From: Candidatus Omnitrophota bacterium
GTDB lineage: Bacteria > Omnitrophota > Gorgyraeia > Gygaellales > Profunditerraquicolaceae
DNA length: 64,000 nucleotides
NCBI GenBank assembly: GCA_018822885.1
Contig: JAHJJA010000149.1
Span: forward strand, 771 to 64,770
Direction of reading: 5' to 3'
The notes below the pieces were generated by a model that worked only from the letters and a program-made list of their open reading frames with translations, ran no database searches and was not told the DNA's origin. Of this stretch, positions 1-64,000 are shown piece by piece (the first letter of the stretch is position 1; each line of letters begins with the position of its first letter). A program made the translations under genes and the position numbers.

Positions 1-127
1 TTACCTTTGGGTCTATTCTAACAATCCTGTATTTCTTTGGTCTGCCTCGAGCTTGCATTTACTTAACCTTACCTACTTTTAACCCCGTATTTATAATGAG
101 TACATACTCTTTAATAATTATTTTAAA

Positions 128-152
128 GGGCCTGCAAACCGCAGGCCCTTTT
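128..152. terminator. GC-rich hairpin GGGCCTGC-aaacc-GCAGGCCC followed by TTTT on the plus strand and TTTAAAAT on the minus strand. Probably a bidirectional intrinsic terminator, sitting 34 nt downstream of the 186..440 minus-strand gene.
   Basis: Perfect 8-bp inverted repeat with a 5-nt loop and a flanking T-run, read directly. Confidence 0.55.
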
Positions 153-185
153 GTTACCGAAGCAACACACTAATACATACGAAAA

Positions 186-440
186 CTACCTTTTCATCAT
201 CTTCGGCTGATACTTTAAAACGATAGGACAAGGACCTTTTTTGACAGAAAGTTTATAGAACGCCTTTCCAACTATTGTCAATACAGCTAAAGCAATGATC
301 AGAGTCCCTATAGCAAACCCGATACTCCTTAAATTCTTTTCTTCCCTGTTTGCAAAATAAAGAACGATATAGCCTAAAGCAAGAGCTACTAATAAATCCG
401 AGAAACCGGCACCACCCATGCAACCCATCGCCCTCATCAT
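186..440 (-). CDS. Small hydrophobic membrane protein, hypothetical.
   Basis: 84-aa ORF with two predicted TM stretches (LLVALALGYIVLYF, FAIGTLIIALAVLTIVG). No recognisable family. Confidence 0.35.
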   Translation of the reverse strand: MMRAMGCMGGAGFSDLLVALALGYIVLYFANREEKNLRSIGFAIGTLIIALAVLTIVGKAFYKLSVKKGPCPIVLKYQPKMMKR

Positions 441-455
441 CTTCCTCCTCCTTTT

Positions 456-641
456 TTAAATTTCCGTTTCTTTTATTAACTTGCGGTAATACTCAACGCA
501 CTCGTGGCAGGTTTTTCCATCCTTCTTCCATTCCGGATGATCACGCAAGATCAGCTCCATTATATACTCCTCTGCCTTGGCGTGCGCAAGGCTGGCAAAC
601 TCATCAATATCCCGATTGCAAATCTGGCATCTGTATTTCAT
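456..641 (-). CDS. Small zinc-ribbon protein (CxxC ... CxxC). Start taken at the internal Met (MKYRCQICN).
   Basis: CQIC ... CHEC pairs. TAATG stop/start overlap with the upstream 641..826 gene suggests translational coupling. The longer ORF-track start would overlap that gene by 46 nt. Confidence 0.45.
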   Translation of the reverse strand: MKYRCQICNRDIDEFASLAHAKAEEYIMELILRDHPEWKKDGKTCHECVEYYRKLIKETEI

Positions 642-826
642 TATCTTAAGCAATCGCTGCGCCAACAGCAGGCCATCTGAACGCAAACCCCGCTTTTAGG
701 CGTCCCAAAACAAGGATAGTTCCCTTCGACCTTCTGAATAGATTTTATAAGGTCCTTTTTTGAAAATTTCCAGGTATCCTTTACGCCTGCCCCCCTAGCC
801 TTCTTTTCAATCTCTGACAACCTCAT
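641..826 (-). CDS. Small protein with a Rho_N-like (Rho termination factor N-terminal / SAP-like) helix-turn-helix domain and a Cys-rich C-terminus.
   Basis: N-terminus LSEIEKKARGAGVKDTWKFSKKDLIKSIQK resembles the Rho_N motif (L..LR..A..LGI.G.S.M.K.ELI.AI). C-terminus has 5 Cys. Confidence 0.45.
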   Translation of the reverse strand: MRLSEIEKKARGAGVKDTWKFSKKDLIKSIQKVEGNYPCFGTPKSGVCVQMACCWRSDCLR

Positions 827-845
827 CTCTCCCTCCTCCTTTTTG

Positions 846-1232
846 TTATACCTTGCAAACCAAATCGTGCTGCCTGACCCTAGATGCCACTAAAAGACCT
901 ATTTCCTGACCCTTCTTTGCCTCATCTATAATCTCGTGATCTAACTGCATAGAAACTACACCTTGAGTAAAATCAGTAGTGTGCCCTTTAATCTTAATTG
1001 TATCTCCTGCCTTTAAGGGCCCCTTAAGTTTCACCACAGCCGCTCTTACCTTTGGGAAATAATGCGTGATCACCCCAATTACGTTTTCTTTGATACGGGG
1101 CTTCTTCGCAACAGGCTTTTTTACCGGCTTCTTTATTGCTCTTTTCTTAATAGCCGGCTTTTTCTTTATTGACCTCTTAACCGACTTTTTCTTGGCTGCT
1201 TTCTTTATTACCTTCTTCTTTTTTACCGGCAT
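846..1232 (-). CDS. Lysine-rich histone H1-like basic N-terminal tail fused to a small beta-barrel domain resembling EF-Tu/IF2 domain 2.
   Basis: The first about 55 aa are roughly 50% Lys/Arg (KKKKVIKKAAKKKSVKR...). The C-terminus IGVITHYFPKVRAAVVKLKGPLKAGDTIKIKG...EIGLLV matches the G.V..G.i..G..i.i.g domain-2 barrel pattern. Confidence 0.5.
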   Translation of the reverse strand: MPVKKKKVIKKAAKKKSVKRSIKKKPAIKKRAIKKPVKKPVAKKPRIKENVIGVITHYFPKVRAAVVKLKGPLKAGDTIKIKGHTTDFTQGVVSMQLDHEIIDEAKKGQEIGLLVASRVRQHDLVCKV

Positions 1233-1263
1233 TGCAACCCCCCTTCACAAAAAGAATCACCTA

Positions 1264-1590
1264 TTAGAGGCTGATTTTCTCTGCTGCGTTAGAAATCCAG
1301 GGCAAGCCGAAGAAAACGCCTTTATAGGCATTATATGCCCCCAGCAAAGAAACAACTATAAAAATCGCCACGCCAAACACTCTATAGAACCAGCCTAAAG
1401 GCGGCACGATAGAAAAAATAAAACCGACGACTTCAATGACGAAAAGCACCAGGCCCTGCTTGGCGTGATAAAGAACAAATTTATTATCTTTTTTTAAGAG
1501 CAGACTTACAACACAAAGAAAACTTATATATGAAATAACGGCAAAAAATTTGCCTTCCTCTACCTCTTTATTCCTTATAGCCTCTTTCAT
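1264..1590 (-). CDS. DUF4870-like small integral membrane protein.
   Basis: 108 aa, three TM segments, with a KFVLYHAKQGLVLF motif typical of that family. Confidence 0.5.
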   Translation of the reverse strand: MKEAIRNKEVEEGKFFAVISYISFLCVVSLLLKKDNKFVLYHAKQGLVLFVIEVVGFIFSIVPPLGWFYRVFGVAIFIVVSLLGAYNAYKGVFFGLPWISNAAEKISL

Positions 1591-1602
1591 TTAAAGGAGT
1601 TC

Positions 1603-2706
1603 TTAAGCTGTTTTCTTGCTCGCTACCTCAAGCAAAGAATCCATTTGGCCGTAAGGATTCATTTCACTCAAAGGATTTCCTGAATCTTCGGTCCATTTGC
1701 CATCTATAACAAAACGATAGTGATACCTTCCTTTGGCAAGATTTACACTCTTTCTCCATGTACCGTTATCCGCTTTTTCCATGCGGCCGGAATCGCCTAG
1801 CTGCCAGTTGTTAAAATCACCGGCAACATATACCTCTTTGGCATCAGGGGCAGAGATTGAAAGCACCACTTCAGAGAGCCTGGGCAGTTTCTCTTTGATC
1901 ATTTCCGACATCTTTTTTTCAAGCTTCTTCGTCGTAACTTCTACAGCCGGTTCATCCATCATGATCATTTCACGGGAAAGGCTGAAGTAATCTTTTGCGC
2001 CGCGGCAATATTTATCAAAGTTTAAGATATGCGTGCCTTCATTCTGGGCCTCTTTAAGCTTGACATTCACGTGGATAATATTACTAAAGAGCTTTCCCGC
2101 GAAGGTAGCCTTTATCTTATCCAGCATCTTAAAAGAATGCCTTAGGCGGGAATCAAAGTTAGTCACCAGTATTTTATATTTCACCTCGTGAGAAAGCCTG
2201 TCTCTTACCAGCTCGATTATTCCTACTAACTGACCCAAGCCTTCAAGAGAGAATCTGCTAGCCTCAACAGGAATGATTATCTCCCTGCTTGCGCGGATCG
2301 CATTGATAGTCAAGATGCCTAGATTCGGGGGGCAATCAATAAGGACATAATCATAACTGCCCTTAAAACCATTCAAGACTTCCCAAAGACGGGATTCCCT
2401 TCCGATTTCTCCGGAAAGCTCCTGCTCAAGAGTACTTAATATAATACTTGAAGGCGCAATATCAAAATTTGCGCCGATATTCTGGATTATATTCTCAAGG
2501 CGGGCTTTTTTATTTGTAAGCTTTGAAAGGACATTATAGATGCTAAACTCGGATTTGATGTTGAGCCCTAAAGTCGCGTGAGACTGCGGATCAAGGTCTA
2601 TTAATAGGATCTTCTTGCCGTTTACTGCCAGATTTGCCGCCAGATTTATTGCAGTAGTAGTCTTACCGCATCCACCCTTTTGATTCGTGATGGAAATAAT
2701 GCGCAT
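1603..2706 (-). CDS. ParA/MinD-family P-loop ATPase fused to a C-terminal CBM48 (AMPK-beta-type) glycogen-binding domain.
   Basis: N-terminus MRIISITNQKGGCGKTTTAINLAANLA (deviant Walker A) followed by a ParA fold. C-terminus VYVAGDFNNWQLGDSGRMEKADNGTWRKSVNLAKGRYHYRFVIDGKWTEDSGNP matches the CBM48/AMPK1_CBM signature. Confidence 0.85.
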   Translation of the reverse strand: MRIISITNQKGGCGKTTTAINLAANLAVNGKKILLIDLDPQSHATLGLNIKSEFSIYNVLSKLTNKKARLENIIQNIGANFDIAPSSIILSTLEQELSGEIGRESRLWEVLNGFKGSYDYVLIDCPPNLGILTINAIRASREIIIPVEASRFSLEGLGQLVGIIELVRDRLSHEVKYKILVTNFDSRLRHSFKMLDKIKATFAGKLFSNIIHVNVKLKEAQNEGTHILNFDKYCRGAKDYFSLSREMIMMDEPAVEVTTKKLEKKMSEMIKEKLPRLSEVVLSISAPDAKEVYVAGDFNNWQLGDSGRMEKADNGTWRKSVNLAKGRYHYRFVIDGKWTEDSGNPLSEMNPYGQMDSLLEVASKKTA

Positions 2707-2724
2707 AAAGATACTCCTTTCTTT

Positions 2725-3288
2725 TTACTTCAATAATCTCACGTTGTCTATGTAAACTACACCCTTCTTCTCTCTTGCGTTCCACTCCTCAACGGCAAAA
2801 GAAAGGTTCTCCATCTGTGACCAGTCGCTGATCCCCTTAAACTGAGACAAGTCTATTTTGTAATCAGTCCATTTATGAGGAATATTCCTAAAATAGACTT
2901 CTGATTTCTCCCTGTAATTACTGGTAAACTCGACGCGTAAAGTAATGTTATCCTGAAAATTGGCTTTCTTCACAGCAAAACCTACTTTGCTGTAACGGCT
3001 GACATCCAGTTTATTTAAATTAAGGGTAAAGATTTCTTTTTTGGCGGGATCGAAATTAAAATTTATCTTCAGGGCTTCGGGGGCCAATATAAGCTCTACT
3101 TCTTTGTTAAGAGATCTATTTTTCGGAACAAAAAAAACCAGTGTCGTGCCTAAACCGAATAAAAAGATCAAAGCGCCCGTAAAAATATTCTTTATGAGTA
3201 CTGAATCGACCTTAGATTTATTATCTTTTTTTGAAGAGGCATCCAGATAGATCTTCGCCAGATGCTCGTATATATCTTTCTTATCCAT
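2725..3288 (-). CDS. Membrane-anchored hypothetical protein with one N-proximal TM and a beta-sandwich (CBM-like?) C-terminal domain. Co-operonic with the GH57 and ParA-CBM48 genes.
   Basis: TM IFTGALIFLFGLGTTLVFFV. C-terminal ...EEWNAREKKGVVYIDNVRLLK resembles the terminal strand of carbohydrate-binding beta-sandwiches. Gaps of 18 and 65 bp to its neighbours. Confidence 0.5.
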   Translation of the reverse strand: MDKKDIYEHLAKIYLDASSKKDNKSKVDSVLIKNIFTGALIFLFGLGTTLVFFVPKNRSLNKEVELILAPEALKINFNFDPAKKEIFTLNLNKLDVSRYSKVGFAVKKANFQDNITLRVEFTSNYREKSEVYFRNIPHKWTDYKIDLSQFKGISDWSQMENLSFAVEEWNAREKKGVVYIDNVRLLK

Positions 3289-3353
3289 ATCGGAATTTTA
3301 TAACACAAAACCCTTGTTATGTCAATAGGTTATTGACTTATTAAAAGAATTTC

Positions 3354-4925
3354 TTATTCGATGGGCCTTTGTAAATACTCCGGGGTTTCTTTACCTATAA
3401 TATTGTAGAAATTTGACATATGGACCCGAAACAACCTATCGAAACTACCTCCCGGATCTTCACCATACCACCAAAACCAATCGCTTCCCTCTAGTATATG
3501 CATCTGCTTCCACGCCAAACTTAAGTCCTTACCTGCCCCAAGTTTATCGAAGGGTGAGTTTGCAACCTCCTCCAATTCTTTCCTTGCCTTGGCTAAATAC
3601 TCCCATGCGCGCACCTTTTGGGGCATCCCGATCCATTTACCGAAATCTCCGAAAATCCATGAACCGGCAGCAAGCCTTTTAATATTAAACTGTGGCGGAA
3701 ATTCTTTAAGATACTCGCTAACAGTTACGGATTTAATATTCCTGGATTCCGATAATCCCTGATAAAGCGCATTTAAGAAATCATGCCCGTCATTCGCGTA
3801 ATATTCCCAGGCATTCTCTCCATCCATAGCGATAGTGACAAGGCTGTCTTCATCCTTAAACGCCTTTGCCGTATTCTCCAAATGCTTGATGAAATCCTTC
3901 GCCGCATCATTCGGGTCCCATTTATGATAAACAAAACCTATTAAATCAGAAAGGTTCCTATCGCGAAAAATTATATTTAATTCTCCATCTTTTCTTTTTA
4001 ATAAATGCGGCTGATAAAGTAGGCCCGTATCCCGCTTCTTTCTCCTCAATGATTTAAAAAGGATGGCCTCATCCGTGACTATCCACTTGATGCCGCATTG
4101 CATAAAAAACGGGAGTATCTCTTCGCATACAGACTCCTCCGATGGCCACATACCGCAAGGCATAATTCCAAACCTCTGTTTATAAAACTCAACCGCGCTC
4201 TCAACTTGTTCTTTTGCATCCTGGGGAAAAGAAAATTCTATTCTCGGCAAGAGTGTCTTAGGATTAGCCTCCTTCGCCAGGTTAGTGCTGTAGAGTAATG
4301 GTAAAATAGGATGATAATACGGAGTAACCGAGACTTCGATCTGCCCCTTTTTAATCGATCTATTGTAACCGGGAATTATATCTTTTAGAATCTCAAGGTG
4401 CTTATCAAGGACAGCATGCTTTTCATCTTCGGTGAAATAACGCGCCTTTCTTACTGCGTTTCGTAACTCCGGAAAGCCCTCCCTGAAAGACGGGTCGATC
4501 CAGGCTAAATTAAATAATACCTGCAGATCAAGATAGTCCTGCGTATCGAATTGACAATGGCCTTGTTTTTTAAAATACAGTTCATAATAACGAGGAAAAA
4601 CGGAAACGACTTTATCAGGGTTGATTGAAAAGAAATTTTGCAGGATAAATTCTTTCTCCTGATAAGAGAGCTCTTCTGCTTTCTTATAAGAGAACTCTAA
4701 AAACTTATCTTTTACGGCGTGATTATTATAATCCTCTATCTGTTCGAATAAAGACGGGACAATATTAAAGGTCTGATGTATCGCGGGATAATTATCAAGG
4801 ATCTGCACCATATCCAGGTAATCCTTGACTCCGTGAAGCCGCACCCAAGGAAGCTCTGACTCCTGCGTCAGGATATTCTTGTAATACGGCTGGTGCATGT
4901 GGAAGATAAATGCGAGATATAACAT
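3354..4925 (-). CDS. Glycoside hydrolase family 57 alpha-glucan-active enzyme (AmyC-like alpha-amylase / 4-alpha-glucanotransferase type).
   Basis: N-terminal LYLAFIFHMHQPYY ... WVRLHGVKDY is the GH57 HxHQP signature. 523 aa is a typical length. Confidence 0.8.
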   Translation of the reverse strand: MLYLAFIFHMHQPYYKNILTQESELPWVRLHGVKDYLDMVQILDNYPAIHQTFNIVPSLFEQIEDYNNHAVKDKFLEFSYKKAEELSYQEKEFILQNFFSINPDKVVSVFPRYYELYFKKQGHCQFDTQDYLDLQVLFNLAWIDPSFREGFPELRNAVRKARYFTEDEKHAVLDKHLEILKDIIPGYNRSIKKGQIEVSVTPYYHPILPLLYSTNLAKEANPKTLLPRIEFSFPQDAKEQVESAVEFYKQRFGIMPCGMWPSEESVCEEILPFFMQCGIKWIVTDEAILFKSLRRKKRDTGLLYQPHLLKRKDGELNIIFRDRNLSDLIGFVYHKWDPNDAAKDFIKHLENTAKAFKDEDSLVTIAMDGENAWEYYANDGHDFLNALYQGLSESRNIKSVTVSEYLKEFPPQFNIKRLAAGSWIFGDFGKWIGMPQKVRAWEYLAKARKELEEVANSPFDKLGAGKDLSLAWKQMHILEGSDWFWWYGEDPGGSFDRLFRVHMSNFYNIIGKETPEYLQRPIE

Positions 4926-4927
4926 TT

Positions 4928-4964
4928 ATAAAAAAACCCCCGGGAGATTTCTCTCCCGAGGGTC
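4928..4964 (-). terminator. Intrinsic terminator for the outer-membrane-protein gene. On the minus strand the hairpin CCCTCGGGAGAGAAATCTCCCGGGGG is followed by TTTTTTT.
   Basis: Stem-loop plus T7 tract read directly. The T-tract runs straight into the GH57 ATG at 4925. Confidence 0.6.
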
Positions 4965-4984
4965 TTTGTTTTTACATGAACTGC

Positions 4985-6340
4985 TTAGAAAGTAACCTTC
5001 ATTGAACCAACTAATTCGGTAGCAACGCTTCTGTTTCCGTGATCAGTGCAATCCTGCTTATCGAATGCGCCACCCGGCATAAATATGCCGCCTAAGAGGT
5101 TGAACTGCACATCTTCAGTGTAATCATAAGTCAATGTGGCATCGATTTCCGAGCCGACATATTTTTTATGATTCATTGTGATGGTATCGCCTCTTAATGT
5201 TTGGAGTACCTGTTTGTCACCGTATTTCTTATCCCACCAATAGGCAAAATACTCGCCTTTTACGGTAAGATCGTCCTTAGGCTTGAATACGACGTTTCCG
5301 CCTAATACGTGCGCATTGCTTTGAGGAATCAATGCATTGGCAATGTCACCGGTTTTCTGGTCCTCAAACATCGGATCCCAACCTCTGTAGTAATTCTTGT
5401 TACCCTTGTTTCCCTGGAAGAAGCAATAAATACCAGTGACGGTCGGGCTGTACTTTACATTCTTCAGGTTATAAGAAACCATAACCTCGCCGCCAAAAGC
5501 CCCTCTTGACTGAACATCAGTCTTTGAAAGAGCGCCGGTGTTGTACTTACCAAGCTGATAAGCTGCTTCGACTGAATAGGTCAATGCATCAAGCGGTGCA
5601 CCTGCTATACGCACGCCGGGAACAATGACTTTGTCAGACTTGCTGTGTCCGGAAGCAACCTGATAATTCTTTTTTCTTGTTTCTTTTGCCCAGACATAAC
5701 CTTCGATTGTGGTCTTTTTATCAAGCATGTAATTAGCGTTGATACCATAAAGGTTGATGTCATCGTTATTGTTAAGTACTTTTTCGCTAACCTTAGCCAG
5801 TACAACATCAATGACTAAAGGATCATAGTTCAATGTAGCACGGACCGCGTCAAATGACTTGCGAGTGCTAAGATCCCAATCGCGTCCTGCACCACCAAAT
5901 GCGCTGGAGGTAGGTGCGGATTCAGGAAATGATGTTCCAATGATCATAGCATTTCCGAAACGAAGCTCCTGGCGACCGATAGTCAAGGTCAAAGGTGAAT
6001 ACAGGAACTCTTTCAATGTCGCATAGGCTAAATCGATATCGATCTTGGAGTTATTTGTTGTAGCATCATCATCCTGATTACCCCAATATCTGTCGTTTAA
6101 AAGCCTTACGGTTGTAGACACATTGTCAGTAAGGTCTGCATCAACTCTTACGCGGACAATGCTTGCGAAAGCTCTCTCATCCTTAAGACCAGCCTTTGAA
6201 TCTAAACCAAAGTTATTGCGAGCGATGCCGTACATGTTCAAATCACCGCTAACTTTAACATTCTGCACTTCGGCGTATGCGGCAAAAGCAATACCGACCA
6301 CAAACGCTAAGGCCAGAACTAACATTAAATGTTTCTTCAT
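4985..6340 (-). CDS. Outer-membrane beta-barrel protein (porin-like) with a signal peptide.
   Basis: Signal peptide MKKHLMLVLALAFVVGIAFAAYA. Alternating amphipathic strands. C-terminal ...SMKVTF ends in Phe, as OMP barrels typically do. Confidence 0.6.
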   Translation of the reverse strand: MKKHLMLVLALAFVVGIAFAAYAEVQNVKVSGDLNMYGIARNNFGLDSKAGLKDERAFASIVRVRVDADLTDNVSTTVRLLNDRYWGNQDDDATTNNSKIDIDLAYATLKEFLYSPLTLTIGRQELRFGNAMIIGTSFPESAPTSSAFGGAGRDWDLSTRKSFDAVRATLNYDPLVIDVVLAKVSEKVLNNNDDINLYGINANYMLDKKTTIEGYVWAKETRKKNYQVASGHSKSDKVIVPGVRIAGAPLDALTYSVEAAYQLGKYNTGALSKTDVQSRGAFGGEVMVSYNLKNVKYSPTVTGIYCFFQGNKGNKNYYRGWDPMFEDQKTGDIANALIPQSNAHVLGGNVVFKPKDDLTVKGEYFAYWWDKKYGDKQVLQTLRGDTITMNHKKYVGSEIDATLTYDYTEDVQFNLLGGIFMPGGAFDKQDCTDHGNRSVATELVGSMKVTF

Positions 6341-6565
6341 TTTGTCTAACCTCCTTAAGAGTAAAATACCAAACTATATTTAACTAGGCTTTCAATGTCC
6401 TAGATAATTACTATATATAGTATATCACCGGATCTTGGCTGACCTTGGACTTGTTTTTATCCTCACCCTCCTCTCCGTCCGAGATTAAAGTCATCTCCAG
6501 TGGTATATCCAAATTTGACTTATTTTTTCACATAACCCCTTACTTGTCAAGAGTTTTTTTAGAAA

Positions 6566-7771
6566 TTACTTTTTAAGCGCCTCTTTGAATTTCCTGGTTA
6601 AAGCAGGAATAACCTGGAAAAGGTCACCGACAATGCCATAAGTAGCTACCTTAAAAATAGGCGCGTCAGGGTCCTTATTTATGGCAATGATGATTTTTGA
6701 GGATTGCATACCCACCAAATGTTGGATTTGGCCTGAAATACCGCAGGCAAAGTAGATCTTAGGAGAAACGGTACGTCCGGTTTGACCGACTTGATGCGAA
6801 TAAGGCATCCAGCCGGAATCTACTGCCGCGCGGGAAGCACCAACCGCAGCGCCCAAAACATGGGCAAATTCTTCCAAAAGCTTAAAGTTTTCAGGACAAC
6901 CAATGCCCCGGCCCCCGGAAACAATGATATCTGCCTCCGCTATATTCACCAGAGACTCAATCTCTTCTACTATATCTAAAAGCTTTGTGCGTGAAAAATA
7001 AACTGAATTATTAAAACTTTCTTTGATGATCTTACCCTTACGATGTTTGTCCGGGGCCATCGGCTGGAAAACTTTATGGCGGACCGTAGCCATCTGTGGC
7101 CGGTAATTCGGGCTGATGATTGTTGCCATGATATTTCCGCCAAAAGCAGGCCGTGTCTGTAAAAGAATCTTTTTTTCAGGATCGATATCTAAACCGGTAC
7201 AATCAGCGGTCAAGCCGGCTTTGATATTTATCGCAACGCGAGAGATCAAAGAACGGCCAATAGCGGTTGCGCCGCATAAAAGGATCTCCGGCTTATATTT
7301 CTTTACTAACTCTACTAAAATATTCGTATAAGGCTCATCCTGAAAATTCGCTATCTCCGGAGCCTCTACCAAATAGATATTATCCGCGCCATGCCAAATC
7401 AATTCATCAAGCTGATCTTCCATATTATTACCGATCAGAACACCGCTGACCTGGCAATTCAATTTCCTGGCTAATTCCTGCGCCTTGCCCAAAAGCTCAT
7501 AAGAGACCGATTGGACCTTGCCGTTTTTTTGCTCAATAAAAACCCATATACCTTTATAATCTTTAATATTCGGCAATTCGCACTTTGCCGGGGTCTTCTC
7601 TAAAAGGATAGCCTTGAATTTACATGCCGGCACACAAGCGCCGCAAAGGGTGCATTTATTAAGGTCTATCTGCGCCTTCTTGTCCATAATACGAATAGCA
7701 TCAAACGGACAAGCCTTGACGCAAAGAGTGCACCCGGTGCATTTTTCGATTATGATCTGGATAGACATCAA
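6566..7771 (-). CDS. etfA: Electron-transfer flavoprotein alpha subunit with an N-terminal 2x[4Fe-4S] ferredoxin domain.
   Basis: [12 protein letters not shown] and [12 protein letters not shown] motifs, then an EtfA/FixB fold and a C-terminal FAD-binding region. Confidence 0.85.
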
Positions 7772-8550
7772 TGAACCTCGTCTTTAATCAAGCTTACCAA
7801 TTTCTCGGCTACTTCAGGGATCTCTCCCGACAAGATCTGTCCGCCAGCCCTCTGGGGAGGAGTAAAAATCTTTACCACCTGCGTCGGGGAACCGCACAAA
7901 CCAATACTCTGCGGATCTAAATTAAGCTCCTTCTGTGTCCACACGGTTATCTTGGCTGATTTTGCCTTCATCATACCTTTCAAAGAAGGAAGCCGCGGTT
8001 CATTTATCTCTTTGACCACGGTCAATAGCGCAGGCAAAGGGATTTCAATTACCTCGTAGCCTTCCTCCATCAGTCTCTCCACACGCATAGTCTTATCCTT
8101 TACCTCTTCCACCTTTTTTACATAAGTAACTTGGGGGATGTCTAAATGAGTTGAAATACCTGGCCCAACCTGCGCGGTATCGCCGTCTGAAGCCTGTTTT
8201 CCGCAAATAATCAAATCAAATTCGCCCAGCTTCTTAATAGCTCCGGATAAAGTGTAGCTTGTGGCCCAAGTATCACTTCCGGCAAATGCGCGATCGCCCA
8301 CAAGTACTGCCTCGTCACAACCAAGTGAGATCGCTTCGCGTAAAGCTGCTTCTGCCTGAGGCGGACCCATCGTAAGAACAGTGACCTTGCCTCCGAATTT
8401 CTCCTTAAGCCGCACCCCCTCCTCTATCGCGTACATATCAAAAGGGTTTATTATAGATTTTACTCCCTCGCGGATAAGTGTGTTTGTCTCTGGATTGATC
8501 CGGACTTCGGTAGTCTCTGGGACCTGCTTTATGCAGACGATTATATTCAT
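7768..8550 (-). CDS. etfB: Electron-transfer flavoprotein beta subunit.
   Basis: MNIIVCIKQVPETTEVRINPETNTL... is the typical EtfB/FixA N-terminus. ATGA overlap with etfA. Confidence 0.85.
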   Translation of the reverse strand: MNIIVCIKQVPETTEVRINPETNTLIREGVKSIINPFDMYAIEEGVRLKEKFGGKVTVLTMGPPQAEAALREAISLGCDEAVLVGDRAFAGSDTWATSYTLSGAIKKLGEFDLIICGKQASDGDTAQVGPGISTHLDIPQVTYVKKVEEVKDKTMRVERLMEEGYEVIEIPLPALLTVVKEINEPRLPSLKGMMKAKSAKITVWTQKELNLDPQSIGLCGSPTQVVKIFTPPQRAGGQILSGEIPEVAEKLVSLIKDEVH

Positions 8551-8551
8551 G

Positions 8552-9703
8552 CTACTTCGCCATCTCCTTAATTAACTGCAAGGCAATAATGTTTCTCTGG
8601 ACTTGATTTGTACCCTCGTAGATCTGGGTGATTTTTGCGTCGCGCACATACTTCTCAATAGGATAATCTTTCATGTAGCCGTAGCCACCGAAAATCTGAA
8701 GAGCATCCACTGTCACTTTCATCGCTACATCAGATGCATACATCTTTGCCATGGCTGAATCCTTAGACACATCCTTGACTCCTGCATCAACAGCACGCGC
8801 GCAGGCATAAACTAACGCCCTTGCAGCCTCGATTTCTGTCGCCATATCTGCCATCATCCACTGTATTCCTTGAAAAGAAGAAATCGATTTGCCAAACTGA
8901 TGGCGCTCTTTTGCGTATTTGACCGCTAACTCAAGAGCTCCCTGGGCAATACCCAAAGCCTGCGCAGCTACTCCGGGACGGGACATATCAAAGGTCTTCA
9001 TAGTGACAATAAAACCCATACCTTCCCTTGAGAGCAGATTCTCTGCAGGCACTTTACAATCAGTAAAAACCAACTCACTTGTGGAAGAAGCGCGGATCCC
9101 GAATTTATCCTCTTTCTTTCCAAAGGTAAAACCCTTCATGCCCTTTTCAACGATAAATGCTGAAGCGCCGCGGGCACCCTTAGTTTTATCAGTCATTGCG
9201 ATCACTACATAGGTTTCGGCATCGCCGCCGTTTGTAATAAAATGCTTCAACCCGTTTAGCACATAGTGATTGCCTTCTTTTCTTGCAGTAGTCTTAATAG
9301 CAGAAGCATCAGAACCTGCTTCAGGTTCAGTGATACCGAAAGCCGCGACCTTTTTACCGCTGGCTAAATCAGGCAGATATTTCTTTTTCTGGGCATCGCT
9401 TCCAAAAAGAACAATAGGAAACGTCCCTAAAGCTGAAGCCGCATAGCAAACCGCGATACCGCCGCAGGCCCGAGAAAGCTCTTCCGTAGCAAGACACAGA
9501 TTTAAAACTCCTACACTCATCCCTCCGTACTCTTCGGGAATAAACAATCCAAATAACCCCGCGTCAGCAATTATCTTTAAAACTTCCCAGGGATACTCTT
9601 CTGTCTTATCATATTTAGCCGCGACTGGACGAATCTTTTCCTCTGCGATCTTATGCGACAACTCTTTGATCATCTTTTGTTCATCAGTCAATAAGTAATC
9701 CAT
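8552..9703 (-). CDS. Acyl-CoA dehydrogenase (butyryl-CoA dehydrogenase-like).
   Basis: 383 aa with ACAD N-terminal, middle and C-terminal domain signatures. Immediately upstream of etfBA. Confidence 0.85.
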   Translation of the reverse strand: MDYLLTDEQKMIKELSHKIAEEKIRPVAAKYDKTEEYPWEVLKIIADAGLFGLFIPEEYGGMSVGVLNLCLATEELSRACGGIAVCYAASALGTFPIVLFGSDAQKKKYLPDLASGKKVAAFGITEPEAGSDASAIKTTARKEGNHYVLNGLKHFITNGGDAETYVVIAMTDKTKGARGASAFIVEKGMKGFTFGKKEDKFGIRASSTSELVFTDCKVPAENLLSREGMGFIVTMKTFDMSRPGVAAQALGIAQGALELAVKYAKERHQFGKSISSFQGIQWMMADMATEIEAARALVYACARAVDAGVKDVSKDSAMAKMYASDVAMKVTVDALQIFGGYGYMKDYPIEKYVRDAKITQIYEGTNQVQRNIIALQLIKEMAK

Positions 9704-9810
9704 TGCGCCTCCATTTTTAACTTTATTCTAAAACCTACCCACAACCTAAGGCATATTTAGTGTGCCCTTTGTTATTGGTGATTTTAAAATTTTACCATAA
9801 TAATTATTTT

Positions 9811-10260
9811 TTACAATAATTTTAATAAAGCGATCTCCTGGCAGTTGGGGAATTTGCAGCACTTAATACATTCAACCCAGATTTTATGCGGCAACTCGGC
9901 ATTCTTAATCCTCTTAAAACCGAGTCTCTTAAAGAAGTCAGGTTTATAGGTGAGAACAAAAGCCCGTTTAACGCCCATCTCTTTTGCCTCATTCAGGCAG
10001 GTCAAGACCAATTCCTTTCCTATGCCCTTGCGCTGTTTGTTTTTTGCTACCGCAAGCGATTTGATCTCGGCCAGATCATCCCATGATATGTGTAAGGCCG
10101 CGCAGCCGATGACTTTCTTAGCCTCAACGTAGACCCAAAAATCCCTCAAGTTTTCATACAACTCATTCAACGAACGCGCAAGCATCAGATCCTGCTTAGC
10201 AAAAGCATTGATAAGTTTCTGAATTTGCTTTATATCTTCAATCTTAGCTTTTCTAATCAC
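9811..10260 (-). CDS. GNAT-family N-acetyltransferase (short N-acetylglutamate-synthase-like).
   Basis: 149 aa with an acetyl-CoA-binding motif QRKGIGKELV. Confidence 0.7.
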   Translation of the reverse strand: MIRKAKIEDIKQIQKLINAFAKQDLMLARSLNELYENLRDFWVYVEAKKVIGCAALHISWDDLAEIKSLAVAKNKQRKGIGKELVLTCLNEAKEMGVKRAFVLTYKPDFFKRLGFKRIKNAELPHKIWVECIKCCKFPNCQEIALLKLL

Positions 10261-11483
10261 TTAATCTCCGTCCCTTTCGCTACAACGACAATTCCCGAAT
10301 CAGAAACCACGAATTTTTTCCTATCCTCTTCCAGATCATAGCCAATGACCATCCCCTGCGGGATATTAACACCCTTATCGATGATCGCGCGCTTTATCTT
10401 GGCGTACCGGCCGACATTAACGCCTTCCATGATTATGGAATCATAGACCTCGGAATAGCTATTGATCCTCACATCAGGAGACAAAATAGAGCGCTGGATC
10501 CTGCCGCCGCTGACTACACACCCTCCCGCGACTATAGAATCAAGCGCAAGCCCAACCCTTCCCGCGATAACATCTCCCGAGTGCACAGTTTTTGCCGGAG
10601 GAAACTGCTCTTGATAAGTCCTGACCGGCCACTCCTGATCATAAAGATTAAAGATCGGTTCAGCCTGGATAAGATCCATATTCGCTTCAAAATAGGCATC
10701 AATAGTCCCGATATCACGCCAGTATTTTGCCTGTTTCTTATTTTCATCGTGAAAATTATAAACGCGGATCTTCATGCCTTTTTTAAGCATTTGCGGGATT
10801 ATATTCTTTCCGAAATCATGGTTAGAATCTGTTTTTCTGGCGTCCTCTCGCAGTTCCTGTTTAAGGGCCGACGTCTTAAAAACATAGATACCCATTGAAG
10901 CATAGAACTTATCGGGCTTTCCCGGGATCGTATTAGGTTTTGCCGGCTTCTCCTGAAACCCGGTAACGCAACCAAGCTTATCAACCTCCACAATACCAAA
11001 CTGCTTAGAATCAGCCTTATCCATTTCAACGACGCTGACTGTCAGATCCGCGTCCTGATCACGGTGGAAATCTATCATTGAATAATAATTCATCTTGTAA
11101 ACATGGTCACCGGCCAAAATCAAAACCTCATCCGGCTCTTCTGTGTCAACCGTATAAAGATTCTGATAAATCGCATCGGCAGTCCCCAGATACCAGGAAT
11201 CCCCGATCCTCTGCTGAGCAGGTAACAACTCAATATACTGGCCCAACTCCGAAGGGAGTATATTCCAGCCGAGGCGAATATGCCTCTGCAAAGACTCCGA
11301 CTTATACTGCGTCAGAAGAAAAATCCTGCGCAATCCGGAATTAATACAGTTACTAAGAGTAAAATCTATAATACGGTAAATCCCTCCAAAAGGGACCGCC
11401 GGCTTTGTCCTATCGCGAGTCAAAGGATTCAAACGCTCCCCCTTGCCGCCGGCCATAATAAAAGTCAAGACTTTGCGCATCAT
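10257..11483 (-). CDS. glgC: Glucose-1-phosphate adenylyltransferase (ADP-glucose pyrophosphorylase).
   Basis: FIMAGGKGERLNPLTRDRTKPAVPFGG signature. Start moved to the internal ATG at 11483, which forms an ATGA overlap with the marC-like stop. Confidence 0.85.
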   Translation of the reverse strand: MMRKVLTFIMAGGKGERLNPLTRDRTKPAVPFGGIYRIIDFTLSNCINSGLRRIFLLTQYKSESLQRHIRLGWNILPSELGQYIELLPAQQRIGDSWYLGTADAIYQNLYTVDTEEPDEVLILAGDHVYKMNYYSMIDFHRDQDADLTVSVVEMDKADSKQFGIVEVDKLGCVTGFQEKPAKPNTIPGKPDKFYASMGIYVFKTSALKQELREDARKTDSNHDFGKNIIPQMLKKGMKIRVYNFHDENKKQAKYWRDIGTIDAYFEANMDLIQAEPIFNLYDQEWPVRTYQEQFPPAKTVHSGDVIAGRVGLALDSIVAGGCVVSGGRIQRSILSPDVRINSYSEVYDSIIMEGVNVGRYAKIKRAIIDKGVNIPQGMVIGYDLEEDRKKFVVSDSGIVVVAKGTEIK

Positions 11484-12076
11484 CTTAAAATCACCCCCAT
11501 TATTCCGCGACGGATCATCATCGCTGCGATTGCAGCTAGAAGTATATACATGATCTTGGCGAATGCGCGAGTGCCGCTTACGCCCATTAATTTCATTATA
11601 TGATCTGCCTTGGACAGGCAAAGCCAGACAAATAACATGTTAGTCACCAAAGAAACAAAAGTCGCCCCTACCCCGTAAGTATCCAACATCATCAGGGTAG
11701 TCGTTAAGACCGCCGGACCGGTGATCAAAGGCGTACCCAGCGGAACAACCCCCACCTCTTTATCCGGCGAGCCTAAAACCCTGGCATGCGAAGAAGGAAG
11801 AAGTAGTCTGGCCGCAATAACAAACAAAAGCACGCCGCCGGCTATCTGAAAATCCTGTATAGTAATACCCAACAGGCTCAATACTAACTTACCCACGAAC
11901 ATAAAAGCTACCGCAACTCCAGTAGCAGTAAAAACAGTCTGTAAGATGATCCTGTGCTTTTCCTTCTTAGTCGTCCCGTGCACAAGCGAAACAAACAAAG
12001 GAAGATTGCCGATCGCATCAACCGCCACAAAGATCGGGATGAATGTAAGTAGGTATGGCTTCAATATGTTAAGCAT
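11480..12076 (-). CDS. MarC-family (UPF0056) integral membrane protein.
   Basis: 198 aa, six TM segments, N-terminal LLTFIPIFVAVDAIGNLPLF motif. Confidence 0.75.
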   Translation of the reverse strand: MLNILKPYLLTFIPIFVAVDAIGNLPLFVSLVHGTTKKEKHRIILQTVFTATGVAVAFMFVGKLVLSLLGITIQDFQIAGGVLLFVIAARLLLPSSHARVLGSPDKEVGVVPLGTPLITGPAVLTTTLMMLDTYGVGATFVSLVTNMLFVWLCLSKADHIMKLMGVSGTRAFAKIMYILLAAIAAMMIRRGIMGVILR

Positions 12077-12123
12077 AATTTTAAATTATACTACTTTCAC
12101 TCTCTATCTTCAAGAAATAAATA

Positions 12124-12150
12124 TCAAGACCGGTCTTGACCTTACTTATT
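12124..12150. repeat. Partial copy of the AAGACC(C)GGTCTTGAC palindromic REP-like element, with a perfect 16-nt palindrome TCAAGACCGGTCTTGA.
   Basis: Matches the first half of the 48-bp elements at 31429..31480 and 33781..33840. Lies just downstream of the MFS gene stop. Confidence 0.5.
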
Positions 12151-13312
12151 TCTCCTGCGGAGAATCTTTAATCCTGCTGATCAAAGGCAGACACAAAAAA
12201 CTGGTCAAGCTGGACAAGACAATAAGCCATTTCAACCCGATCCTCGGCAGCAAAAACGCCCCTGATAAGTTGCTGGCGGTAAGCGCTAGATTACTCACGC
12301 TGCAAAGCAAAGCAAAAGAGGTAGCTTCTAAACCACTAATGGTGTTACGGGCCATAAAGTCCATTACCATTAAAAAGATAAACATCCCTATTAAACTGTA
12401 TATCAGATCATAAACCACCGCGGTATAGGGGGTATAATAAAGGTAACTTAAGGTAGTGACAGCGCCTAAAAACACGGAAAAGAAAAGCCATTTCTTGATA
12501 TTTATTCTTTGGCTGAATTTATAATACATCACGGAACCGATGATACCAAAGACCGTTCCGATAGTAGCCAGCCAGCCGATCCAAACCTTGCTCCACTTAA
12601 AAGCATCCCTCTGAATAAAGAAAAGCGGGGTGCCGAAGGAAGGAGAAAACTTATATAGAAAAATGAATAACCCGATTACAAGCAATTCCTTGTGGGCGAA
12701 TAATTTCTTTAGGTCCTTTAAGAGCGTCGATGGGGCTTTTATCCCCTGATAATCCTCCTCTTTATAAAAGAAAGCGCAAGCCCCGACGAGAATATAAACC
12801 GGGATCAAGCCTAAGAATGCCGCTTTATACCCCCATTTTTCCGCTATATAACCTCCCCCTACTCCGGTAATCAAGCCGGATACATAAATAGAGATCCACT
12901 GTACGCTCTGGATTTTTCCGGTGGCCTTGTATTTCTTACCCTCCATGCACATGATCCCGTCTACTGCCACATCCCTAAAAGCAGAATTGGTGGAGTTTAA
13001 CAGTAAAAAGGTCACCAATAAAACGATAGGCAGGGAAAATATACCTAAAAATGAAACTAAGGCAATGTCTCCGGCTAAAGCGATATATATCCAGATCTTC
13101 TTATTGAAAAAATTATCTATGATGTAGCCGATTATAGGTTTTACAAGCCAGGCCATTATGACGATGCTGTTAATGACCATGATCTTTTCAGGAGAGAAGT
13201 TTAGTGTTTCTTTCATATAATAAAACAACCCCTGCGAAGGCAGGCCTTCAATCCCCTGGGTAAAATATACCGCGCTGCTTAACGCGAAGATCCAGAATAG
13301 TTTTTTATTCAC
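12146..13312 (-). CDS. MFS-type transporter (folate/biopterin-transporter-like), GTG start.
   Basis: 388 aa, about 12 TM segments. The MFS assignment is approximate. Confidence 0.6.
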   Translation of the reverse strand: MNKKLFWIFALSSAVYFTQGIEGLPSQGLFYYMKETLNFSPEKIMVINSIVIMAWLVKPIIGYIIDNFFNKKIWIYIALAGDIALVSFLGIFSLPIVLLVTFLLLNSTNSAFRDVAVDGIMCMEGKKYKATGKIQSVQWISIYVSGLITGVGGGYIAEKWGYKAAFLGLIPVYILVGACAFFYKEEDYQGIKAPSTLLKDLKKLFAHKELLVIGLFIFLYKFSPSFGTPLFFIQRDAFKWSKVWIGWLATIGTVFGIIGSVMYYKFSQRINIKKWLFFSVFLGAVTTLSYLYYTPYTAVVYDLIYSLIGMFIFLMVMDFMARNTISGLEATSFALLCSVSNLALTASNLSGAFLLPRIGLKWLIVLSSLTSFLCLPLISRIKDSPQEK

Positions 13313-13360
13313 CCAGCCCTTCTTTCCCTATTACTATCCCAGCCCGTAAGAAGGGCTGGG
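13312..13360 (-). promoter_or_regulatory. 5' leader with mutually exclusive hairpins. The local hairpin CCCAGCCC/GGGCTGGG competes with a 13-bp pairing that sequesters the SD and GTG start of the MFS gene.
   Basis: CCCAGCCCTTCTT (13312..13324) is the reverse complement of AAGAAGGGCTGGG (13348..13360). CCCAGCCC (13338..13345) pairs locally with GGGCTGGG (13353..13360). Confidence 0.3.
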
Positions 13361-13430
13361 TACACCAAAATAAAAAAAGACTATCGCACCTTAGCGAGTA
13401 GCCTTTTTATAAAGTTAACCTGACATTAAA

Positions 13431-13823
13431 TTATTTTGTTTGATTTACCGGCATTTCCTGTTTTAGGGCTTCTGTTTTAACAACCCCCTCTACTTGCTTT
13501 GCAGCCTCTTTAACTGTCTGATTCACTGCCGGTTCAGTAAGCGGCCTTACCCCTTTTGCAGCCACTGGCTTTGCCTGGACATCCTTCATCAGCGAGCGGC
13601 TCTGGCGTACCGATAAAACCGCCAGGCTTAAGCAGGTAAAGAAAAATATTACAGAAAGCACGGTAGTAGCTCGCGTGAGAAGAACGCTTGTCTTTGTCCC
13701 GAACATCGACTCAACACCCTGAAAACTCTCGACCAGACCGCTGCCTCTTCCCCTCTGTATTAACACTATAACGATCAGGCCAAAACACACAATCACATGG
13801 ATTATTATCACGAACATCATCAT
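13431..13823 (-). CDS. secG: Preprotein translocase subunit SecG.
   Basis: N-terminal TM followed by LIQRGRGSGL... FG motif. Conserved position downstream of tpiA. Confidence 0.7.
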   Translation of the reverse strand: MMMFVIIIHVIVCFGLIVIVLIQRGRGSGLVESFQGVESMFGTKTSVLLTRATTVLSVIFFFTCLSLAVLSVRQSRSLMKDVQAKPVAAKGVRPLTEPAVNQTVKEAAKQVEGVVKTEALKQEMPVNQTK

Positions 13824-14587
13824 TTTGTTACCTCATTGGCTTTCTTTACTATATCCACAAAACTCTCAACTTTAAGGCTGGCTCCCCCGACCAAAGCTCC
13901 ATCCACATCAGCCTTCTTCATCAAATCAACAATATTCTCCGGTTTTACGCTTCCCCCGTATTGGATCCTTATACTCTGCGCAATATCAACGCCATATAGC
14001 CTCACCAACAAATCGCGTATATACTTATGCGCCTCTTGCGCCTGCTCGGGAGTTGCCGTCTTTCCCGTGCCAATAGCCCAAACCGGCTCATAAGCAATGA
14101 TTAACTTTTGCGCCTCTTCGGCAGTAATATCCTTTAGGCCGTTAAGGACATGGTCCTCTAAGACTTTAAAGGTGAGGCCCTTTTCCCTCTCGGCGAGCAT
14201 CTCCCCCACGCACATAATAGGAGTCAAATCATACGACAAAGCAGCTTTGACTTTTTTATTTACTGTTTCATTAGTCTCATTAAAAAACTGCCTGCGCTCA
14301 GAGTGGCCTATAATAACGAATTTACAGCCCGCATCCTTAAGCATTTTTCCGGAAACCTCACCCGTAAAAGCCCCCTCATCCTGCCAGTAAAGATCCTGGC
14401 CACCCAGAAGGATATTACTGGTTTCCAAAGCATCAGCCAGATATCCCAGCAATGTAAAGGGCGGACAGATCACCACCTCCGTATCTTCTATCTGAAAAAG
14501 CTCTCTCCTTAAGGCAACCGCTAACTCCTGTCCGTCCTTAAGGGTCTTGTACATCTTCCAGTTTCCGGCAATAATAGTTTTTCGCAT
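13820..14587 (-). CDS. tpiA: Triosephosphate isomerase.
   Basis: IIAGNWKMYKT ... IIGHSERR ... AYEPVWAIGTGKTAT signatures. Confidence 0.9.
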   Translation of the reverse strand: MRKTIIAGNWKMYKTLKDGQELAVALRRELFQIEDTEVVICPPFTLLGYLADALETSNILLGGQDLYWQDEGAFTGEVSGKMLKDAGCKFVIIGHSERRQFFNETNETVNKKVKAALSYDLTPIMCVGEMLAEREKGLTFKVLEDHVLNGLKDITAEEAQKLIIAYEPVWAIGTGKTATPEQAQEAHKYIRDLLVRLYGVDIAQSIRIQYGGSVKPENIVDLMKKADVDGALVGGASLKVESFVDIVKKANEVTK

Positions 14588-14588
14588 A

Positions 14589-15770
14589 TTATTTATCTGT
14601 CAATGCAGCTACTCCCGGCAAAACCTTTCCTTCCAAATATTCTAAGCTAGCCCCTCCGCCGGTAGAAATATGGCTCATCTTGTCTTCACACTTAAATTTC
14701 GCTACCGCGGCTGCCGTATCGCCTCCGCCGATTATCGAAGTTGCCTTAAGAGTCGCTACAAACTTGACGATCTCCTGCGTCCCTTTGCTAAAAGCATCCA
14801 TTTCAAAAATTCCTAAAGGTCCGTTCCATACGATCGTCTTTGCTGATTTTAATTTCTCTTCGAATAAGGCAATGGTTTTTGGACCGATATCTACGCCGAT
14901 CTTTCCCTCCGGAATATTATCTCCGACGATCTCAGTTTTGGCATTAGCATCGATTGCCTCGACAATGACGTTATCTACCGGCAAGAGTATCTCTTTCTTT
15001 AACTGCGCGGCTTTATCAAGGATAGTTTTAGCTAAATCTAGCTTGTCCTTCTCAAGCTTTGAATTACCGATCTGTTTTCCTTGCGCCTTTAAAAAGGTAT
15101 AAGCCATGCCTCCGCCGATCAATATACAGTCGCACTTGGGAAGCAGGTTCTCTATCATCTGTATCTTATCAGAGACCTTTGCCCCTCCTAAAATGACCAT
15201 AAAAGGCCGAGCAGGATTTGCAACCGCGTTTCCCAAATATTGGATCTCCTTTTCCAGAAGAAAACCCGCCGCAGATTTAAGATAATGCGTGACACCTTCA
15301 GTAGAGGCGTGCGCGCGGTGGGCCGTGCCAAAGGCGTCATTCACAAACACATCTCCGAGTGAAGCCAACTGTTTAGCAAAGGCGGCATCATTTGCCTCTT
15401 CTTCGGCGTGATAACGCAGGTTCTCCAATAAAACCACCCTATCTTTGGTCGAACCTATTTCCTTCTTTATGTTCTCGTCCACGCAATCGCTTAAAAAACT
15501 GACATTCTCGCCTAAAAGCTCTTTTAGCCTTGCGGCAACAGGCTTAAGGCTGTATTTAGCCACTACCTTGCCATCCGGCCTGCCTAAATGACTCATCAAA
15601 ACAAGCTTTTTAGCCCCGTTTTGCAGAATATATTTTATGGTCGGCAAAGTCGCTCGAATGCGCGTATCGTCGGTAATATTTAAATTCGCGTCCTGCGGGA
15701 CATTAAAATCAGCGCGCATAAGGACCGTCTTGTCTTTTAAATCGAGGTCTTTCACTGTCATTTTAGCCAT
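14589..15770 (-). CDS. pgk: Phosphoglycerate kinase.
   Basis: RADFNVP ... full PGK fold, 393 aa. Confidence 0.9.
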   Translation of the reverse strand: MAKMTVKDLDLKDKTVLMRADFNVPQDANLNITDDTRIRATLPTIKYILQNGAKKLVLMSHLGRPDGKVVAKYSLKPVAARLKELLGENVSFLSDCVDENIKKEIGSTKDRVVLLENLRYHAEEEANDAAFAKQLASLGDVFVNDAFGTAHRAHASTEGVTHYLKSAAGFLLEKEIQYLGNAVANPARPFMVILGGAKVSDKIQMIENLLPKCDCILIGGGMAYTFLKAQGKQIGNSKLEKDKLDLAKTILDKAAQLKKEILLPVDNVIVEAIDANAKTEIVGDNIPEGKIGVDIGPKTIALFEEKLKSAKTIVWNGPLGIFEMDAFSKGTQEIVKFVATLKATSIIGGGDTAAAVAKFKCEDKMSHISTGGGASLEYLEGKVLPGVAALTDK

Positions 15771-15873
15771 TCTTAAGCCTCCGTTATGAAGTTTAAAATA
15801 TATCTCAAATTCAGGCCTTTGTCAATAACTCATTTTCAAAATAATGGGCCTGGTTTCCTGTTTTTCCTTAAAG

Positions 15874-16611
15874 TTAATATTTGACTTTGACAAGGCATAG
15901 CCCCCGAGCAGGAGCCGTGGGGCCGGCCAATCCCCTATCCTTAGAACGCAATATCCTGATTAAGTCTCCCTTGGTAAATCTGCCCCTGCCTATTTCCAGA
16001 AGCGTTCCCACGATATTTCTCGCCATATTATAAAGAAATCCATCTGCCTCGAGCTGAAACTCTATTAAGTCCCCATCCTTATCGATCCTGATTCTTTTTA
16101 TAGTCTTAAAGGGGTTTCTTTCCGTCTTGTCGGCTGCCTGAAAGGCCTTAAAATTATGCCTGCCCAAGAGGCATTTTGCCTCCTGCCTCATAAGCCTTAG
16201 ATTTAACGGGAAAGAAAATAAATGCGACCTATTCCTTAGAAAAGCGCTAGAATAAGAACGATTTAGAACCATATAACGGTAAATCTTTGATTTGGCGCTA
16301 AAACGCGAGTGGAAATCAACCGGAACTTCCTTTACTTTAGAAACTACGATATCCTTCGGGAGGAAAGTATTCAGGGCCAACTGTAACTTATTAAGAGGTA
16401 TACTGGAACCAGTCTTAAAATTAGCGACTTGGGCTTCGGCATGGACCCCTGCGTCCGTCCTGCCGGAAACAATTAAACTGACTTTTTCCCGCAGGATCTT
16501 CTTAAGGGCTTTCTCTATCGTTGCCTGTATTGATTTACCGCTATCCTGCACCTGCCAGCCGCAATAATTTGTCCCGTCGTATTCTATCTCGAGCCTGATA
16601 TTGCGACTCAA
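15874..16611 (-). CDS. truA: tRNA pseudouridine(38-40) synthase.
   Basis: IEYDGTNYCGWQVQ ... SGRTDAGVHA motifs. Confidence 0.85.
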   Translation of the reverse strand: MSRNIRLEIEYDGTNYCGWQVQDSGKSIQATIEKALKKILREKVSLIVSGRTDAGVHAEAQVANFKTGSSIPLNKLQLALNTFLPKDIVVSKVKEVPVDFHSRFSAKSKIYRYMVLNRSYSSAFLRNRSHLFSFPLNLRLMRQEAKCLLGRHNFKAFQAADKTERNPFKTIKRIRIDKDGDLIEFQLEADGFLYNMARNIVGTLLEIGRGRFTKGDLIRILRSKDRGLAGPTAPARGLCLVKVKY

Positions 16612-17630
16612 CTTATTAAAACCTCGGCGATTTGCACCGCATTAGTAGCAGCGCCCTTACGCAAATTATCGGCAACTACCCAAAGCCACAATCCGTTTTT
16701 TACAAAAGCATCTTTGCGGATCCGGCCGATAAAAGTCTCGTCTTTACCTTCCGAGTCCTTAGGCATAGGATAGAGATTATCCTTGGGTTCATCTATCACA
16801 ATAACGCCCGGGGCTTTTGAAAGAATATCTTTTACCTTTTCAGGTTCAATGTTTTTATCAGTCTCGATGTATACCGACTCAGAATGCCCGGTCCTTACCG
16901 GTACCCTGACGGTAGTAGCGGATATTTTTATTTTATCATCGTGCATGATCTTGTGCGTCTCGCGCACCAGCTTCCACTCTTCGCTGGTATAATCAAGCTC
17001 CGCAAACCCGCCGATATGAGGAAAAACATTGTACGCCAATTGCTGGGACATAGATTTATTCTCTGCGTTCACATGCACATTACTATAACCTCCGGAGCCT
17101 ATCAGGGAATTTTCTTCTTTTAACTGCTCCACGGCAGCCTTGCCCGCGCCGCTTGAAGCCTGAAGGGTAGTGACAATAACCCTCTTTATCCCGGCTTTTT
17201 TATAAATAGGCCAAAGGGCCACAACCATCTGAATGGTCGAGCAATTCGGATTAGCGATGATACCTTTATGTTTTTTTGCGTCTTTTGGGTTTACTTCTGG
17301 GACGACCAATGGGACATCGGGGTCCATCCTAAAGTCAGCCCCGTTATCAATGACCACAGCTCCCCTTTTTACCGCCTCTTTAGCAAAAGTTACTGCGGCG
17401 CCTTTTTCACCTTCGGTCCCGGCAAACAAAGCAATATCCACGCCTTTAAAACCCTCGGCAGAAACGGGTTGGACTGAATAAGTCTGGCCGTCGACTTCGA
17501 TATTTCGAGCTGAACGCGCAAACACGCGTAATTCCCCGAGAGGGAAATTGCGCTGTTTTAAAACGCGCAGCATCTCAACGCCGACTACGCCGGCGCCAAT
17601 GACCGCGACATTGACTTTAGATTTTTTCAT
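16608..17630 (-). CDS. asd: Aspartate-semialdehyde dehydrogenase.
   Basis: VAVIGAGVVG Rossmann motif and the active-site ANPNCST motif. Confidence 0.85.
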   Translation of the reverse strand: MKKSKVNVAVIGAGVVGVEMLRVLKQRNFPLGELRVFARSARNIEVDGQTYSVQPVSAEGFKGVDIALFAGTEGEKGAAVTFAKEAVKRGAVVIDNGADFRMDPDVPLVVPEVNPKDAKKHKGIIANPNCSTIQMVVALWPIYKKAGIKRVIVTTLQASSGAGKAAVEQLKEENSLIGSGGYSNVHVNAENKSMSQQLAYNVFPHIGGFAELDYTSEEWKLVRETHKIMHDDKIKISATTVRVPVRTGHSESVYIETDKNIEPEKVKDILSKAPGVIVIDEPKDNLYPMPKDSEGKDETFIGRIRKDAFVKNGLWLWVVADNLRKGAATNAVQIAEVLIS

Positions 17631-18688
17631 AGGTTCTCCTCCAGGTATTTAACTACGAGGTCTCCAACTTCGGAGGTCGAATGCCCCATCTTTCCTGCGG
17701 CAAGAGAAGCTAATTTTTCCCTGGTGACCTTTATCACCGCATCTTCTATTGCCTTTGCAGCTTTTTCCTCTCCTAAAGTCTCAAGCATCATGCCCCCGGC
17801 GCAAATCGCTGCCAGAGGATTGATCACATTTTTACCTGTATATTTCGGCGCGCTTCCTCCTATCGGTTCAAACATTGAAACACCCTTAGGATTGATATTA
17901 CCTCCGGCGGCAATACCCATGCCACCCTGAACCATAGCCCCTAAATCGGTAACAATGTCTCCGAACATATTATCGGTTACGATCACATCAAACCACTCCG
18001 GGTTCTTTACGAACCACATAGTAGTCGCGTCCACATGAGCGTAATCAGTGGCAATATCGGAATACTCCTTGGCGACCTCATGGAATGTTCTTTCCCATAA
18101 ATCCCAGGCGTATGTAAGGACGTTTGTTTTGCCGCAAAGCGTAAGCTTTTTTCGTTTATTTCGCTTACGGCAATATTCAAAGGCATAGCGGATGCAGCGC
18201 TCAACACCCTTACGGGTGTTGTAAGAGATCTGAATAGCGACCTCCTCTTTGGTGCCTTTTTTCTGAAACTCCCCCATACCTTTATACAGGCCTTCAGAGT
18301 TTTCTCTAACGACCACAAAATCAATATCCTCCGGCTTCTTATCCTTCAAAGGACAGAACCTCTCATCGTATAATTTAACCGGCCGCAGATTTATATATTG
18401 ATCCAGAGAGAATCTTAACTTTAAAAGCACGCTGGTCTCGAGTATCCCCGGTTTTACATCCGGATGGCCTACTGCACCCAAATAAATAGCGTAATATTTT
18501 CTTAACTCCTCTATATCCCCATCCTCTACCAGCTTTCCGGTTTTTAAATAACGCTCCCCGCTAAAGTCAAAAGCCTTGGATTCATATTTAAAACCAAACT
18601 TCTTAGACGCGGCCTCTAATACTTTTAAACCCTCACGAATAACCTCTGGGCCGGTACCATCTCCGGGGATAACAGCTATTTTATACAT
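17627..18688 (-). CDS. leuB: 3-isopropylmalate dehydrogenase.
   Basis: [13 protein letters not shown] ... isocitrate/IPMDH family. Adjacent to leuD and leuC. Confidence 0.8.
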
Positions 18689-18700
18689 GATCTCTCCTAT

Positions 18701-18952
18701 CTATATCTCTTCGATAAACTTAATAGAGCTTCTATTTAAGATAATCGTTTTCCCAGTCCGGGGAATAAACCCCTTGATCAGCCTGAATGAGCGTTTTACG
18801 AATTCCACATTAGTGACCGGAATAAACTTTCTTTTTTCATCATTAACAAAATCCAGCATCCTCTCACCCGGGTTAATATGCACAAACCCCTTAAAGACTA
18901 CTCCGTCCGAACAAATGATGACGACATTATGCTGTTCTTTTTCCACTCTCAT
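18701..18952 (-). CDS. Small hypothetical protein (83 aa) wedged between leuD and leuB.
   Basis: The ORF exactly fills the leuD-leuB spacer (0 nt from the leuD stop, 12 nt from leuB). No recognisable domain. Confidence 0.4.
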   Translation of the reverse strand: MRVEKEQHNVVIICSDGVVFKGFVHINPGERMLDFVNDEKRKFIPVTNVEFVKRSFRLIKGFIPRTGKTIILNRSSIKFIEEI

Positions 18953-19447
18953 TTATCGGCTCCTTTTACGCGCCTTTACCCAATTCAAAAGGCCTCCGCG
19001 CTTCACTATCTCTTCTAAAAACTTAGGAAAAGCCTGCGTATTATAAACTTCGTTCTTCGTAATATTCTTTATGCTCCCTATGCTTAGATCGATCTCAAGC
19101 AAATCCCCGTCCTGAATTTTCTCCGCGTCGCCAGACTCCAAAAAAGGCAATCCGATATTGATGGCGTTTCTAAAGAAGATCGCGGCAAAACTTTTGGCGA
19201 TAACCGCAGAAACTCCGCAACCCTTGATCGCCAGCGGCGCATGCTCCCTTGAAGAACCGCAGCCAAAATTCTTTCCCGCGACAATAATATCTCCCGGCTC
19301 GACATTTTTTATAAAATCAGGGCTGATACTCTCCATGCAAAATTTACCTAACTCTTTGGCATCAGTAGATACAAGATATTTAGCCGCGATAATATCATCG
19401 GTATTTATGTCGTCAGCGAATTTGTGGGCCTTACCTTTTATAATCAT
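18953..19447 (-). CDS. leuD: 3-isopropylmalate dehydratase small subunit (short archaeal-type).
   Basis: 164 aa. HAPLAIKGCGVSAVIAKSFAAIFFRNAINIGL is the LeuD/aconitase swivel domain. Confidence 0.85.
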   Translation of the reverse strand: MIIKGKAHKFADDINTDDIIAAKYLVSTDAKELGKFCMESISPDFIKNVEPGDIIVAGKNFGCGSSREHAPLAIKGCGVSAVIAKSFAAIFFRNAINIGLPFLESGDAEKIQDGDLLEIDLSIGSIKNITKNEVYNTQAFPKFLEEIVKRGGLLNWVKARKRSR

Positions 19448-19620
19448 AGCGTTAATCGTTAATCGGTTGCGTAACTCGAATCGTTAATCGTTGATCGGTT
19501 GCGTAGCTGGAAACGTTAATCGTAAATCGTTAATCGGTTGCGTAGCTGGAAACGTTAATCGTTATACGGTACGTTAAACGTTTAACGTATGACGTTTCGA
19601 TTGACGCAACCGCAACCTTT
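19448..19620. repeat. Tandem array of about 3.5 copies of a 32-39-bp unit (CGTTAATCGTT[A/G]ATCGGTTGCGTAGCTGGAAA), followed by the perfect 18-nt palindrome ACGTTAAACGTTTAACGT. It fills the whole leuC-leuD spacer.
   Basis: Read directly. Units at 19450..19481, 19482..19513 and 19514..19552, plus a partial fourth. Palindrome at about 19571..19588. Confidence 0.7.
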
Positions 19621-20889
19621 TTAACCGATCTTTTCAGGGTGCGTGATTTTACCTGTAATCGCTGAAGCTGCGGCGACAGCAGGATTCGATAGATACACAA
19701 ATGACTTGGGGCTTCCCATCCTGCCTACGAAATTTCGGTTAGTGGTAGCAATAGCGACCTCACCTTCAGCTAAAATACCCATATGGCCTCCCAGGCAAGG
19801 CCCGCAAGTAGGAGTCGAGAATATTCCGCCCGCCTTAACGAAAATCTGCGCCCAACCCTCATCCACGCACTCTAAATATATCTTTTGCGTCGCGGGGATC
19901 ACGATCAACTTCACTCCCGCAGCGACCTTCTTTCCTTTAAGTATTTTTGCTGCCATACGCAGGTCGGAAATCCTGCCATTGGTACAAGAACCAATGACTA
20001 CCTGATCCACTTTTATATCTTTTAATTCACCTACCGGCTTGACATTGCTCGGCAAATGCGGACAAGCTACCTGCGGCTCCAGGCCCGTGACATCCCATTC
20101 ATAAATCTTTTCGTAATCAGCTTCGGGATCAGATCTTAAATTTCTTGCTTTTGATTTATATTTTTGGTTTTGCTGTACATATTTCAGGGTGATCTCATCC
20201 GGCTCAATGATCCCCGCGCGCCCGCCTGCCTCAATAGCCATATTACTCATTGAAAACCGGCCATCCATCGCGAGCTTTTTAATCACAGGGCCGCTAAACT
20301 CCATTACCTTATATAAGGCGCCGTCAACTCCGATCTGTCCGATAGTAAACAAAATCAGGTCCTTGCCCCCTACCCACTTTCCCGGCTTTCCCTTATAAAC
20401 AAACTTGATCGTTGCCGGCACCTTCATCCAGAATTTTCCGTCGGCAAAAGCGCGCGCCAGATCAGTAGAACCTACGCCTGTAGAATATGCCCCTAGGGCG
20501 CCATAAGTACAGGTATGAGAATCAGCCCCAATGATCATATCCCCAGGGCCGACAAGACCCAGCTCGGGCAAAAGCGCATGCTCAATTCCCATGCGGCCGA
20601 CTTCAAAATAGTTTTTTATTTTTTGCTCATTAGCGAAATCTGCGAGGATCTTACATTGATTGGCGCTCTTTAAATCTTTTGCAGGAGCAAAGTGGTCCGG
20701 GACAAGCGCGATTATATTTCTGTTAAAAACTGTCTTAAAACCGGCTTTCTTAAACTCGGAAATCGCTATCGGCGCGGTGATGTCATTACCGAGAGCGAGG
20801 TCGACATCGACTTCGATAAATTCTCCAGGCTTGACACTCTTTAAGCCGGAATGCGCCATTATTATCTTTTCCGCGATTGTGTAAGGCAT
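19621..20889 (-). CDS. leuC: 3-isopropylmalate dehydratase large subunit (archaeal-type, about 420 aa).
   Basis: Aconitase-family catalytic domain with Fe-S ligand cysteines (CTNGR, TCGPCLG). Confidence 0.85.
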   Translation of the reverse strand: MPYTIAEKIIMAHSGLKSVKPGEFIEVDVDLALGNDITAPIAISEFKKAGFKTVFNRNIIALVPDHFAPAKDLKSANQCKILADFANEQKIKNYFEVGRMGIEHALLPELGLVGPGDMIIGADSHTCTYGALGAYSTGVGSTDLARAFADGKFWMKVPATIKFVYKGKPGKWVGGKDLILFTIGQIGVDGALYKVMEFSGPVIKKLAMDGRFSMSNMAIEAGGRAGIIEPDEITLKYVQQNQKYKSKARNLRSDPEADYEKIYEWDVTGLEPQVACPHLPSNVKPVGELKDIKVDQVVIGSCTNGRISDLRMAAKILKGKKVAAGVKLIVIPATQKIYLECVDEGWAQIFVKAGGIFSTPTCGPCLGGHMGILAEGEVAIATTNRNFVGRMGSPKSFVYLSNPAVAAASAITGKITHPEKIG

Positions 20890-20902
20890 TTTTTGGCTTA
20901 GG

Positions 20903-22150
20903 TTAACCCTTGAATTTCTTGACGATCAGCGTTGCGTTGTGCCCGCCGAAGCCTAAAGAATTGGACATACACACTTCAAGGCTCATCTTACGGGCTGTAT
21001 TCGGAACATAATCGAGGTCGCACTCTGGATCGGGGTATTCGTAATTTATGGTAGGGGGAACAACGCCATCCTGTAAAGCCAGGCAGCAAACCACAAACTC
21101 TACTCCTCCGGCAGCTCCCAGCAGATGACCAGTCATGGATTTCGTAGAAGAGACTGCTACCTTCTTCGCATAGTCTCCCATTGCCCTCTTTATCGCCAAG
21201 GTCTCAAGCTTATCATTCAACTTGGTCGAGGTGCCATGCGCATTAATATAATCGACATCCTGCGGATTCAAATGCGAATCCTTTAAAGCAAGATTCATCG
21301 CGCGGGAAGCGCCATCGCCTTGAGGGTCCGGCGCAGTCATGTGATAAGCATCACAAGTCATACCATAACCTACGATTTCAGCCAAGATCTTGGCGTTTCT
21401 CTTCTTAGCGTGATCCAATGTCTCTAAGACTACTAAACCGCAACCTTCAGCCATTATAAAACCATCCCGCTCCTTATCAAACGGACGCGAGGCTTTTTGC
21501 GGTTCATTATTCCTCATAGAAAGCCCTTTAAGGGCGCAGAAACCTCCCACTCCGGTAGCTACAATACAGCTTTCAGTACCGCCGGCGACCATAACATCCG
21601 CGTCTCCGCGTTCCAAAATCCTAAACGCTTCTCCTATCGAATGTGAACCGGAAGCGCAGGCAGTAGCAACGCATGAATTCGGACCTTTTAAACCATAAAC
21701 AATACCAACCTGCCCTGCTGCTTCATTCACAATTAACATAGGAATCAGAAAAGGGGAAAGCCGGGATGGGCCCTTATTCAAGTATATCTTGTGCTGCTCC
21801 TCTATCGTATGCAGGCTTCCGATACCGGAACCGATTAAAGCCCCTATGCGCTCCCTGTCTTCTTTTGCTAGATCTAAACCGGATTGAGTAATCGCCTGTT
21901 TCGCGCTAGCTACGGCAAATTGCACAAATTGGTCCATGCGCTTGGTATCTTTGTGAGTCAAGCCATATAAGGCCGGATCAAAACCCTTGACTTCTCCGGC
22001 AATACGCGAGTCAAAACCAGCCGGGTCAAAATAGGTTATCGGCCCCACTCCGCTCTTTCCCTCTTTGATTGCCTGCCAAAAGCTGGAGACATCATTTCCA
22101 ACAGGAGAAATTATACCTAAACCCGTGACTACTACTCTATTTTCTTGCAT
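20903..22150 (-). CDS. fabF: Beta-ketoacyl-ACP synthase II.
   Basis: Active-site Cys in a GPNSCVATACASG context, with HAHGTSTKLND and GHLLGAAG motifs. 415 aa. Confidence 0.9.
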   Translation of the reverse strand: MQENRVVVTGLGIISPVGNDVSSFWQAIKEGKSGVGPITYFDPAGFDSRIAGEVKGFDPALYGLTHKDTKRMDQFVQFAVASAKQAITQSGLDLAKEDRERIGALIGSGIGSLHTIEEQHKIYLNKGPSRLSPFLIPMLIVNEAAGQVGIVYGLKGPNSCVATACASGSHSIGEAFRILERGDADVMVAGGTESCIVATGVGGFCALKGLSMRNNEPQKASRPFDKERDGFIMAEGCGLVVLETLDHAKKRNAKILAEIVGYGMTCDAYHMTAPDPQGDGASRAMNLALKDSHLNPQDVDYINAHGTSTKLNDKLETLAIKRAMGDYAKKVAVSSTKSMTGHLLGAAGGVEFVVCCLALQDGVVPPTINYEYPDPECDLDYVPNTARKMSLEVCMSNSLGFGGHNATLIVKKFKG

Positions 22151-22187
22151 GTCTAAAATTGGTTTTTTGATTTAAATGCCAATTACT

Positions 22188-22220
22188 AAATACCCCGCCA
22201 GTGTTTATAGCGGGGTATTT
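22188..22220 (-). promoter_or_regulatory. 11-bp-stem hairpin between acpP and fabF with no adjacent T-tract. Possibly an mRNA processing or stability element.
   Basis: AAATACCCCGC ... GCGGGGTATTT inverted repeat read directly. Confidence 0.3.
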
Positions 22221-22244
22221 TTATAGTTGAAATTAAATCATTCT

Positions 22245-22484
22245 TTATTTACTGCCGGCCTTTTCTTCGATGTACTTGACGGCGTCGCCGACTGTGGTTA
22301 TCTTCTCTGCGTCCTCATCGGGTATTTCGATCCCGAATTCCTCTTCTAAGGCCATAACCAGCTCTACGGTATCAAGGGAATCAGCGCCCAAGTCATCCAC
22401 AAAAGACGCTTCAGGAGTGACTTCCTCCGGCTTCACACCTAATTGCTCAGCTATGATTGACTTTACTTTCTCTTGCACTGCCAT
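22245..22484 (-). CDS. acpP: Acyl carrier protein.
   Basis: [20 protein letters not shown] phosphopantetheine-attachment motif. Confidence 0.9.
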
Positions 22485-22506
22485 TTGCTTTCCTCCTTTT
22501 AATAAA

Positions 22507-23250
22507 CTATGCCATTACCATTCCGCCGTCAACCACGATTGTCTGTCCGGTAATATAACTTGCTTCCTCCGAAGCTAAAAACAGACACACATTTGCCACA
22601 TCATCAGGGCTGCCCATCCTGTTCAACGGGATCAAAGCAAGCATTTTGTTCCTTACGTCTTCAGGAAGCTTAGCGGTCATTTCAGTTTGAATGAAACCCG
22701 GGGCAACCGCGTTGACATTTATATTACGGCTCGCGAATTCTTTTGCCGTAGTCTTTGTAAGAGCGATTATGCCTGCTTTTGAAGCTGAATAATTTGCCTG
22801 GCCGGCATTACCGATTATTCCTATTATGGAAGCGATGTTTACGATCTTGCCGTAACGCTGTTTCATCATGACACGGGACACGGCCTTTGTGCAATTGAAT
22901 GTACCTTTAAGGTTTACATTAATGACCGCATCCCAATCAGCATCACTCATTCTAAGCATCAAATTGTCTTTAGTGATGCCGGCGTTGTTAACTAATATAT
23001 CAACCTTTGTTAATTTGTCAAGGATTTTGTTTATTCCTTCTTCGACTTTAGTGAAGTTAGTAACATCCAACTCTAAAGCCAGTGATTTCCTGCCTAAAGC
23101 CTCGATCTCAAGGCATGTTTTTTCGGCATCCGCCTTGTTTATGTCAGCAACAGCTATATCAGCACCCTCCCTTGCCAAGGCAAGCGCGATCGATTTGCCG
23201 ATACCCCTGCCTGCTCCGGTGATCAAAGCGACCCTATCTTTCAGCCTCAT
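22507..23250 (-). CDS. fabG: 3-oxoacyl-ACP reductase.
   Basis: SDR family. [12 protein letters not shown] ... YSASKAG. Start set at the internal ATG, which has a GAGGTG SD. This avoids overlap with fabD. Confidence 0.85.
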
Positions 23251-23260
23251 AGTTTCACCT

Positions 23261-24181
23261 CTAGTTTTGCAAGTTAAGAATGTCTTCCTTCTTCTCAATA
23301 CTAACTACCTGCGCGCTTGGTTCAATGCGGCGCATAAGCCCCTTGAGCACTTTACCAGGCCCAAACTCATAGAATTTAGTTACCCCTTGAGATACTAACA
23401 ACCTTATTGATTCTTCCCATCTGACTGAAGAATACATCTGGTAAACCAGATTCTCTCTTATTTGAGCAGGCCTGTATTCCAGAGCAGCCGTATAATTACT
23501 CACTACGGGCACAACTGCCTGCCCAATAGCGATGTTCTGCAGAAAGCTCTTTAATTCTACGGACGCAGGGAACATGAGCGAAGAGTGAAACCCTCCGCTT
23601 ACCTCCAGCTCGATCACCCGCTTTGCGCCTGCTTCATTACAAAGTTTACTCGCTTCCTTAACCGCTTCGGCCTTGCCTGAAATAACGATCTGGCCCGGGG
23701 CATTGAGATTAGCGATCTCGGCTCCGCTTTTTAAACAGATCTCTTTGACCTTATTCAGATCTAGATCTAACACCGCAGCCATTTTACCGGGAAACCTGCG
23801 CGAGGCGTCATCCATTATCTCCGCCCTTCTTCTTATTAATCTTATGCCATCCTCAAAAGTAAGGCTTCCTGCTGCAATCAAAGCAGAATATTCACCTAAA
23901 CTCAAACCTGCCATAAATAAAGGTGTGACATCAGGAAATTTCACCTTAAAAGCCGCGTAAGCTGCGATTGTCGTAGCAAGAATCGCTGGCTGAGAGTTAA
24001 CCGTAAGCTTTAACACATCAGGCGCACCGGCGAAGCACATCTCTGACAAAGAAATACCCAAGATCTTATCCGCTTTATCAAAAATAGCCCTACTCTCCGG
24101 AAAGGAATCGTAAAGATCCTTTCCCATTCCTACATACTGGCTGCCCTGACCCGCGAATAGAAAAGCGGAATTATCTACCAT
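23261..24181 (-). CDS. fabD: Malonyl-CoA:ACP transacylase.
   Basis: [12 protein letters not shown] ... [10 protein letters not shown] active-site motif. Confidence 0.9.
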
Positions 24182-25152
24182 TTAATAACACAAGCTCCCC
24201 AGACAAGTCCAGCACCAAAAGCATCCAGAAGAATTATATCGCCTTTTTTAACCTTGCCCTCTTTCACTGCCTCGCACAAGGCCGTAGCAGTTGAAGCCGA
24301 GGACATATTGCCGCAACGCTCTATATTTAGGTAAATCTTATCTTCAGTAAGGCCTAATTTCTTTGCAACCGCCATAATGATCCTGGCATTTGCCTGATGA
24401 GGAATGATCAGATCTACATCAGAGAATTTCAAACCAGCCCTTTCCAAAACAGTCTCTGCGGCGTGAGTCATAGACTTTACGGCGATCTTAAACAGCTCAT
24501 TTCCCTCCATCTTAATATAATGGAGATGTTGTTCTACTGTTTCCTTAGAAGCAGGGTTTCTTGAGCCTCCTGCGGGGATCTTTAAAAGTTCGCTTAATCC
24601 TCCGTCACTGCCCAAATAAGTAGCGACTATGCCTCCTTCTTTTACTTCAGACAAAACAGCGGCCGCGGCTCCGTCTCCGAATAAAACGCAAGTGCCCCTA
24701 TCTGTCCAATCAGTGACCGAAGTAAGTTTCTCGGCACCTACGACCAGGGCGTTTTCATACGTTCCGCAGGCAATGAACTGCTGGGCAACGCTTAATCCAT
24801 ACACAAAACCGGCACAGGCAGCAGAGATATCAAAACAAGCAGCTTTTTTAGCAGAGATCGCGTTTTGCAAAAGGCAGGAAACTGCCGGGAATGGCATATC
24901 AGGGGTGATAGTTGCTACGATTATCAAATCCAGGTCTTGCGCCGAAAGATTAGCCTCGGAGAGGGCCTGCTTTGCGGCTTTGATGGCAAGGTCGCTTGTA
25001 GCCTCTTCTTTTTCAGCGATATGCCGCTCTTTAATGCCTGTGCGCGTGGTGATCCACTCATCGGAAGTATCTACCATTTTCTCCAGGTCAGCGTTCGTCA
25101 ATATCTTCTCTGGCAGATACTCGCCCAGGCCTATGACCCCTACTTTTTTCAT
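24175..25152 (-). CDS. fabH: Beta-ketoacyl-ACP synthase III.
   Basis: 325 aa, active-site ACAGF, C-terminal GAGLVWGA. Confidence 0.9.
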   Translation of the reverse strand: MKKVGVIGLGEYLPEKILTNADLEKMVDTSDEWITTRTGIKERHIAEKEEATSDLAIKAAKQALSEANLSAQDLDLIIVATITPDMPFPAVSCLLQNAISAKKAACFDISAACAGFVYGLSVAQQFIACGTYENALVVGAEKLTSVTDWTDRGTCVLFGDGAAAAVLSEVKEGGIVATYLGSDGGLSELLKIPAGGSRNPASKETVEQHLHYIKMEGNELFKIAVKSMTHAAETVLERAGLKFSDVDLIIPHQANARIIMAVAKKLGLTEDKIYLNIERCGNMSSASTATALCEAVKEGKVKKGDIILLDAFGAGLVWGACVIKW

Positions 25153-26147
25153 TTAGCCGCTGTCTTTCCGAGCGTTTCCAATATCTTTGCGTTTACCTGT
25201 CGCTCTACCTCTTCTTTGGCAACACGGATAGCATTCTTTATAGCTTTAACATTAGAACGCCCGTGGCCGATGATGACAACTCCATTTACTCCCAAAAGCG
25301 GAGCTCCGCCGTATTCAGAATAATCCAGGTCCTTTTTAAAACGCTTTAGGCTTGGCATTAAAAAAAGCAGTCCTATCTTTCCCCAGAAACTGCCTAATAT
25401 ATGCCTCTTCAAAAATACCTGCATGGTTTCTGCGGCGCTTTCAGAGACTTTTAACGCTACATTACCCACAAAACCATCGCAGACCACAACATCGCATTTA
25501 CCGGAAAAAAGGTCCTTACCTTCGATGTTACCGATAAAATTCAAGGGGCTCTTTTCAAGCAGATCGAAAGTCTCTTTCATAAACTCGGTGCCCTTTGCCT
25601 CTTCCTCTCCGATATTCAACAACCCTACAATAGGATTAGTTTTATTCAAAATATTGCGGCAATAAGCATCGCCCATGATGCCGTATTGCAATAACTGCGC
25701 CGGCTTTGGGTCGATATTAGCGCCGACATCAATAATAAGCGAAGCGCCTTTTAATGTAGGGGTGACAATAGCAATGCCGGGCCTCTCAATGCCGCTCAAC
25801 ATCCCCAAACCAAGGACTGCCGCGCAGGCGACAGCACCGGTATTTCCGGCGCTAAGAAAAGCATCACCATTACCCTCTTTTACCAAGTTAACCCCGATAA
25901 CAATGGAAGAATTTCTTTTTCTTCTGACGCTTGTGGCCGCAGACTCGGACATCTCAATGACTTCTTGAGCCGGATAAACCGAGATCCTTTCGCCTTTATA
26001 TTTGGATTTTTCAAGAAGGGATTTTATCTTTACTTCATCGCCAACGAGCACTATATTCACATTATACTCTTGTGCCGCTACTATGGCTCCCTCCACGACT
26101 ACGCCGGGAGCATAATCTCCTCCCATGGCATCAACGATGATCTTCAC
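25149..26147 (-). CDS. plsX: Phosphate acyltransferase PlsX.
   Basis: MKIIVDAMGGDYAP ... canonical PlsX. Conserved position rpmF-plsX-fabH. Confidence 0.9.
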   Translation of the reverse strand: MKIIVDAMGGDYAPGVVVEGAIVAAQEYNVNIVLVGDEVKIKSLLEKSKYKGERISVYPAQEVIEMSESAATSVRRKRNSSIVIGVNLVKEGNGDAFLSAGNTGAVACAAVLGLGMLSGIERPGIAIVTPTLKGASLIIDVGANIDPKPAQLLQYGIMGDAYCRNILNKTNPIVGLLNIGEEEAKGTEFMKETFDLLEKSPLNFIGNIEGKDLFSGKCDVVVCDGFVGNVALKVSESAAETMQVFLKRHILGSFWGKIGLLFLMPSLKRFKKDLDYSEYGGAPLLGVNGVVIIGHGRSNVKAIKNAIRVAKEEVERQVNAKILETLGKTAAK

Positions 26148-26161
26148 GAAGCCTCCTGATT

Positions 26162-26362
26162 TTAACGTTTCTTTTTCTTTTCTTTGACCTTGATCTCGAT
26201 CACCTGTTTACCGTTATAATATCCGCAGGCGCCGCAGACGCGGTGAGGTAATTTAGGCTGTTTGCATTGCGGACAAGGCGCAAGGCTTGTCTTTGCTATC
26301 TTCCAATGGGTGCGGCGCTTTCTGCCGCGGGCCTTGGAATGTCTTTGTTTAGGTAATGGCAC
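26162..26362 (-). CDS. rpmF: 50S ribosomal protein L32.
   Basis: MPLPKQRHSKARGRKRRTHWK ... C..C ... C..C zinc ribbon. Confidence 0.85.
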   Translation of the reverse strand: MPLPKQRHSKARGRKRRTHWKIAKTSLAPCPQCKQPKLPHRVCGACGYYNGKQVIEIKVKEKKKKR

Positions 26363-26402
26363 TTTTTCACTCCTTTCAATCTTTTAAAGAATCTTAGTTT
26401 AG

Positions 26403-26816
26403 TTACTTTGAAGCGCAATCACACTTCGAGTCATTTAGATTTGCCCCGCATCTGGGGCAAAGGCCTTTACAATCCGAGCTGCACAAAGGATTGATCGGAT
26501 AATCAATAATGATCTCTTCCCTGATATCCGGATTCAGATCAATAACGGAAGTGGCCTTATCCACCGGATAATTCAAATCTATGCGTCTATTAAGAGCGCA
26601 ATTAAATTCCTTAAGGCAGCGGCTGCAACAACCCTGAATCGTGCCTTTTAGGCTCAAACGTACAGTAATATTATTAGTGCCCTTATATATATCAGCGCTT
26701 ATGCTTATGGGGCCACTGCCCTTGATCAACCCTGTATCAAGATCCAAGGATTCGCTGGCGATCTCTTCCGTCAGAGTAAGCCCTTCAGGAGGAATTTGTC
26801 TTACTTCGATTTTCAC
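26403..26816 (-). CDS. yceD: YceD/DUF177 family protein (large ribosomal RNA accumulation protein).
   Basis: 137 aa with a Cys-rich C-terminus, conserved upstream of rpmF. Confidence 0.7.
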   Translation of the reverse strand: MKIEVRQIPPEGLTLTEEIASESLDLDTGLIKGSGPISISADIYKGTNNITVRLSLKGTIQGCCSRCLKEFNCALNRRIDLNYPVDKATSVIDLNPDIREEIIIDYPINPLCSSDCKGLCPRCGANLNDSKCDCASK

Positions 26817-27301
26817 GGTTGAGTTTTTAGCTTCTTTTTAAGCGCCTTTTCCACAAAATCCGGGACAAAATTAGACAGATTTGCCCCCAAAGAAGCCGCC
26901 TCCTTTAAAAGCTTAGCGGAAAGATAACTGTAAGATTCATGCGGCATAAGAAAAATAGTCTCTACGTCCGGAGATAGCTTTCTATTGGTCAAGGCCATCT
27001 GAAACTCATACTCAAAATCAGAAAGCATTCTTAGGCCGCGGACCAGGACCTTTGTCTTGTGCTTATGCGCAAAATCCACTACCAGGCCGCTAAATTCGCA
27101 AACCTCCACCCCTTTCATGCCGGAAGTGGCTTTTTTAAGCATGGCCACCCTCTCCTGAACCGAAAAAAGAGGTTTTTTATGGGGATTGTGCGCCACAGCT
27201 ACAATCACATTCGAGAAGATCTCTTGAGCTCGTTTGATTATATCAATATGGCCGTAAGTAACTGGGTCGAATGTTCCGGGGTATATCGCTATTTGGCACA
27301 T
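26813..27301 (-). CDS. coaD: Phosphopantetheine adenylyltransferase.
   Basis: IAIYPGTFDPVTYGHIDII signature. Confidence 0.85.
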   Translation of the reverse strand: MCQIAIYPGTFDPVTYGHIDIIKRAQEIFSNVIVAVAHNPHKKPLFSVQERVAMLKKATSGMKGVEVCEFSGLVVDFAHKHKTKVLVRGLRMLSDFEYEFQMALTNRKLSPDVETIFLMPHESYSYLSAKLLKEAASLGANLSNFVPDFVEKALKKKLKTQP

Positions 27302-27852
27302 TGTTTTCTATAAAATGATAATGCAGTGTCTCCGTATCTGGCTTCTTTAACCAAAACGAGCTCACCGCTTTCTTTGGGTAGCTCGTCTTTCTTAGAATGT
27401 TGAGCTATAATAAAACCGCAAGGCGCTAATATATCATACGAGTTTAGGATTTGCAAGGTTTTTTTTGTCAATGATTCCGCATGCTTACTTTTATAATAAG
27501 GAGGATCGAGAAAAACAAGGTCAAACACCCTTTTTTCTTTTTTTAAGAAAGGTATTACTTTTTCAGCCGCATGAGGATATAAAAGGCAATTCCTAGGCCT
27601 AAGCAGTTCAATGTTCCTTTTTATGGCAAGCTGGCACTCCCGGTCAGATTCCGCCAGCACCAGTTCCCTTACTCCCCGAGAAAGCGCCTCAAAGCCAACT
27701 GCTCCTGAACCAGCGAACAACTCAAGAAAAGTCAAGCCCTCTACGTCGCCCAAAATATCAAAAATCGCCTTTCTTACCTTATCCTGCGTCGGCCTTATAC
27801 GCAAAGGCATCCTTAATACCCTACCCTTATATTTGCCTGTGGTGATCCTCAT
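27289..27852 (-). CDS. rsmD: 16S rRNA (guanine966-N2)-methyltransferase RsmD.
   Basis: RITTGKYKGR ... DPPY motif. Start set at the internal ATG adjacent to the upstream stop. Confidence 0.75.
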   Translation of the reverse strand: MRITTGKYKGRVLRMPLRIRPTQDKVRKAIFDILGDVEGLTFLELFAGSGAVGFEALSRGVRELVLAESDRECQLAIKRNIELLRPRNCLLYPHAAEKVIPFLKKEKRVFDLVFLDPPYYKSKHAESLTKKTLQILNSYDILAPCGFIIAQHSKKDELPKESGELVLVKEARYGDTALSFYRKQCAK

Positions 27853-29348
27853 CTTAAATACCTCAAAGCCAGCTCTGCCGCGTCTCTGCCGGAAACAAAA
27901 CAAGCGTGGGCTCCCCCTCCCGGGCGGGTCCAGGCGCCTGCCAAATAAAGCCCCTTTACCTTAGTTTCTTGAGAGAGTCTGTTCATTCCTGACTGCGGGA
28001 TAGTTTGGGCAAACCCGTATATCGCGCCTTCCGGAGAAGATCCATACCTGGCAATAGTCAATGGGGTCGCCACTTCCATGATCTCAATATGCTTTGAGAG
28101 CCCGGGCAAGTACTTTTCAACGCGCTCAATAAATTGCCTTGCTACCTCTATCTTCTTAATCCTGTATTCCTCTTTGGCAAATTTACTCCAATGCTGGAAA
28201 GTATCAAATGAAATAATCAGGATACTTCCCTTGCCCGCAGGGACTACACTCGGGTCGATCTGGGCATGATCTGTCAACAGCAAAGAGCACCTCTGGTAAT
28301 CTTGTTTTAAACTAAAATCGAAACTTTCATTATGATCATAGGTAGTATTAATTGAAAACATGAAATGGTCCATTCCTAATTCTTTTGCCGGAATATCCAA
28401 TCCCAGATAAACCTGGACTGCGGAAATAGATTTTTCTATTCGTGCAAGTTGTTGCGAATAATTTTTAGCAAGCAAGGGGTCATCTATCAATTCTGTCAAT
28501 GTCTCAATAGCGTTGGCGTTTGAGATCACGGTTTTTGACAGGATCTTCTCATCCCTATCCGTAACCACCCCTTTGACAACCCTGCCTTCTACAATGATCT
28601 TCTTAATAGAAGTATTAAATCTAACCTCTGAACCCTGCTCCTTGATCTTCTTGACTATCGCCTCAAAAAGCCTCATAAACCCGCCTTTAATATAAGCAGT
28701 ATGGCTATAATAATAGCCTTTAAACACCAATAAATAATACAATGCTGCCAATCTACGCGGAGGAAGCCCCACAAATCGCCAGATATCAGTAATAACAGAG
28801 GCCAGCTTAGGATCACTGATGAATTTGCTAATAAACTGCTCGACGCTTATAAGCGATGTCTTAATTAAAAGCGGGAATCGAAATGGAAGTATGAGCATAA
28901 CGATCCAACCCGGAAGTTTCAAATCGCAGAAACGATCAAACTGCTCAAAAAACTTTTTATACTCCCTGAATAATCTATCGATATTCTTGGATTCTGCGGG
29001 AAAATCTTTCTTTAACGAAGCCGCTAAGTTATCGCAGTTAAAATCCACCAGGAAATCATGGTCAGGATAAATCAGCCGGCAAAAATCCTTTAACTCAATA
29101 AACTCTACCATCTTGTCAACGCCGAATTCCTCCAAAAACTCCCGCACCTCTCCACCTTCTCCCAGGCTATCAACGCAATGGAGGCTCGACTCAAAAACAA
29201 AGCCTTTACGGGTAAAAGTAGTAGCAAGCCCTGCGCAAACCGTCTGCTTCTCTATGACCAAAACTTTCTTACCCGAGTAGGATAATTTTAAACCGGCAGC
29301 CAGCCCGCCGATTCCGGCTCCGATAATTATGCAATCATATTCTTTCAT
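27849..29348 (-). CDS. FAD/NAD(P)-dependent oxidoreductase of the phytoene-desaturase / amine-oxidase (CrtI-like) family.
   Basis: N-terminal DCIIIGAGIGGLAAGLKL ... VLVIEK dinucleotide-binding motif. 499 aa. Confidence 0.7.
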   Translation of the reverse strand: MKEYDCIIIGAGIGGLAAGLKLSYSGKKVLVIEKQTVCAGLATTFTRKGFVFESSLHCVDSLGEGGEVREFLEEFGVDKMVEFIELKDFCRLIYPDHDFLVDFNCDNLAASLKKDFPAESKNIDRLFREYKKFFEQFDRFCDLKLPGWIVMLILPFRFPLLIKTSLISVEQFISKFISDPKLASVITDIWRFVGLPPRRLAALYYLLVFKGYYYSHTAYIKGGFMRLFEAIVKKIKEQGSEVRFNTSIKKIIVEGRVVKGVVTDRDEKILSKTVISNANAIETLTELIDDPLLAKNYSQQLARIEKSISAVQVYLGLDIPAKELGMDHFMFSINTTYDHNESFDFSLKQDYQRCSLLLTDHAQIDPSVVPAGKGSILIISFDTFQHWSKFAKEEYRIKKIEVARQFIERVEKYLPGLSKHIEIMEVATPLTIARYGSSPEGAIYGFAQTIPQSGMNRLSQETKVKGLYLAGAWTRPGGGAHACFVSGRDAAELALRYLR

Positions 29349-30217
29349 AGCTTATTAAAGAAATTTATCAGTTCAGTTGCTACTTTGTCTTTATCCTTAT
29401 CTATAGTGATCATATGATAACTATTCTCAAGGATGACCAGCGACTTTTGCGTTGAGCCGATATTATCATACACATACCTTGAGTTCTTAAGGCTGGTCAT
29501 ATCATCTTCGCGGGCATGAATGATGACTATAGGAGTATTTACACTTCTGAATTCTTTTTTCGCTACTTTTGTAAAAATGTGGTGCTGGTAAAGACAAGCC
29601 ATAGGAAAAAAAGGGCTACCGAATAAAAGCACTTTTTTGTACGCCTGTTTTGCATCGGCATTCTTATAAAAACGCTCAATATTCTCCCTTAGCTCCTCAT
29701 CTTTAAGGCCATAAGGCCAGCCTTCTCTGATATCAAACAAATTGCGCACAAAAGGCATATGCCAGGTAAGCTCCATCAGGATTTTACCTTTGTGCAAGGC
29801 CCAGCCATCATAGAACAACGTTGGGGCAAGCGCTGCTATTCCTGAGACTTTTGAGGGAAATAGATAAGCCAAGTGTATAGACATTACAGCGCCCATAGAA
29901 AGCCCGCCAACAAAGACTTTTTCATGCCCTTCTTTCAGTCGGTTAAGGTCTTTTACGCAGGCATCTGCGATTTCCTGCCAAGTTACTTTCTTGAGCTCTT
30001 GAAGCGTTCCGCAGTGACGCGGCAAAACACCGCAAAAAACAGAAAAACCCGCCTGATTCAGTAACTTTGCCTGATAGCGCATCTCCGAAGGAGTGCCGGT
30101 TATCCCGTGGATAAGAAGAACAGCTTTACCGTTTCTGCCTTCCAGAAAAAAGTCGTATTTTTTTGTTTGTGCGTTTTCCATAGAGTTGGTATTATACCAT
30201 AATTTAATTAATTTCAA
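29345..30217 (-). CDS. Alpha/beta-hydrolase (carboxylesterase-like).
   Basis: Nucleophile elbow GGLSMG (GxSxG) and an HG oxyanion motif in LLIHGITG. Confidence 0.65.
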   Translation of the reverse strand: MKLIKLWYNTNSMENAQTKKYDFFLEGRNGKAVLLIHGITGTPSEMRYQAKLLNQAGFSVFCGVLPRHCGTLQELKKVTWQEIADACVKDLNRLKEGHEKVFVGGLSMGAVMSIHLAYLFPSKVSGIAALAPTLFYDGWALHKGKILMELTWHMPFVRNLFDIREGWPYGLKDEELRENIERFYKNADAKQAYKKVLLFGSPFFPMACLYQHHIFTKVAKKEFRSVNTPIVIIHAREDDMTSLKNSRYVYDNIGSTQKSLVILENSYHMITIDKDKDKVATELINFFNKL

Positions 30218-30264
30218 TTTTTTTCATTGTTGTCATTTTAAGTATTTGCTATACTAAAACTCTT

Positions 30265-31428
30265 ATGGAAATACTAGACAAAGTAGAATTCAAGATTATT
30301 GACTCCATAAAAGATATCTCCAAAAAAGATTGGGAAAGCCTTTTTGGAACAGACTCTCCTGAAGGCTACGGCTATCAAAAATCCCTAGAAGAATCCGGCA
30401 TACCCGGATTTGACTTTGGCTATGTAGTAGGCACTAGTAATAATAAAACACTAACCACCCTTCCATTCTTTATAAACGATTTCTCGCTAGGCATGTTTTG
30501 CCAGGGCCTTCCAAGAAGCCTTATCGCATCTGCACAAAAAATATTCCCCCGCTTCTTAAGGTTCAAGCTTCTTTTTATCGGTTCTCCTACTACAGAAGAA
30601 TTTAAAACCAGGAGCTTAAATAGTAGCGACCTAAATACTTTGGTAGGGCCCGCCCTAGAAATAATCCATCAATATTGTCGAGATAATAAAATAAACGCAA
30701 CCGTTTTCTACAATTTATCCGGGAATGAAAGAATATTGGCGGATTATTTTAAAACACAAGGATTCTTCTGTATGAATGGCCTGCCCAGCACTATGATAGA
30801 AATCAAAGCAAAATCGCTTGATGAATTCATTCAGAGGCTTGGCAAAAGCACACGCAAAGACCTGCGGCACAAACTAAGAAACTCCGCTCTCCAGGCAAAC
30901 CTTACCACAGAGACCAGAGACAATATCGAAAGCATTGAAAACGAAGTTTACAGCCTATACCTTAACAATTTTAACGGCTCTGATATCCATTTTGAAATAC
31001 TGCCGATCAAATTTTTCAGGGAAATCTCTAATAATATGCCCGGTGTGGCAAAATATTTTATTACCCGCGATAACGGTAAAATCGTCGCCTTTAACTTATG
31101 CCTGATAAAAAATGATACTTGTATTGACAAGTTTATTGGCTTTGACTCTGGAGTCGCGCATAAATACCATCTTTACTTCACCACACTCTCCCATAATATA
31201 GGCTGGTGCATTGATAATGGGATTAGATTTTACCAGACAGGAGCCACTGATTACCTACCCAAGGTACGCCTCGGAGCAAAATTGATCCCCCTATTGATTC
31301 TTTTTAAAGCCTTCAACCCCCTCCTACACCTGACACTGCGCTTATTCTCCGGCTTATTAAAACCGGAAAACCTCGATTCCTCCCTGAAAGAGATCTCAAA
31401 ATTCCGCAAGACCCGGTCTTACAAATAG
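30265..31428 (+). CDS. DUF482/COG3146-like (BioF2/FemAB-like) GNAT-fold acyltransferase.
   Basis: N-terminus DSIKDISKKDWESLFGTDSPEGYGYQKSLEESG resembles the DUF482 N-terminus. 387 aa. Its last 8 codons plus stop lie inside a palindromic repeat element. Confidence 0.5.
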   Translation: MEILDKVEFKIIDSIKDISKKDWESLFGTDSPEGYGYQKSLEESGIPGFDFGYVVGTSNNKTLTTLPFFINDFSLGMFCQGLPRSLIASAQKIFPRFLRFKLLFIGSPTTEEFKTRSLNSSDLNTLVGPALEIIHQYCRDNKINATVFYNLSGNERILADYFKTQGFFCMNGLPSTMIEIKAKSLDEFIQRLGKSTRKDLRHKLRNSALQANLTTETRDNIESIENEVYSLYLNNFNGSDIHFEILPIKFFREISNNMPGVAKYFITRDNGKIVAFNLCLIKNDTCIDKFIGFDSGVAHKYHLYFTTLSHNIGWCIDNGIRFYQTGATDYLPKVRLGAKLIPLLILFKAFNPLLHLTLRLFSGLLKPENLDSSLKEISKFRKTRSYK

Positions 31429-31480
31429 CCAAGACCCGGTCTTGACTTTCTATCACAATGTTAAGACCAGGTCTTGATGC
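31401..31480 (+). repeat. REP-like element with three tandem AAGACC[C/A]GGTCTT palindromes. The 48-bp core (31429..31480) recurs inverted at 33781..33840.
   Basis: Palindromes at 31408..31420, 31430..31444 and 31462..31476. 46 of 52 positions match the reverse complement of 33781..33832. Confidence 0.65.
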
Positions 31481-31599
31481 TATTTTTTTCTCCTAAGCAA
31501 GCGCTTTCTTTTTTGGCGATAATAGCATTGCATCCTTATAATGTATAATACATACTTTAAGCAAGGTCGATATTAAAATTATAATGGAGGACAGTTAAA

Positions 31600-33756
31600 A
31601 TGAAGAAAATAGCAGTCATAGGGCTTTATTTTTGTCTTTTTGTTTGTAGCGCATTTGTTATTCAAAAGGCTTTTGCCGGTGAAGACGGCCTCAGCATCTC
31701 CGGCAGTTACGACAATAGTTTTTCCGCCGATTATGATTACATATTGAATGACAATAATAGCTATGGCTCTTCTTCCAGCTATGATTACATCGCCAATAAC
31801 GATAACTTTGATTACTCCGATTCAAATTACGATTTTTTTAGTAATATCCCTGATTCACTGAGCCTTAGCATGGATAATAATAATTTTTACGCACCTTCCA
31901 ACCTTGATTACCTTAATAATGATAACTACGATTTTGCCAATTTAAATAACAACTATCTTAGTAATATCCCTGACAAATTGTCGCTTAGTATGGGAGACAT
32001 GGGCAACAATCTTTACAACGCCCCTTTCAACGATTTTGATTATTATCCCCCGGCTCAAAATTTCGCTACCGATGTTGTTTCTGTAGGGCTTGAACCGGCA
32101 GGGGCTTTTGGCGTCAGAGGTAATATTCATAATTCCCCCCCTGTCGGAATGCCTCTTGATGCTAATGATCCCTTGGGCTCTCCTATCAATAACGACACTC
32201 TTCCAACTAACCCTGGTATGAATAATCCAGCGGATTTTCCTATCAATACTAAAGCTCTCCAACGCATTGCTGCTGAAGGCTTTATGCTTCCTAAAAACAA
32301 CGTCGATAACCAATCAGATATTTCTATTAATCACGATCCGCTCTGTGGCGGAATGGATTATGATACATCTATGGCAGGCTTAAGCGACATTAACACTGCC
32401 CCTGGCCCAACTGTCGGAATGCCTTTTGACAACAACCAGCAAGCGTCTGCTTCCGTTGATTCTATGGCAGACAATCTCATCTCTATGCCGGGAGCAAGCG
32501 ATCTGGAAATTGCTTCGCTTCCAGCTGCTGATATTACATCATATCCTCATGGCGACTGTCGTTCAGCACAAGATATAGCCGCTCATCCAAGCAATTTCTT
32601 AAATACCCCGGACTTATATACAAAAAGTGCGGCCGCGCCAGTTAATGACTTATCGAAGAATACTCCAGCAACAGTGCCTGCCTATGAACAAACCGTATTA
32701 GAAACCGGTAACCGCGCGCTTGTAAGAGATCCTTCCGATCCTATTGGTTACACCGGGATAGACACCACGCCTGCAAATGATCCTTCAATGCTTAGCAAAA
32801 TAGGCAGCGGCATCGGAAAAGGCCTAAGTTATGTTTGGGAAGGTAAAAAAGGACCAGGAAATGAAGGCGGAGGTATTGCCGGCGTAATTAGCGGCGTAGT
32901 CAGCGTAGTCCCTTATGTAGCTAACGCTTCTATTACCGGGGTAGCGGGGGACATAAAAGATGGTGCCCAAAAAGTGAGTTCTCTCTGGAAAGATGAGCCT
33001 GTTGAAGTTCCAAGCGTAATACAACCCAGGGAAATCGTCCCCCCTCCATTTGTAGAGCCCGGTTCAACGCGAAAAACTACTATTCCCACTATACCAGAGT
33101 CTACTTTCACTAAAATCAACAACAAAGCCGCCGAAGTGGTTGATTATGTAGGCGAAGCTTCTCTTGTCAAAGTAGTAGGTGACATAAAAGAAGGCGTTAA
33201 GTGGACAACTGGTAAAATAGCGAACGGAACGGATTACGTAGTAGACAAAGCAAGCTCTCTTTGGTCGCAATCAGAACCGCAGACTCCGAATCCATATGCC
33301 GGATCAGAAAATTATGATATGCCGGTGCCCCAAGCAGCGCCATTTGACTATATCCCAAACACTGCAGTAACAGAACCAAACACAACCTCTACGTACAATG
33401 GAGAAAATATTGATAACATGATGAGATCTCATGATCCGTATCTTGATGACAACAGCGGAATAAATATCAATGCGGCAAATCCAATAATCGATAGAACCAC
33501 TTTAGGGGCACAAGCTCCAATCCATGACGCACTTTCACCAAGCATCGCGCAACCAAATGACACCAATGATCACATTGAGGCAGATTTTGATTTATATCCT
33601 ACGCTAGACATACAATCTGGCCCTACTGATCACTATGATTTCGTCACACCTCCAGCTCCAAGTTACAATAATCCTATCGGAGATCTTTCTAATCATCCAC
33701 TTAGATTAGATCGCCTCAAATCAGATAGCGATACGAACCCTATAAAATATTACTAA
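31600..33756 (+). CDS. Secreted, low-complexity Asn/Asp/Tyr/Ser-rich repeat protein of unknown function.
   Basis: Signal peptide MKKIAVIGLYFCLFVCSAFVIQKAFA with a GGAGGA SD. Internal repeats (SNIPDSLSLSMDNNN / SNIPDKLSLSMGDMGNN; VGMPLD / VGMPFD; GDIKDGAQKVSSLWKDEP / GDIKEGVKW...SSLWSQSEP). 718 aa. Confidence 0.7.
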   Translation: MKKIAVIGLYFCLFVCSAFVIQKAFAGEDGLSISGSYDNSFSADYDYILNDNNSYGSSSSYDYIANNDNFDYSDSNYDFFSNIPDSLSLSMDNNNFYAPSNLDYLNNDNYDFANLNNNYLSNIPDKLSLSMGDMGNNLYNAPFNDFDYYPPAQNFATDVVSVGLEPAGAFGVRGNIHNSPPVGMPLDANDPLGSPINNDTLPTNPGMNNPADFPINTKALQRIAAEGFMLPKNNVDNQSDISINHDPLCGGMDYDTSMAGLSDINTAPGPTVGMPFDNNQQASASVDSMADNLISMPGASDLEIASLPAADITSYPHGDCRSAQDIAAHPSNFLNTPDLYTKSAAAPVNDLSKNTPATVPAYEQTVLETGNRALVRDPSDPIGYTGIDTTPANDPSMLSKIGSGIGKGLSYVWEGKKGPGNEGGGIAGVISGVVSVVPYVANASITGVAGDIKDGAQKVSSLWKDEPVEVPSVIQPREIVPPPFVEPGSTRKTTIPTIPESTFTKINNKAAEVVDYVGEASLVKVVGDIKEGVKWTTGKIANGTDYVVDKASSLWSQSEPQTPNPYAGSENYDMPVPQAAPFDYIPNTAVTEPNTTSTYNGENIDNMMRSHDPYLDDNSGININAANPIIDRTTLGAQAPIHDALSPSIAQPNDTNDHIEADFDLYPTLDIQSGPTDHYDFVTPPAPSYNNPIGDLSNHPLRLDRLKSDSDTNPIKYY

Positions 33757-33757
33757 A

Positions 33758-33871
33758 CAAAAGGGGACGTTTCTATTTATTAAACATCAAGACCCGGTCT
33801 TAGCATTGAGATAGAAAGTCAAGACCGGGTCTTAATTATGTTTCAGAAAAATAGAAACATCCCCTTTTGTT
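33758..33871. repeat. Compound nested palindrome of about 114 bp. Outer arms are ACAAAAGGGGACGTTTCTATTT and AAATAGAAACATCCCCTTTTGT. The inner part is an inverted copy of the 48-bp AAGACCCGGTCTT double-palindrome element. Likely a bidirectional terminator between convergent genes.
   Basis: Read directly. Inner palindromes at 33788..33802 and 33819..33834. Confidence 0.6.
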
Positions 33872-33879
33872 TATTTCTT

Positions 33880-35067
33880 TTAAAACTTCCTTAAGGCCAA
33901 ACAGGCGTTGTTCCCTCCAAATGCGGAGGCGTTGTTAAGGGCGATATTGACTCCTGCCTTCCGCGCGACATTCGGCACGCAATCAATATCACAATCAGGG
34001 TCAGGTGTTTCGTAGTTAATAGTAGGCGGGATCATATCTGTTTTTAGCGCCATGCAGCAGGTGATTGCCTCAATAGCAGAAGCAGCTCCCATGGTATGGC
34101 CCAACATTGATTTTATCGAACTTACAGGAATATTGCGGTAATTATCCGGAAAGGCTTTTTTTATACCAAGGCACTCTTCCCTGTCGTTTGAAGGCGTACC
34201 TGTGCCATGCGCGCTGATGTAACTAACATCGCTCTTCTTTATCCCTGAATCATTGACCGCTTTTTCCAACGCATCCTTTATCCCTTCGGAAAATGGTGCT
34301 GTCATATGATGAGCGTCACAGCTTAGGCCATAGCCTAAGATCTCCGCGTAAATATTCGCCTTTCGTTTAAGAGCGCTCTCAAGCGGCTCTACCACCACAA
34401 CCCCTGCGCCCTCGCCAACCATCATCCCTTTGCGATTCTTGTCAAAAGGCTGGCATACTTTAGGCGCAACTGCCAAAAGGCGGTTAAAACCAATAAAGGC
34501 TATTCGAGAAAACGCATCAGCCCCACCAGCTAGCATAAACTCCGCCTCGCCTGCGCGGATAAGATCATAGGCATAACCAATAGCATAATTGCCGGCAGCA
34601 CATGCAGTAGGTATGACAAAATTGGGACCTTTTAATTTAAAATGATCAGCAACATTCAGAGACAGAACATTGGTAGGATATTTTGGGATCAGGCTTACGT
34701 CAATAGCATCGATTCCTTTATGGACCCAGGTATCGTTGATCACCTCAAGGACCTGTGACTCACCCATGGTCGTCCCAAGACAGATCCCGAAAGCATTCTT
34801 ATCAGAATCATTAATAGCTAAACCGGAATCCTCTAAAGCAAGCTTTGAAGCGGCTATGGCAAGCTGTGATGCCCTGCCTGGGCCCGCTGTCTTAAAATGC
34901 TTTACTTCTCCGCCAAGATGCGTCGGAAAAGCCGATGTATCAAAAGAGGAGATCTCTGAGATCCCGGATACGCCTTTAGTAAGCGCCTCCCAAAAAGCTT
35001 GCTTGCCAATCCCTATTGATGAAACAACCCCAAGCCCAGTAATGACAATGCGCTTTCCCGAACCCAT
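33880..35067 (-). CDS. Beta-ketoacyl-ACP synthase (KAS I/II family) with an intact catalytic Cys-His-His.
   Basis: PTACAAGNYA (Cys), AHGTGTPSND (His), SMLGHTMGAA (His). 395 aa. Confidence 0.85.
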   Translation of the reverse strand: MGSGKRIVITGLGVVSSIGIGKQAFWEALTKGVSGISEISSFDTSAFPTHLGGEVKHFKTAGPGRASQLAIAASKLALEDSGLAINDSDKNAFGICLGTTMGESQVLEVINDTWVHKGIDAIDVSLIPKYPTNVLSLNVADHFKLKGPNFVIPTACAAGNYAIGYAYDLIRAGEAEFMLAGGADAFSRIAFIGFNRLLAVAPKVCQPFDKNRKGMMVGEGAGVVVVEPLESALKRKANIYAEILGYGLSCDAHHMTAPFSEGIKDALEKAVNDSGIKKSDVSYISAHGTGTPSNDREECLGIKKAFPDNYRNIPVSSIKSMLGHTMGAASAIEAITCCMALKTDMIPPTINYETPDPDCDIDCVPNVARKAGVNIALNNASAFGGNNACLALRKF

Positions 35068-35502
35068 CTAATTTTCCTTCACACTAATACTAAGCTCTCC
35101 CCTGGCAACTTCTTTGTCGCTGACTTGCGCTGTTACGTTGACAATGCCTCCCGTAGAAATCAGCTTGACCGGGACTACGGTGATCCTGATCTGATCACCG
35201 GGAAAAACCGGATTCAAGAACTTAATCTTTACATTCCCCAGATAATAAGAATACTTCTTAGCTGCCTGCTCCGGTTTGGCCCCGGCAAAAAGCATTATTG
35301 AGGCCTGCGCCATTGCCTCGATTATCAAGACTCCCGGCATGACAGGCGCATCAGGAAAATGCCCGGAAAAAAACTCCTCATTTACAGAGACGTTTTTAAT
35401 CGCCACCACTTTTGCGCCCGGCTCTAATTCTATTATGCGGTCGATCATCAAAAACGGAAAGCGCTGGGGCAGTATTTTCTGGATCTCTTCTATGTTATAC
35501 AT
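35068..35502 (-). CDS. FabZ/FabA-like hot-dog 3-hydroxyacyl-ACP dehydratase.
   Basis: FPFLMIDRIIELEPG ... HFPDAPVMPGVLIIEAMAQ signature. Confidence 0.8.
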   Translation of the reverse strand: MYNIEEIQKILPQRFPFLMIDRIIELEPGAKVVAIKNVSVNEEFFSGHFPDAPVMPGVLIIEAMAQASIMLFAGAKPEQAAKKYSYYLGNVKIKFLNPVFPGDQIRITVVPVKLISTGGIVNVTAQVSDKEVARGELSISVKEN

Positions 35503-35503
35503 T

Positions 35504-35752
35504 TTAGACCGCCTTCTTTTCTAAATATTCCTTGGCCACTCTGACTGTATCGCTTAAGGTAGTTAATTGAGTAAGTTTTTCTTCAGGAATGACGATCTTA
35601 TATTTCTTTTCAACCGCAGTGAGGATCTCAAGAGCCATCATAGAATCCACTCCCAGCTCTTCAAAAAACTTTGCTTCAGGTGTTATCTCACTCGGCTCCT
35701 TTTCAATGATCTCCGCAATAAGCCCTCTTATTTCGTTTTCAACATTTTCCAT
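35504..35752 (-). CDS. Dedicated acyl carrier protein (second ACP in the window).
   Basis: LGVDSMMALEIL attachment motif. 82 aa. Confidence 0.8.
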   Translation of the reverse strand: MENVENEIRGLIAEIIEKEPSEITPEAKFFEELGVDSMMALEILTAVEKKYKIVIPEEKLTQLTTLSDTVRVAKEYLEKKAV

Positions 35753-35765
35753 AGTATCCTCTCTC

Positions 35766-35790
35766 TAAAAAAGGGGACGTTTCTATTTTT
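35766..35790. repeat. Copy of the AAAAGGGGACGTTTCTATTT motif (R2 family) in the spacer between the KR gene and the ACP gene.
   Basis: Identical 20-mer at 33760..33779. Inverted near-copy at 33850..33869. Related GGGACGTTTTC at 41572..41582. Confidence 0.4.
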
Positions 35791-35804
35791 CCCCTTTTCC
35801 CCTA

Positions 35805-36551
35805 CTACCTAATAGATAATCCGCCGTCAATAATCATAACCTGCCCGGTAATAAAACTGCTTGCCTCGCTTAGTAAAAACTTGACTACCCCCGTGACATC
35901 TTCGACTTTCCCAAAACGCTCTAAGGGGATATTCTTTATTAACTGGCCTTTATACTCCGGCTTTAAATCGGAGACCATATCAGTCTCGATAAATCCCGGG
36001 GCAACCGCATTGACCCTAATGCCATAAGGAGAAACTTCTCTTGCCAGCGACTTAGTAAAACCGATGATACCGGCTTTGGAAGAGGCGTAATTAGTCTGCC
36101 TTGCCAGGCCAATGACCCCGCTTACCGAAGTAATATTTACTATATTGCCGCTTTTTTGCTTTAAAAAAGCCACGATCGCGTTACGGCTAAGATTAAAGGT
36201 GCCTGTGAGATTCGTGTCGATGACATCCTGCCAATCCTCTTTGCTCATCATCATAAGAGCCTTATCCCTGGTGATGCCGGCGTTGTTCACGATAATATCA
36301 AGCCCGCCAAGCGTTGTTTTGACATTTTCAACCGCTTCTTTGGTCTTATCAAAATCACGCACATCCACTTGTAAGGCCAAGGCTTTTACCCCGGATTTCT
36401 CGATCTCCTTTTTCAAAGAAGCTGCTTCATCAACGCTTTTTAAATAAGTAAAAGCCACGTCCGCGCCTTCTTGGGCAAGCATCAAACAAATTCCCCTGCC
36501 TATCCCCCTTGTCCCGCCGCTGACAATCGCTACTTTGTTTTTTAATATCAT
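35805..36551 (-). CDS. SDR-family 3-oxoacyl-ACP reductase-like ketoreductase.
   Basis: VAIVSGGTRGIGRGI ... NAG ... YASSKAG motifs. Start set at the internal ATG abutting the upstream stop. Confidence 0.8.
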   Translation of the reverse strand: MILKNKVAIVSGGTRGIGRGICLMLAQEGADVAFTYLKSVDEAASLKKEIEKSGVKALALQVDVRDFDKTKEAVENVKTTLGGLDIIVNNAGITRDKALMMMSKEDWQDVIDTNLTGTFNLSRNAIVAFLKQKSGNIVNITSVSGVIGLARQTNYASSKAGIIGFTKSLAREVSPYGIRVNAVAPGFIETDMVSDLKPEYKGQLIKNIPLERFGKVEDVTGVVKFLLSEASSFITGQVMIIDGGLSIR

Positions 36552-37549
36552 TGAAATCTCCCGATAATCATGCTTGTGGCAGTACAATTTAAACCGGAGG
36601 CGCTTATCAAGACTTTATCTATATTTGCATTCTTTTCCATAGAAGCTAATCCTGCTGCTGCAGAAACAGCGCCCTGGGCGCTCAAGCAATCCCCGGTGAG
36701 TGATCTTATCTTCTCCATATCCTGGACCAAATCAATATCTTTATCACTAAGCCCAGCCCTGTTCAAGCAAGAGTTAACAGAATCCTGTAAACCGGATGGG
36801 CCGATACCGTTGCCAAATGCCAGGACTTCAGCGTATATTTTTCTTTTTCTGGCCAAAGCAGATTCCAGATCTTCCAACACTAAAACCGCTGACCCCTCCC
36901 CAAGAATAAAACCATTATTTTCCATTAAGCCAGTTTTGTAAAATCCCAGAAAAGTCTCAAGACACAACTCCTCAACTCCCCCTGTCAACACTGCTTTTAT
37001 CCGCCCCAACCTCAAAAAATCAAAAGCATACTTTAATGCATCAAGGCTCGCGCTAAAACCGGTTGAGAGCGTGGCATTAAATCCCTTAATATTAAACCTT
37101 ATCGAAAGCTGGCTAGCCGGAGAATTAACCACCGTATTTGGAAAAAGCGCCGGATTAACATAATGAGGCCCTTCCCGCAATGCCTCCTTATCGAATTCCA
37201 TGATGCTATGCGCGCTTCCCAAAGTAGAGCCGATAGCAATTCCGGTTGAACGCGAATTTTCTTCGGTGATTTCTAAACCGGAGTCTTTTAAACCAAGATA
37301 TGCCGCGCAAGAAACCAGCTTGATACTCCTATCAAGCGTACGCAAGCCCTTAACTCCTAAGAACTCCTGGGGATTAAAGTCACTTATCTCGCCGGCAGTC
37401 TTAACGGTAAAATCCTTCGTATCAAATAAGGTAATAGGCTTTATCCCGCTCTTGCCGCTTAAAACCGCGTCAAAAAAGGCGTCTTTTCCTGTGCCGCAGG
37501 CGCTTAGTATCCCTATTCCAGTTATTACTACTCTTCTTTTATCCATCAT
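36548..37549 (-). CDS. Truncated ketosynthase-like protein lacking the active-site Cys (chain-length-factor / KS-beta-like partner).
   Basis: N-terminus RVVITGIGILSACG is KS-like. The aligned active-site position reads STGFSAS (Phe in place of Cys). The His-motif region reads GDCLSAQGAV (His replaced by Asp). Only 333 aa. Confidence 0.6.
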   Translation of the reverse strand: MMDKRRVVITGIGILSACGTGKDAFFDAVLSGKSGIKPITLFDTKDFTVKTAGEISDFNPQEFLGVKGLRTLDRSIKLVSCAAYLGLKDSGLEITEENSRSTGIAIGSTLGSAHSIMEFDKEALREGPHYVNPALFPNTVVNSPASQLSIRFNIKGFNATLSTGFSASLDALKYAFDFLRLGRIKAVLTGGVEELCLETFLGFYKTGLMENNGFILGEGSAVLVLEDLESALARKRKIYAEVLAFGNGIGPSGLQDSVNSCLNRAGLSDKDIDLVQDMEKIRSLTGDCLSAQGAVSAAAGLASMEKNANIDKVLISASGLNCTATSMIIGRFQ

Positions 37550-37812
37550 AAATTAATAATTATATACCTTTTACCATCTTATCTCAAGAGTTATTCAATC
37601 AAGAAGGTCAATAAGACTTTATGCCTTTGCTGACGGCACATTGAATTTTTTGCCATCTTCGCACTAGAAACAGGTCTGCGAGGAATTGCGGCGAGCGGAA
37701 GTCCCCAGTGTTAGGAAAGGAATTCTGAGAGCGAGCCGCAAACGGAAGCAGACGGAAAAAAATTCTGTGACGGAAGCAAAGGTATAAAGGCTTATTGTAT
37801 TCAATAATTATC

Positions 37813-39891
37813 TTAGCCTACAAGCATCAACTTTTCATATTCCGGAAATCTCTGCAAGATCTTCTGCTTCAGCTGTATATTCGGGCGAAGCTCAAGGCGC
37901 TGATCAGAGGCGATAAGCTTAAGCGCATCCTCTCTGGCCCTCTTTAGCAGGTGCATCTGGGTAAGCGGATTGGCAATTTTAAGCTCGGTAAGGCCGTGCT
38001 GCCTTGAGCCAAAGAACTCCCCCGGGCCCCTTATTTTCAGGTCCTCTTCAGCTATCCTGAAACCGTCATTGAAATTAACCATTGCTTCAATCCTCGCCTT
38101 AGACTCCTCGGTCTTAGAATCGGCAATAAGAATACAGGTTGATTCCTTCTCTCCTCTGCCGACGCGGCCGCGCAACTGATGCAACTGGCTCAAACCAAAA
38201 CGCTGGGCATGCTCGATTATCATGCACGTGGCATTGGGTATATCAATACCCACCTCTAAGACTGTGGTAGAGATCAAAGCATCGAGCTTCCTATCTTTAA
38301 AACTAGCCATGATCGTCTTTTGTTCCTTTTCATCGAGCCTTCCGTGGATCAAGCCAAGCCTGAATCCCTTGAATTCAGAGCTCTTGAGCTCCTGGAACAT
38401 CCTTTTTGCTCCGGCTAGATCCAGGGCGACTGATTCATCTATGACCGGATAAATAATAAACGCCTGATTACCTTTGGCCAACTCCATACGGGCTATAGCA
38501 TAAGCTTTTCTTTTCTCATCTTCATTAAAGTAGAGTGTTTTAATAGGAAGCCTTCCTTTAGGCATTTCATTTATCACCGAAACATCCAGATCCCCGTATA
38601 AAGTTATAGCAAGCGTGCGCGGGATAGGAGTAGCCGTCATGATCAAAACATCCGGATTTGCCCCTTTAGCAGGAAGCAAAGCCCTTTGCCCGACGCCAAA
38701 CTTATGCTGTTCATCGATCACCACTAATCCTAAATTGCAAAACTCTACCCCCTCTTCTAAAAGCGCGTGCGTCCCGATAACCAAATCTATTTTCCCTTCG
38801 CAGATATCTTTAGAGATATTCTCTTTTTCTTTAATATCTACGCTGCTTGTAAGCAAGCCAATCCTTACTTCTGACTTAAGACTAGAAACTTGCGACTTGA
38901 TCTTCTCATAATGCTGCCTTGCCAATATTTCAGTTGGCGCCATAAAAGCCGCTTGGTAGCCGCCCTGGGCCGCGATTACGCAAGCGCAAGCCGCTACCAC
39001 GGTTTTTCCGCACCCCACATCCCCCTGCAAAAGCCTCTGCATCGCAAGCGGTCCGGACATATCTTTTTTAATCTCTTTAAGCACATTTTGCTGTGAAGCG
39101 GTTAACTCAAAAGTCAAATTCGACAGGAAATCATCGATCAGCTTCCCTTCTGTCTTATGGATTAAGCCCTTCTTTTCTTTTTTATTAAGCTTTCTCATGG
39201 CAAGCGGAAGCTGGAAAATAAAAAACTCCTCAAAAGAAAGCCTCTCAAAGGCCTTTAAACGCAGCGATTCATTTTCCGGAAAATGAATACTGATAAGGCT
39301 TGTGGCCAGATTCAAAAGGTTGTTTCTGGCCCTGATATCATAAGGCAGGCAGTCGGTAATCTGGCCAAGGTACTCATCAAGGGCGCTCTTGACCAGAGCG
39401 CGCATGGTGCGCTGGCCCACCCTTTGCGGCAAAGAATATACCGGGACGATCCTTCCGGTACTAAGCGGCTCCTGTTCTAAGGCAAGCTCAAACTCCGGAG
39501 AGTTCATCTGCAGCTTTGCCCCGTATCGCTGGACCCTGCCATACAATATTACGCTTTGGCCGACTTTAAAATATTCGCTTAAATAAGGCTGATTAAACCA
39601 GACGCAGGAAATCTTTCCGGTTTCATCCCCCACGATCACCTCGGTTATGCTAAAACCCCTGCGGCGAAAAGAGGAACGCTTGCCTTTGACTAACACCTGC
39701 GCTTTTATAGTCTGAAAGGTCCCTTCCTGTAATTTTGATATAGGGCTGAATTTTGTACGGTCTTCATAACGGCGGGGAAAATAATAAAGCAGGTCTTCAA
39801 CAGTCTTGATACCGACAGCGGCAAATGCCTTTGCCCTCTTAGGCCCTATGCCTTTAAGATACTGGATAGAGGTATCGACTGAATTTTTCAT
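37813..39891 (-). CDS. recG: ATP-dependent DNA helicase RecG.
   Basis: Wedge/OB N-terminus, helicase motifs (GDVGCGKT, DEQH), 692 aa. Confidence 0.9.
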   Translation of the reverse strand: MKNSVDTSIQYLKGIGPKRAKAFAAVGIKTVEDLLYYFPRRYEDRTKFSPISKLQEGTFQTIKAQVLVKGKRSSFRRRGFSITEVIVGDETGKISCVWFNQPYLSEYFKVGQSVILYGRVQRYGAKLQMNSPEFELALEQEPLSTGRIVPVYSLPQRVGQRTMRALVKSALDEYLGQITDCLPYDIRARNNLLNLATSLISIHFPENESLRLKAFERLSFEEFFIFQLPLAMRKLNKKEKKGLIHKTEGKLIDDFLSNLTFELTASQQNVLKEIKKDMSGPLAMQRLLQGDVGCGKTVVAACACVIAAQGGYQAAFMAPTEILARQHYEKIKSQVSSLKSEVRIGLLTSSVDIKEKENISKDICEGKIDLVIGTHALLEEGVEFCNLGLVVIDEQHKFGVGQRALLPAKGANPDVLIMTATPIPRTLAITLYGDLDVSVINEMPKGRLPIKTLYFNEDEKRKAYAIARMELAKGNQAFIIYPVIDESVALDLAGAKRMFQELKSSEFKGFRLGLIHGRLDEKEQKTIMASFKDRKLDALISTTVLEVGIDIPNATCMIIEHAQRFGLSQLHQLRGRVGRGEKESTCILIADSKTEESKARIEAMVNFNDGFRIAEEDLKIRGPGEFFGSRQHGLTELKIANPLTQMHLLKRAREDALKLIASDQRLELRPNIQLKQKILQRFPEYEKLMLVG

Positions 39892-39928
39892 AGGCGCCGG
39901 TCATCATGCTGGCTGCTGATCACTTATC

Positions 39929-40393
39929 TTAAAGCGTATACTGCGGCTTATCGGTCTCTGGAATGGCTTGCTCCGAAACAGGGGGATTATCTTCTTTGTT
40001 ATTAGGTATGCGTTTACCCTGCCTGACCTCTATTTCAAAGCTTTGGGAAGAATATTCCTGCTTTGCGATATCGACCACGCTTGGCTCGATCTTGAATTTG
40101 CCTACTTTAGCCGGGGCAAGCACAAAGGCATACACAACAAAAGTGTTAACATCGCCTTTCTTAAGAGAAATCTGAGAAGACTGCGCTTGAGACAAAACAA
40201 TAAAATTATCAAATTTTGGCACTTTAGGCGCGGGGATATTCTTTTCGGAAGAGGTGATTGTCAGCTTATAGGTGATCTGGTCGTCAGTAGTCACAGAGAC
40301 CTTATCTACCTCGGCCTTTACCACGGTCTCCCCAAATAAAGCCGGAGCCGAATAGATCAAAAATAACAATATCAAAGGTAATAACTTTTTCAT
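39929..40393 (-). CDS. Secreted/periplasmic hypothetical protein with a signal peptide.
   Basis: Signal peptide MKKLLPLILLFLIYSAPALFG. 154 aa. No recognisable domain. Confidence 0.5.
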   Translation of the reverse strand: MKKLLPLILLFLIYSAPALFGETVVKAEVDKVSVTTDDQITYKLTITSSEKNIPAPKVPKFDNFIVLSQAQSSQISLKKGDVNTFVVYAFVLAPAKVGKFKIEPSVVDIAKQEYSSQSFEIEVRQGKRIPNNKEDNPPVSEQAIPETDKPQYTL

Positions 40394-40550
40394 AATAAGA
40401 TTTCTAACACATCGTCGCTAAACTGTCAATATTTTTCTTATTCCGGCTGCTTGACAACCTCAAAATTTATGGCATACTATGATTGAAAGTTGAAGTAGGT
40501 TGCTTAACAAGGAGGCCAGATTTGATAGCGAAAGCTACGAGGCCTATCAC

Positions 40551-41585
40551 CTACAAAGAACCCCTAAGAGGAAATGACTCTGCGGGGGTTTTTTGTTTTG
40601 CGGGGCTTGAGCAGTCCTGGATGATTTGGTACATCTCCTTTTTTGTCTTCACTCTGGAGGACTTTTCGCGGAGATGACGCACACCTCTAAAACCCTTGGT
40701 GTACCAGGAAAAGAATTTACGGAATATCACGACTGCTCCCCTCTCGCCGTAGAAATCTACGCAGGCATCCAGATGCTCTGTCATTACCCTTTTTATATCT
40801 TGCCTCGCTGGTTTAGTGATTATTCTCCCATCCTTTAGTAACTCAACTGACTGCTTGAATATCCAGGGGTTCCCCAGCGCACCTCGAGCTATCGCAACAG
40901 CATCACAACCGGTCTCTTCAAACATCTTTTTTACTCCGAAGGCTAAAAACACATTGCCGCTTCCTATGACTGGGACGCCAATCGATTTTTTTACCTCTCT
41001 AATAGCCTGATAATCAACCTCTCCGCCATAACCATCCTCTTTTGTCCTGCCGTGGATAAAAAGCGCGCTTATCCCGGCATCTTCGGCTAACTTTGCGACC
41101 ACCTTAGAATTCTCCGAATGCCTGTCCCATCCGGTGCGGATCTTTAATGTAACGGGAACGTGCGAATTCTTTACCACAAGCTTAAGGATCTTGCTTAATT
41201 CTTCCGGCTCTTTTAACAAGCTCGCCCCCTCTCCCCTGCGCGTGACTTTTTTTGCGGGACAAGCGGCATTAAAATCCAGGATATCAAAATCATAACGGCT
41301 TAAAATATCCAGAGCTCTAAGTATATACTTCTCTTCACATCCTAAGAGCTGCACCCCTAAAGGCCTGTCCTCGGGCACTGAATAGAGCATCTTCTGCGTT
41401 CTCTTACTTCTATAGCCGAGCGAGCGGGCATTTATCATCTCCACAAACGCAAGCTCGCATCCGAATCTACGATTCAGTATGCGAAAAGGAAAATCGCTTA
41501 TCCCGGCCATTGGGGCGAGGATCAAGTTGGATTTTAATTTAAGAGTCCCTATTTTTAGCATTGGTTTCTTAGGGACGTTTTCCAT
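40551..41585 (-). CDS. tRNA-dihydrouridine synthase (DusB-like).
   Basis: LAPMAGISDFPFR ... TIM-barrel Dus family, catalytic Cys region. Confidence 0.8.
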   Translation of the reverse strand: MENVPKKPMLKIGTLKLKSNLILAPMAGISDFPFRILNRRFGCELAFVEMINARSLGYRSKRTQKMLYSVPEDRPLGVQLLGCEEKYILRALDILSRYDFDILDFNAACPAKKVTRRGEGASLLKEPEELSKILKLVVKNSHVPVTLKIRTGWDRHSENSKVVAKLAEDAGISALFIHGRTKEDGYGGEVDYQAIREVKKSIGVPVIGSGNVFLAFGVKKMFEETGCDAVAIARGALGNPWIFKQSVELLKDGRIITKPARQDIKRVMTEHLDACVDFYGERGAVVIFRKFFSWYTKGFRGVRHLREKSSRVKTKKEMYQIIQDCSSPAKQKTPAESFPLRGSL

Positions 41586-41644
41586 TCCAAAGCAAAGAGT
41601 GTCCCCACCGGGGACACTCTTCCGATTGGTTTTGAAAACGTCCC
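41572..41644 (-). promoter_or_regulatory. Nested palindrome between pgi and the dusB-like gene. The inner hairpin is AGAGTGTCCCC-ACC-GGGGACACTCT. Its outer arms GGGACGTTTTC / GAAAACGTCCC overlap the dusB start codon.
   Basis: Read directly. The outer 3' arm coincides with ATGGAAAACGTCCC, the first codons of the dusB-like gene. Confidence 0.4.
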
Positions 41645-41648
41645 TGGT

Positions 41649-43121
41649 TTAAATTATATATTTTGGATTTTTAACGAGCGGGTTATTTTTTATTTCTTCT
41701 GATACTGAGGGGGCCAAGCCTTGTTTTCCTAACTTATAATACATATAATTCTTATACCCTTCTACCCCGGGCTGATCAAAGGCGTTGATATTTAACAACT
41801 CGCCTTCAAAAGCGGTAGTTATCTCAAAAAAGAAAAGTAAGGCGCCCCAATAATACGAAGTCACCGCAGGCATGATTATAGTGCAATTAGGCCGCTCTTG
41901 CCTTACTAGCGCCCATTCAGTCGCTTCCTGGGCAAGCTTTATCAATTCTGAAAACTTCTTTCCGGAAAGGATATCGCTTTTGCCTGGCAGCTTTAAATCG
42001 TTCCTAAACCTCTCGACCCTGATAAAGGTAGTCACCTTATTGTTTTCGCCCTCGATGTTATTCTGCTGAATTGAATGCAAATCATTAGTTCCGCGCGCCG
42101 GGATAGGGGTGCGCCCAAGATTCACTATATTTGCCGGATCTCTTTCCCAAACCTCCGAACCATCCGCCAAAACGCTCACCTTACGGGAGAATTTCTTGCC
42201 AAGGCTTTCCGCCAATAACTGCACATACCACTCCGCGGTAGCTTTAAGCGTTTCCGAAAAAGGCATCATAATAGCTATCGGCTTACCATGCTTCCTGTAA
42301 AGAATGGTATGCAAAACAGCATACATATAAGCAGGATTCCTAGTAAAATCAGCGTTACTGCAAATCTTGCCCATATCATGTGCGCCGCGCAAAACCTCTT
42401 CGATATCGACCCCGGTTATCGCCATATGCAAAAGGCCCATGTTTAATTCCGAGAACCTCCCCCCCACTCCTTTTAATAAAGGAAGGCTCCTAAAGCTTAA
42501 GATATCTTTTTTTTGCGCCTCATCTACCTTTTTCCTCAAAGACCCGGTTTCAGGATCAGTAATAACAACGATCTGCCTGCCGTAATTTTTACCTATACCC
42601 TTCTTAAGCCACGCCTCAACCACCATAAACGCCGCCTTGGTCTCGGTTGTTTCTCCTGATTTAGAAATGACTATTACAAAAGTCTTTTTCGGATTAAGAT
42701 TCTTCAATAGCGCATGCAAAGTATCCGGATCCAGGTTATTGCCTTCAAAGTAGATCTTTGGATTTTTCTTACGAAGAAGGGAGAAATCGTTATAATAAGG
42801 CGGACAAAGCGCGCTTTGCGCAGCCAATAACCCAAGATATGACCCCCCTATCCCCAAAGAGACAACGCTTTCATATTTATTAGCGATCTGCCTGCCGAGT
42901 GTCTGTATCTTTTTTATCGCATTCTTATCCTGCAGGGGAAGTCTCATCCATTCAAGATTAAGGCGTATTCTGCTTGAATCATTTACTGATACTTTCAAAA
43001 GATGATGATGGGCATCAGCTATCGCTTGGCTCATCTGGTTTAAATCATCTTCTTTAACGCCGTGCTCCTCTCCGACGCTAGAACTAAACATGTTATTAAA
43101 ATCGAATTTTAAACGCTCCAT
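41649..43121 (-). CDS. pgi: Glucose-6-phosphate isomerase (SIS-domain PGI family).
   Basis: 490 aa with two SIS domains and PGI-like catalytic region motifs. Confidence 0.7.
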   Translation of the reverse strand: MERLKFDFNNMFSSSVGEEHGVKEDDLNQMSQAIADAHHHLLKVSVNDSSRIRLNLEWMRLPLQDKNAIKKIQTLGRQIANKYESVVSLGIGGSYLGLLAAQSALCPPYYNDFSLLRKKNPKIYFEGNNLDPDTLHALLKNLNPKKTFVIVISKSGETTETKAAFMVVEAWLKKGIGKNYGRQIVVITDPETGSLRKKVDEAQKKDILSFRSLPLLKGVGGRFSELNMGLLHMAITGVDIEEVLRGAHDMGKICSNADFTRNPAYMYAVLHTILYRKHGKPIAIMMPFSETLKATAEWYVQLLAESLGKKFSRKVSVLADGSEVWERDPANIVNLGRTPIPARGTNDLHSIQQNNIEGENNKVTTFIRVERFRNDLKLPGKSDILSGKKFSELIKLAQEATEWALVRQERPNCTIIMPAVTSYYWGALLFFFEITTAFEGELLNINAFDQPGVEGYKNYMYYKLGKQGLAPSVSEEIKNNPLVKNPKYII

Positions 43122-43171
43122 AATTATAAACTCCTATCTTTTATCCCGACGCTTCGGTCGGGATTCCGCCC

Positions 43172-43411
43172 CTAAAGCTTTCGGTCCGGATGGGCTTCAT
43201 TATAACTTCCGCATCTCGGACAGACCGATATCGTGTCCTCTTTTGTATTGATGTAAGTATAGGTGCAAATAGAACAAAACCATATGAACTTCGGCTCAAT
43301 CGTCACTTCCTTTTCCTTCTCTTTTCTGGTAAATACCCACACGGAAAACACCAGGACCAGAGAAACAGCCGCGTACAAAGCAATGGCCCAGGAAAAATCA
43401 ATAGCGATCAT
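43172..43411 (-). CDS. Small membrane-anchored zinc-ribbon protein, hypothetical.
   Basis: N-terminal TM plus CSIC ... CPRC pairs. 79 aa. Confidence 0.4.
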   Translation of the reverse strand: MIAIDFSWAIALYAAVSLVLVFSVWVFTRKEKEKEVTIEPKFIWFCSICTYTYINTKEDTISVCPRCGSYNEAHPDRKL

Positions 43412-44049
43412 TATTTATCCTTTGCCGAAAGGTCGATCTTGACCGAGTTCCACTGATTCGGGGTTATCCTTGCCTGCTGCATAAAAAGATACCGGTTGAT
43501 ATAACGCATACTTAAAAGATCGACCTCTAGGTTACCCGAAGATATCTTCCTCTTTACTACTATCGAATTCCTGATGCCGGAGGGAATAATATTATAGGCA
43601 AGTTCAACGTGTGCTACCTGCCTATCCTGAAAATAAAGCATAAAACCATAAGGAAGCACAGGGTGGAATATGATCGAGGTATCCTGTGACCTTACAAGCG
43701 GCGGGGCAACAGGGGCCTCCGGAAAAAATGGAGCCTTTTCTATTCTTAATATTAGTGCGCTATTTGGTTTAGAATAATACCTTCCGAAAGCGAAATCTGC
43801 TCCTGTGCCTGCTTTTCTTAAATCGGAGAGCTCATGTATAACCGGCAATAACTCTTTTGACTTTACCGCAACGCTTGCAACAGGCTTAGAGATCTGAGAG
43901 TTGCTCAAAAACTGCCCCCAGAAATAAACGGCAGAATAACTACCGGGTGCCGCCATTTTACCAAAGGAAAAGCTTATAAGGGCAAACAGGGCAATGTGCC
44001 CGAATACAGAAATAAAAATGGTCTTCTTAAAAGTATTCTCAAGAATCAT
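43411..44049 (-). CDS. TonB/TolA-like energy-transducer candidate (N-terminal TM anchor). The C-terminal domain is atypical.
   Basis: Its position immediately downstream of exbB-exbD and the single N-terminal TM suggest this role. No canonical TonB C-terminal motif was seen. Confidence 0.35.
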   Translation of the reverse strand: MILENTFKKTIFISVFGHIALFALISFSFGKMAAPGSYSAVYFWGQFLSNSQISKPVASVAVKSKELLPVIHELSDLRKAGTGADFAFGRYYSKPNSALILRIEKAPFFPEAPVAPPLVRSQDTSIIFHPVLPYGFMLYFQDRQVAHVELAYNIIPSGIRNSIVVKRKISSGNLEVDLLSMRYINRYLFMQQARITPNQWNSVKIDLSAKDK

Positions 44050-44454
44050 CTATCGCCCTTGATTCGTGGCAACATTTATCTGTTTTATCCCGGATTCGCG
44101 GCTCATATCACAGATCTCGACTACTTTCTCCAATGAGGCTCGCTTATCCGCCTTGATCAAGACTGTCTGAGCCCTGGATGCGGCCTGCTTCAAGATCGCC
44201 CGTAAACTATCCACATTGACAATATTTCCGTCTAAATAGATATAATTCTCGCTGTTTACAATAACTTCGACATTATCACTACTTATGCTCTCGCTAGTCA
44301 CAACCCTGGGCAAGTTAACTTTTATACCCGGGGGCAAAATAAGAATGGGGGTCAAGATAAAAAATATGAGCAGCAAGAATATGACATTTATCAAAGGCAG
44401 GATATCTATCTGCTTAAGCCCTTGCTCTAATTCTATCTTACCTTTAAGTTTCAT
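44050..44454 (-). CDS. exbD: Biopolymer transport protein ExbD/TolR.
   Basis: 134 aa, N-terminal TM, ExbD/TolR fold pattern. Confidence 0.8.
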   Translation of the reverse strand: MKLKGKIELEQGLKQIDILPLINVIFLLLIFFILTPILILPPGIKVNLPRVVTSESISSDNVEVIVNSENYIYLDGNIVNVDSLRAILKQAASRAQTVLIKADKRASLEKVVEICDMSRESGIKQINVATNQGR

Positions 44455-44505
44455 ATATTGATAATCGAAGTGTTACAAAGTTACAAGCACAGTTTGCAAC
44501 CCGTC

Positions 44506-45138
44506 CTATTCCGTTAAGAAATTCACTAATTCCGTCGAAGCCTTTTCCATCTCAAGAATTATGCTATTAACCCGGTTAACCAAGTAATTATAAGCCACGA
44601 ATGTCGGAATGGCGACCAGTAAACCAGCGACAGTAGCTAACAACGCCTGCCAGACCCCACCGGCTAAATCAACCGGGGAAACCGGCTGATTCAACGCTGC
44701 CTTTGCCTGGATCACCTGAAAACACCTGATCATCCCTACAACTGTGCCGAGAAGGCCTAAAAGGGGAGAGATGTGGGCAATGGTCGAGAGAACAGGCAAA
44801 TTCTTCTGCAACCGGGGCACCTGATATAAAGAGGCGTCTTCAATTGCTTCAATGATCTGCGGGCGTGGCCGGTCATATCTTAAAATACCGGCTTTTAAGA
44901 TGTTGGCTACAGGACTCTTTGTGTTATCGCAAATCTGTATCGCCTCTTTAGTCTCATGCCGCTTCATCTTATCAAGCACCTGCCTTAAGAATTCCTGGGT
45001 GTCTATCCTGATCTTCTTAAAATACAGGAATTTTTCTAAGATTATCGCGAAGGCAAAAATAGAGCATAATAATATGGGCCACATGACCGGGCCGCCAGCC
45101 AAAAGAAATTGCCAAAGGCTCATTTTATAAATCACCAC
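44506..45138 (-). CDS. exbB: MotA/TolQ/ExbB proton-channel protein.
   Basis: 210 aa, three TM segments, conserved C-terminal TM region. Confidence 0.8.
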   Translation of the reverse strand: MVIYKMSLWQFLLAGGPVMWPILLCSIFAFAIILEKFLYFKKIRIDTQEFLRQVLDKMKRHETKEAIQICDNTKSPVANILKAGILRYDRPRPQIIEAIEDASLYQVPRLQKNLPVLSTIAHISPLLGLLGTVVGMIRCFQVIQAKAALNQPVSPVDLAGGVWQALLATVAGLLVAIPTFVAYNYLVNRVNSIILEMEKASTELVNFLTE

Positions 45139-45179
45139 TTCTTACCTCCCTTTTATCTTTTACTATTAGCTGTCCTATG

Positions 45180-47681
45180 CTATTTAGTATTCGCCTTGAT
45201 CCAGTCGATCCTCTCCTGCGCAAACTTAGCTTCTTCGGTATTCATCTCTAAAACGCGCCGGTAAATATTCAATGCTTCCTTTAAATCACCCTTATCTTCG
45301 TAAATGCGCGCGACCCGCAAGAGCGCCTTTACCGACAATTTATTATTATCCGAATAAAGATAAGTGACTTTTAGATACTCCTCGATGGAGCGCTGCGGCT
45401 CTCCCAAAGCCTCCCAGGACTCAGCCAATTTAAGCTGGATATTAGCCATCTCTTTTGCCGGCACAATATCAAGGCTTTTCCCGTAAAACTCGGCCGCTTT
45501 CTTCGCGTCGCCTGTTTTTAGGAAAAGGTCCGCCATTTTAGGATAGATAAGATTATTAAGATTAGGATATTCATTGGATACGTTCTCGTAATTTGCAAGC
45601 GCGCTATCGGGCTTATCAAGGCTATTGTAAATATCAGCTATCACGATCGCCGCCTGTGCGGCAAGGTCAGACCTGCCTGATTCAATGACCTTTTTGAAAT
45701 TCTCCAATGCCGCGTCGTGATTAGATTCCTCTTCATAACTTGAGCCCAAGGCATAATACGCATCCGGCACAAGGTTGCTTTTAGGAAAATCCTGGATTAA
45801 AGAACCAAAATACCTGCGGGCAAGCGTAAGGTCATTATGCCGGTAATAGTATTCTCCGAGCCACCATATGATCTCCGCAGTCAGCTTAGAATCCGGGTAT
45901 TTTGAACGCAGCACCTTAAACCTGCTCATCGCCTCTTTCTCGTTGCCCAACTGGTAGAAACAGTCGGCGATCTCGTATTCTGCCTTTTGGACCAATTCCG
46001 AATCCTGCTCGTAGAAACGGATGATATTTTTAAATGCCTCGATCGCCTCATTGTATTTGCCGGTATTATATAGGCTTGTGCCTAACAAATAAAGCGCCTG
46101 GGATTTTAAATTGCTATCGTTAAATTCTGACTGAAACCTCTCAAAGACTTCCCTGCTTGCGTTATAATCCTGCTTTTGAAAATACGCCAGTCCCAGCGCG
46201 TAAGCAGCGTCATCAAGCATCTTGGACTGAGGGTAATTCTTCTTTAAAGCAAGAAAGCTCATGATCGCGCCGTCATAATTAGAAGCCTTAAGCAAAGTCA
46301 AACCAAGCTGATACTGCACATAATCGCTGTAGAAACTATCCGGATAATCCCTCAATATCGTGTCGTAAGTCTCCTCGGCCTTAAGAAAATCTCCGGAATC
46401 CTGATAGGCATCACCTATCTGGCAAAGAGCGCTCACTTTGACAATTTTATCATCGCTGGTTTTTACTATTTTTCTGAATTCCTTTATTCCCTCTTTAAAT
46501 TCCCCCTGCTTTAAATATGCCCAACTTAGACCGGAGTGCAATTTATCCATGATCTCTCCCGGGACATCCCGGTTCTCTGCTTTTTGAAGCGCCTCTTTAT
46601 AAACATCGACAGCCTCTTTATAGTCAGCCAGGTTATAAAGCGCATCAGCCCTGCCGAGGTAACACTGCATTAAAACCTGCGGGTCGGAAGTCGTCTTAAG
46701 TAGCTCGCCGTAGATCTTGCTGGCTTCATTGACCTTGTTTGTCTCCATGCACAATATAGCTTTGCCCAAATAATAAACATCAGAGCTACGCTTATCAAGA
46801 TTCGCGGTTTTAACCACTGAAAAAGCATCTTCTGCTTCTTTGAATTTCTTCAATTTAAGCAGCGACCAGGCAATACCAAGCTCTGATAAAGCCTGGATCT
46901 TCTCATCCGTTGAGCCGGAAATGACTTTCGAGTAACCCTCGATTGCATCATTAAAATTGTTTAAATAATAATCGGCTTCGGCGAGATAAAAATAAAAATA
47001 CGGCAGGCGAAAAGAATCTCCGGAGAACAGTTTAAGGTAAGACTTGGCTCTTTCTTTTAACGCCTCATAATCCTTTAAATTGTAGAGGCATTCGATGATC
47101 TTGAATGAGGCATCGCGCGTCTGCTGCTCCTTAGGAAACTTCTCTTCTACGGCTTTAAAATATTTCAAAGCCTCGCTGAAATTATTCTGCTGCAAAAAAC
47201 ACCATCCCAGAGAATAAAGGCTTGGGGCGATATAACCCGATTCAGGAAATTCCTTGATGACTTTTCCATAATACTCCTGGGCCTTATTAAAATTATTCCC
47301 CTTAAAATGCACCTCGGCGATCCAGTAATAGATACCATCTTTGATCTCTTTTATCCCGGATTTATTTAAAAGTCCCTCAAATTTATTCAAGGCGTTGAAA
47401 TACCTGCCCTGATGAAACAGGCATTCGCCGATCATCAATTCTGCTTCAGGGATACGCGGCGAATCAGGGTAATTCTTAATAAAACGCTCCAGAAGCCCAA
47501 GGCTGACTTCATAGAACCCATCACTAAAGGCCTTTTTTGCCACAAAAATAGCCTCTTCCTCTTTTGCGGGATCCTGGGCAAAACAAGGGCTCAATAAGCC
47601 CAAGCCTAAAAATATAAAAACAAGGCTCAAAACAAATAATTTCTTGTAGCGTTGTGACTTACAACTTGTGACTTTTCTCAT
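45180..47681 (-). CDS. Large secreted tetratricopeptide-repeat protein (about 20 TPRs).
   Basis: Signal peptide followed by many 34-aa TPR units (W-LG-Y / A-F-P patterns). 833 aa. Confidence 0.8.
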   Translation of the reverse strand: MRKVTSCKSQRYKKLFVLSLVFIFLGLGLLSPCFAQDPAKEEEAIFVAKKAFSDGFYEVSLGLLERFIKNYPDSPRIPEAELMIGECLFHQGRYFNALNKFEGLLNKSGIKEIKDGIYYWIAEVHFKGNNFNKAQEYYGKVIKEFPESGYIAPSLYSLGWCFLQQNNFSEALKYFKAVEEKFPKEQQTRDASFKIIECLYNLKDYEALKERAKSYLKLFSGDSFRLPYFYFYLAEADYYLNNFNDAIEGYSKVISGSTDEKIQALSELGIAWSLLKLKKFKEAEDAFSVVKTANLDKRSSDVYYLGKAILCMETNKVNEASKIYGELLKTTSDPQVLMQCYLGRADALYNLADYKEAVDVYKEALQKAENRDVPGEIMDKLHSGLSWAYLKQGEFKEGIKEFRKIVKTSDDKIVKVSALCQIGDAYQDSGDFLKAEETYDTILRDYPDSFYSDYVQYQLGLTLLKASNYDGAIMSFLALKKNYPQSKMLDDAAYALGLAYFQKQDYNASREVFERFQSEFNDSNLKSQALYLLGTSLYNTGKYNEAIEAFKNIIRFYEQDSELVQKAEYEIADCFYQLGNEKEAMSRFKVLRSKYPDSKLTAEIIWWLGEYYYRHNDLTLARRYFGSLIQDFPKSNLVPDAYYALGSSYEEESNHDAALENFKKVIESGRSDLAAQAAIVIADIYNSLDKPDSALANYENVSNEYPNLNNLIYPKMADLFLKTGDAKKAAEFYGKSLDIVPAKEMANIQLKLAESWEALGEPQRSIEEYLKVTYLYSDNNKLSVKALLRVARIYEDKGDLKEALNIYRRVLEMNTEEAKFAQERIDWIKANTK

Positions 47682-47702
47682 AAGAAAGAATATAACATTT
47701 CT

Positions 47703-50492
47703 CTAACTGCTGCGCAACACTTTCTTTAAATACTGCCCCGTATAAGAACTGCCCATCTTCACTATCTCCTCCGGAGAACCGCATGCGACGATCTCTCCGC
47801 CCCTATCGCCCCCCTCCGGACCGAGGTCTATGATATAATCGCAACATTTGATCACTTCAAGGTTATGCTCAATTACTATGACAGTATTGCCTTTTTCAAC
47901 CAGCCTTTCTAAAACAGAAACGAGCTTCGCCACATCCGCAAAATGTAAACCCGTAGTCGGTTCATCCAGAATATACATGGTATTTCCTGTAGCACGCTTA
48001 CTTAACTCCGAAGAAAGCTTTACTCTCTGTGCCTCGCCTCCGGAAAGGGTTGTCGCGGCCTGCCCTAATTGAATATAGCCCAGGCCCACGTCATAAAGGT
48101 AAGTCATGGTATTTTTAATACGAGGTATATTCTCAAATAGTCCAAGCGCCTCTTCAACCGTCATTTCTAAAACATCGGCGATCGAATTTCCCTTATATTT
48201 TACCTCTAGCGTAGAGGAATTAAACCTAAGGCCTTTACAAACATCGCACTTCACATAGACATCGGCGAGAAAATGCATTTCAATCTTTTTTATACCGTCA
48301 CCGGAGCAGGCCTCGCACCGCCCGCCTTTTACATTGAATGAGAACCTTCCGGGGCGATACCCGCGCTGTTTTGACTCCGGCAGCTGACTAAAAATATCCC
48401 TGATCTGGCTAAAAACCCCTGTGTATGTCGCCGGATTTGAGCGGGGCGTCCTTCCTATGGGAGACTGATCCACTACGATGACTTTATCAACATGTTCTAT
48501 CCCTTTTATCCCCTTGAATTTTCCGGGCTTTTCCTTTGATTTATACAACTTCTGGGCAAGTGCACGATAAAGCACCTCATCTATAAGGGTTGATTTCCCT
48601 GAACCAGAAACTCCGGTAATACAAATAAATTTTCCCAAAGGAAACTTTACATCAATATTCTTTAGGTTGTGTTCAGCTGCCCCCTTTACCTCTAAAACCC
48701 TTTTTTCCTTTTGCCGCTGCCTGCTTTGTACGGGTACATTGATGCTTAGCTCCTGCCTAAGATACTTAGCAGTTAAAGAATCTTTAGATTTTAATAATTC
48801 TCCCCTGTCCCCGGCAAATACCACTTCTCCGCCATGCCTGCCTGCCCCCGGGCCTAAATCTACGATGTAATCAGCGGCCAGGATTGTCGCTTCATCATGC
48901 TCTACCACAATCAAGGTATTACCCAGATCCCTTAGAGCTTTTAAAGTGGCCAGAAGCTTGTCGTTATCCTTTTGATGCAAGCCGATGCTCGGCTCATCAA
49001 GGATATAAAGCACACCCACTAAGCCGGAACCCACCTGCGTTGCAAGGCGGATCCTCTGTGCCTCGCCTCCGGAAAGAGTGGCGCTTCTTCTGTCTAAAGT
49101 AAGATAATCCAGCCCTACATCAACGCAGAACTGCAATTTCTGGATGATCTCTTTTAATGCCTGATGCGCGATCAGCTTCTGGCGTTGGGTCAGCTCCAGC
49201 GATTTAAAGAAACGATGTGCCTCTTTGATTGATAGCTGCGTGACATCCCAGATATTCTTTGCGTTTATTTTTACGGCTAAGCTCTCCTTCTTAAGCCTGG
49301 CACCCTTGCAGACAGGGCAAGGCAAGCTCGACATAAACCTGGAGATCTCTTCTTTAAGATAATCGCTCTTTGTTTCCCGGAACAATCTCTCAAGATGCGG
49401 GATAAGCCCCTCAAAAGGTTTACTGCCGACGATCTGCTCTGTTCCGTAGAGGACAGCGCTTCTAACATCTCTACTTAACTGCTTAAAAGGAGCATCCAGA
49501 TCAAAACGTAACTTATGGGCAAGCTCCCTGATCAACCACCTGTAATATAGGATATAACCCCTGCCGCCTCTCTTCCATGCCTCGATCGCCCCTCCATTAA
49601 TAGACTTATTCTTATCAGGGATAATCAAATCGGCATCAAATTCAAGCTTAGTGCCCAAGCCATTGCATTCAGGACAGGCCCCATAAGGAGAATTAAAGGA
49701 AAAGTTGCGCGGTTCTACCTCCGAATAACTTATGCCGCACTTCGCGCAGGCATACTGCTCGCTAAAAATCAGATCTTGTGGCTTTGCAACTAAAACAATC
49801 CCCTTACCGACCTTTAACGCTGTCTCTACAGAATCAGTCAAACGCTTCTTCACTTCTGATTTGACAATAAGCCTGTCAACGACAACTTCTATGTTATGTA
49901 TCTTATATTTTGCCAATTTTATCTTTACAGGCAACTCATGAATTACACCATCGACGCGAGCGCGCACAAAACCTGATTTCTGAATCGAGCTAAATATATC
50001 CCGGTATTCTCCTTTTCTCCCCCTAACTATAGGAGCCAAAATCTGGATTTCAGTGCCTGCGGGAAGATCCATGATCCGTTCAATTATCTCTTGAGAGCTC
50101 TGCCGTTCTATAGGCTCACCACACTGATAACAATACACCTTGCCGATACGCGCAAACAAAATCCTTAAGTAATCGTAGATCTCGGTTTGCGTGGCAACTG
50201 TTGAACGGGGATTTCCCCCGGCAGTGCGCTGTTCTATTGCGATCGCAGGAGAAAGCCCCTCGATATACTCGACATCGGGTTTTTGCAGCTGCTCTAAAAA
50301 CTGGCGGGCGTAGCTCGAAAGCGAATCCAGGTACCTGCGCTGGCCTTCAGCGTAAATGGTATCAAAGGCAAGGCTAGATTTGCCTGAACCGGAAAGCCCA
50401 GTAACCACTATCAGCTTATTCCTTGGCAGCTTAAGATTAATATTCTTTAGATTATGTTCTTTTGCCCCGCGTATAATTATAAAGTCATCCAT
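47703..50492 (-). CDS. uvrA: Excinuclease ABC subunit UvrA.
   Basis: Two ABC ATPase modules with zinc fingers. N-terminal [23 protein letters not shown]. Confidence 0.95.
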
Positions 50493-50495
50493 ATT

Positions 50496-51716
50496 CTATT
50501 TTCCTCTTTTTAAAAACCATAGCAAAAATACAAAGATGCTGCCCATTATATTAGCGAACAGCCAACTTAAAGCCATTCCTTTTCCTCCGAAACTGGGCAA
50601 AAGAATAAAACCCAATATCGTTAATAGCGCGAGCACAAAACCGGCAAACAGCGCCACTCTCCCGTTCTGCTTCTTAATATTTAAAGTTGTGATATATATT
50701 TGATTGAAAACAAAGAAAAATATGGAAGAAAATAGTAAGCGCAAAGTCAGGAAAGAATGTTCTGAGAAATCTTTTTTAAATAAAAATAATATCTTATCCC
50801 CTAAGATGAAAAAGGCAAGAAAACCGAAGATGCTCAAAATGAAGCTAAAGGTTACGGCTTTCTTTAAAAGCAGAGGATGATCCTCTCCGTGAGAGGCCTT
50901 CATCAAGAAAACATTATTCACAGAACTGATGAAACTACAGTAAACAGAAAACATCATCCAAGGGATATAAAATAATCCGGCCTCTTTTTCTGAAAATAAA
51001 GAGAGTATCGCCAGGGGGGCGATCATCCCGGGTAAGCTTAATGTCAAGGCATTTAGAAAATTAACCAGGGAAAATGGTAATACCCTCTTGAGTATTGCCG
51101 GATCGAAACCCCATTTTATTTTTAAATCTTTATATTTCAGCAAAAGATAACCGGCGGATAAGACAACGGCTACAATCGCTGAAAGGCAATTGGAGGAGAA
51201 TATCCCGAAACCCCCTAAAGCAGTTAAAATAAACAAAAAAACTATCCTTAAGGTATATTGCGTTGCATTCTTCGCCAGGACTAGGCGCGTTCTTTGCAAT
51301 GAAACAAAAACGCTGTCTAAGATCTGAAAGGTCTGCATAGAAAGGACAAAAATTATAAACAATAGTGAATTCCAGGGATTATTTAAGATCCTGACCTTTG
51401 GCAGAAGGATGCCTTTCGCCGATAAAAATATCATGACAAAAATAATCAAGAGCCCCTGGGAAAACCCGAATAATGTGCCTACCAGCTTTCCCTTGTCTTT
51501 ATCAATAGGCATAAACCTGATAAAACTGGGCAACACTCCCAAAGAAGAAATAAAAATCAGGAATGAAGCCAGTGAAATCAAAACAGAACCCAAACCGACC
51601 CCCTCAACGGTATATAATCGCGCGGCAATAACCCAAAATAGCACCCCGGAAACCGCCAAAATCCCCTGAGAGAGTATAAGATCGAAAGAATGCGAAAAAA
51701 AACTTTTCTTAATCAT
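50496..51716 (-). CDS. Wzx-like polysaccharide/oligosaccharide flippase (MOP superfamily).
   Basis: 406 aa, about 12 TM segments, polysaccharide-biosynthesis-protein-like N-terminus. Confidence 0.6.
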   Translation of the reverse strand: MIKKSFFSHSFDLILSQGILAVSGVLFWVIAARLYTVEGVGLGSVLISLASFLIFISSLGVLPSFIRFMPIDKDKGKLVGTLFGFSQGLLIIFVMIFLSAKGILLPKVRILNNPWNSLLFIIFVLSMQTFQILDSVFVSLQRTRLVLAKNATQYTLRIVFLFILTALGGFGIFSSNCLSAIVAVVLSAGYLLLKYKDLKIKWGFDPAILKRVLPFSLVNFLNALTLSLPGMIAPLAILSLFSEKEAGLFYIPWMMFSVYCSFISSVNNVFLMKASHGEDHPLLLKKAVTFSFILSIFGFLAFFILGDKILFLFKKDFSEHSFLTLRLLFSSIFFFVFNQIYITTLNIKKQNGRVALFAGFVLALLTILGFILLPSFGGKGMALSWLFANIMGSIFVFLLWFLKRGK

Positions 51717-52684
51717 CTTTTTAAACTGTATATAACGGCTCTGGCTTTCTTTAAAAATGCTAAAGGAAGAAAAGTAGCCAGATAAAAAAGGCTTATCCCA
51801 AGATTATCCGGAGTAATCCCGGCTGCCCTCTTCAGAAAAATTCTCGCCTCCGGCATCCTCCCTTGTCCGCATAACGCCCTGCCCCAATTATAATAATAAC
51901 ATGCCAAAGCAACCCGCCTATCCTTAGCGGTAGGCTGCCTTGTCCTGCCTATCAACTTTATCCCTGACATCAACGGTTCCTGTTTTTCGCGGCTCCTGGC
52001 TTTCGCGCATTCACGCGCCAGCTCTACATACTTATCCTGGCTTAACTTCTTATCAATTGAAATTGACGAAGGGTCAAACCGCCACTTATAAAAAAAACCC
52101 TCCAGGTTAGCAACATCATAGCTTTCCGCTATCCTTAAATATAAATCGTAATCCTGGGCATAACGGAATTCCTCCCTGTAACCGTGAACTTTATCAATAC
52201 ATTCCTTTCTAAACATTACCGAACCGTGGCAAAACTGATTATTCAAATATAGTTCCCTACGCAGCCTCGCCATATCAGTTTCATACCTGAAATCAACTAT
52301 CTTATTTCCGGCTTCATCAATCTGCACCACAGAACTGCCCACCAAACCGACATCCGGATGCTTATCGAGAAAACCGGCCTGTTCCCTTAGCCTGTCCGGC
52401 ATAGAAATATCATCCCCATCCATGCGCGCGATATACCTGCCCTCAGCCAGGCCCAAGCCGATATTCAAAGACTTTGTCAACCCCAGATTCTGAGGGTTAT
52501 TAATCACCCTCATCCGTGAGTCATTATAACTCTGCAGTATAGTTCCCGAATTATCCGTAGAAGCGTCATTAATAATTATCAGCTCAAAATCGCTAAAGCT
52601 CTGGTTTAAGATACTGCCTATAGCCTCATGAAGATATTTTTCTTCATTATGAATCGCCGTTAAAACCGAAACAGTTACCGGCAT
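51713..52684 (-). CDS. Glycosyltransferase family 2.
   Basis: VSVLTAIHNEEKYL ... DASTD ... DGDD motifs. Start set at the internal ATG (the ORF-track N-terminal extension overlaps the upstream gene). Confidence 0.75.
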   Translation of the reverse strand: MPVTVSVLTAIHNEEKYLHEAIGSILNQSFSDFELIIINDASTDNSGTILQSYNDSRMRVINNPQNLGLTKSLNIGLGLAEGRYIARMDGDDISMPDRLREQAGFLDKHPDVGLVGSSVVQIDEAGNKIVDFRYETDMARLRRELYLNNQFCHGSVMFRKECIDKVHGYREEFRYAQDYDLYLRIAESYDVANLEGFFYKWRFDPSSISIDKKLSQDKYVELARECAKARSREKQEPLMSGIKLIGRTRQPTAKDRRVALACYYYNWGRALCGQGRMPEARIFLKRAAGITPDNLGISLFYLATFLPLAFLKKARAVIYSLKR

Positions 52685-53463
52685 CTTAAAAAGCCTTTCA
52701 GTATAAGAGAGGCGGACGAAAATAAAAAACGCGCCCCCTCTAAAAGCCTCATCTTCTTTATGAGTACCTTCCCCCATAAAAAATAACTGCTAATTTTTCC
52801 TTTTATAAAGTTTCTCTCATTATCGCTTATGTATTCCTCGATTATTTGCAGATGCCTGTCGGCTATGCTTTCTTTAGACTTACCGCATAAGAACAGAAAA
52901 TACGGACAGGCCCTGCTATAAATTTCGAATATTCTTACGGCAGGGAAAATGCCCGCGAGTGTTCTATGCAGATCTTCTCTCGTGTACATGCAGTAATGAA
53001 ATTTATTCCATTCCAGAAAAACAGGGATCAAACTGTCTTCAGCTACTAACGGAGTAGTCCCGATTATCAGGCCTTCTTGGGAGCAAACGCGTTTTATTTC
53101 CGAAAGATAAGTTAACCCATCCGCTCTTTTAAAATGCTCAATGGCATCCAGGCTTAAGACGATATTAAACGTATCGGCGTCAAATTTCAAGCTCCTGCCA
53201 TCCATGACAAGAAACTCATAATTATCTGACTTACCGTAATCTTTCATGGCTGATTCGCACAAATCAACCCCGACGGTAAATTTAGCGACTGGCGCGATAA
53301 GATTTACAGTGCCGAATCCGGTACCGCAGCAGGAATCCAAAACAACCTTGTTTTCCGTAAACAAAGACGCTAAATAATACCTCTCCTTCAGAAGGTCAGC
53401 CCATTTAGTGGACTTCCATTCTTCGCTATCAGGATCTATCCTTCCGGAATAATTTTTGCTCAT
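52675..53463 (-). CDS. Class I SAM-dependent methyltransferase.
   Basis: VLDSCCGTGFGT motif I. ATGA overlap with the radical SAM gene. Confidence 0.65.
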   Translation of the reverse strand: MSKNYSGRIDPDSEEWKSTKWADLLKERYYLASLFTENKVVLDSCCGTGFGTVNLIAPVAKFTVGVDLCESAMKDYGKSDNYEFLVMDGRSLKFDADTFNIVLSLDAIEHFKRADGLTYLSEIKRVCSQEGLIIGTTPLVAEDSLIPVFLEWNKFHYCMYTREDLHRTLAGIFPAVRIFEIYSRACPYFLFLCGKSKESIADRHLQIIEEYISDNERNFIKGKISSYFLWGKVLIKKMRLLEGARFLFSSASLILKGFLRCR

Positions 53464-54584
53464 TTGCCTGGCCTTTCGATTCTTAGTATTCTTCGTAAAA
53501 ACCACCACAAAACAAATGGGGGATTATTGCAAATGCTAGGATAAATCTCGCTATCCCCGCATAATCCGTTTGGATACATACATTCGCCTCTGGCTATTTC
53601 ACCCGCGACCTTTTTGGAGAATGACTCCCAAATCGTATCAAAATCATTCTTCCTAAGATTGCCCATAATCCTATCATCCGTAAGCTTGAAATTACAGGGG
53701 TATACATCGCCATTAGGAGCTACGTGAACTATCTGGCTGCCCGCGTAACAAGGCATCAGGCGCCGATGAATTATATTATCATAGAGGCAATCATGGGTTG
53801 TTTTTGAATCCAGACCTAACAAGCCTCTTATTTTATCAAAGATTGTCTGCGGATTAGGGGGGATACTCTCAACATACTTTCGAAAAATCTCAACCATAGC
53901 AGGTTTCCAAAAAACCAAGTCCTCATCCTCGACATTAAACCGCGAATTCATAACAGTCCAGCAGATATAAGCCCTTGTTCCTTTTTCCCGCGCGAAATTG
54001 CACACCCACTCGAAATAATCGGCATTATGCCGGCAGAAAGTAAAACTGAATTCACAATGGACTATATTTTTCAGCCTTTCATAAGTTTCTACCGCTTTTT
54101 GCCAACTACCGGGCATGCCGCGAGTAAAGTCGTGAATTTCCGGAGGGCCGTTCAGGCTTATGCCTACCAAAGAAAAATTTATGCCCGGGTTATCCTTAAC
54201 GATCTTTCTAAATAAGTTCTCTTCGAGTTGCGGGTTCAATCCGTTAGTGGTTATCTGGAACCTCGCTTTCGGGAGATTCTTATGCAGTACAGAAACAATC
54301 TCCGGCAAATCAGCCCTTAGCGTCGGCTCGCCACCGCTGAAAGTGACATATTCAGTATTGCGAAAATACCTGGACCTGCTAAACCTATCGATCTCTTCTA
54401 CGGATAAGTCATTTATACCGGCTTCGGGAATCTTCCAGATCGAGCATGTAACGCATTTTGAATTACACTTCCATGTAGTAGTAAGCCTTAAACCCATAAT
54501 ATCGCTGCGGGACTTAAACATGTAAACAAGCCATCTCGAATATTTCTTCCTAAGAGTATTAAACCCGTAAGAAAGCTTACTCAT
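53460..54584 (-). CDS. Radical SAM protein with a Cys-rich C-terminal (SPASM/twitch-like) extension.
   Basis: CNSKCVTC is a CX3CX2C motif. C-terminal Cys clusters PCYAGS...YPCNF and GECMYPNGLCGD...SIC. Confidence 0.7.
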   Translation of the reverse strand: MSKLSYGFNTLRKKYSRWLVYMFKSRSDIMGLRLTTTWKCNSKCVTCSIWKIPEAGINDLSVEEIDRFSRSRYFRNTEYVTFSGGEPTLRADLPEIVSVLHKNLPKARFQITTNGLNPQLEENLFRKIVKDNPGINFSLVGISLNGPPEIHDFTRGMPGSWQKAVETYERLKNIVHCEFSFTFCRHNADYFEWVCNFAREKGTRAYICWTVMNSRFNVEDEDLVFWKPAMVEIFRKYVESIPPNPQTIFDKIRGLLGLDSKTTHDCLYDNIIHRRLMPCYAGSQIVHVAPNGDVYPCNFKLTDDRIMGNLRKNDFDTIWESFSKKVAGEIARGECMYPNGLCGDSEIYPSICNNPPFVLWWFLRRILRIERPGK

Positions 54585-54635
54585 TCTGCCTCCTGATTAA
54601 AAGCCGGTTTATGCTGATACCAACCTCTTGCCCGA

Positions 54636-55475
54636 CTAACGCGCCTGGTTGCCCTTTAAATAAGTTTTGCCAGTCAGGGTTTTGCCGTACTTTCTTTCTA
54701 AATAAATAAATACCGGAACAGGCAAAGAGCATGCGATGAAACTTCGTAAAGTAGAAAATAAATTGGTTAAACAAAAAAACACTGCGAGGTATCTGGCTTT
54801 TACCCTGAATCTATCCCAAGCCCTCTTCCTAAGGTCCTTTATAGACATCCCTATCCGGCGCTCCATAATAGAAGTCAGGAATTCCTGCAGATTGCGGATC
54901 TTAAAGCCGCCGCGGATTGCCCTGGCCCATAATTCATAATCTTCCGCGTTGCTATATCGGCGATCGTATCCCTTCAATGTATCAAAAAGCTCTTTCTTTA
55001 TCAAAACCGCCGGATGGACGATGCCGTTTCTTTGATACAAGACTTTAGAATCGACCGCAATAGGAGTAACCCACTCAGCCACTATCCTGCTTTCCGGATC
55101 AATAACATACGCCCAGCTGCCAAGAATATAAACATCCTTATGGCTCTCCATGTATTCAAACTGCTTTTGAAAGCGGTCCGGAGTTGCGGTATCGCCAGAA
55201 TCAATCCTGGCGATGTATTTACCTTTAGCAAAACTAATACCCTTATTAAGCGCGCCGATCAATCCCAAAGAAAACTCATTATGAATAATCCTTACCCTCG
55301 CATCAAGAGCGGCGTATTCTGCCAGAAGCTTCCCGGTGTTGTCAGTAGAACCATCGTTAACAACTATAAGCTCAAAGTCAGAAAATGTTTGGGTTAATAA
55401 GCTATCGAAAGTCGCCTTGAGATATTTCTCTTCATTATGTGCCGGTAAAATTACGCTTATTAGGGGATTGCTCAC
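54636..55475 (-). CDS. Glycosyltransferase family 2.
   Basis: ISVILPAHNEEKYL ... DGSTD ... DSGD motifs. Confidence 0.8.
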   Translation of the reverse strand: MSNPLISVILPAHNEEKYLKATFDSLLTQTFSDFELIVVNDGSTDNTGKLLAEYAALDARVRIIHNEFSLGLIGALNKGISFAKGKYIARIDSGDTATPDRFQKQFEYMESHKDVYILGSWAYVIDPESRIVAEWVTPIAVDSKVLYQRNGIVHPAVLIKKELFDTLKGYDRRYSNAEDYELWARAIRGGFKIRNLQEFLTSIMERRIGMSIKDLRKRAWDRFRVKARYLAVFFCLTNLFSTLRSFIACSLPVPVFIYLERKYGKTLTGKTYLKGNQAR

Positions 55476-56590
55476 TTTATTGCCTCAATATATTCCTTCT
55501 CTATAATATCCGCCTGTTTCTGCCAGGTATACTTTTCTAATACGAGCCTGTAACCATTCTCCCCCATTACGCCTGCTTTTTCCTTATTTATCAAAATAGA
55601 CTCTAAAGCCGAAGCTAAATCAGAAATATCCCTGCTCTTTACCACTATGCCTGCGTTATGACTTTTTATCTCTTCCGCGGTCCCTATGACCTCTGTAACG
55701 ATCACCGGCTTTTTGCAAGCCATTGCTTCCACAGCTACTAGCCCGAACCCCTCCTGGACTGATGAAACCGAAGGCAGGACAAAGCAATCGCAAAGATTAT
55801 AGAATCTGACCAGCTCTTCATCGCTTAAGAAACCTAAAAAGTCAACCGATCCCTCTAGACCATGCTCTTTTACAAATGCCTTATAGAAACCAAGCAGCTC
55901 CCCTTGCCCTCCCACATAAAGCTTAATCGGAATCTTTGATTTAAGCTCTTTTACAGCCGATAGAAGATATTCTAATCCTTTATAGCGGTGAAAATTATCC
56001 AGTTTTGCCATAAAGAAAACGCGGGGGGCCTCTTCTTTTTCTACAGGGATCGGCTTAAATTTCTCTAAATCCACTCCCAAAGGCAGAAAAACCACCTTTT
56101 CACTAAACTTCTTCAAAAACGGCGAGCTTTCGATATAATTTTTATTTATAATAAATATCTTTCTGGCTGTTTTCAGTAATCCGGGCAAGAAAACACGATT
56201 ATAACAACCGGCGATAAACTGGTTGATCCCCGAACCGGTGATATCATTGCAATATGTGAGGAATAGAGGCTTCTTCTTTATTCTTGATGCGATAGCGCTT
56301 ATATCCGCGCTCCAGGGATGCGGTAAATAGGTATGCAGGAGATCAAAATCCTGCTTTAATATTTCACTAAGCAATGCCGGGGTGATATTGGTATTGGCTA
56401 CTTTTGCTACATAATCGAGCCTTTTCACGTTTACCCCGGACACATTAGGGGCGCAAGCGCGCGGTTCATTAGCGCAAATGACGCTTACGGCATGCCCCCT
56501 ATTCACCAGCTCCTTGCCAAGATATAATGCTACCTGCTCTGTGCCTCCGATATAAGGATAAAAACGTACTGGCGTCTGAAGTATTTTCAT
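55472..56590 (-). CDS. Glycosyltransferase family 1 (GT4-type).
   Basis: GT-B fold with a C-terminal E-x7-E-like EGFGLVAVEAMA motif. Confidence 0.8.
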   Translation of the reverse strand: MKILQTPVRFYPYIGGTEQVALYLGKELVNRGHAVSVICANEPRACAPNVSGVNVKRLDYVAKVANTNITPALLSEILKQDFDLLHTYLPHPWSADISAIASRIKKKPLFLTYCNDITGSGINQFIAGCYNRVFLPGLLKTARKIFIINKNYIESSPFLKKFSEKVVFLPLGVDLEKFKPIPVEKEEAPRVFFMAKLDNFHRYKGLEYLLSAVKELKSKIPIKLYVGGQGELLGFYKAFVKEHGLEGSVDFLGFLSDEELVRFYNLCDCFVLPSVSSVQEGFGLVAVEAMACKKPVIVTEVIGTAEEIKSHNAGIVVKSRDISDLASALESILINKEKAGVMGENGYRLVLEKYTWQKQADIIEKEYIEAIK

Positions 56591-56594
56591 TGTC

Positions 56595-57530
56595 TTATGT
56601 TTTCGGCATAAACGCCTTATAAAAACCTAAGTGCCATGAGATGATCCCTTTCAAGGCAAGGCCTAAAGCAGTCAGTTTAAAATTAAAGTAAAATAATAAG
56701 GATATGAAACAAAGAAAAACGAGTATCCCAGTTAAAAACAGTTTATATATCAATAACCCCAGGATAAAAACTAAGACTAAGGGAATTATAATAGGCACGG
56801 CCTGGATCTTTCGAAAGATGCCATATTTCTTCACCAGAAACCCCTGCGCCCAGCCATATCTGTCCATCATTCTTAAGAAAGATGCTGTATCTTGCGGTTT
56901 ATAGTGGTAGACTAGAGCCTTTGGGTTAAAGACTATCCTGTATCCTCTTTTCTTCAGGCGAAAATCAAACTCCACATCTTCTCCCGGCCACAATTCCTCC
57001 AAAAAACCCCCCTCTTGCCGAAACGCCTCCTTTTTATACATCACATTGCATGTAGGATTGTGGTCTACGGATAATATCCCCTCTCCGGATTTACGTAAAT
57101 AATCAGAGATAAACCCGATTTTTTTCATCGCCAGGTATACCTTCTTTCCAAAATCAGTTTCATCGGCAGGGACATCCTGCGAGCCTCCGCAAGAAATGAC
57201 GCCATCCAGGGCAAATCCAGCCAGCAACTCTTTGAGCCAGTTCTTATCCACGATACAATCTGCGTCGGTAAAAGCAAAAAACTCTCCCCTCGCCTTGAAT
57301 ACCCCGACATTTCTTGAAAATGATGGCCCCCTAGCAACAGGATTAGTGATTATATTTATTTTTGGAAGATATTTACTTAAAATAACCGGAGTCTCATCTT
57401 GAGAAAAATCATCAATGATTATTATTTCATAATTATCGTAGTCTAAGACCAGCAAAGAATCCAGACACCTGGCTAGTGTCTTCTCTGCATTCTTGGCGGG
57501 GATAATAATACTTACCAGAGGATTACTCAT
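56595..57530 (-). CDS. Glycosyltransferase family 2 with C-terminal TM helices.
   Basis: VSIIIPAKNAEK ... DDFSQD ... DAD motifs, plus a hydrophobic C-terminal 60 aa. Confidence 0.75.
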   Translation of the reverse strand: MSNPLVSIIIPAKNAEKTLARCLDSLLVLDYDNYEIIIIDDFSQDETPVILSKYLPKINIITNPVARGPSFSRNVGVFKARGEFFAFTDADCIVDKNWLKELLAGFALDGVISCGGSQDVPADETDFGKKVYLAMKKIGFISDYLRKSGEGILSVDHNPTCNVMYKKEAFRQEGGFLEELWPGEDVEFDFRLKKRGYRIVFNPKALVYHYKPQDTASFLRMMDRYGWAQGFLVKKYGIFRKIQAVPIIIPLVLVFILGLLIYKLFLTGILVFLCFISLLFYFNFKLTALGLALKGIISWHLGFYKAFMPKT

Positions 57531-58960
57531 TTCTTAAGAAGGTATGATATAAAGTTAGACGCCCCTCTAATTTTGCGATAAAGATCTGACATAGAACGGG
57601 TACTAAACAGAAACTTCATCATGTAAGATGGCCTGAAATAAAATCTCTTAAGCCCAAGGTCCACAAAATAATTTATACGCTGCAAGGAAAGTCCCGGATA
57701 CTCTATAACCCCTGCCTGCTCTCCGGTATCAAGCCAATCGCTCCACTTCTCTGACTTTAACCAACCCTGATCTTTGCATAAATCAAAAAATCTTGTGCCC
57801 GGAAAAGGCACGGCACCTGAAAACTGCACCGTGGTCAATCCAAGACTTAAAGCAAAATCAATAGTTTCCTTTGCCGTTTCTTCAGTTTCACCGGGAAGGC
57901 CAAACACAAAACACCCATGCACCTCTAAGCCGGCCTCTCTTGCTAAACGCATAAACCTCCTGGACCCTTCTAAGGTAATATTCTTATTCATCTTGTTTAA
58001 GACATCCTGATTTCCTGACTCAAAACCAACGAGCAATTCCCTGCACCCGGATCCTTTCATTATCTTAAATAGCCCTATATCGGCAGTATCAACCCGCGCG
58101 TTGACAGAGAATGTTATTTTTAAATTCCTGCGCTTTATCTCTCTGCAGATCTCAATCGCCCTTTCTTTATCCACTGTAAAGGTATCATCCTCAAAGAAAA
58201 ACTCTCCGCCCTTTAAGACCTGCGGGCATAATTTAATATCATATTCGATCTCATCAACCACATTCTTCGGGCTTCTTAAACGGTAACGCATCCCATGCAT
58301 CACTTGAGGCCAAAGACAGAATATGCAGCGGTTAGGACAGCCCCTTCCTGAGATTATATCTATGTAGGGATAAAGCTTGCCTCCGTCAAAATACTTCATC
58401 AGGTCCAATTGATGCCAAGCCGGAAACGGCAATCCATCCAGATTCTCAATATAGGGCCTGGCGGCATTCACCATGATTTGTCCGTCCTTATAATAAGCGA
58501 TCCCCTTAACGCTGGCTAGATCATTAAAATTTTCTACCGCGTCTCTTACGGAGTAATCGTATTCTCCGATACAGGCGATATCCACCGCGCCTTTTGCCAA
58601 AATCAAGGTCTCTTCGGGCAAGCTAGAAACGTGCGGGCCGACCATGATGACTTTAGCCCCGGATTCTTCTTTGACTATTCTAGCGCATTCAATATCAGAA
58701 TAAATCGAAGGCGTAGTAGAATCTAAAACCACAAAATCCGGATTTTCTTTCCTGATAATAAGGCGCAGGTCATCTTTGGTCTGCCCCTTAGCAACCATAT
58801 CTAAAAGGATGGCTTTGTGGCCTGCCTTTTCCAATACCGTAGCAGAATAAGCCAGCCAATCAGGAGCACGCAAAACCCTTCCGCGGGTGCGCGCGGCCCA
58901 TCTCTGCGTCCGGCAGAAATCTTTGACAAAAGGCTCATTAATCAATAATATCTTAGGCAT
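57527..58960 (-). CDS. B12-binding-domain radical SAM enzyme (class B radical SAM, methyltransferase-like).
   Basis: N-terminal B12-binding-like region, CPNRCIFC (CX3CX2C). 477 aa. Confidence 0.75.
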   Translation of the reverse strand: MPKILLINEPFVKDFCRTQRWAARTRGRVLRAPDWLAYSATVLEKAGHKAILLDMVAKGQTKDDLRLIIRKENPDFVVLDSTTPSIYSDIECARIVKEESGAKVIMVGPHVSSLPEETLILAKGAVDIACIGEYDYSVRDAVENFNDLASVKGIAYYKDGQIMVNAARPYIENLDGLPFPAWHQLDLMKYFDGGKLYPYIDIISGRGCPNRCIFCLWPQVMHGMRYRLRSPKNVVDEIEYDIKLCPQVLKGGEFFFEDDTFTVDKERAIEICREIKRRNLKITFSVNARVDTADIGLFKIMKGSGCRELLVGFESGNQDVLNKMNKNITLEGSRRFMRLAREAGLEVHGCFVFGLPGETEETAKETIDFALSLGLTTVQFSGAVPFPGTRFFDLCKDQGWLKSEKWSDWLDTGEQAGVIEYPGLSLQRINYFVDLGLKRFYFRPSYMMKFLFSTRSMSDLYRKIRGASNFISYLLKK

Positions 58961-58974
58961 TATTCCTTCACGGG

Positions 58975-59643
58975 CTATATTTTGCTTGCGACAATAAGCA
59001 TCTGCCTTCCCATTATCTTCCAGATAAAAGGAAACCTTAAATACATCCGCACCGCAAAATCATTTTTGGGGATCCTGCTTTTAGTGGTAAAGGGGAGGAA
59101 TTTGGGAATGGCGCGTTCGATTTTAAAACCGATGGCCTGCAACAGCTCGGCCAAAGCCTTATGGCTTAAAGGAATAAAATGATCAAAAAAATCCCAGTAT
59201 TCCTTATAGACATACCTGATGTTGGGCCCCATAAGGATTATACGCCCCTTTGGTTTCAAAACACGCAAAGCCTCCAGAAGCGTCTTTACAACCTCTTTTT
59301 TATCCAAGAGGTGCTCTGAGAAATTACTCATAAAGACAGCGTCTACGGAGCCGTCTTTTAAAAAGTTGAGGTCGCAGGCATGGCTGTTAAATAACTTTAC
59401 ATCGGGATCAAAGAATTGCCGTGATTCTTCATTAAGTTCAACGGCAAACTTCTGGCGGCACTTAATATGATTGATAAATTCCCCGTAACCGGCTCCCACA
59501 TCAAGAACAACATCATCTTTACCGATGAACTGTTGAAAAAAATCTTGGCAAAATATTTCCCAAAGATGGTTCCTTACCGCAAGTTCATCTTTATTAAAAC
59601 GGACCTGATAGAGCTTTCCTAGAATATTGTCAAATGTATCCAT
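58975..59643 (-). CDS. Class I SAM-dependent methyltransferase.
   Basis: VLDVGAGYGEF motif I. 222 aa. Confidence 0.65.
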   Translation of the reverse strand: MDTFDNILGKLYQVRFNKDELAVRNHLWEIFCQDFFQQFIGKDDVVLDVGAGYGEFINHIKCRQKFAVELNEESRQFFDPDVKLFNSHACDLNFLKDGSVDAVFMSNFSEHLLDKKEVVKTLLEALRVLKPKGRIILMGPNIRYVYKEYWDFFDHFIPLSHKALAELLQAIGFKIERAIPKFLPFTTKSRIPKNDFAVRMYLRFPFIWKIMGRQMLIVASKI

Positions 59644-59659
59644 GTCGGTTCCTTAAGGA

Positions 59660-60820
59660 TCATTTTTTCTCTAGAAATAAGAGGCTGACAAAAAATGATG
59701 AAAAAATAGTCTGTATTCCGATAACCAATAAAGTTGTCGCCAATATCGCTTCCCTTATCCTGTATAGCGCGCCAAAACCGCTTGAAAACCAGTCGATGAA
59801 TATAAAGGTGATGATGATCAGAGACATCAACACCAATAAGCCTCCTAAGCCCAAGCCCCTCTCAAGGCTGAAATGGCGCTGAAAGAACAGAGTCGTCTGG
59901 TCATATTTCAGGAACCCCTGTCTTATGGCAAAACTATGGGCAAAAACTCCCAGGCCTAAGACCTGATAAGATAATATGCTTATGGCGCTGGCGAAGGTCA
60001 TTAAATGCACATCCCAGCGATGACCAAAAAATAAAAACGGCCCCTTTAATAAAAGAAGCATCACCCCGAAACCAAGAATAAAGCCGACTAGCCCGGGAAT
60101 AAAATACAGCCAAAGCGGACAATATAGCAGCATAAATCTCATGTGACGCCAGGCGTCAAAAAAAGGATTTAATTTAGACTCTCCTTTGCGCGGATGATAA
60201 TGGATGGGAATCTCGCAAGTCTTTAAATCATTCTGCAGAGCAGCCACGACCATCTCGGTAGCAAACTCCATCCCTATTGTCCTTAATTTCATTTTTTGAT
60301 AAGCCTCGAGGCTGAATCCCCGCATACCGCAATGAATATCAGAAAGTTTGGTGCGGAAAAATACCCTTGTCATGCCGGAAAGTATGGGATTGCCTATGTA
60401 GCGGTTCATCCAGGGCATGGCCTTCTTTTGGATCTTTCCCTTAAACCTAGAGCCCATGACAAAATCATTGCCCTCTCTTAAGGCTTTTAAGAATTTCGGA
60501 ATATCATAAAAGTCATAAGTCAGGTCGCTATCAGCCATGACTACGTATTTTCCGGACACCTCTCTGAAACCACGCAGATAAGCTGAACCGTAGCCGCGTT
60601 TATGCTCTATTACGACCTTAGCTCCTTCATTTTTAGCTATTTCTATTGAGCGGTCAGTCGAGCCGTTATCAGCTACGATTATCTCTCCCCTGATCCCCTC
60701 TTTAGCAAAAACTTCTTTTACTCTCTTAACACAGACCCCTATCGCCTCCTCCTCATTCAAGCAAGGCAGGACTACCGACAACTCGATCAAGCTACCCCCT
60801 GTTTCCATGACTACTCCCAT
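59660..60820 (-). CDS. GT2 polyprenol-phosphate glycosyltransferase (Dol-P-Man/Glc-synthase-like) with a C-terminal 4-TM domain. Possibly starts at Met5, 60808.
   Basis: LSVVLPCLNEEE ... ADNGSTD ... DSD motifs and a C-terminal hydrophobic domain. 386 aa. Confidence 0.7.
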   Translation of the reverse strand: MGVVMETGGSLIELSVVLPCLNEEEAIGVCVKRVKEVFAKEGIRGEIIVADNGSTDRSIEIAKNEGAKVVIEHKRGYGSAYLRGFREVSGKYVVMADSDLTYDFYDIPKFLKALREGNDFVMGSRFKGKIQKKAMPWMNRYIGNPILSGMTRVFFRTKLSDIHCGMRGFSLEAYQKMKLRTIGMEFATEMVVAALQNDLKTCEIPIHYHPRKGESKLNPFFDAWRHMRFMLLYCPLWLYFIPGLVGFILGFGVMLLLLKGPFLFFGHRWDVHLMTFASAISILSYQVLGLGVFAHSFAIRQGFLKYDQTTLFFQRHFSLERGLGLGGLLVLMSLIIITFIFIDWFSSGFGALYRIREAILATTLLVIGIQTIFSSFFVSLLFLEKK

Positions 60821-63387
60821 AAGATCCGATAAACCTTAATGTAATCCTCTTCATCATTCTCGGTTATAAATGGCTTAAAATGCTTTAGGCCCTCGCCATT
60901 CAGGAAATACAGCCGCACATACAAACTCTCGGCCAACTCCGGGTCAAGTAAAATCGCCTGCAATTTATTATCTTTTCGGAATATCAGAACAGAAAAGTCT
61001 AAATCACTTTTCTCATAAACAAACTCCTTCATCTTGCCGTCCTCAAAAAGAAAAAGGCTCTTAGGCACTTTATATTTCTTGTCATGACAGGAGTATTGAT
61101 TTACTGTCTGCTGTTTAGGATTATAGACTAACCCTCCCTCAAAAAGGAGTACTTCTTCATTTTTCTCTTCTGTATGCAGCCTACCCCAGAATGAGAGCCT
61201 CTTTGAGACTATCTTATCAAGATTCTTCTTTGAAAGAATAGACGCCTCTCTTAAAAATCCTTCCGCCTCCTCTTTATTCTGGCCGTTAGAAACAAGATAA
61301 TTGATCATTGAGCTGCTATCAATTTTGCCTAGATTCCTAGTGATATAAACCTTGGCGAAATCCCAGTTTCCTATATAAGAAATAGCGCCCATTATATTCT
61401 GCATGGATGTGTAAACAATAAAATAAGCTTGCTCCTTAGGCATGTCAAACATCAAACCCTCGACTTTTATCGCCTCATCGAGAGGAAGATACTTTGACAG
61501 CAGCGTTTGCGCCTCTTTTGGATCAGAAGAAATAAGCCTTTTGATAATCAAGATCGAAAGGAACGGATCCTTTATCCTACCATTAATAATATTAAAAGCG
61601 CTGTTGGCGCCGTTATTTAACATCTTAAGGATCTTTATTGCTTCCTCTTCGTTGTGGCTGATTAGCACCTTAGCCATCCAATAAGCCTGCGGCGTGTTCT
61701 GACTCTGGCCGTCAAAGATTACCCGGCGATTACCAACAGTTTTAAACCAATCCCCCAGATCCCACCAGGAATTTACAATTGCATCGTTAGGCGTGTTTTT
61801 CTTTATATTAGTCAAAACGTTATACCAGGAATCAGTCATATAAGGATAAAGGCCTTTCGCGGAATCATAAGCGTTATTGACAAATACCGCGCCAAGCAGT
61901 ATTGCCCCTAATGCGACAATATAAGCCAAGACCTTTCTTCCGTTTTGCTCGAGTAAAAGTAAAAGTTCGCTGATTCCCCCCCCTAAAAATATCCCTAAAG
62001 GCACAAGTAAGAATACAGCGAAACGTATTCCGCTAAAACAGGCAAAGAACATCGCCGCGAACCAGAAAAAGAAAAGGACCAATGCTTCATATTTACTGCC
62101 ATAAGTCTTTTTTATAAAAAAGTTCAGTAAAATTAAGATGATCAGACAAACCAAACAAATAACAAATAGATATATCCCGCCGGCATAAACAGCTATCTCG
62201 GCAAAGTCCGGCCTCCTTAATTCGTTTACCGTGGAAAAAACATTGGGCCAAATAGAATCGACCAAAGGCTTAGTCAAAAGCAGGGCATTTGTTACTTGTG
62301 AGTACAATATAATGAAGGGCTTTGTACCGCAGAAAAGCATAACCCAGCATAGCGAGAAAGCTATAAATAAAGGCAGAATCAGAGCATGCGCTTTAAAAGG
62401 CCTGCTGATGTCCTCCTTGTATTGCATCTTTATTGAAAGCAGATTAAGCATGGAAAAAACCGCGTAAGTTATCAGGATAATAAAAATAAACCACCAGTTT
62501 CCCCAGGTAAAAGCAAATAAACCTATCCAAAAAGAAGCCAGGCAAGTAAAGAATATCCTTCGTTTAAGATTATTCACGTTTAAGGCGGCCAAATACCCCC
62601 AAGCCGCCAATAACGGAAAGAGCAAATTCAAAACATCGGTATCAAACCAGCCTCCGCAGCTGCGGGAAATAAATATCGGGCATAAACCCACAAAAAGAGT
62701 CGACAGCAACGCGGCCACGCTGCCCCAATAAAAAAAACAGAATAAAAACAAAACGGTAAGAAAAATAATCACAAATAAAAGCGGAAGGTAAAACAGGAAG
62801 GTATTAAGGGCAACAGGCTTAAAAATGCAGAATGTTCTATATAAAAAAGCGGATAAATAATAAAGGAGGTTATTAGAAGGCAGATTTTTGCCCAGAGGAG
62901 CAAGCGCAAAAAGGTCGCGCTCTCTGCCGTCTTTTTGCTCGTCTCCGGGATGCCCGTACCTTAAAACATTTTCAACGTACCTTGCCCAATTCCAGCAATC
63001 AAGCTCCATTAAGTAGGACTGGCCGCTTGCGTCCTGATATTTACTCTTTAGCCTGCTAAACTCTTCTTTGACCTTGGCCTTGATCTCATGACTTTTTTCT
63101 TTTTTTACCTCTGCTGTGCGCAATTCAACAAACTTATCCTTGGCAGGCGCGCTTAGTTTACCGGGTAGTTTATCAAACTCATCATCAACCTGTTTAGCTA
63201 TCTCCTTCTCAATGTTTGCTTTTGCCAAAGGCTTAAGCTGCCATAGATAAGCGGGAAAAAGCCTAAAATACAGATTTAAAAATATAACTAGAATTAAGGC
63301 AAATATCGGTAAAACTAATTTAGCTGTCTTATTAGGCATAATAGCATGATTATACCCGCACCTTTTACTTGGCCTTGGATTTTCCAA
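60811..63387 (-). CDS. STT3/AglB/PglB-family oligosaccharyltransferase-like membrane protein (putative).
   Basis: A polytopic N-terminal half of about 500 aa is followed by SWWDLGDW (compare the STT3 WWDYG motif) and a soluble C-terminal domain of about 300 aa. The first-loop motif ELDCWNWARY resembles the eukaryotic STT3 EFDPYFNYR motif. Confidence 0.55.
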   Translation of the reverse strand: MENPRPSKRCGYNHAIMPNKTAKLVLPIFALILVIFLNLYFRLFPAYLWQLKPLAKANIEKEIAKQVDDEFDKLPGKLSAPAKDKFVELRTAEVKKEKSHEIKAKVKEEFSRLKSKYQDASGQSYLMELDCWNWARYVENVLRYGHPGDEQKDGRERDLFALAPLGKNLPSNNLLYYLSAFLYRTFCIFKPVALNTFLFYLPLLFVIIFLTVLFLFCFFYWGSVAALLSTLFVGLCPIFISRSCGGWFDTDVLNLLFPLLAAWGYLAALNVNNLKRRIFFTCLASFWIGLFAFTWGNWWFIFIILITYAVFSMLNLLSIKMQYKEDISRPFKAHALILPLFIAFSLCWVMLFCGTKPFIILYSQVTNALLLTKPLVDSIWPNVFSTVNELRRPDFAEIAVYAGGIYLFVICLVCLIILILLNFFIKKTYGSKYEALVLFFFWFAAMFFACFSGIRFAVFLLVPLGIFLGGGISELLLLLEQNGRKVLAYIVALGAILLGAVFVNNAYDSAKGLYPYMTDSWYNVLTNIKKNTPNDAIVNSWWDLGDWFKTVGNRRVIFDGQSQNTPQAYWMAKVLISHNEEEAIKILKMLNNGANSAFNIINGRIKDPFLSILIIKRLISSDPKEAQTLLSKYLPLDEAIKVEGLMFDMPKEQAYFIVYTSMQNIMGAISYIGNWDFAKVYITRNLGKIDSSSMINYLVSNGQNKEEAEGFLREASILSKKNLDKIVSKRLSFWGRLHTEEKNEEVLLFEGGLVYNPKQQTVNQYSCHDKKYKVPKSLFLFEDGKMKEFVYEKSDLDFSVLIFRKDNKLQAILLDPELAESLYVRLYFLNGEGLKHFKPFITENDEEDYIKVYRILWE

Positions 63388-63436
63388 AAGCCAAATAAAA
63401 GGTACGGGGCTAGCCGCAAGTGAATACGGCTATTGT

Positions 63437-63679
63437 TTATCTCTTCTTCTTTTTCTTGCCGCCTCTTTTCATCTTGGCGCAGGAAACATCCCCTGCCTTA
63501 TCCAAGAAATAAAGGTAACCTTCTTTTCTCTTGATACCGCACTTGGCTACCTTTTTCGGATTACCGCCTTTTTTGTTGCCTCTTGCCATCTTTGCGCAAG
63601 AAACATCACCCTGCTTGTCAATATAATAGAGGTAACCCTTTTCTCTTTTTACGCCCAGCTTTACGATTTTTTCCGCCAT
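63437..63679 (-). CDS. Small, highly basic protein made of two tandem repeats of about 38 aa each.
   Basis: KLGVKREKGYLYYIDKQGDVSCAKMARGNKKGG and KCGIKRKEGYLYFLDKAGDVSCAKMKRGGKKKKKR. Confidence 0.45.
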   Translation of the reverse strand: MAEKIVKLGVKREKGYLYYIDKQGDVSCAKMARGNKKGGNPKKVAKCGIKRKEGYLYFLDKAGDVSCAKMKRGGKKKKKR

Positions 63680-63717
63680 TGTCTAATTCACCCCCCTTCT
63701 ATTTGTTATATTTTTAG

Positions 63718-64000
63718 TTAAGAGCCCACCTTTACCGGCTCCAGAATCCGTTTTAATACCGCGATCGCCGAGAGCACAGCCAGAAAACTTGTCTTCGGAT
63801 TATCAGGATGCAGTGTATTCTCGGTACGAGTCGATATATTTGCCGCTTCTGATTCAATTGATACCTCATGGATATTCCTTTTTGCGGATAAAGAAGCTAT
63901 GATCCTGACAAACGTCTTGTCCTGCCCTACTCCGGCCAGACTCAAGACTGCCGCTACATTAATATTTTGGGGAAAATATTTGACCGCGTCTTTTGCCTTT
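63718..64000 (-). CDS. C-terminal part of a gene that runs off the window end. Unknown function.
   Basis: The reading frame stays open to position 64000 upstream of the track's TTG-initiated 75-aa ORF (...KAKDAVKYFPQNINVAAV-LSLAGVGQDK...). Confidence 0.4.
   Translation of the reverse strand, partial: KAKDAVKYFPQNINVAAVLSLAGVGQDKTFVRIIASLSAKRNIHEVSIESEAANISTRTENTLHPDNPKTSFLAVLSAIAVLKRILEPVKVGS

Follow-up and report, generated by a model that had tools for sequence, protein, structure and literature searches.

A putative lipid-linked glycan assembly operon from an Omnitrophota bacterium that combines two separately conserved radical SAM and glycosyltransferase cassettes

The minus strand of the window, i.e. 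the whole 64,000-nucleotide stretch of DNA analysed here, carries between positions 50496 and 59643 a run of nine genes, from a flippase to a methyltransferase, which a sequence-only reading had delineated and whose domain calls are now backed by profile HMM matches. The run starts with a Wzx-like lipid-linked oligosaccharide flippase (50496-51716), recognized by a marginal match to PF01943 (Polysacc_synt, 30.1 bits against a cutoff of 28.2). This is followed by GT2a (51713-52684), a 323-aa EpsE-like GT2 glycosyltransferase with a TPR-like tail (PF00535, 117 bits), MT1 (52675-53463), a 262-aa class I SAM methyltransferase (PF13649 and PF08241), and a radical SAM enzyme with a partial SPASM/twitch-type C-terminal domain (53460-54584; PF04055, 66.5 bits; PF13186, 37.2 bits). 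Next lie GT2b (54636-55475), an EpsE/TuaG-like GT2 (PF00535, 130 bits; NCBIfam EpsE, 124 bits, below cutoff), a GT4 glycosyltransferase (55472-56590; PF00534, 133 bits), GT2tm (56595-57530), a membrane-anchored GT2 with a hydrophobic C-terminus (PF00535, 117.6 bits; PF13632, 46 bits), an HpnJ-like radical SAM enzyme with a B12 domain (57527-58960; PF02310, 45.8 bits; PF04055, 81.3 bits) and MT2 (58975-59643), a second class I SAM methyltransferase (PF08241, 47 bits). Two further minus-strand genes code for an AglJ/Dpm1-like polyprenol-phosphate GT2 with a C-terminal TM bundle (59660-60820) and an STT3-family oligosaccharyltransferase of the GT-C type (60811-63387; PF02516, 98 bits, and PF21436). 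That a single operon continues into these two genes, as had been proposed, is borne out by real overlaps, of 4 nt at 57527-57530 (where the GT2tm and B12 radical SAM genes share an ATGA), 55472-55475 and 51713-51716, and of 10 nt at 60811-60820; together with intergenic gaps of at most 51 nt, the ATGA overlaps indicate one operon. We consider it fairly probable, in a joint judgement on the whole explanation developed below, that 50496-63387 is an 11-gene operon, with 50496-59643 as its tailoring and elongation part.

Certain gene starts needed revision. The mechanical ORFs of MT1 and GT2a (52675-53508 and 51713-52777) start too early; independent gene predictions for a public contig of identical sequence place the start of MT1 at 53463, where it overlaps the SPASM gene by an ATGA, and that of GT2a at 52684. 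The TTG start of the STT3 gene at 63387 is likewise mechanical, and the ATG at 63339 (MPNKTAKL...) is the more likely start.

The catalytic motifs of the STT3 protein, namely the EL1 Asp, DxD, TVNE, WWDxG and the DK-region, are intact: across 21 homologues, D130, D249-x-D251, E389 (TVNE), WWDxG (WWDLG at residues 541-545), K549 and D559 show conservation of 95% or more. A phmmer comparison with PDB sequences recovers only eukaryotic STT3, weakly, and the PglB and AglB chains fail to reach an E-value of 0.01. Like the Campylobacter pgl (PglB) system, the locus is a bacterial operon joining cytoplasmic glycosyltransferases, a flippase and an STT3-family oligosaccharyltransferase, but it has no PglC-type phosphoglycosyltransferase or diNAcBac genes and does have radical SAM genes. 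The archaeal Agl pathway, in which AglJ initiates on dolichol monophosphate, AglB performs the transfer, AglP is a methyltransferase and AglR the flippase, offers another parallel: the window has an AglJ-like GT2 with a C-terminal TM bundle, an STT3/AglB-type oligosaccharyltransferase with WWDxG and a DK-type region, a Wzx/AglR-like flippase and SAM methyltransferases. Moreover, no PglC/WecA-type initiator was seen in 30 scanned window ORFs outside the operon, nor in the locus genes and flanks, which fits AglJ-type initiation on polyprenol monophosphate. Unlike the Agl systems, however, the window has a bacterial host, and its proteins miss the equivalog cutoffs (AglJ, 164.6 against 325 bits; archaeal STT3, 31 against 450 bits). 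The AglJ-like GT2 also matches the Dol-P-hexose transferase (108 bits), PpgS (67 bits) and ArnC (64 bits) families. To our knowledge no characterised Agl pathway includes a radical SAM enzyme, and the word 'radical' has zero occurrences in an Agl pathway review.

Neither radical SAM gene of the locus is a casual neighbour, as both families are conserved alongside glycosyltransferases in relatives, and the best matches of neither are housekeeping enzymes. Two cassettes recur in related genomes; the nine genes were not inherited together as a single set, and those outside the cassettes are variable. Cassette A comprises the AglJ-like GT2, the B12 radical SAM enzyme and GT2tm, with GT4 added in lineages bearing the oligosaccharyltransferase. 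When one genome per species was scanned, 167 relatives of the B12 enzyme emerged, and the 80 best of them (65-77% identity) were taken as loci; they belong to Omnitrophota, Elusimicrobiota, Margulisiibacteriota, Planctomycetia, Sumerlaeota, Nitrospirota, Desulfomonilaceae, Syntrophobacteraceae, Fibrobacterota and others. Among the 64 loci with enough flank, the AglJ-like gene lies within two genes of the B12 gene in 54 (orthologues 42-70% identical, the homologues bearing PF26629, GT2_TM_C) and GT2tm in 46, its orthologues (38-56% identity) in most loci immediately following the B12 gene. GT4 is semi-conserved: orthologues with 52-55% identity occur in five loci, and its cluster spans eight, all except one of which have STT3. 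MT1, MT2, GT2b and the flippase seldom accompany the B12 enzyme in the 80 loci, with an MT2 orthologue in a single one (38% identity), and a close GT2b orthologue only in one other, which also has a flippase orthologue (49% identity each).

The GT-C gene adjoining cassette A differs between loci, being STT3 in 22 (orthologues with 28-46% identity, upstream of the cassette), PMT_2-like in 15 + 3 and LA_3751-like in 7, and in many Omnitrophota relatives a PMT_2 gene occupies the position of MT2. Given this placement between the AglJ-like and B12 genes and the shortfall from the AglJ cutoff, the AglJ-like GT2 could supply a polyprenol-P-monosaccharide donor to periplasmic GT-C enzymes rather than initiate an oligosaccharide. 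Cassette A would then supply a polyprenol-P-monosaccharide in modified form, which after flipping would serve for the decoration of a glycan, lipid or protein, comparable to the ArnC/ArnT, GtrB/GtrC and AglD/AglS systems, with the STT3 oligosaccharide initiated elsewhere. PMT_2-type enzymes do take such donors, in at least 25 loci their genes separate or flank the AglJ-like and B12 genes, and the likeness of the AglJ-like protein to PpgS and ArnC points the same way. Several phyla also have cassette A without STT3; in Elusimicrobia, Sumerlaeota and Deltaproteobacteria none is recognisable, and the primary role of the cassette is thus not necessarily N-glycosylation. We nevertheless regard this alternative as rather unlikely, as the window has no PMT_2-type gene and STT3 as its sole GT-C, the presence of GT2tm and GT4 behind the B12 gene suggests that elongation proceeds on the same carrier, and the scanned window ORFs hold no other initiating enzyme.

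The best curated match of the B12 enzyme is TIGR03471 (HpnJ) in NCBIfam, at 390.6 bits against a cutoff of 577.6, followed by BchE (165 bits), the ladderane enzyme (129 bits), PhpK (128 bits) and HpnR (91 bits); HpnP does not figure in the 25 best families listed. The enzyme is thus HpnJ-like, below the cutoff of the HpnJ family, and aligns with true HpnJ over its full length at about 35% identity (tblastn) or 37% (MAFFT). The enzyme's own family, in which C208/C212/C215 are invariant, spans more than 10, mostly uncultured, bacterial phyla at 65-79% identity, and forms a tight clade of its own, with at least 65% identity between phyla as against about 35% to HpnJ. A predicted model (pLDDT 79) has as its best PDB neighbour AprD4 (6FD2; TM 0.73-0.77), which it matches in sequence with 95 bits and 22-24% identity, mainly in the radical SAM core (residues 168-403). 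AprD4, the radical SAM 1,2-diol dehydratase of apramycin biosynthesis, acts on an (amino-)sugar carbon, but has a reductase partner and a soluble aminoglycoside substrate and binds no cobalamin (PMC12931638), making the B12 dependence of the window enzyme only putative.

The sequence-only reading had moved from class B membership to C-methylation, an argument that proved weak, since HpnJ, BchE and the ladderane enzyme are all non-methylases and the closest solved structure is that of a dehydratase. A canonical class B methylase, comparable to GenK, MoeK5 and Fom3, would together with the two methyltransferases yield a heavily C- and O-methylated N-glycan. The majority of characterised class B enzymes are indeed methylases (PMC9204698, PMC12931638), and a stringent similarity network places Fom3 and MoeK5, the latter a sugar C-methylase with a lipid-linked saccharide substrate, in one cluster with HpnJ (PMC9204698). 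Further, C-methylation would leave the anomeric centre intact and hence the product still transferable, and PhpK is among the matching families. Against this, the three top-scoring curated families are non-methylases, HpnR scores 91 bits and HpnP falls outside the best families listed, the adjoining MT2 is not conserved with the B12 enzyme, and neither sequence nor structure is said to tell class B methylases from non-methylases (PMC12931638). With HpnJ, BchE and AprD4 as the nearest characterised relatives, cobalamin-dependent C-methylation, and with it such a methylated N-glycan, is possible but not favoured. Our tentative first choice is an HpnJ/BchE-type non-methylating rearrangement or ring formation, while another chemistry, such as an AprD4-like dehydration, seems unlikely.

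The HpnJ system (with HpnI and HpnK) resembles the window in that its enzyme shares the B12-like N-domain and the radical SAM core, its gene adjoins that of a membrane GT2, hpnI, in true hopanoid loci, and its proposed substrate is a lipid-linked amino-sugar. GT2tm and the B12 enzyme might accordingly act like HpnI and HpnJ, glycosylating a lipid and contracting the sugar ring to a cyclitol, which would give a glycolipid rather than a transferable glycan. The full-length homology to HpnJ, the adjacency and overlap of the B12 and GT2tm genes nearly everywhere, and a weak match of GT2tm to Glyco_transf_21, a family that includes ceramide glucosyltransferase, speak for this. GT2tm, however, shows nothing specific in comparison with HpnI (E 0.089), which is absent from its NCBIfam matches (the best being MftF at 142 bits, below cutoff). 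No HpnK-type deacetylase, squalene-hopene cyclase or other hopanoid gene was seen in the window or the loci, where the conserved neighbours are instead a polyprenol-P GT2 and GT-C enzymes, a tight link that such a role leaves unexplained; we judge it quite improbable. Within our preferred reading of the operon, given below, ring contraction of the HpnJ type on a phosphate-attached sugar would break the glycosyl-phosphate bond on which a transferase depends, and is therefore disfavoured at the reducing-end sugar.

Cassette B, which consists of the SPASM radical SAM enzyme, MT1 and GT2a, is evolutionarily independent of cassette A. The SPASM family has 147 members (E<=1e-10), and in six of the six other contexts examined the gene lies within a glycan locus, in most cases ahead of a methyltransferase and a GT2. 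Loci L087, L092 and L093 and one ENA contig keep the order radical SAM, methyltransferase, GT2, whereas in L089 the radical SAM gene adjoins Wzx and GT2. MT1 is 43% identical to its counterpart in L092 and 28% to that in L093, GT2a orthologues (38-43% identity) lie downstream in all four numbered loci, and Polysacc_synt genes flank the cassette in L087, L089 and L092. These other settings are glycan loci of the flippase or ABC-transporter type, and STT3 and the B12 enzyme are absent from all of those examined.

The Cys-rich C-terminal clusters ascribed earlier to this enzyme were overstated: besides C40/C44/C47 (CxxxCxxC), only C208, C279, C297, C335 and C342 are conserved in 27 homologues, and these five extra cysteines would suffice for roughly a single auxiliary cluster, short of the 7-Cys SPASM pattern. 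The predicted model of the 374-aa protein (pLDDT 87) finds generic SPASM/twitch enzymes in the PDB, with the highest TM score for BlsE (0.59/0.66) and identities to known enzymes of 20% or less. BtrN, BlsE, DesII and SpeY share its fold class, the roughly single auxiliary cluster and a carbohydrate context, but none is a family-level match, and they work on soluble nucleotide- or aminocyclitol-sugars in pathways for antibiotics rather than within envelope glycan operons. It had also been suggested that the enzyme acts on the protein substrate. It would then be a peptide or protein maturase, for instance of the glycoprotein acceptor, comparable to sactisynthases or the anaerobic sulfatase-maturating enzyme. 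CteB, anSME, SuiB and SkfB are among its best sequence and fold matches, and several NCBIfam peptide maturases score 50-58 bits; these matches, though, are generic, far under their cutoffs and with TM scores of 0.5-0.6, and are equalled by the sugar-acting BlsE, DesII, BtrN and AbmM. Neither a precursor-peptide gene nor a RiPP recognition element accompanies the SPASM gene, the short gaps leaving no room for the former, and with the recurrent glycan context and the small cysteine complement we find no support for the suggestion and consider it very improbable.

Reading both radical SAM families through homology and synteny, we consider it fairly probable, under the joint judgement given above, that the operon is a mosaic of the two independent cassettes that builds a carrier-linked oligosaccharide for STT3-dependent N-glycosylation. 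Assembly would take place on a polyprenol phosphate carrier, with the AglJ-like GT2 forming a polyprenol-P-sugar at the cytoplasmic face. The B12 radical SAM enzyme would remodel this lipid-linked sugar, or else the next intermediate, by abstracting a hydrogen from an unactivated carbon, after which GT2tm and GT4 would extend it. Cassette B would add and tailor a further sugar, the SPASM enzyme performing a radical oxidation, epimerisation or deoxygenation and MT1 a subsequent O-methylation. Finally, the Wzx-like protein would flip the finished oligosaccharide and STT3 transfer it to Asn of envelope proteins; we infer both the lipid-linked sugar as substrate and protein Asn as acceptor. The original observation is confirmed and its interpretation partly supported. 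The surface sugars of this uncultured Omnitrophota bacterium are probably modified by hitherto uncharacterised radical chemistry, and the locus would represent a new variant of lipid-linked glycan assembly.

A comparable glycan cluster, itself uncharacterised, is found on plasmid 1 of Lawsonia intracellularis, where an HpnJ-like radical SAM gene (38% identity; 376 bits with the HpnJ model) precedes genes for a class I methyltransferase, another radical SAM enzyme, four additional methyltransferases, GT2 enzymes and a membrane protein with DUF2142. It differs in that its B12 enzyme belongs to another clade, its second radical SAM enzyme is unrelated to the window SPASM protein, and no AglJ-like GT2 or STT3 is annotated. 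In the window, the genes neighbouring the locus are bacterial (uvrA, exbBD), the host being an Omnitrophota MAG; as uvrA starts 3 nt past the flippase gene, the transcription unit may extend further.

Nine closely packed ORFs were called on the minus strand at window positions 50496-59643. In order from 50496, they encode a Polysacc_synt/Wzx-like protein (50496-51716), a GT2 (GT2a), a class I methyltransferase (MT1), a Radical_SAM protein with a SPASM domain (53460-54584), another GT2 (GT2b, 54636-55475), a GT4 (55472-56590), a GT2 with a hydrophobic C-terminus (56595-57530), a B12-binding Radical_SAM protein (57527-58960) and a further class I methyltransferase (MT2, 58975-59643). Pfam and NCBIfam bear out the domain assignments that the sequence-only reading had made for all nine. 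Its proposal that the run continues into polyprenol-phosphate GT2 and OST genes was likewise confirmed: the upstream continuation consists of an AglJ-like GT2 (59660-60820) and an 858-aa STT3-family protein (60811-63387), giving 11 genes joined by 4-10 nt overlaps or separated by gaps of at most 51 nt. Two ORFs have overlong mechanical starts: on a public contig of identical sequence the methyltransferase is called at 262 aa, so that its ATGA overlap with the SPASM gene returns, and the GT2 at 323 aa. The Wzx-like protein scores marginally above the gathering threshold of PF01943 (30.1 versus 28.2 bits) and is hydrophobic throughout, as a polytopic membrane flippase should be. A promoter and terminator scan for the limits of the operon returned counts close to the shuffled expectation. 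On sequence grounds, we propose that the locus directs polyprenol-linked glycan assembly with an oligosaccharyltransferase and dedicated radical SAM partners, the latter being widely conserved but as yet uncharacterized.

The STT3-family protein contains the membrane domain of that family (PF02516, 98 bits), and an alignment of 21 homologs from related loci shows conservation of 95% or more at D130, D249-x-D251, E389 (in TVNE), W541-W542-D543-x-G545 (WWDxG, with Leu at the variable position), K549 and D559. Matching by position, rather than by structure alignment, we take these residues to be the catalytic Asp of EL1, the DxD motif, the TIxE/SVSE-type Glu of EL5, WWDxG and the DK-region of STT3/AglB/PglB. 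Judged by these motifs, we regard the oligosaccharyltransferase as real. The locus appears to work like an archaeal Agl-type pathway, albeit in a bacterium. In contrast to Campylobacter-type pgl systems, which possess a PglC-type initiating phosphoglycosyltransferase and bacillosamine genes, neither was found among the locus genes or the 30 other window ORFs scanned; nor was any PglC/WecA-type initiating enzyme detected in this set, which covered window ORFs of at least 150 aa except for five larger ones on the minus strand. The locus is neither of the pgl type nor, as shown below, an Hpn system. Complete STT3-type enzymes with intact catalytic motifs, adjoined by an archaeal-type AglJ-like gene, are found in Omnitrophota, Margulisiibacteriota, Planctomycetia and Fibrobacterota, and this occurrence matters for how N-glycosylation is distributed and has evolved beyond Campylobacterota and Desulfovibrio.

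In seven of the approximately 23 STT3-bearing relatives (L010, L013, L014, L017, L040, L085 and L086), STT3 is immediately preceded, in the same orientation, by genes for type IV pilin-like proteins whose N-terminus bears a KGFTLxE signal, and such genes are additionally noted in L033 and L054. Further upstream, L085 carries secretin, T2SS-E and T2SS-F genes; in L086 the E gene is not visible and the F gene is cut by the contig end. The pilin-like ORFs contain 1.80 N-x-S/T sequons per 100 aa, against a background of 0.39 across every ORF of the loci. By analogy with archaeal pilins and archaellins, these proteins are possible acceptors of the oligosaccharyltransferase in the relatives; the window ends short of the region equivalent to their pilin genes.

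The B12-domain radical SAM enzyme is strongly conserved, and its family numbers 2980 scored hits. Its best 120 database matches are 71-79% identical over their full length and come from several phyla, save for one partial copy of this gene at 99% identity; Candidatus Omnitrophica MAGs hold a 99% identical partial B12 protein and a 100% identical SPASM protein. When each species was represented by a single genome, a scan recovered 167 relatives, of which the best 80 are 65-77% identical and include members of Omnitrophota, Elusimicrobiota/Endomicrobia, Margulisiibacteriota, Planctomycetia, Caldiserica, Sumerlaeota, Edwardsbacteria, Nitrospirota, Desulfomonilaceae, Syntrophobacteraceae, Fibrobacterota and others; overall, identities of 65-79% extend across more than 10 phyla. 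Searching the related loci, all of them from MAGs, with the window proteins (tblastn) and clustering every ORF of these loci de novo, we identified a conserved trio, here termed cassette A, comprising the AglJ-like GT2 (42-70% identity), the B12-domain radical SAM enzyme and the membrane GT2 (38-56% identity). Among the 64 loci with enough flank, the AglJ-like gene lies no more than two genes from the B12 gene in 54 and the GT2 does so in 46, both counts being underestimates because the ORF caller was crude. MT1, MT2, GT2a, GT2b, the Wzx-like gene and the SPASM gene almost never accompany the B12 gene, some being shared only by the two related loci L030 and L040. The top family for the polyprenol-phosphate GT2 is AglJ (TIGR04182), at 164.6 bits against an equivalog cutoff of 325, so that it is AglJ-like without qualifying as an equivalog; Dol-P-hexose transferase (108 bits), PpgS (67) and ArnC (64) follow.

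A GT-C transferase is a normal neighbor of cassette A. STT3 is present in 22 loci, in five of which the window GT4 has 52-55% identical orthologs; a PMT_2-like protein is present in 15, where its gene often separates the AglJ-like gene from the B12 gene, another PMT-like family in three and an LA_3751-like polytopic protein in seven. The PMT_2 neighbors, together with the lineages that carry cassette A without STT3, speak for an alternative in which the cassette supplies a modified polyprenol-phosphate monosaccharide to a periplasmic GT-C enzyme instead of initiating a glycan, a reading that we consider somewhat unlikely beside the initiation of a glycan that is transferred by STT3.

In lineages without STT3, large polytopic proteins adjoin cassette A, such as those at 13459-15672 of L046 (737 aa, about 13 TM segments) and 6494-8497 of L054 (667-678 aa, about 10 TM segments), with further members in L049, L052, L064, L077 and L084. 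They have no Pfam match, or only a weak one to the PMT or LA_3751 families, and are probably unclassified GT-C transferases. Many relatives (L004/L008, L009, L011, L012, L025, L031, L035, L045 and others) also carry, among the glycosyltransferases downstream of cassette A, one to three distant B12-domain radical SAM paralogs (25-37% identity) and further radical SAM genes; in L004 a similar set of B12 radical SAM, GT2 and radical SAM genes occurs a second time. A copy of the cassette labeled 'Candidatus Aenigmatarchaeota' (L002 and L003) was considered as a sign of archaeal origin. Its contig looks to be from Omnitrophota or other bacteria, and its neighbors BacA, ScpA, DUF1844 and an Alg13/14-like glycosyltransferase resemble Omnitrophota loci; the label is probably a binning error and was not counted as archaeal.

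The B12-domain enzyme itself has a C208-x3-C212-x2-C215 motif, invariant in 20 homologs, within a radical SAM domain (PF04055, 81.3 bits), preceded by a Rossmann-type B12-binding domain at residues 35-137 (PF02310, 45.8 bits versus a cutoff of 32.1). Among NCBIfam models it scores best with HpnJ (TIGR03471, 390.6 bits), below the equivalog cutoff of 577.6, followed by BchE (165), a ladderane-lipid enzyme (129), PhpK (128), AprD4 (110) and HpnR (91). Its full-length identity to annotated HpnJ is about 35% (34.3-35.7% by tblastn; 37% by MAFFT), and a representative-library search places its clade inside an HpnJ-like radiation of 8232 clusters (E<=1e-30), the nearest non-self member being 49% identical. 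True HpnJ loci have the order hpnI-hpnJ-hpnK, whereas the window and 80 relatives have the AglJ-like GT2 and an unrelated GT2 instead. With a score under the cutoff, a GT2 unrelated to HpnI and no hopanoid context, a true HpnJ/HpnI system was rejected; an HpnI/HpnJ-like pathway for a glycolipid headgroup, against which the lack of likeness between the GT2 and HpnI also counts, we judge improbable.

To our knowledge, HpnJ has never been reconstituted. Genetic data alone underlie the proposal that it acts on a lipid-linked sugar by contracting its glucosamine ring (PMC13459092, PMC9204698). The small group of cobalamin radical SAM enzymes classed as non-methylating includes HpnJ, BchE and the ladderane enzyme (bioRxiv 10.64898/2026.04.29.721654). 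In a fold search, the AlphaFold model of the window enzyme (pLDDT 79) is nearest to AprD4 (TM 0.73-0.77), which has a B12-binding domain and does not bind cobalamin (PMC12931638), and then matches TsrM, MgmA, OxsB, CysS and TokK over the full length of the fold. The model thus resembles non-methylases and methylases alike, and, according to a 2026 review, no structural feature separates the two (PMC12931638). Our leading reading, a tentative one, is a non-methylating rearrangement; canonical C-methylation, which the sequence-only reading had favored from the enzyme class, is possible though doubtful, and chemistry other than either of these is unlikely. The more specific case of an HpnJ-type ring contraction, or some other radical rearrangement of the carbon skeleton, in a polyprenol-linked or nascent glycan sugar seems a fairly remote prospect. 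Contraction of a phosphate-linked sugar would abolish the glycosyl-phosphate bond on which any transferase depends, and hence would have to take place on a non-reducing residue or lead to an end-product lipid.

The SPASM enzyme belongs to a small family (147 matches at E<=1e-10) from Omnitrophota, Marinimicrobia, Acidobacteria, Planctomycetota, and Loki- and Hodarchaeota. It lies in glycan loci in all six other genomic contexts read, and the order radical SAM, class I methyltransferase, GT2, here termed cassette B, recurs in L087, L092, L093 and an ENA contig, with a GT2 orthologous to GT2a (38-43% identity) and a methyltransferase that is 43% or 28% identical. Its neighbor is a Polysacc_synt flippase in L087, L089 and L092; in L093 and the ENA contig, ABC transporter genes of the Wzm/Wzt type adjoin it together with Wzy_C proteins. 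STT3 and the B12 enzyme are absent from all six contexts, indicating that the window unites two independent cassettes with one radical SAM enzyme each. The association of radical SAM and glycosyltransferase genes first noticed in the window holds in relatives for each enzyme with its own neighbors, but the two cassettes almost never occur together elsewhere. The SPASM-like label is similarly upheld by a PF13186 match at residues 279-321 (37.2 versus 21.5 bits), but not by the CX2CX5CX3C/seven-cysteine motif for two auxiliary [4Fe-4S] clusters, which was not found in the protein; besides CxxxCxxC, only C208, C279, C297, C335 and C342 are conserved among 27 homologs.

No close characterized relative of the SPASM enzyme was found. 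Its model (pLDDT 87) matches CteB, MoaA, BlsE, anSME, DesII and BtrN about equally (TM 0.45-0.66), and is about as similar to the peptide-acting CteB, anSME and SuiB as to the sugar-acting BlsE, DesII, BtrN and AbmM. While this likeness would accommodate a peptide maturase, the operon has no ORF space for a peptide substrate gene, no small-peptide gene was called beside the enzyme in the six other contexts, and the glycan context is consistent; a RiPP maturase role was accordingly rejected, as the least likely of the rivals and a very improbable one. Housekeeping radical SAM enzymes (HemN/HemW, MoaA, NirJ/Ahb) were also rejected, given weak and partial matches and contrary synteny. Cassette B would represent a second uncharacterized sugar-tailoring unit, common to bacteria and Asgard archaea.

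From these syntenies we infer a pathway, including its cobalamin binding, substrate and acceptor, in which the AglJ-like enzyme would place a sugar onto polyprenol phosphate and the B12-domain enzyme would remodel an unactivated carbon, either in this lipid-linked sugar or in the intermediate that follows. Chain elongation would fall to the membrane GT2, GT4 and GT2b; cassette B would add another residue and tailor it by a radical step followed by O-methylation, the Wzx-like protein would flip the product and STT3 would transfer the glycan to Asn. We know of no demonstration of radical SAM chemistry on a lipid-linked intermediate in protein N-glycosylation or polyprenol-linked glycan assembly. 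The literature searched, including papers naming HpnJ, yielded no published description of either cassette, and a review of archaeal N-glycosylation does not mention radical enzymes. That the B12 radical SAM gene is almost invariably flanked by a polyprenol-phosphate GT2 on one side and a membrane GT2 on the other, with a GT-C transferase beside it, makes for a sharply defined enzymological target: the partners point to a polyprenol-phosphate sugar as the likely substrate class, and the family could settle how HpnJ-type enzymes act. Were skeleton rearrangement to prove correct, carbocyclic (cyclitol-type) or otherwise rearranged sugars would be displayed on N-glycoproteins or envelope glycoconjugates in at least 10 largely uncultured, mostly anaerobic phyla, and cassette A would be an ancient module that supplies GT-C enzymes, among them STT3 of the archaeal/eukaryote-like kind, with type IV pilins as possible targets.

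An analogous uncharacterized cluster is present in a cultured pig pathogen, on the 27-kb plasmid 1 of Lawsonia intracellularis (L090; NC_008012.1 7085-26515). It includes GT2 genes, galE, DUF2304, an HpnJ-like radical SAM enzyme (38% identity to the window enzyme) and a methyltransferase, along with a second radical SAM enzyme, four more methyltransferases, a GT2, a HAD hydrolase, a GHMP kinase and DUF2142; comparison ruled out the second radical SAM enzyme as an ortholog of the window SPASM protein.

The remaining window genes are of a housekeeping nature: uvrA, exbBD, pgi, recG, dus, fatty-acid synthesis genes, leuBCD, pgk, glgC, a GH57 gene, and ETF and acyl-CoA dehydrogenase genes. A distance of 3 nt separates the Wzx-like stop codon from the start of the co-oriented DNA-repair gene uvrA (47703-50492, minus strand); the junction shows no convincing terminator, and transcription of the glycan operon may run into uvrA. 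An ORF of 718 aa at 31600-33756 lies on the plus strand, opposite to nearly all other window genes, and matches no Pfam family at E<=1e-5. A short distance upstream of STT3, a very basic 80-aa ORF (63437-63679, minus strand), with a ribosome-binding-site-like GGGGG ahead of its ATG, comprises two near-identical halves with the repeat K-x-G-[VI]-KR-[EK]-[KE]-GYLY-x-[IL]-DK-x-GDVSCAKM, followed by a Lys/Gly-rich tail; its sole match is a weak, sub-threshold one to DotY. Finally, a complete beta-ketoacyl synthase, an SDR and a protein with only the ketoacyl-synthase N-domain are encoded at 33880-37549 (minus strand), separately from the plsX-fabH-fabD-fabG-fabF cluster (20903-26147), and may constitute a distinct acyl-chain pathway.
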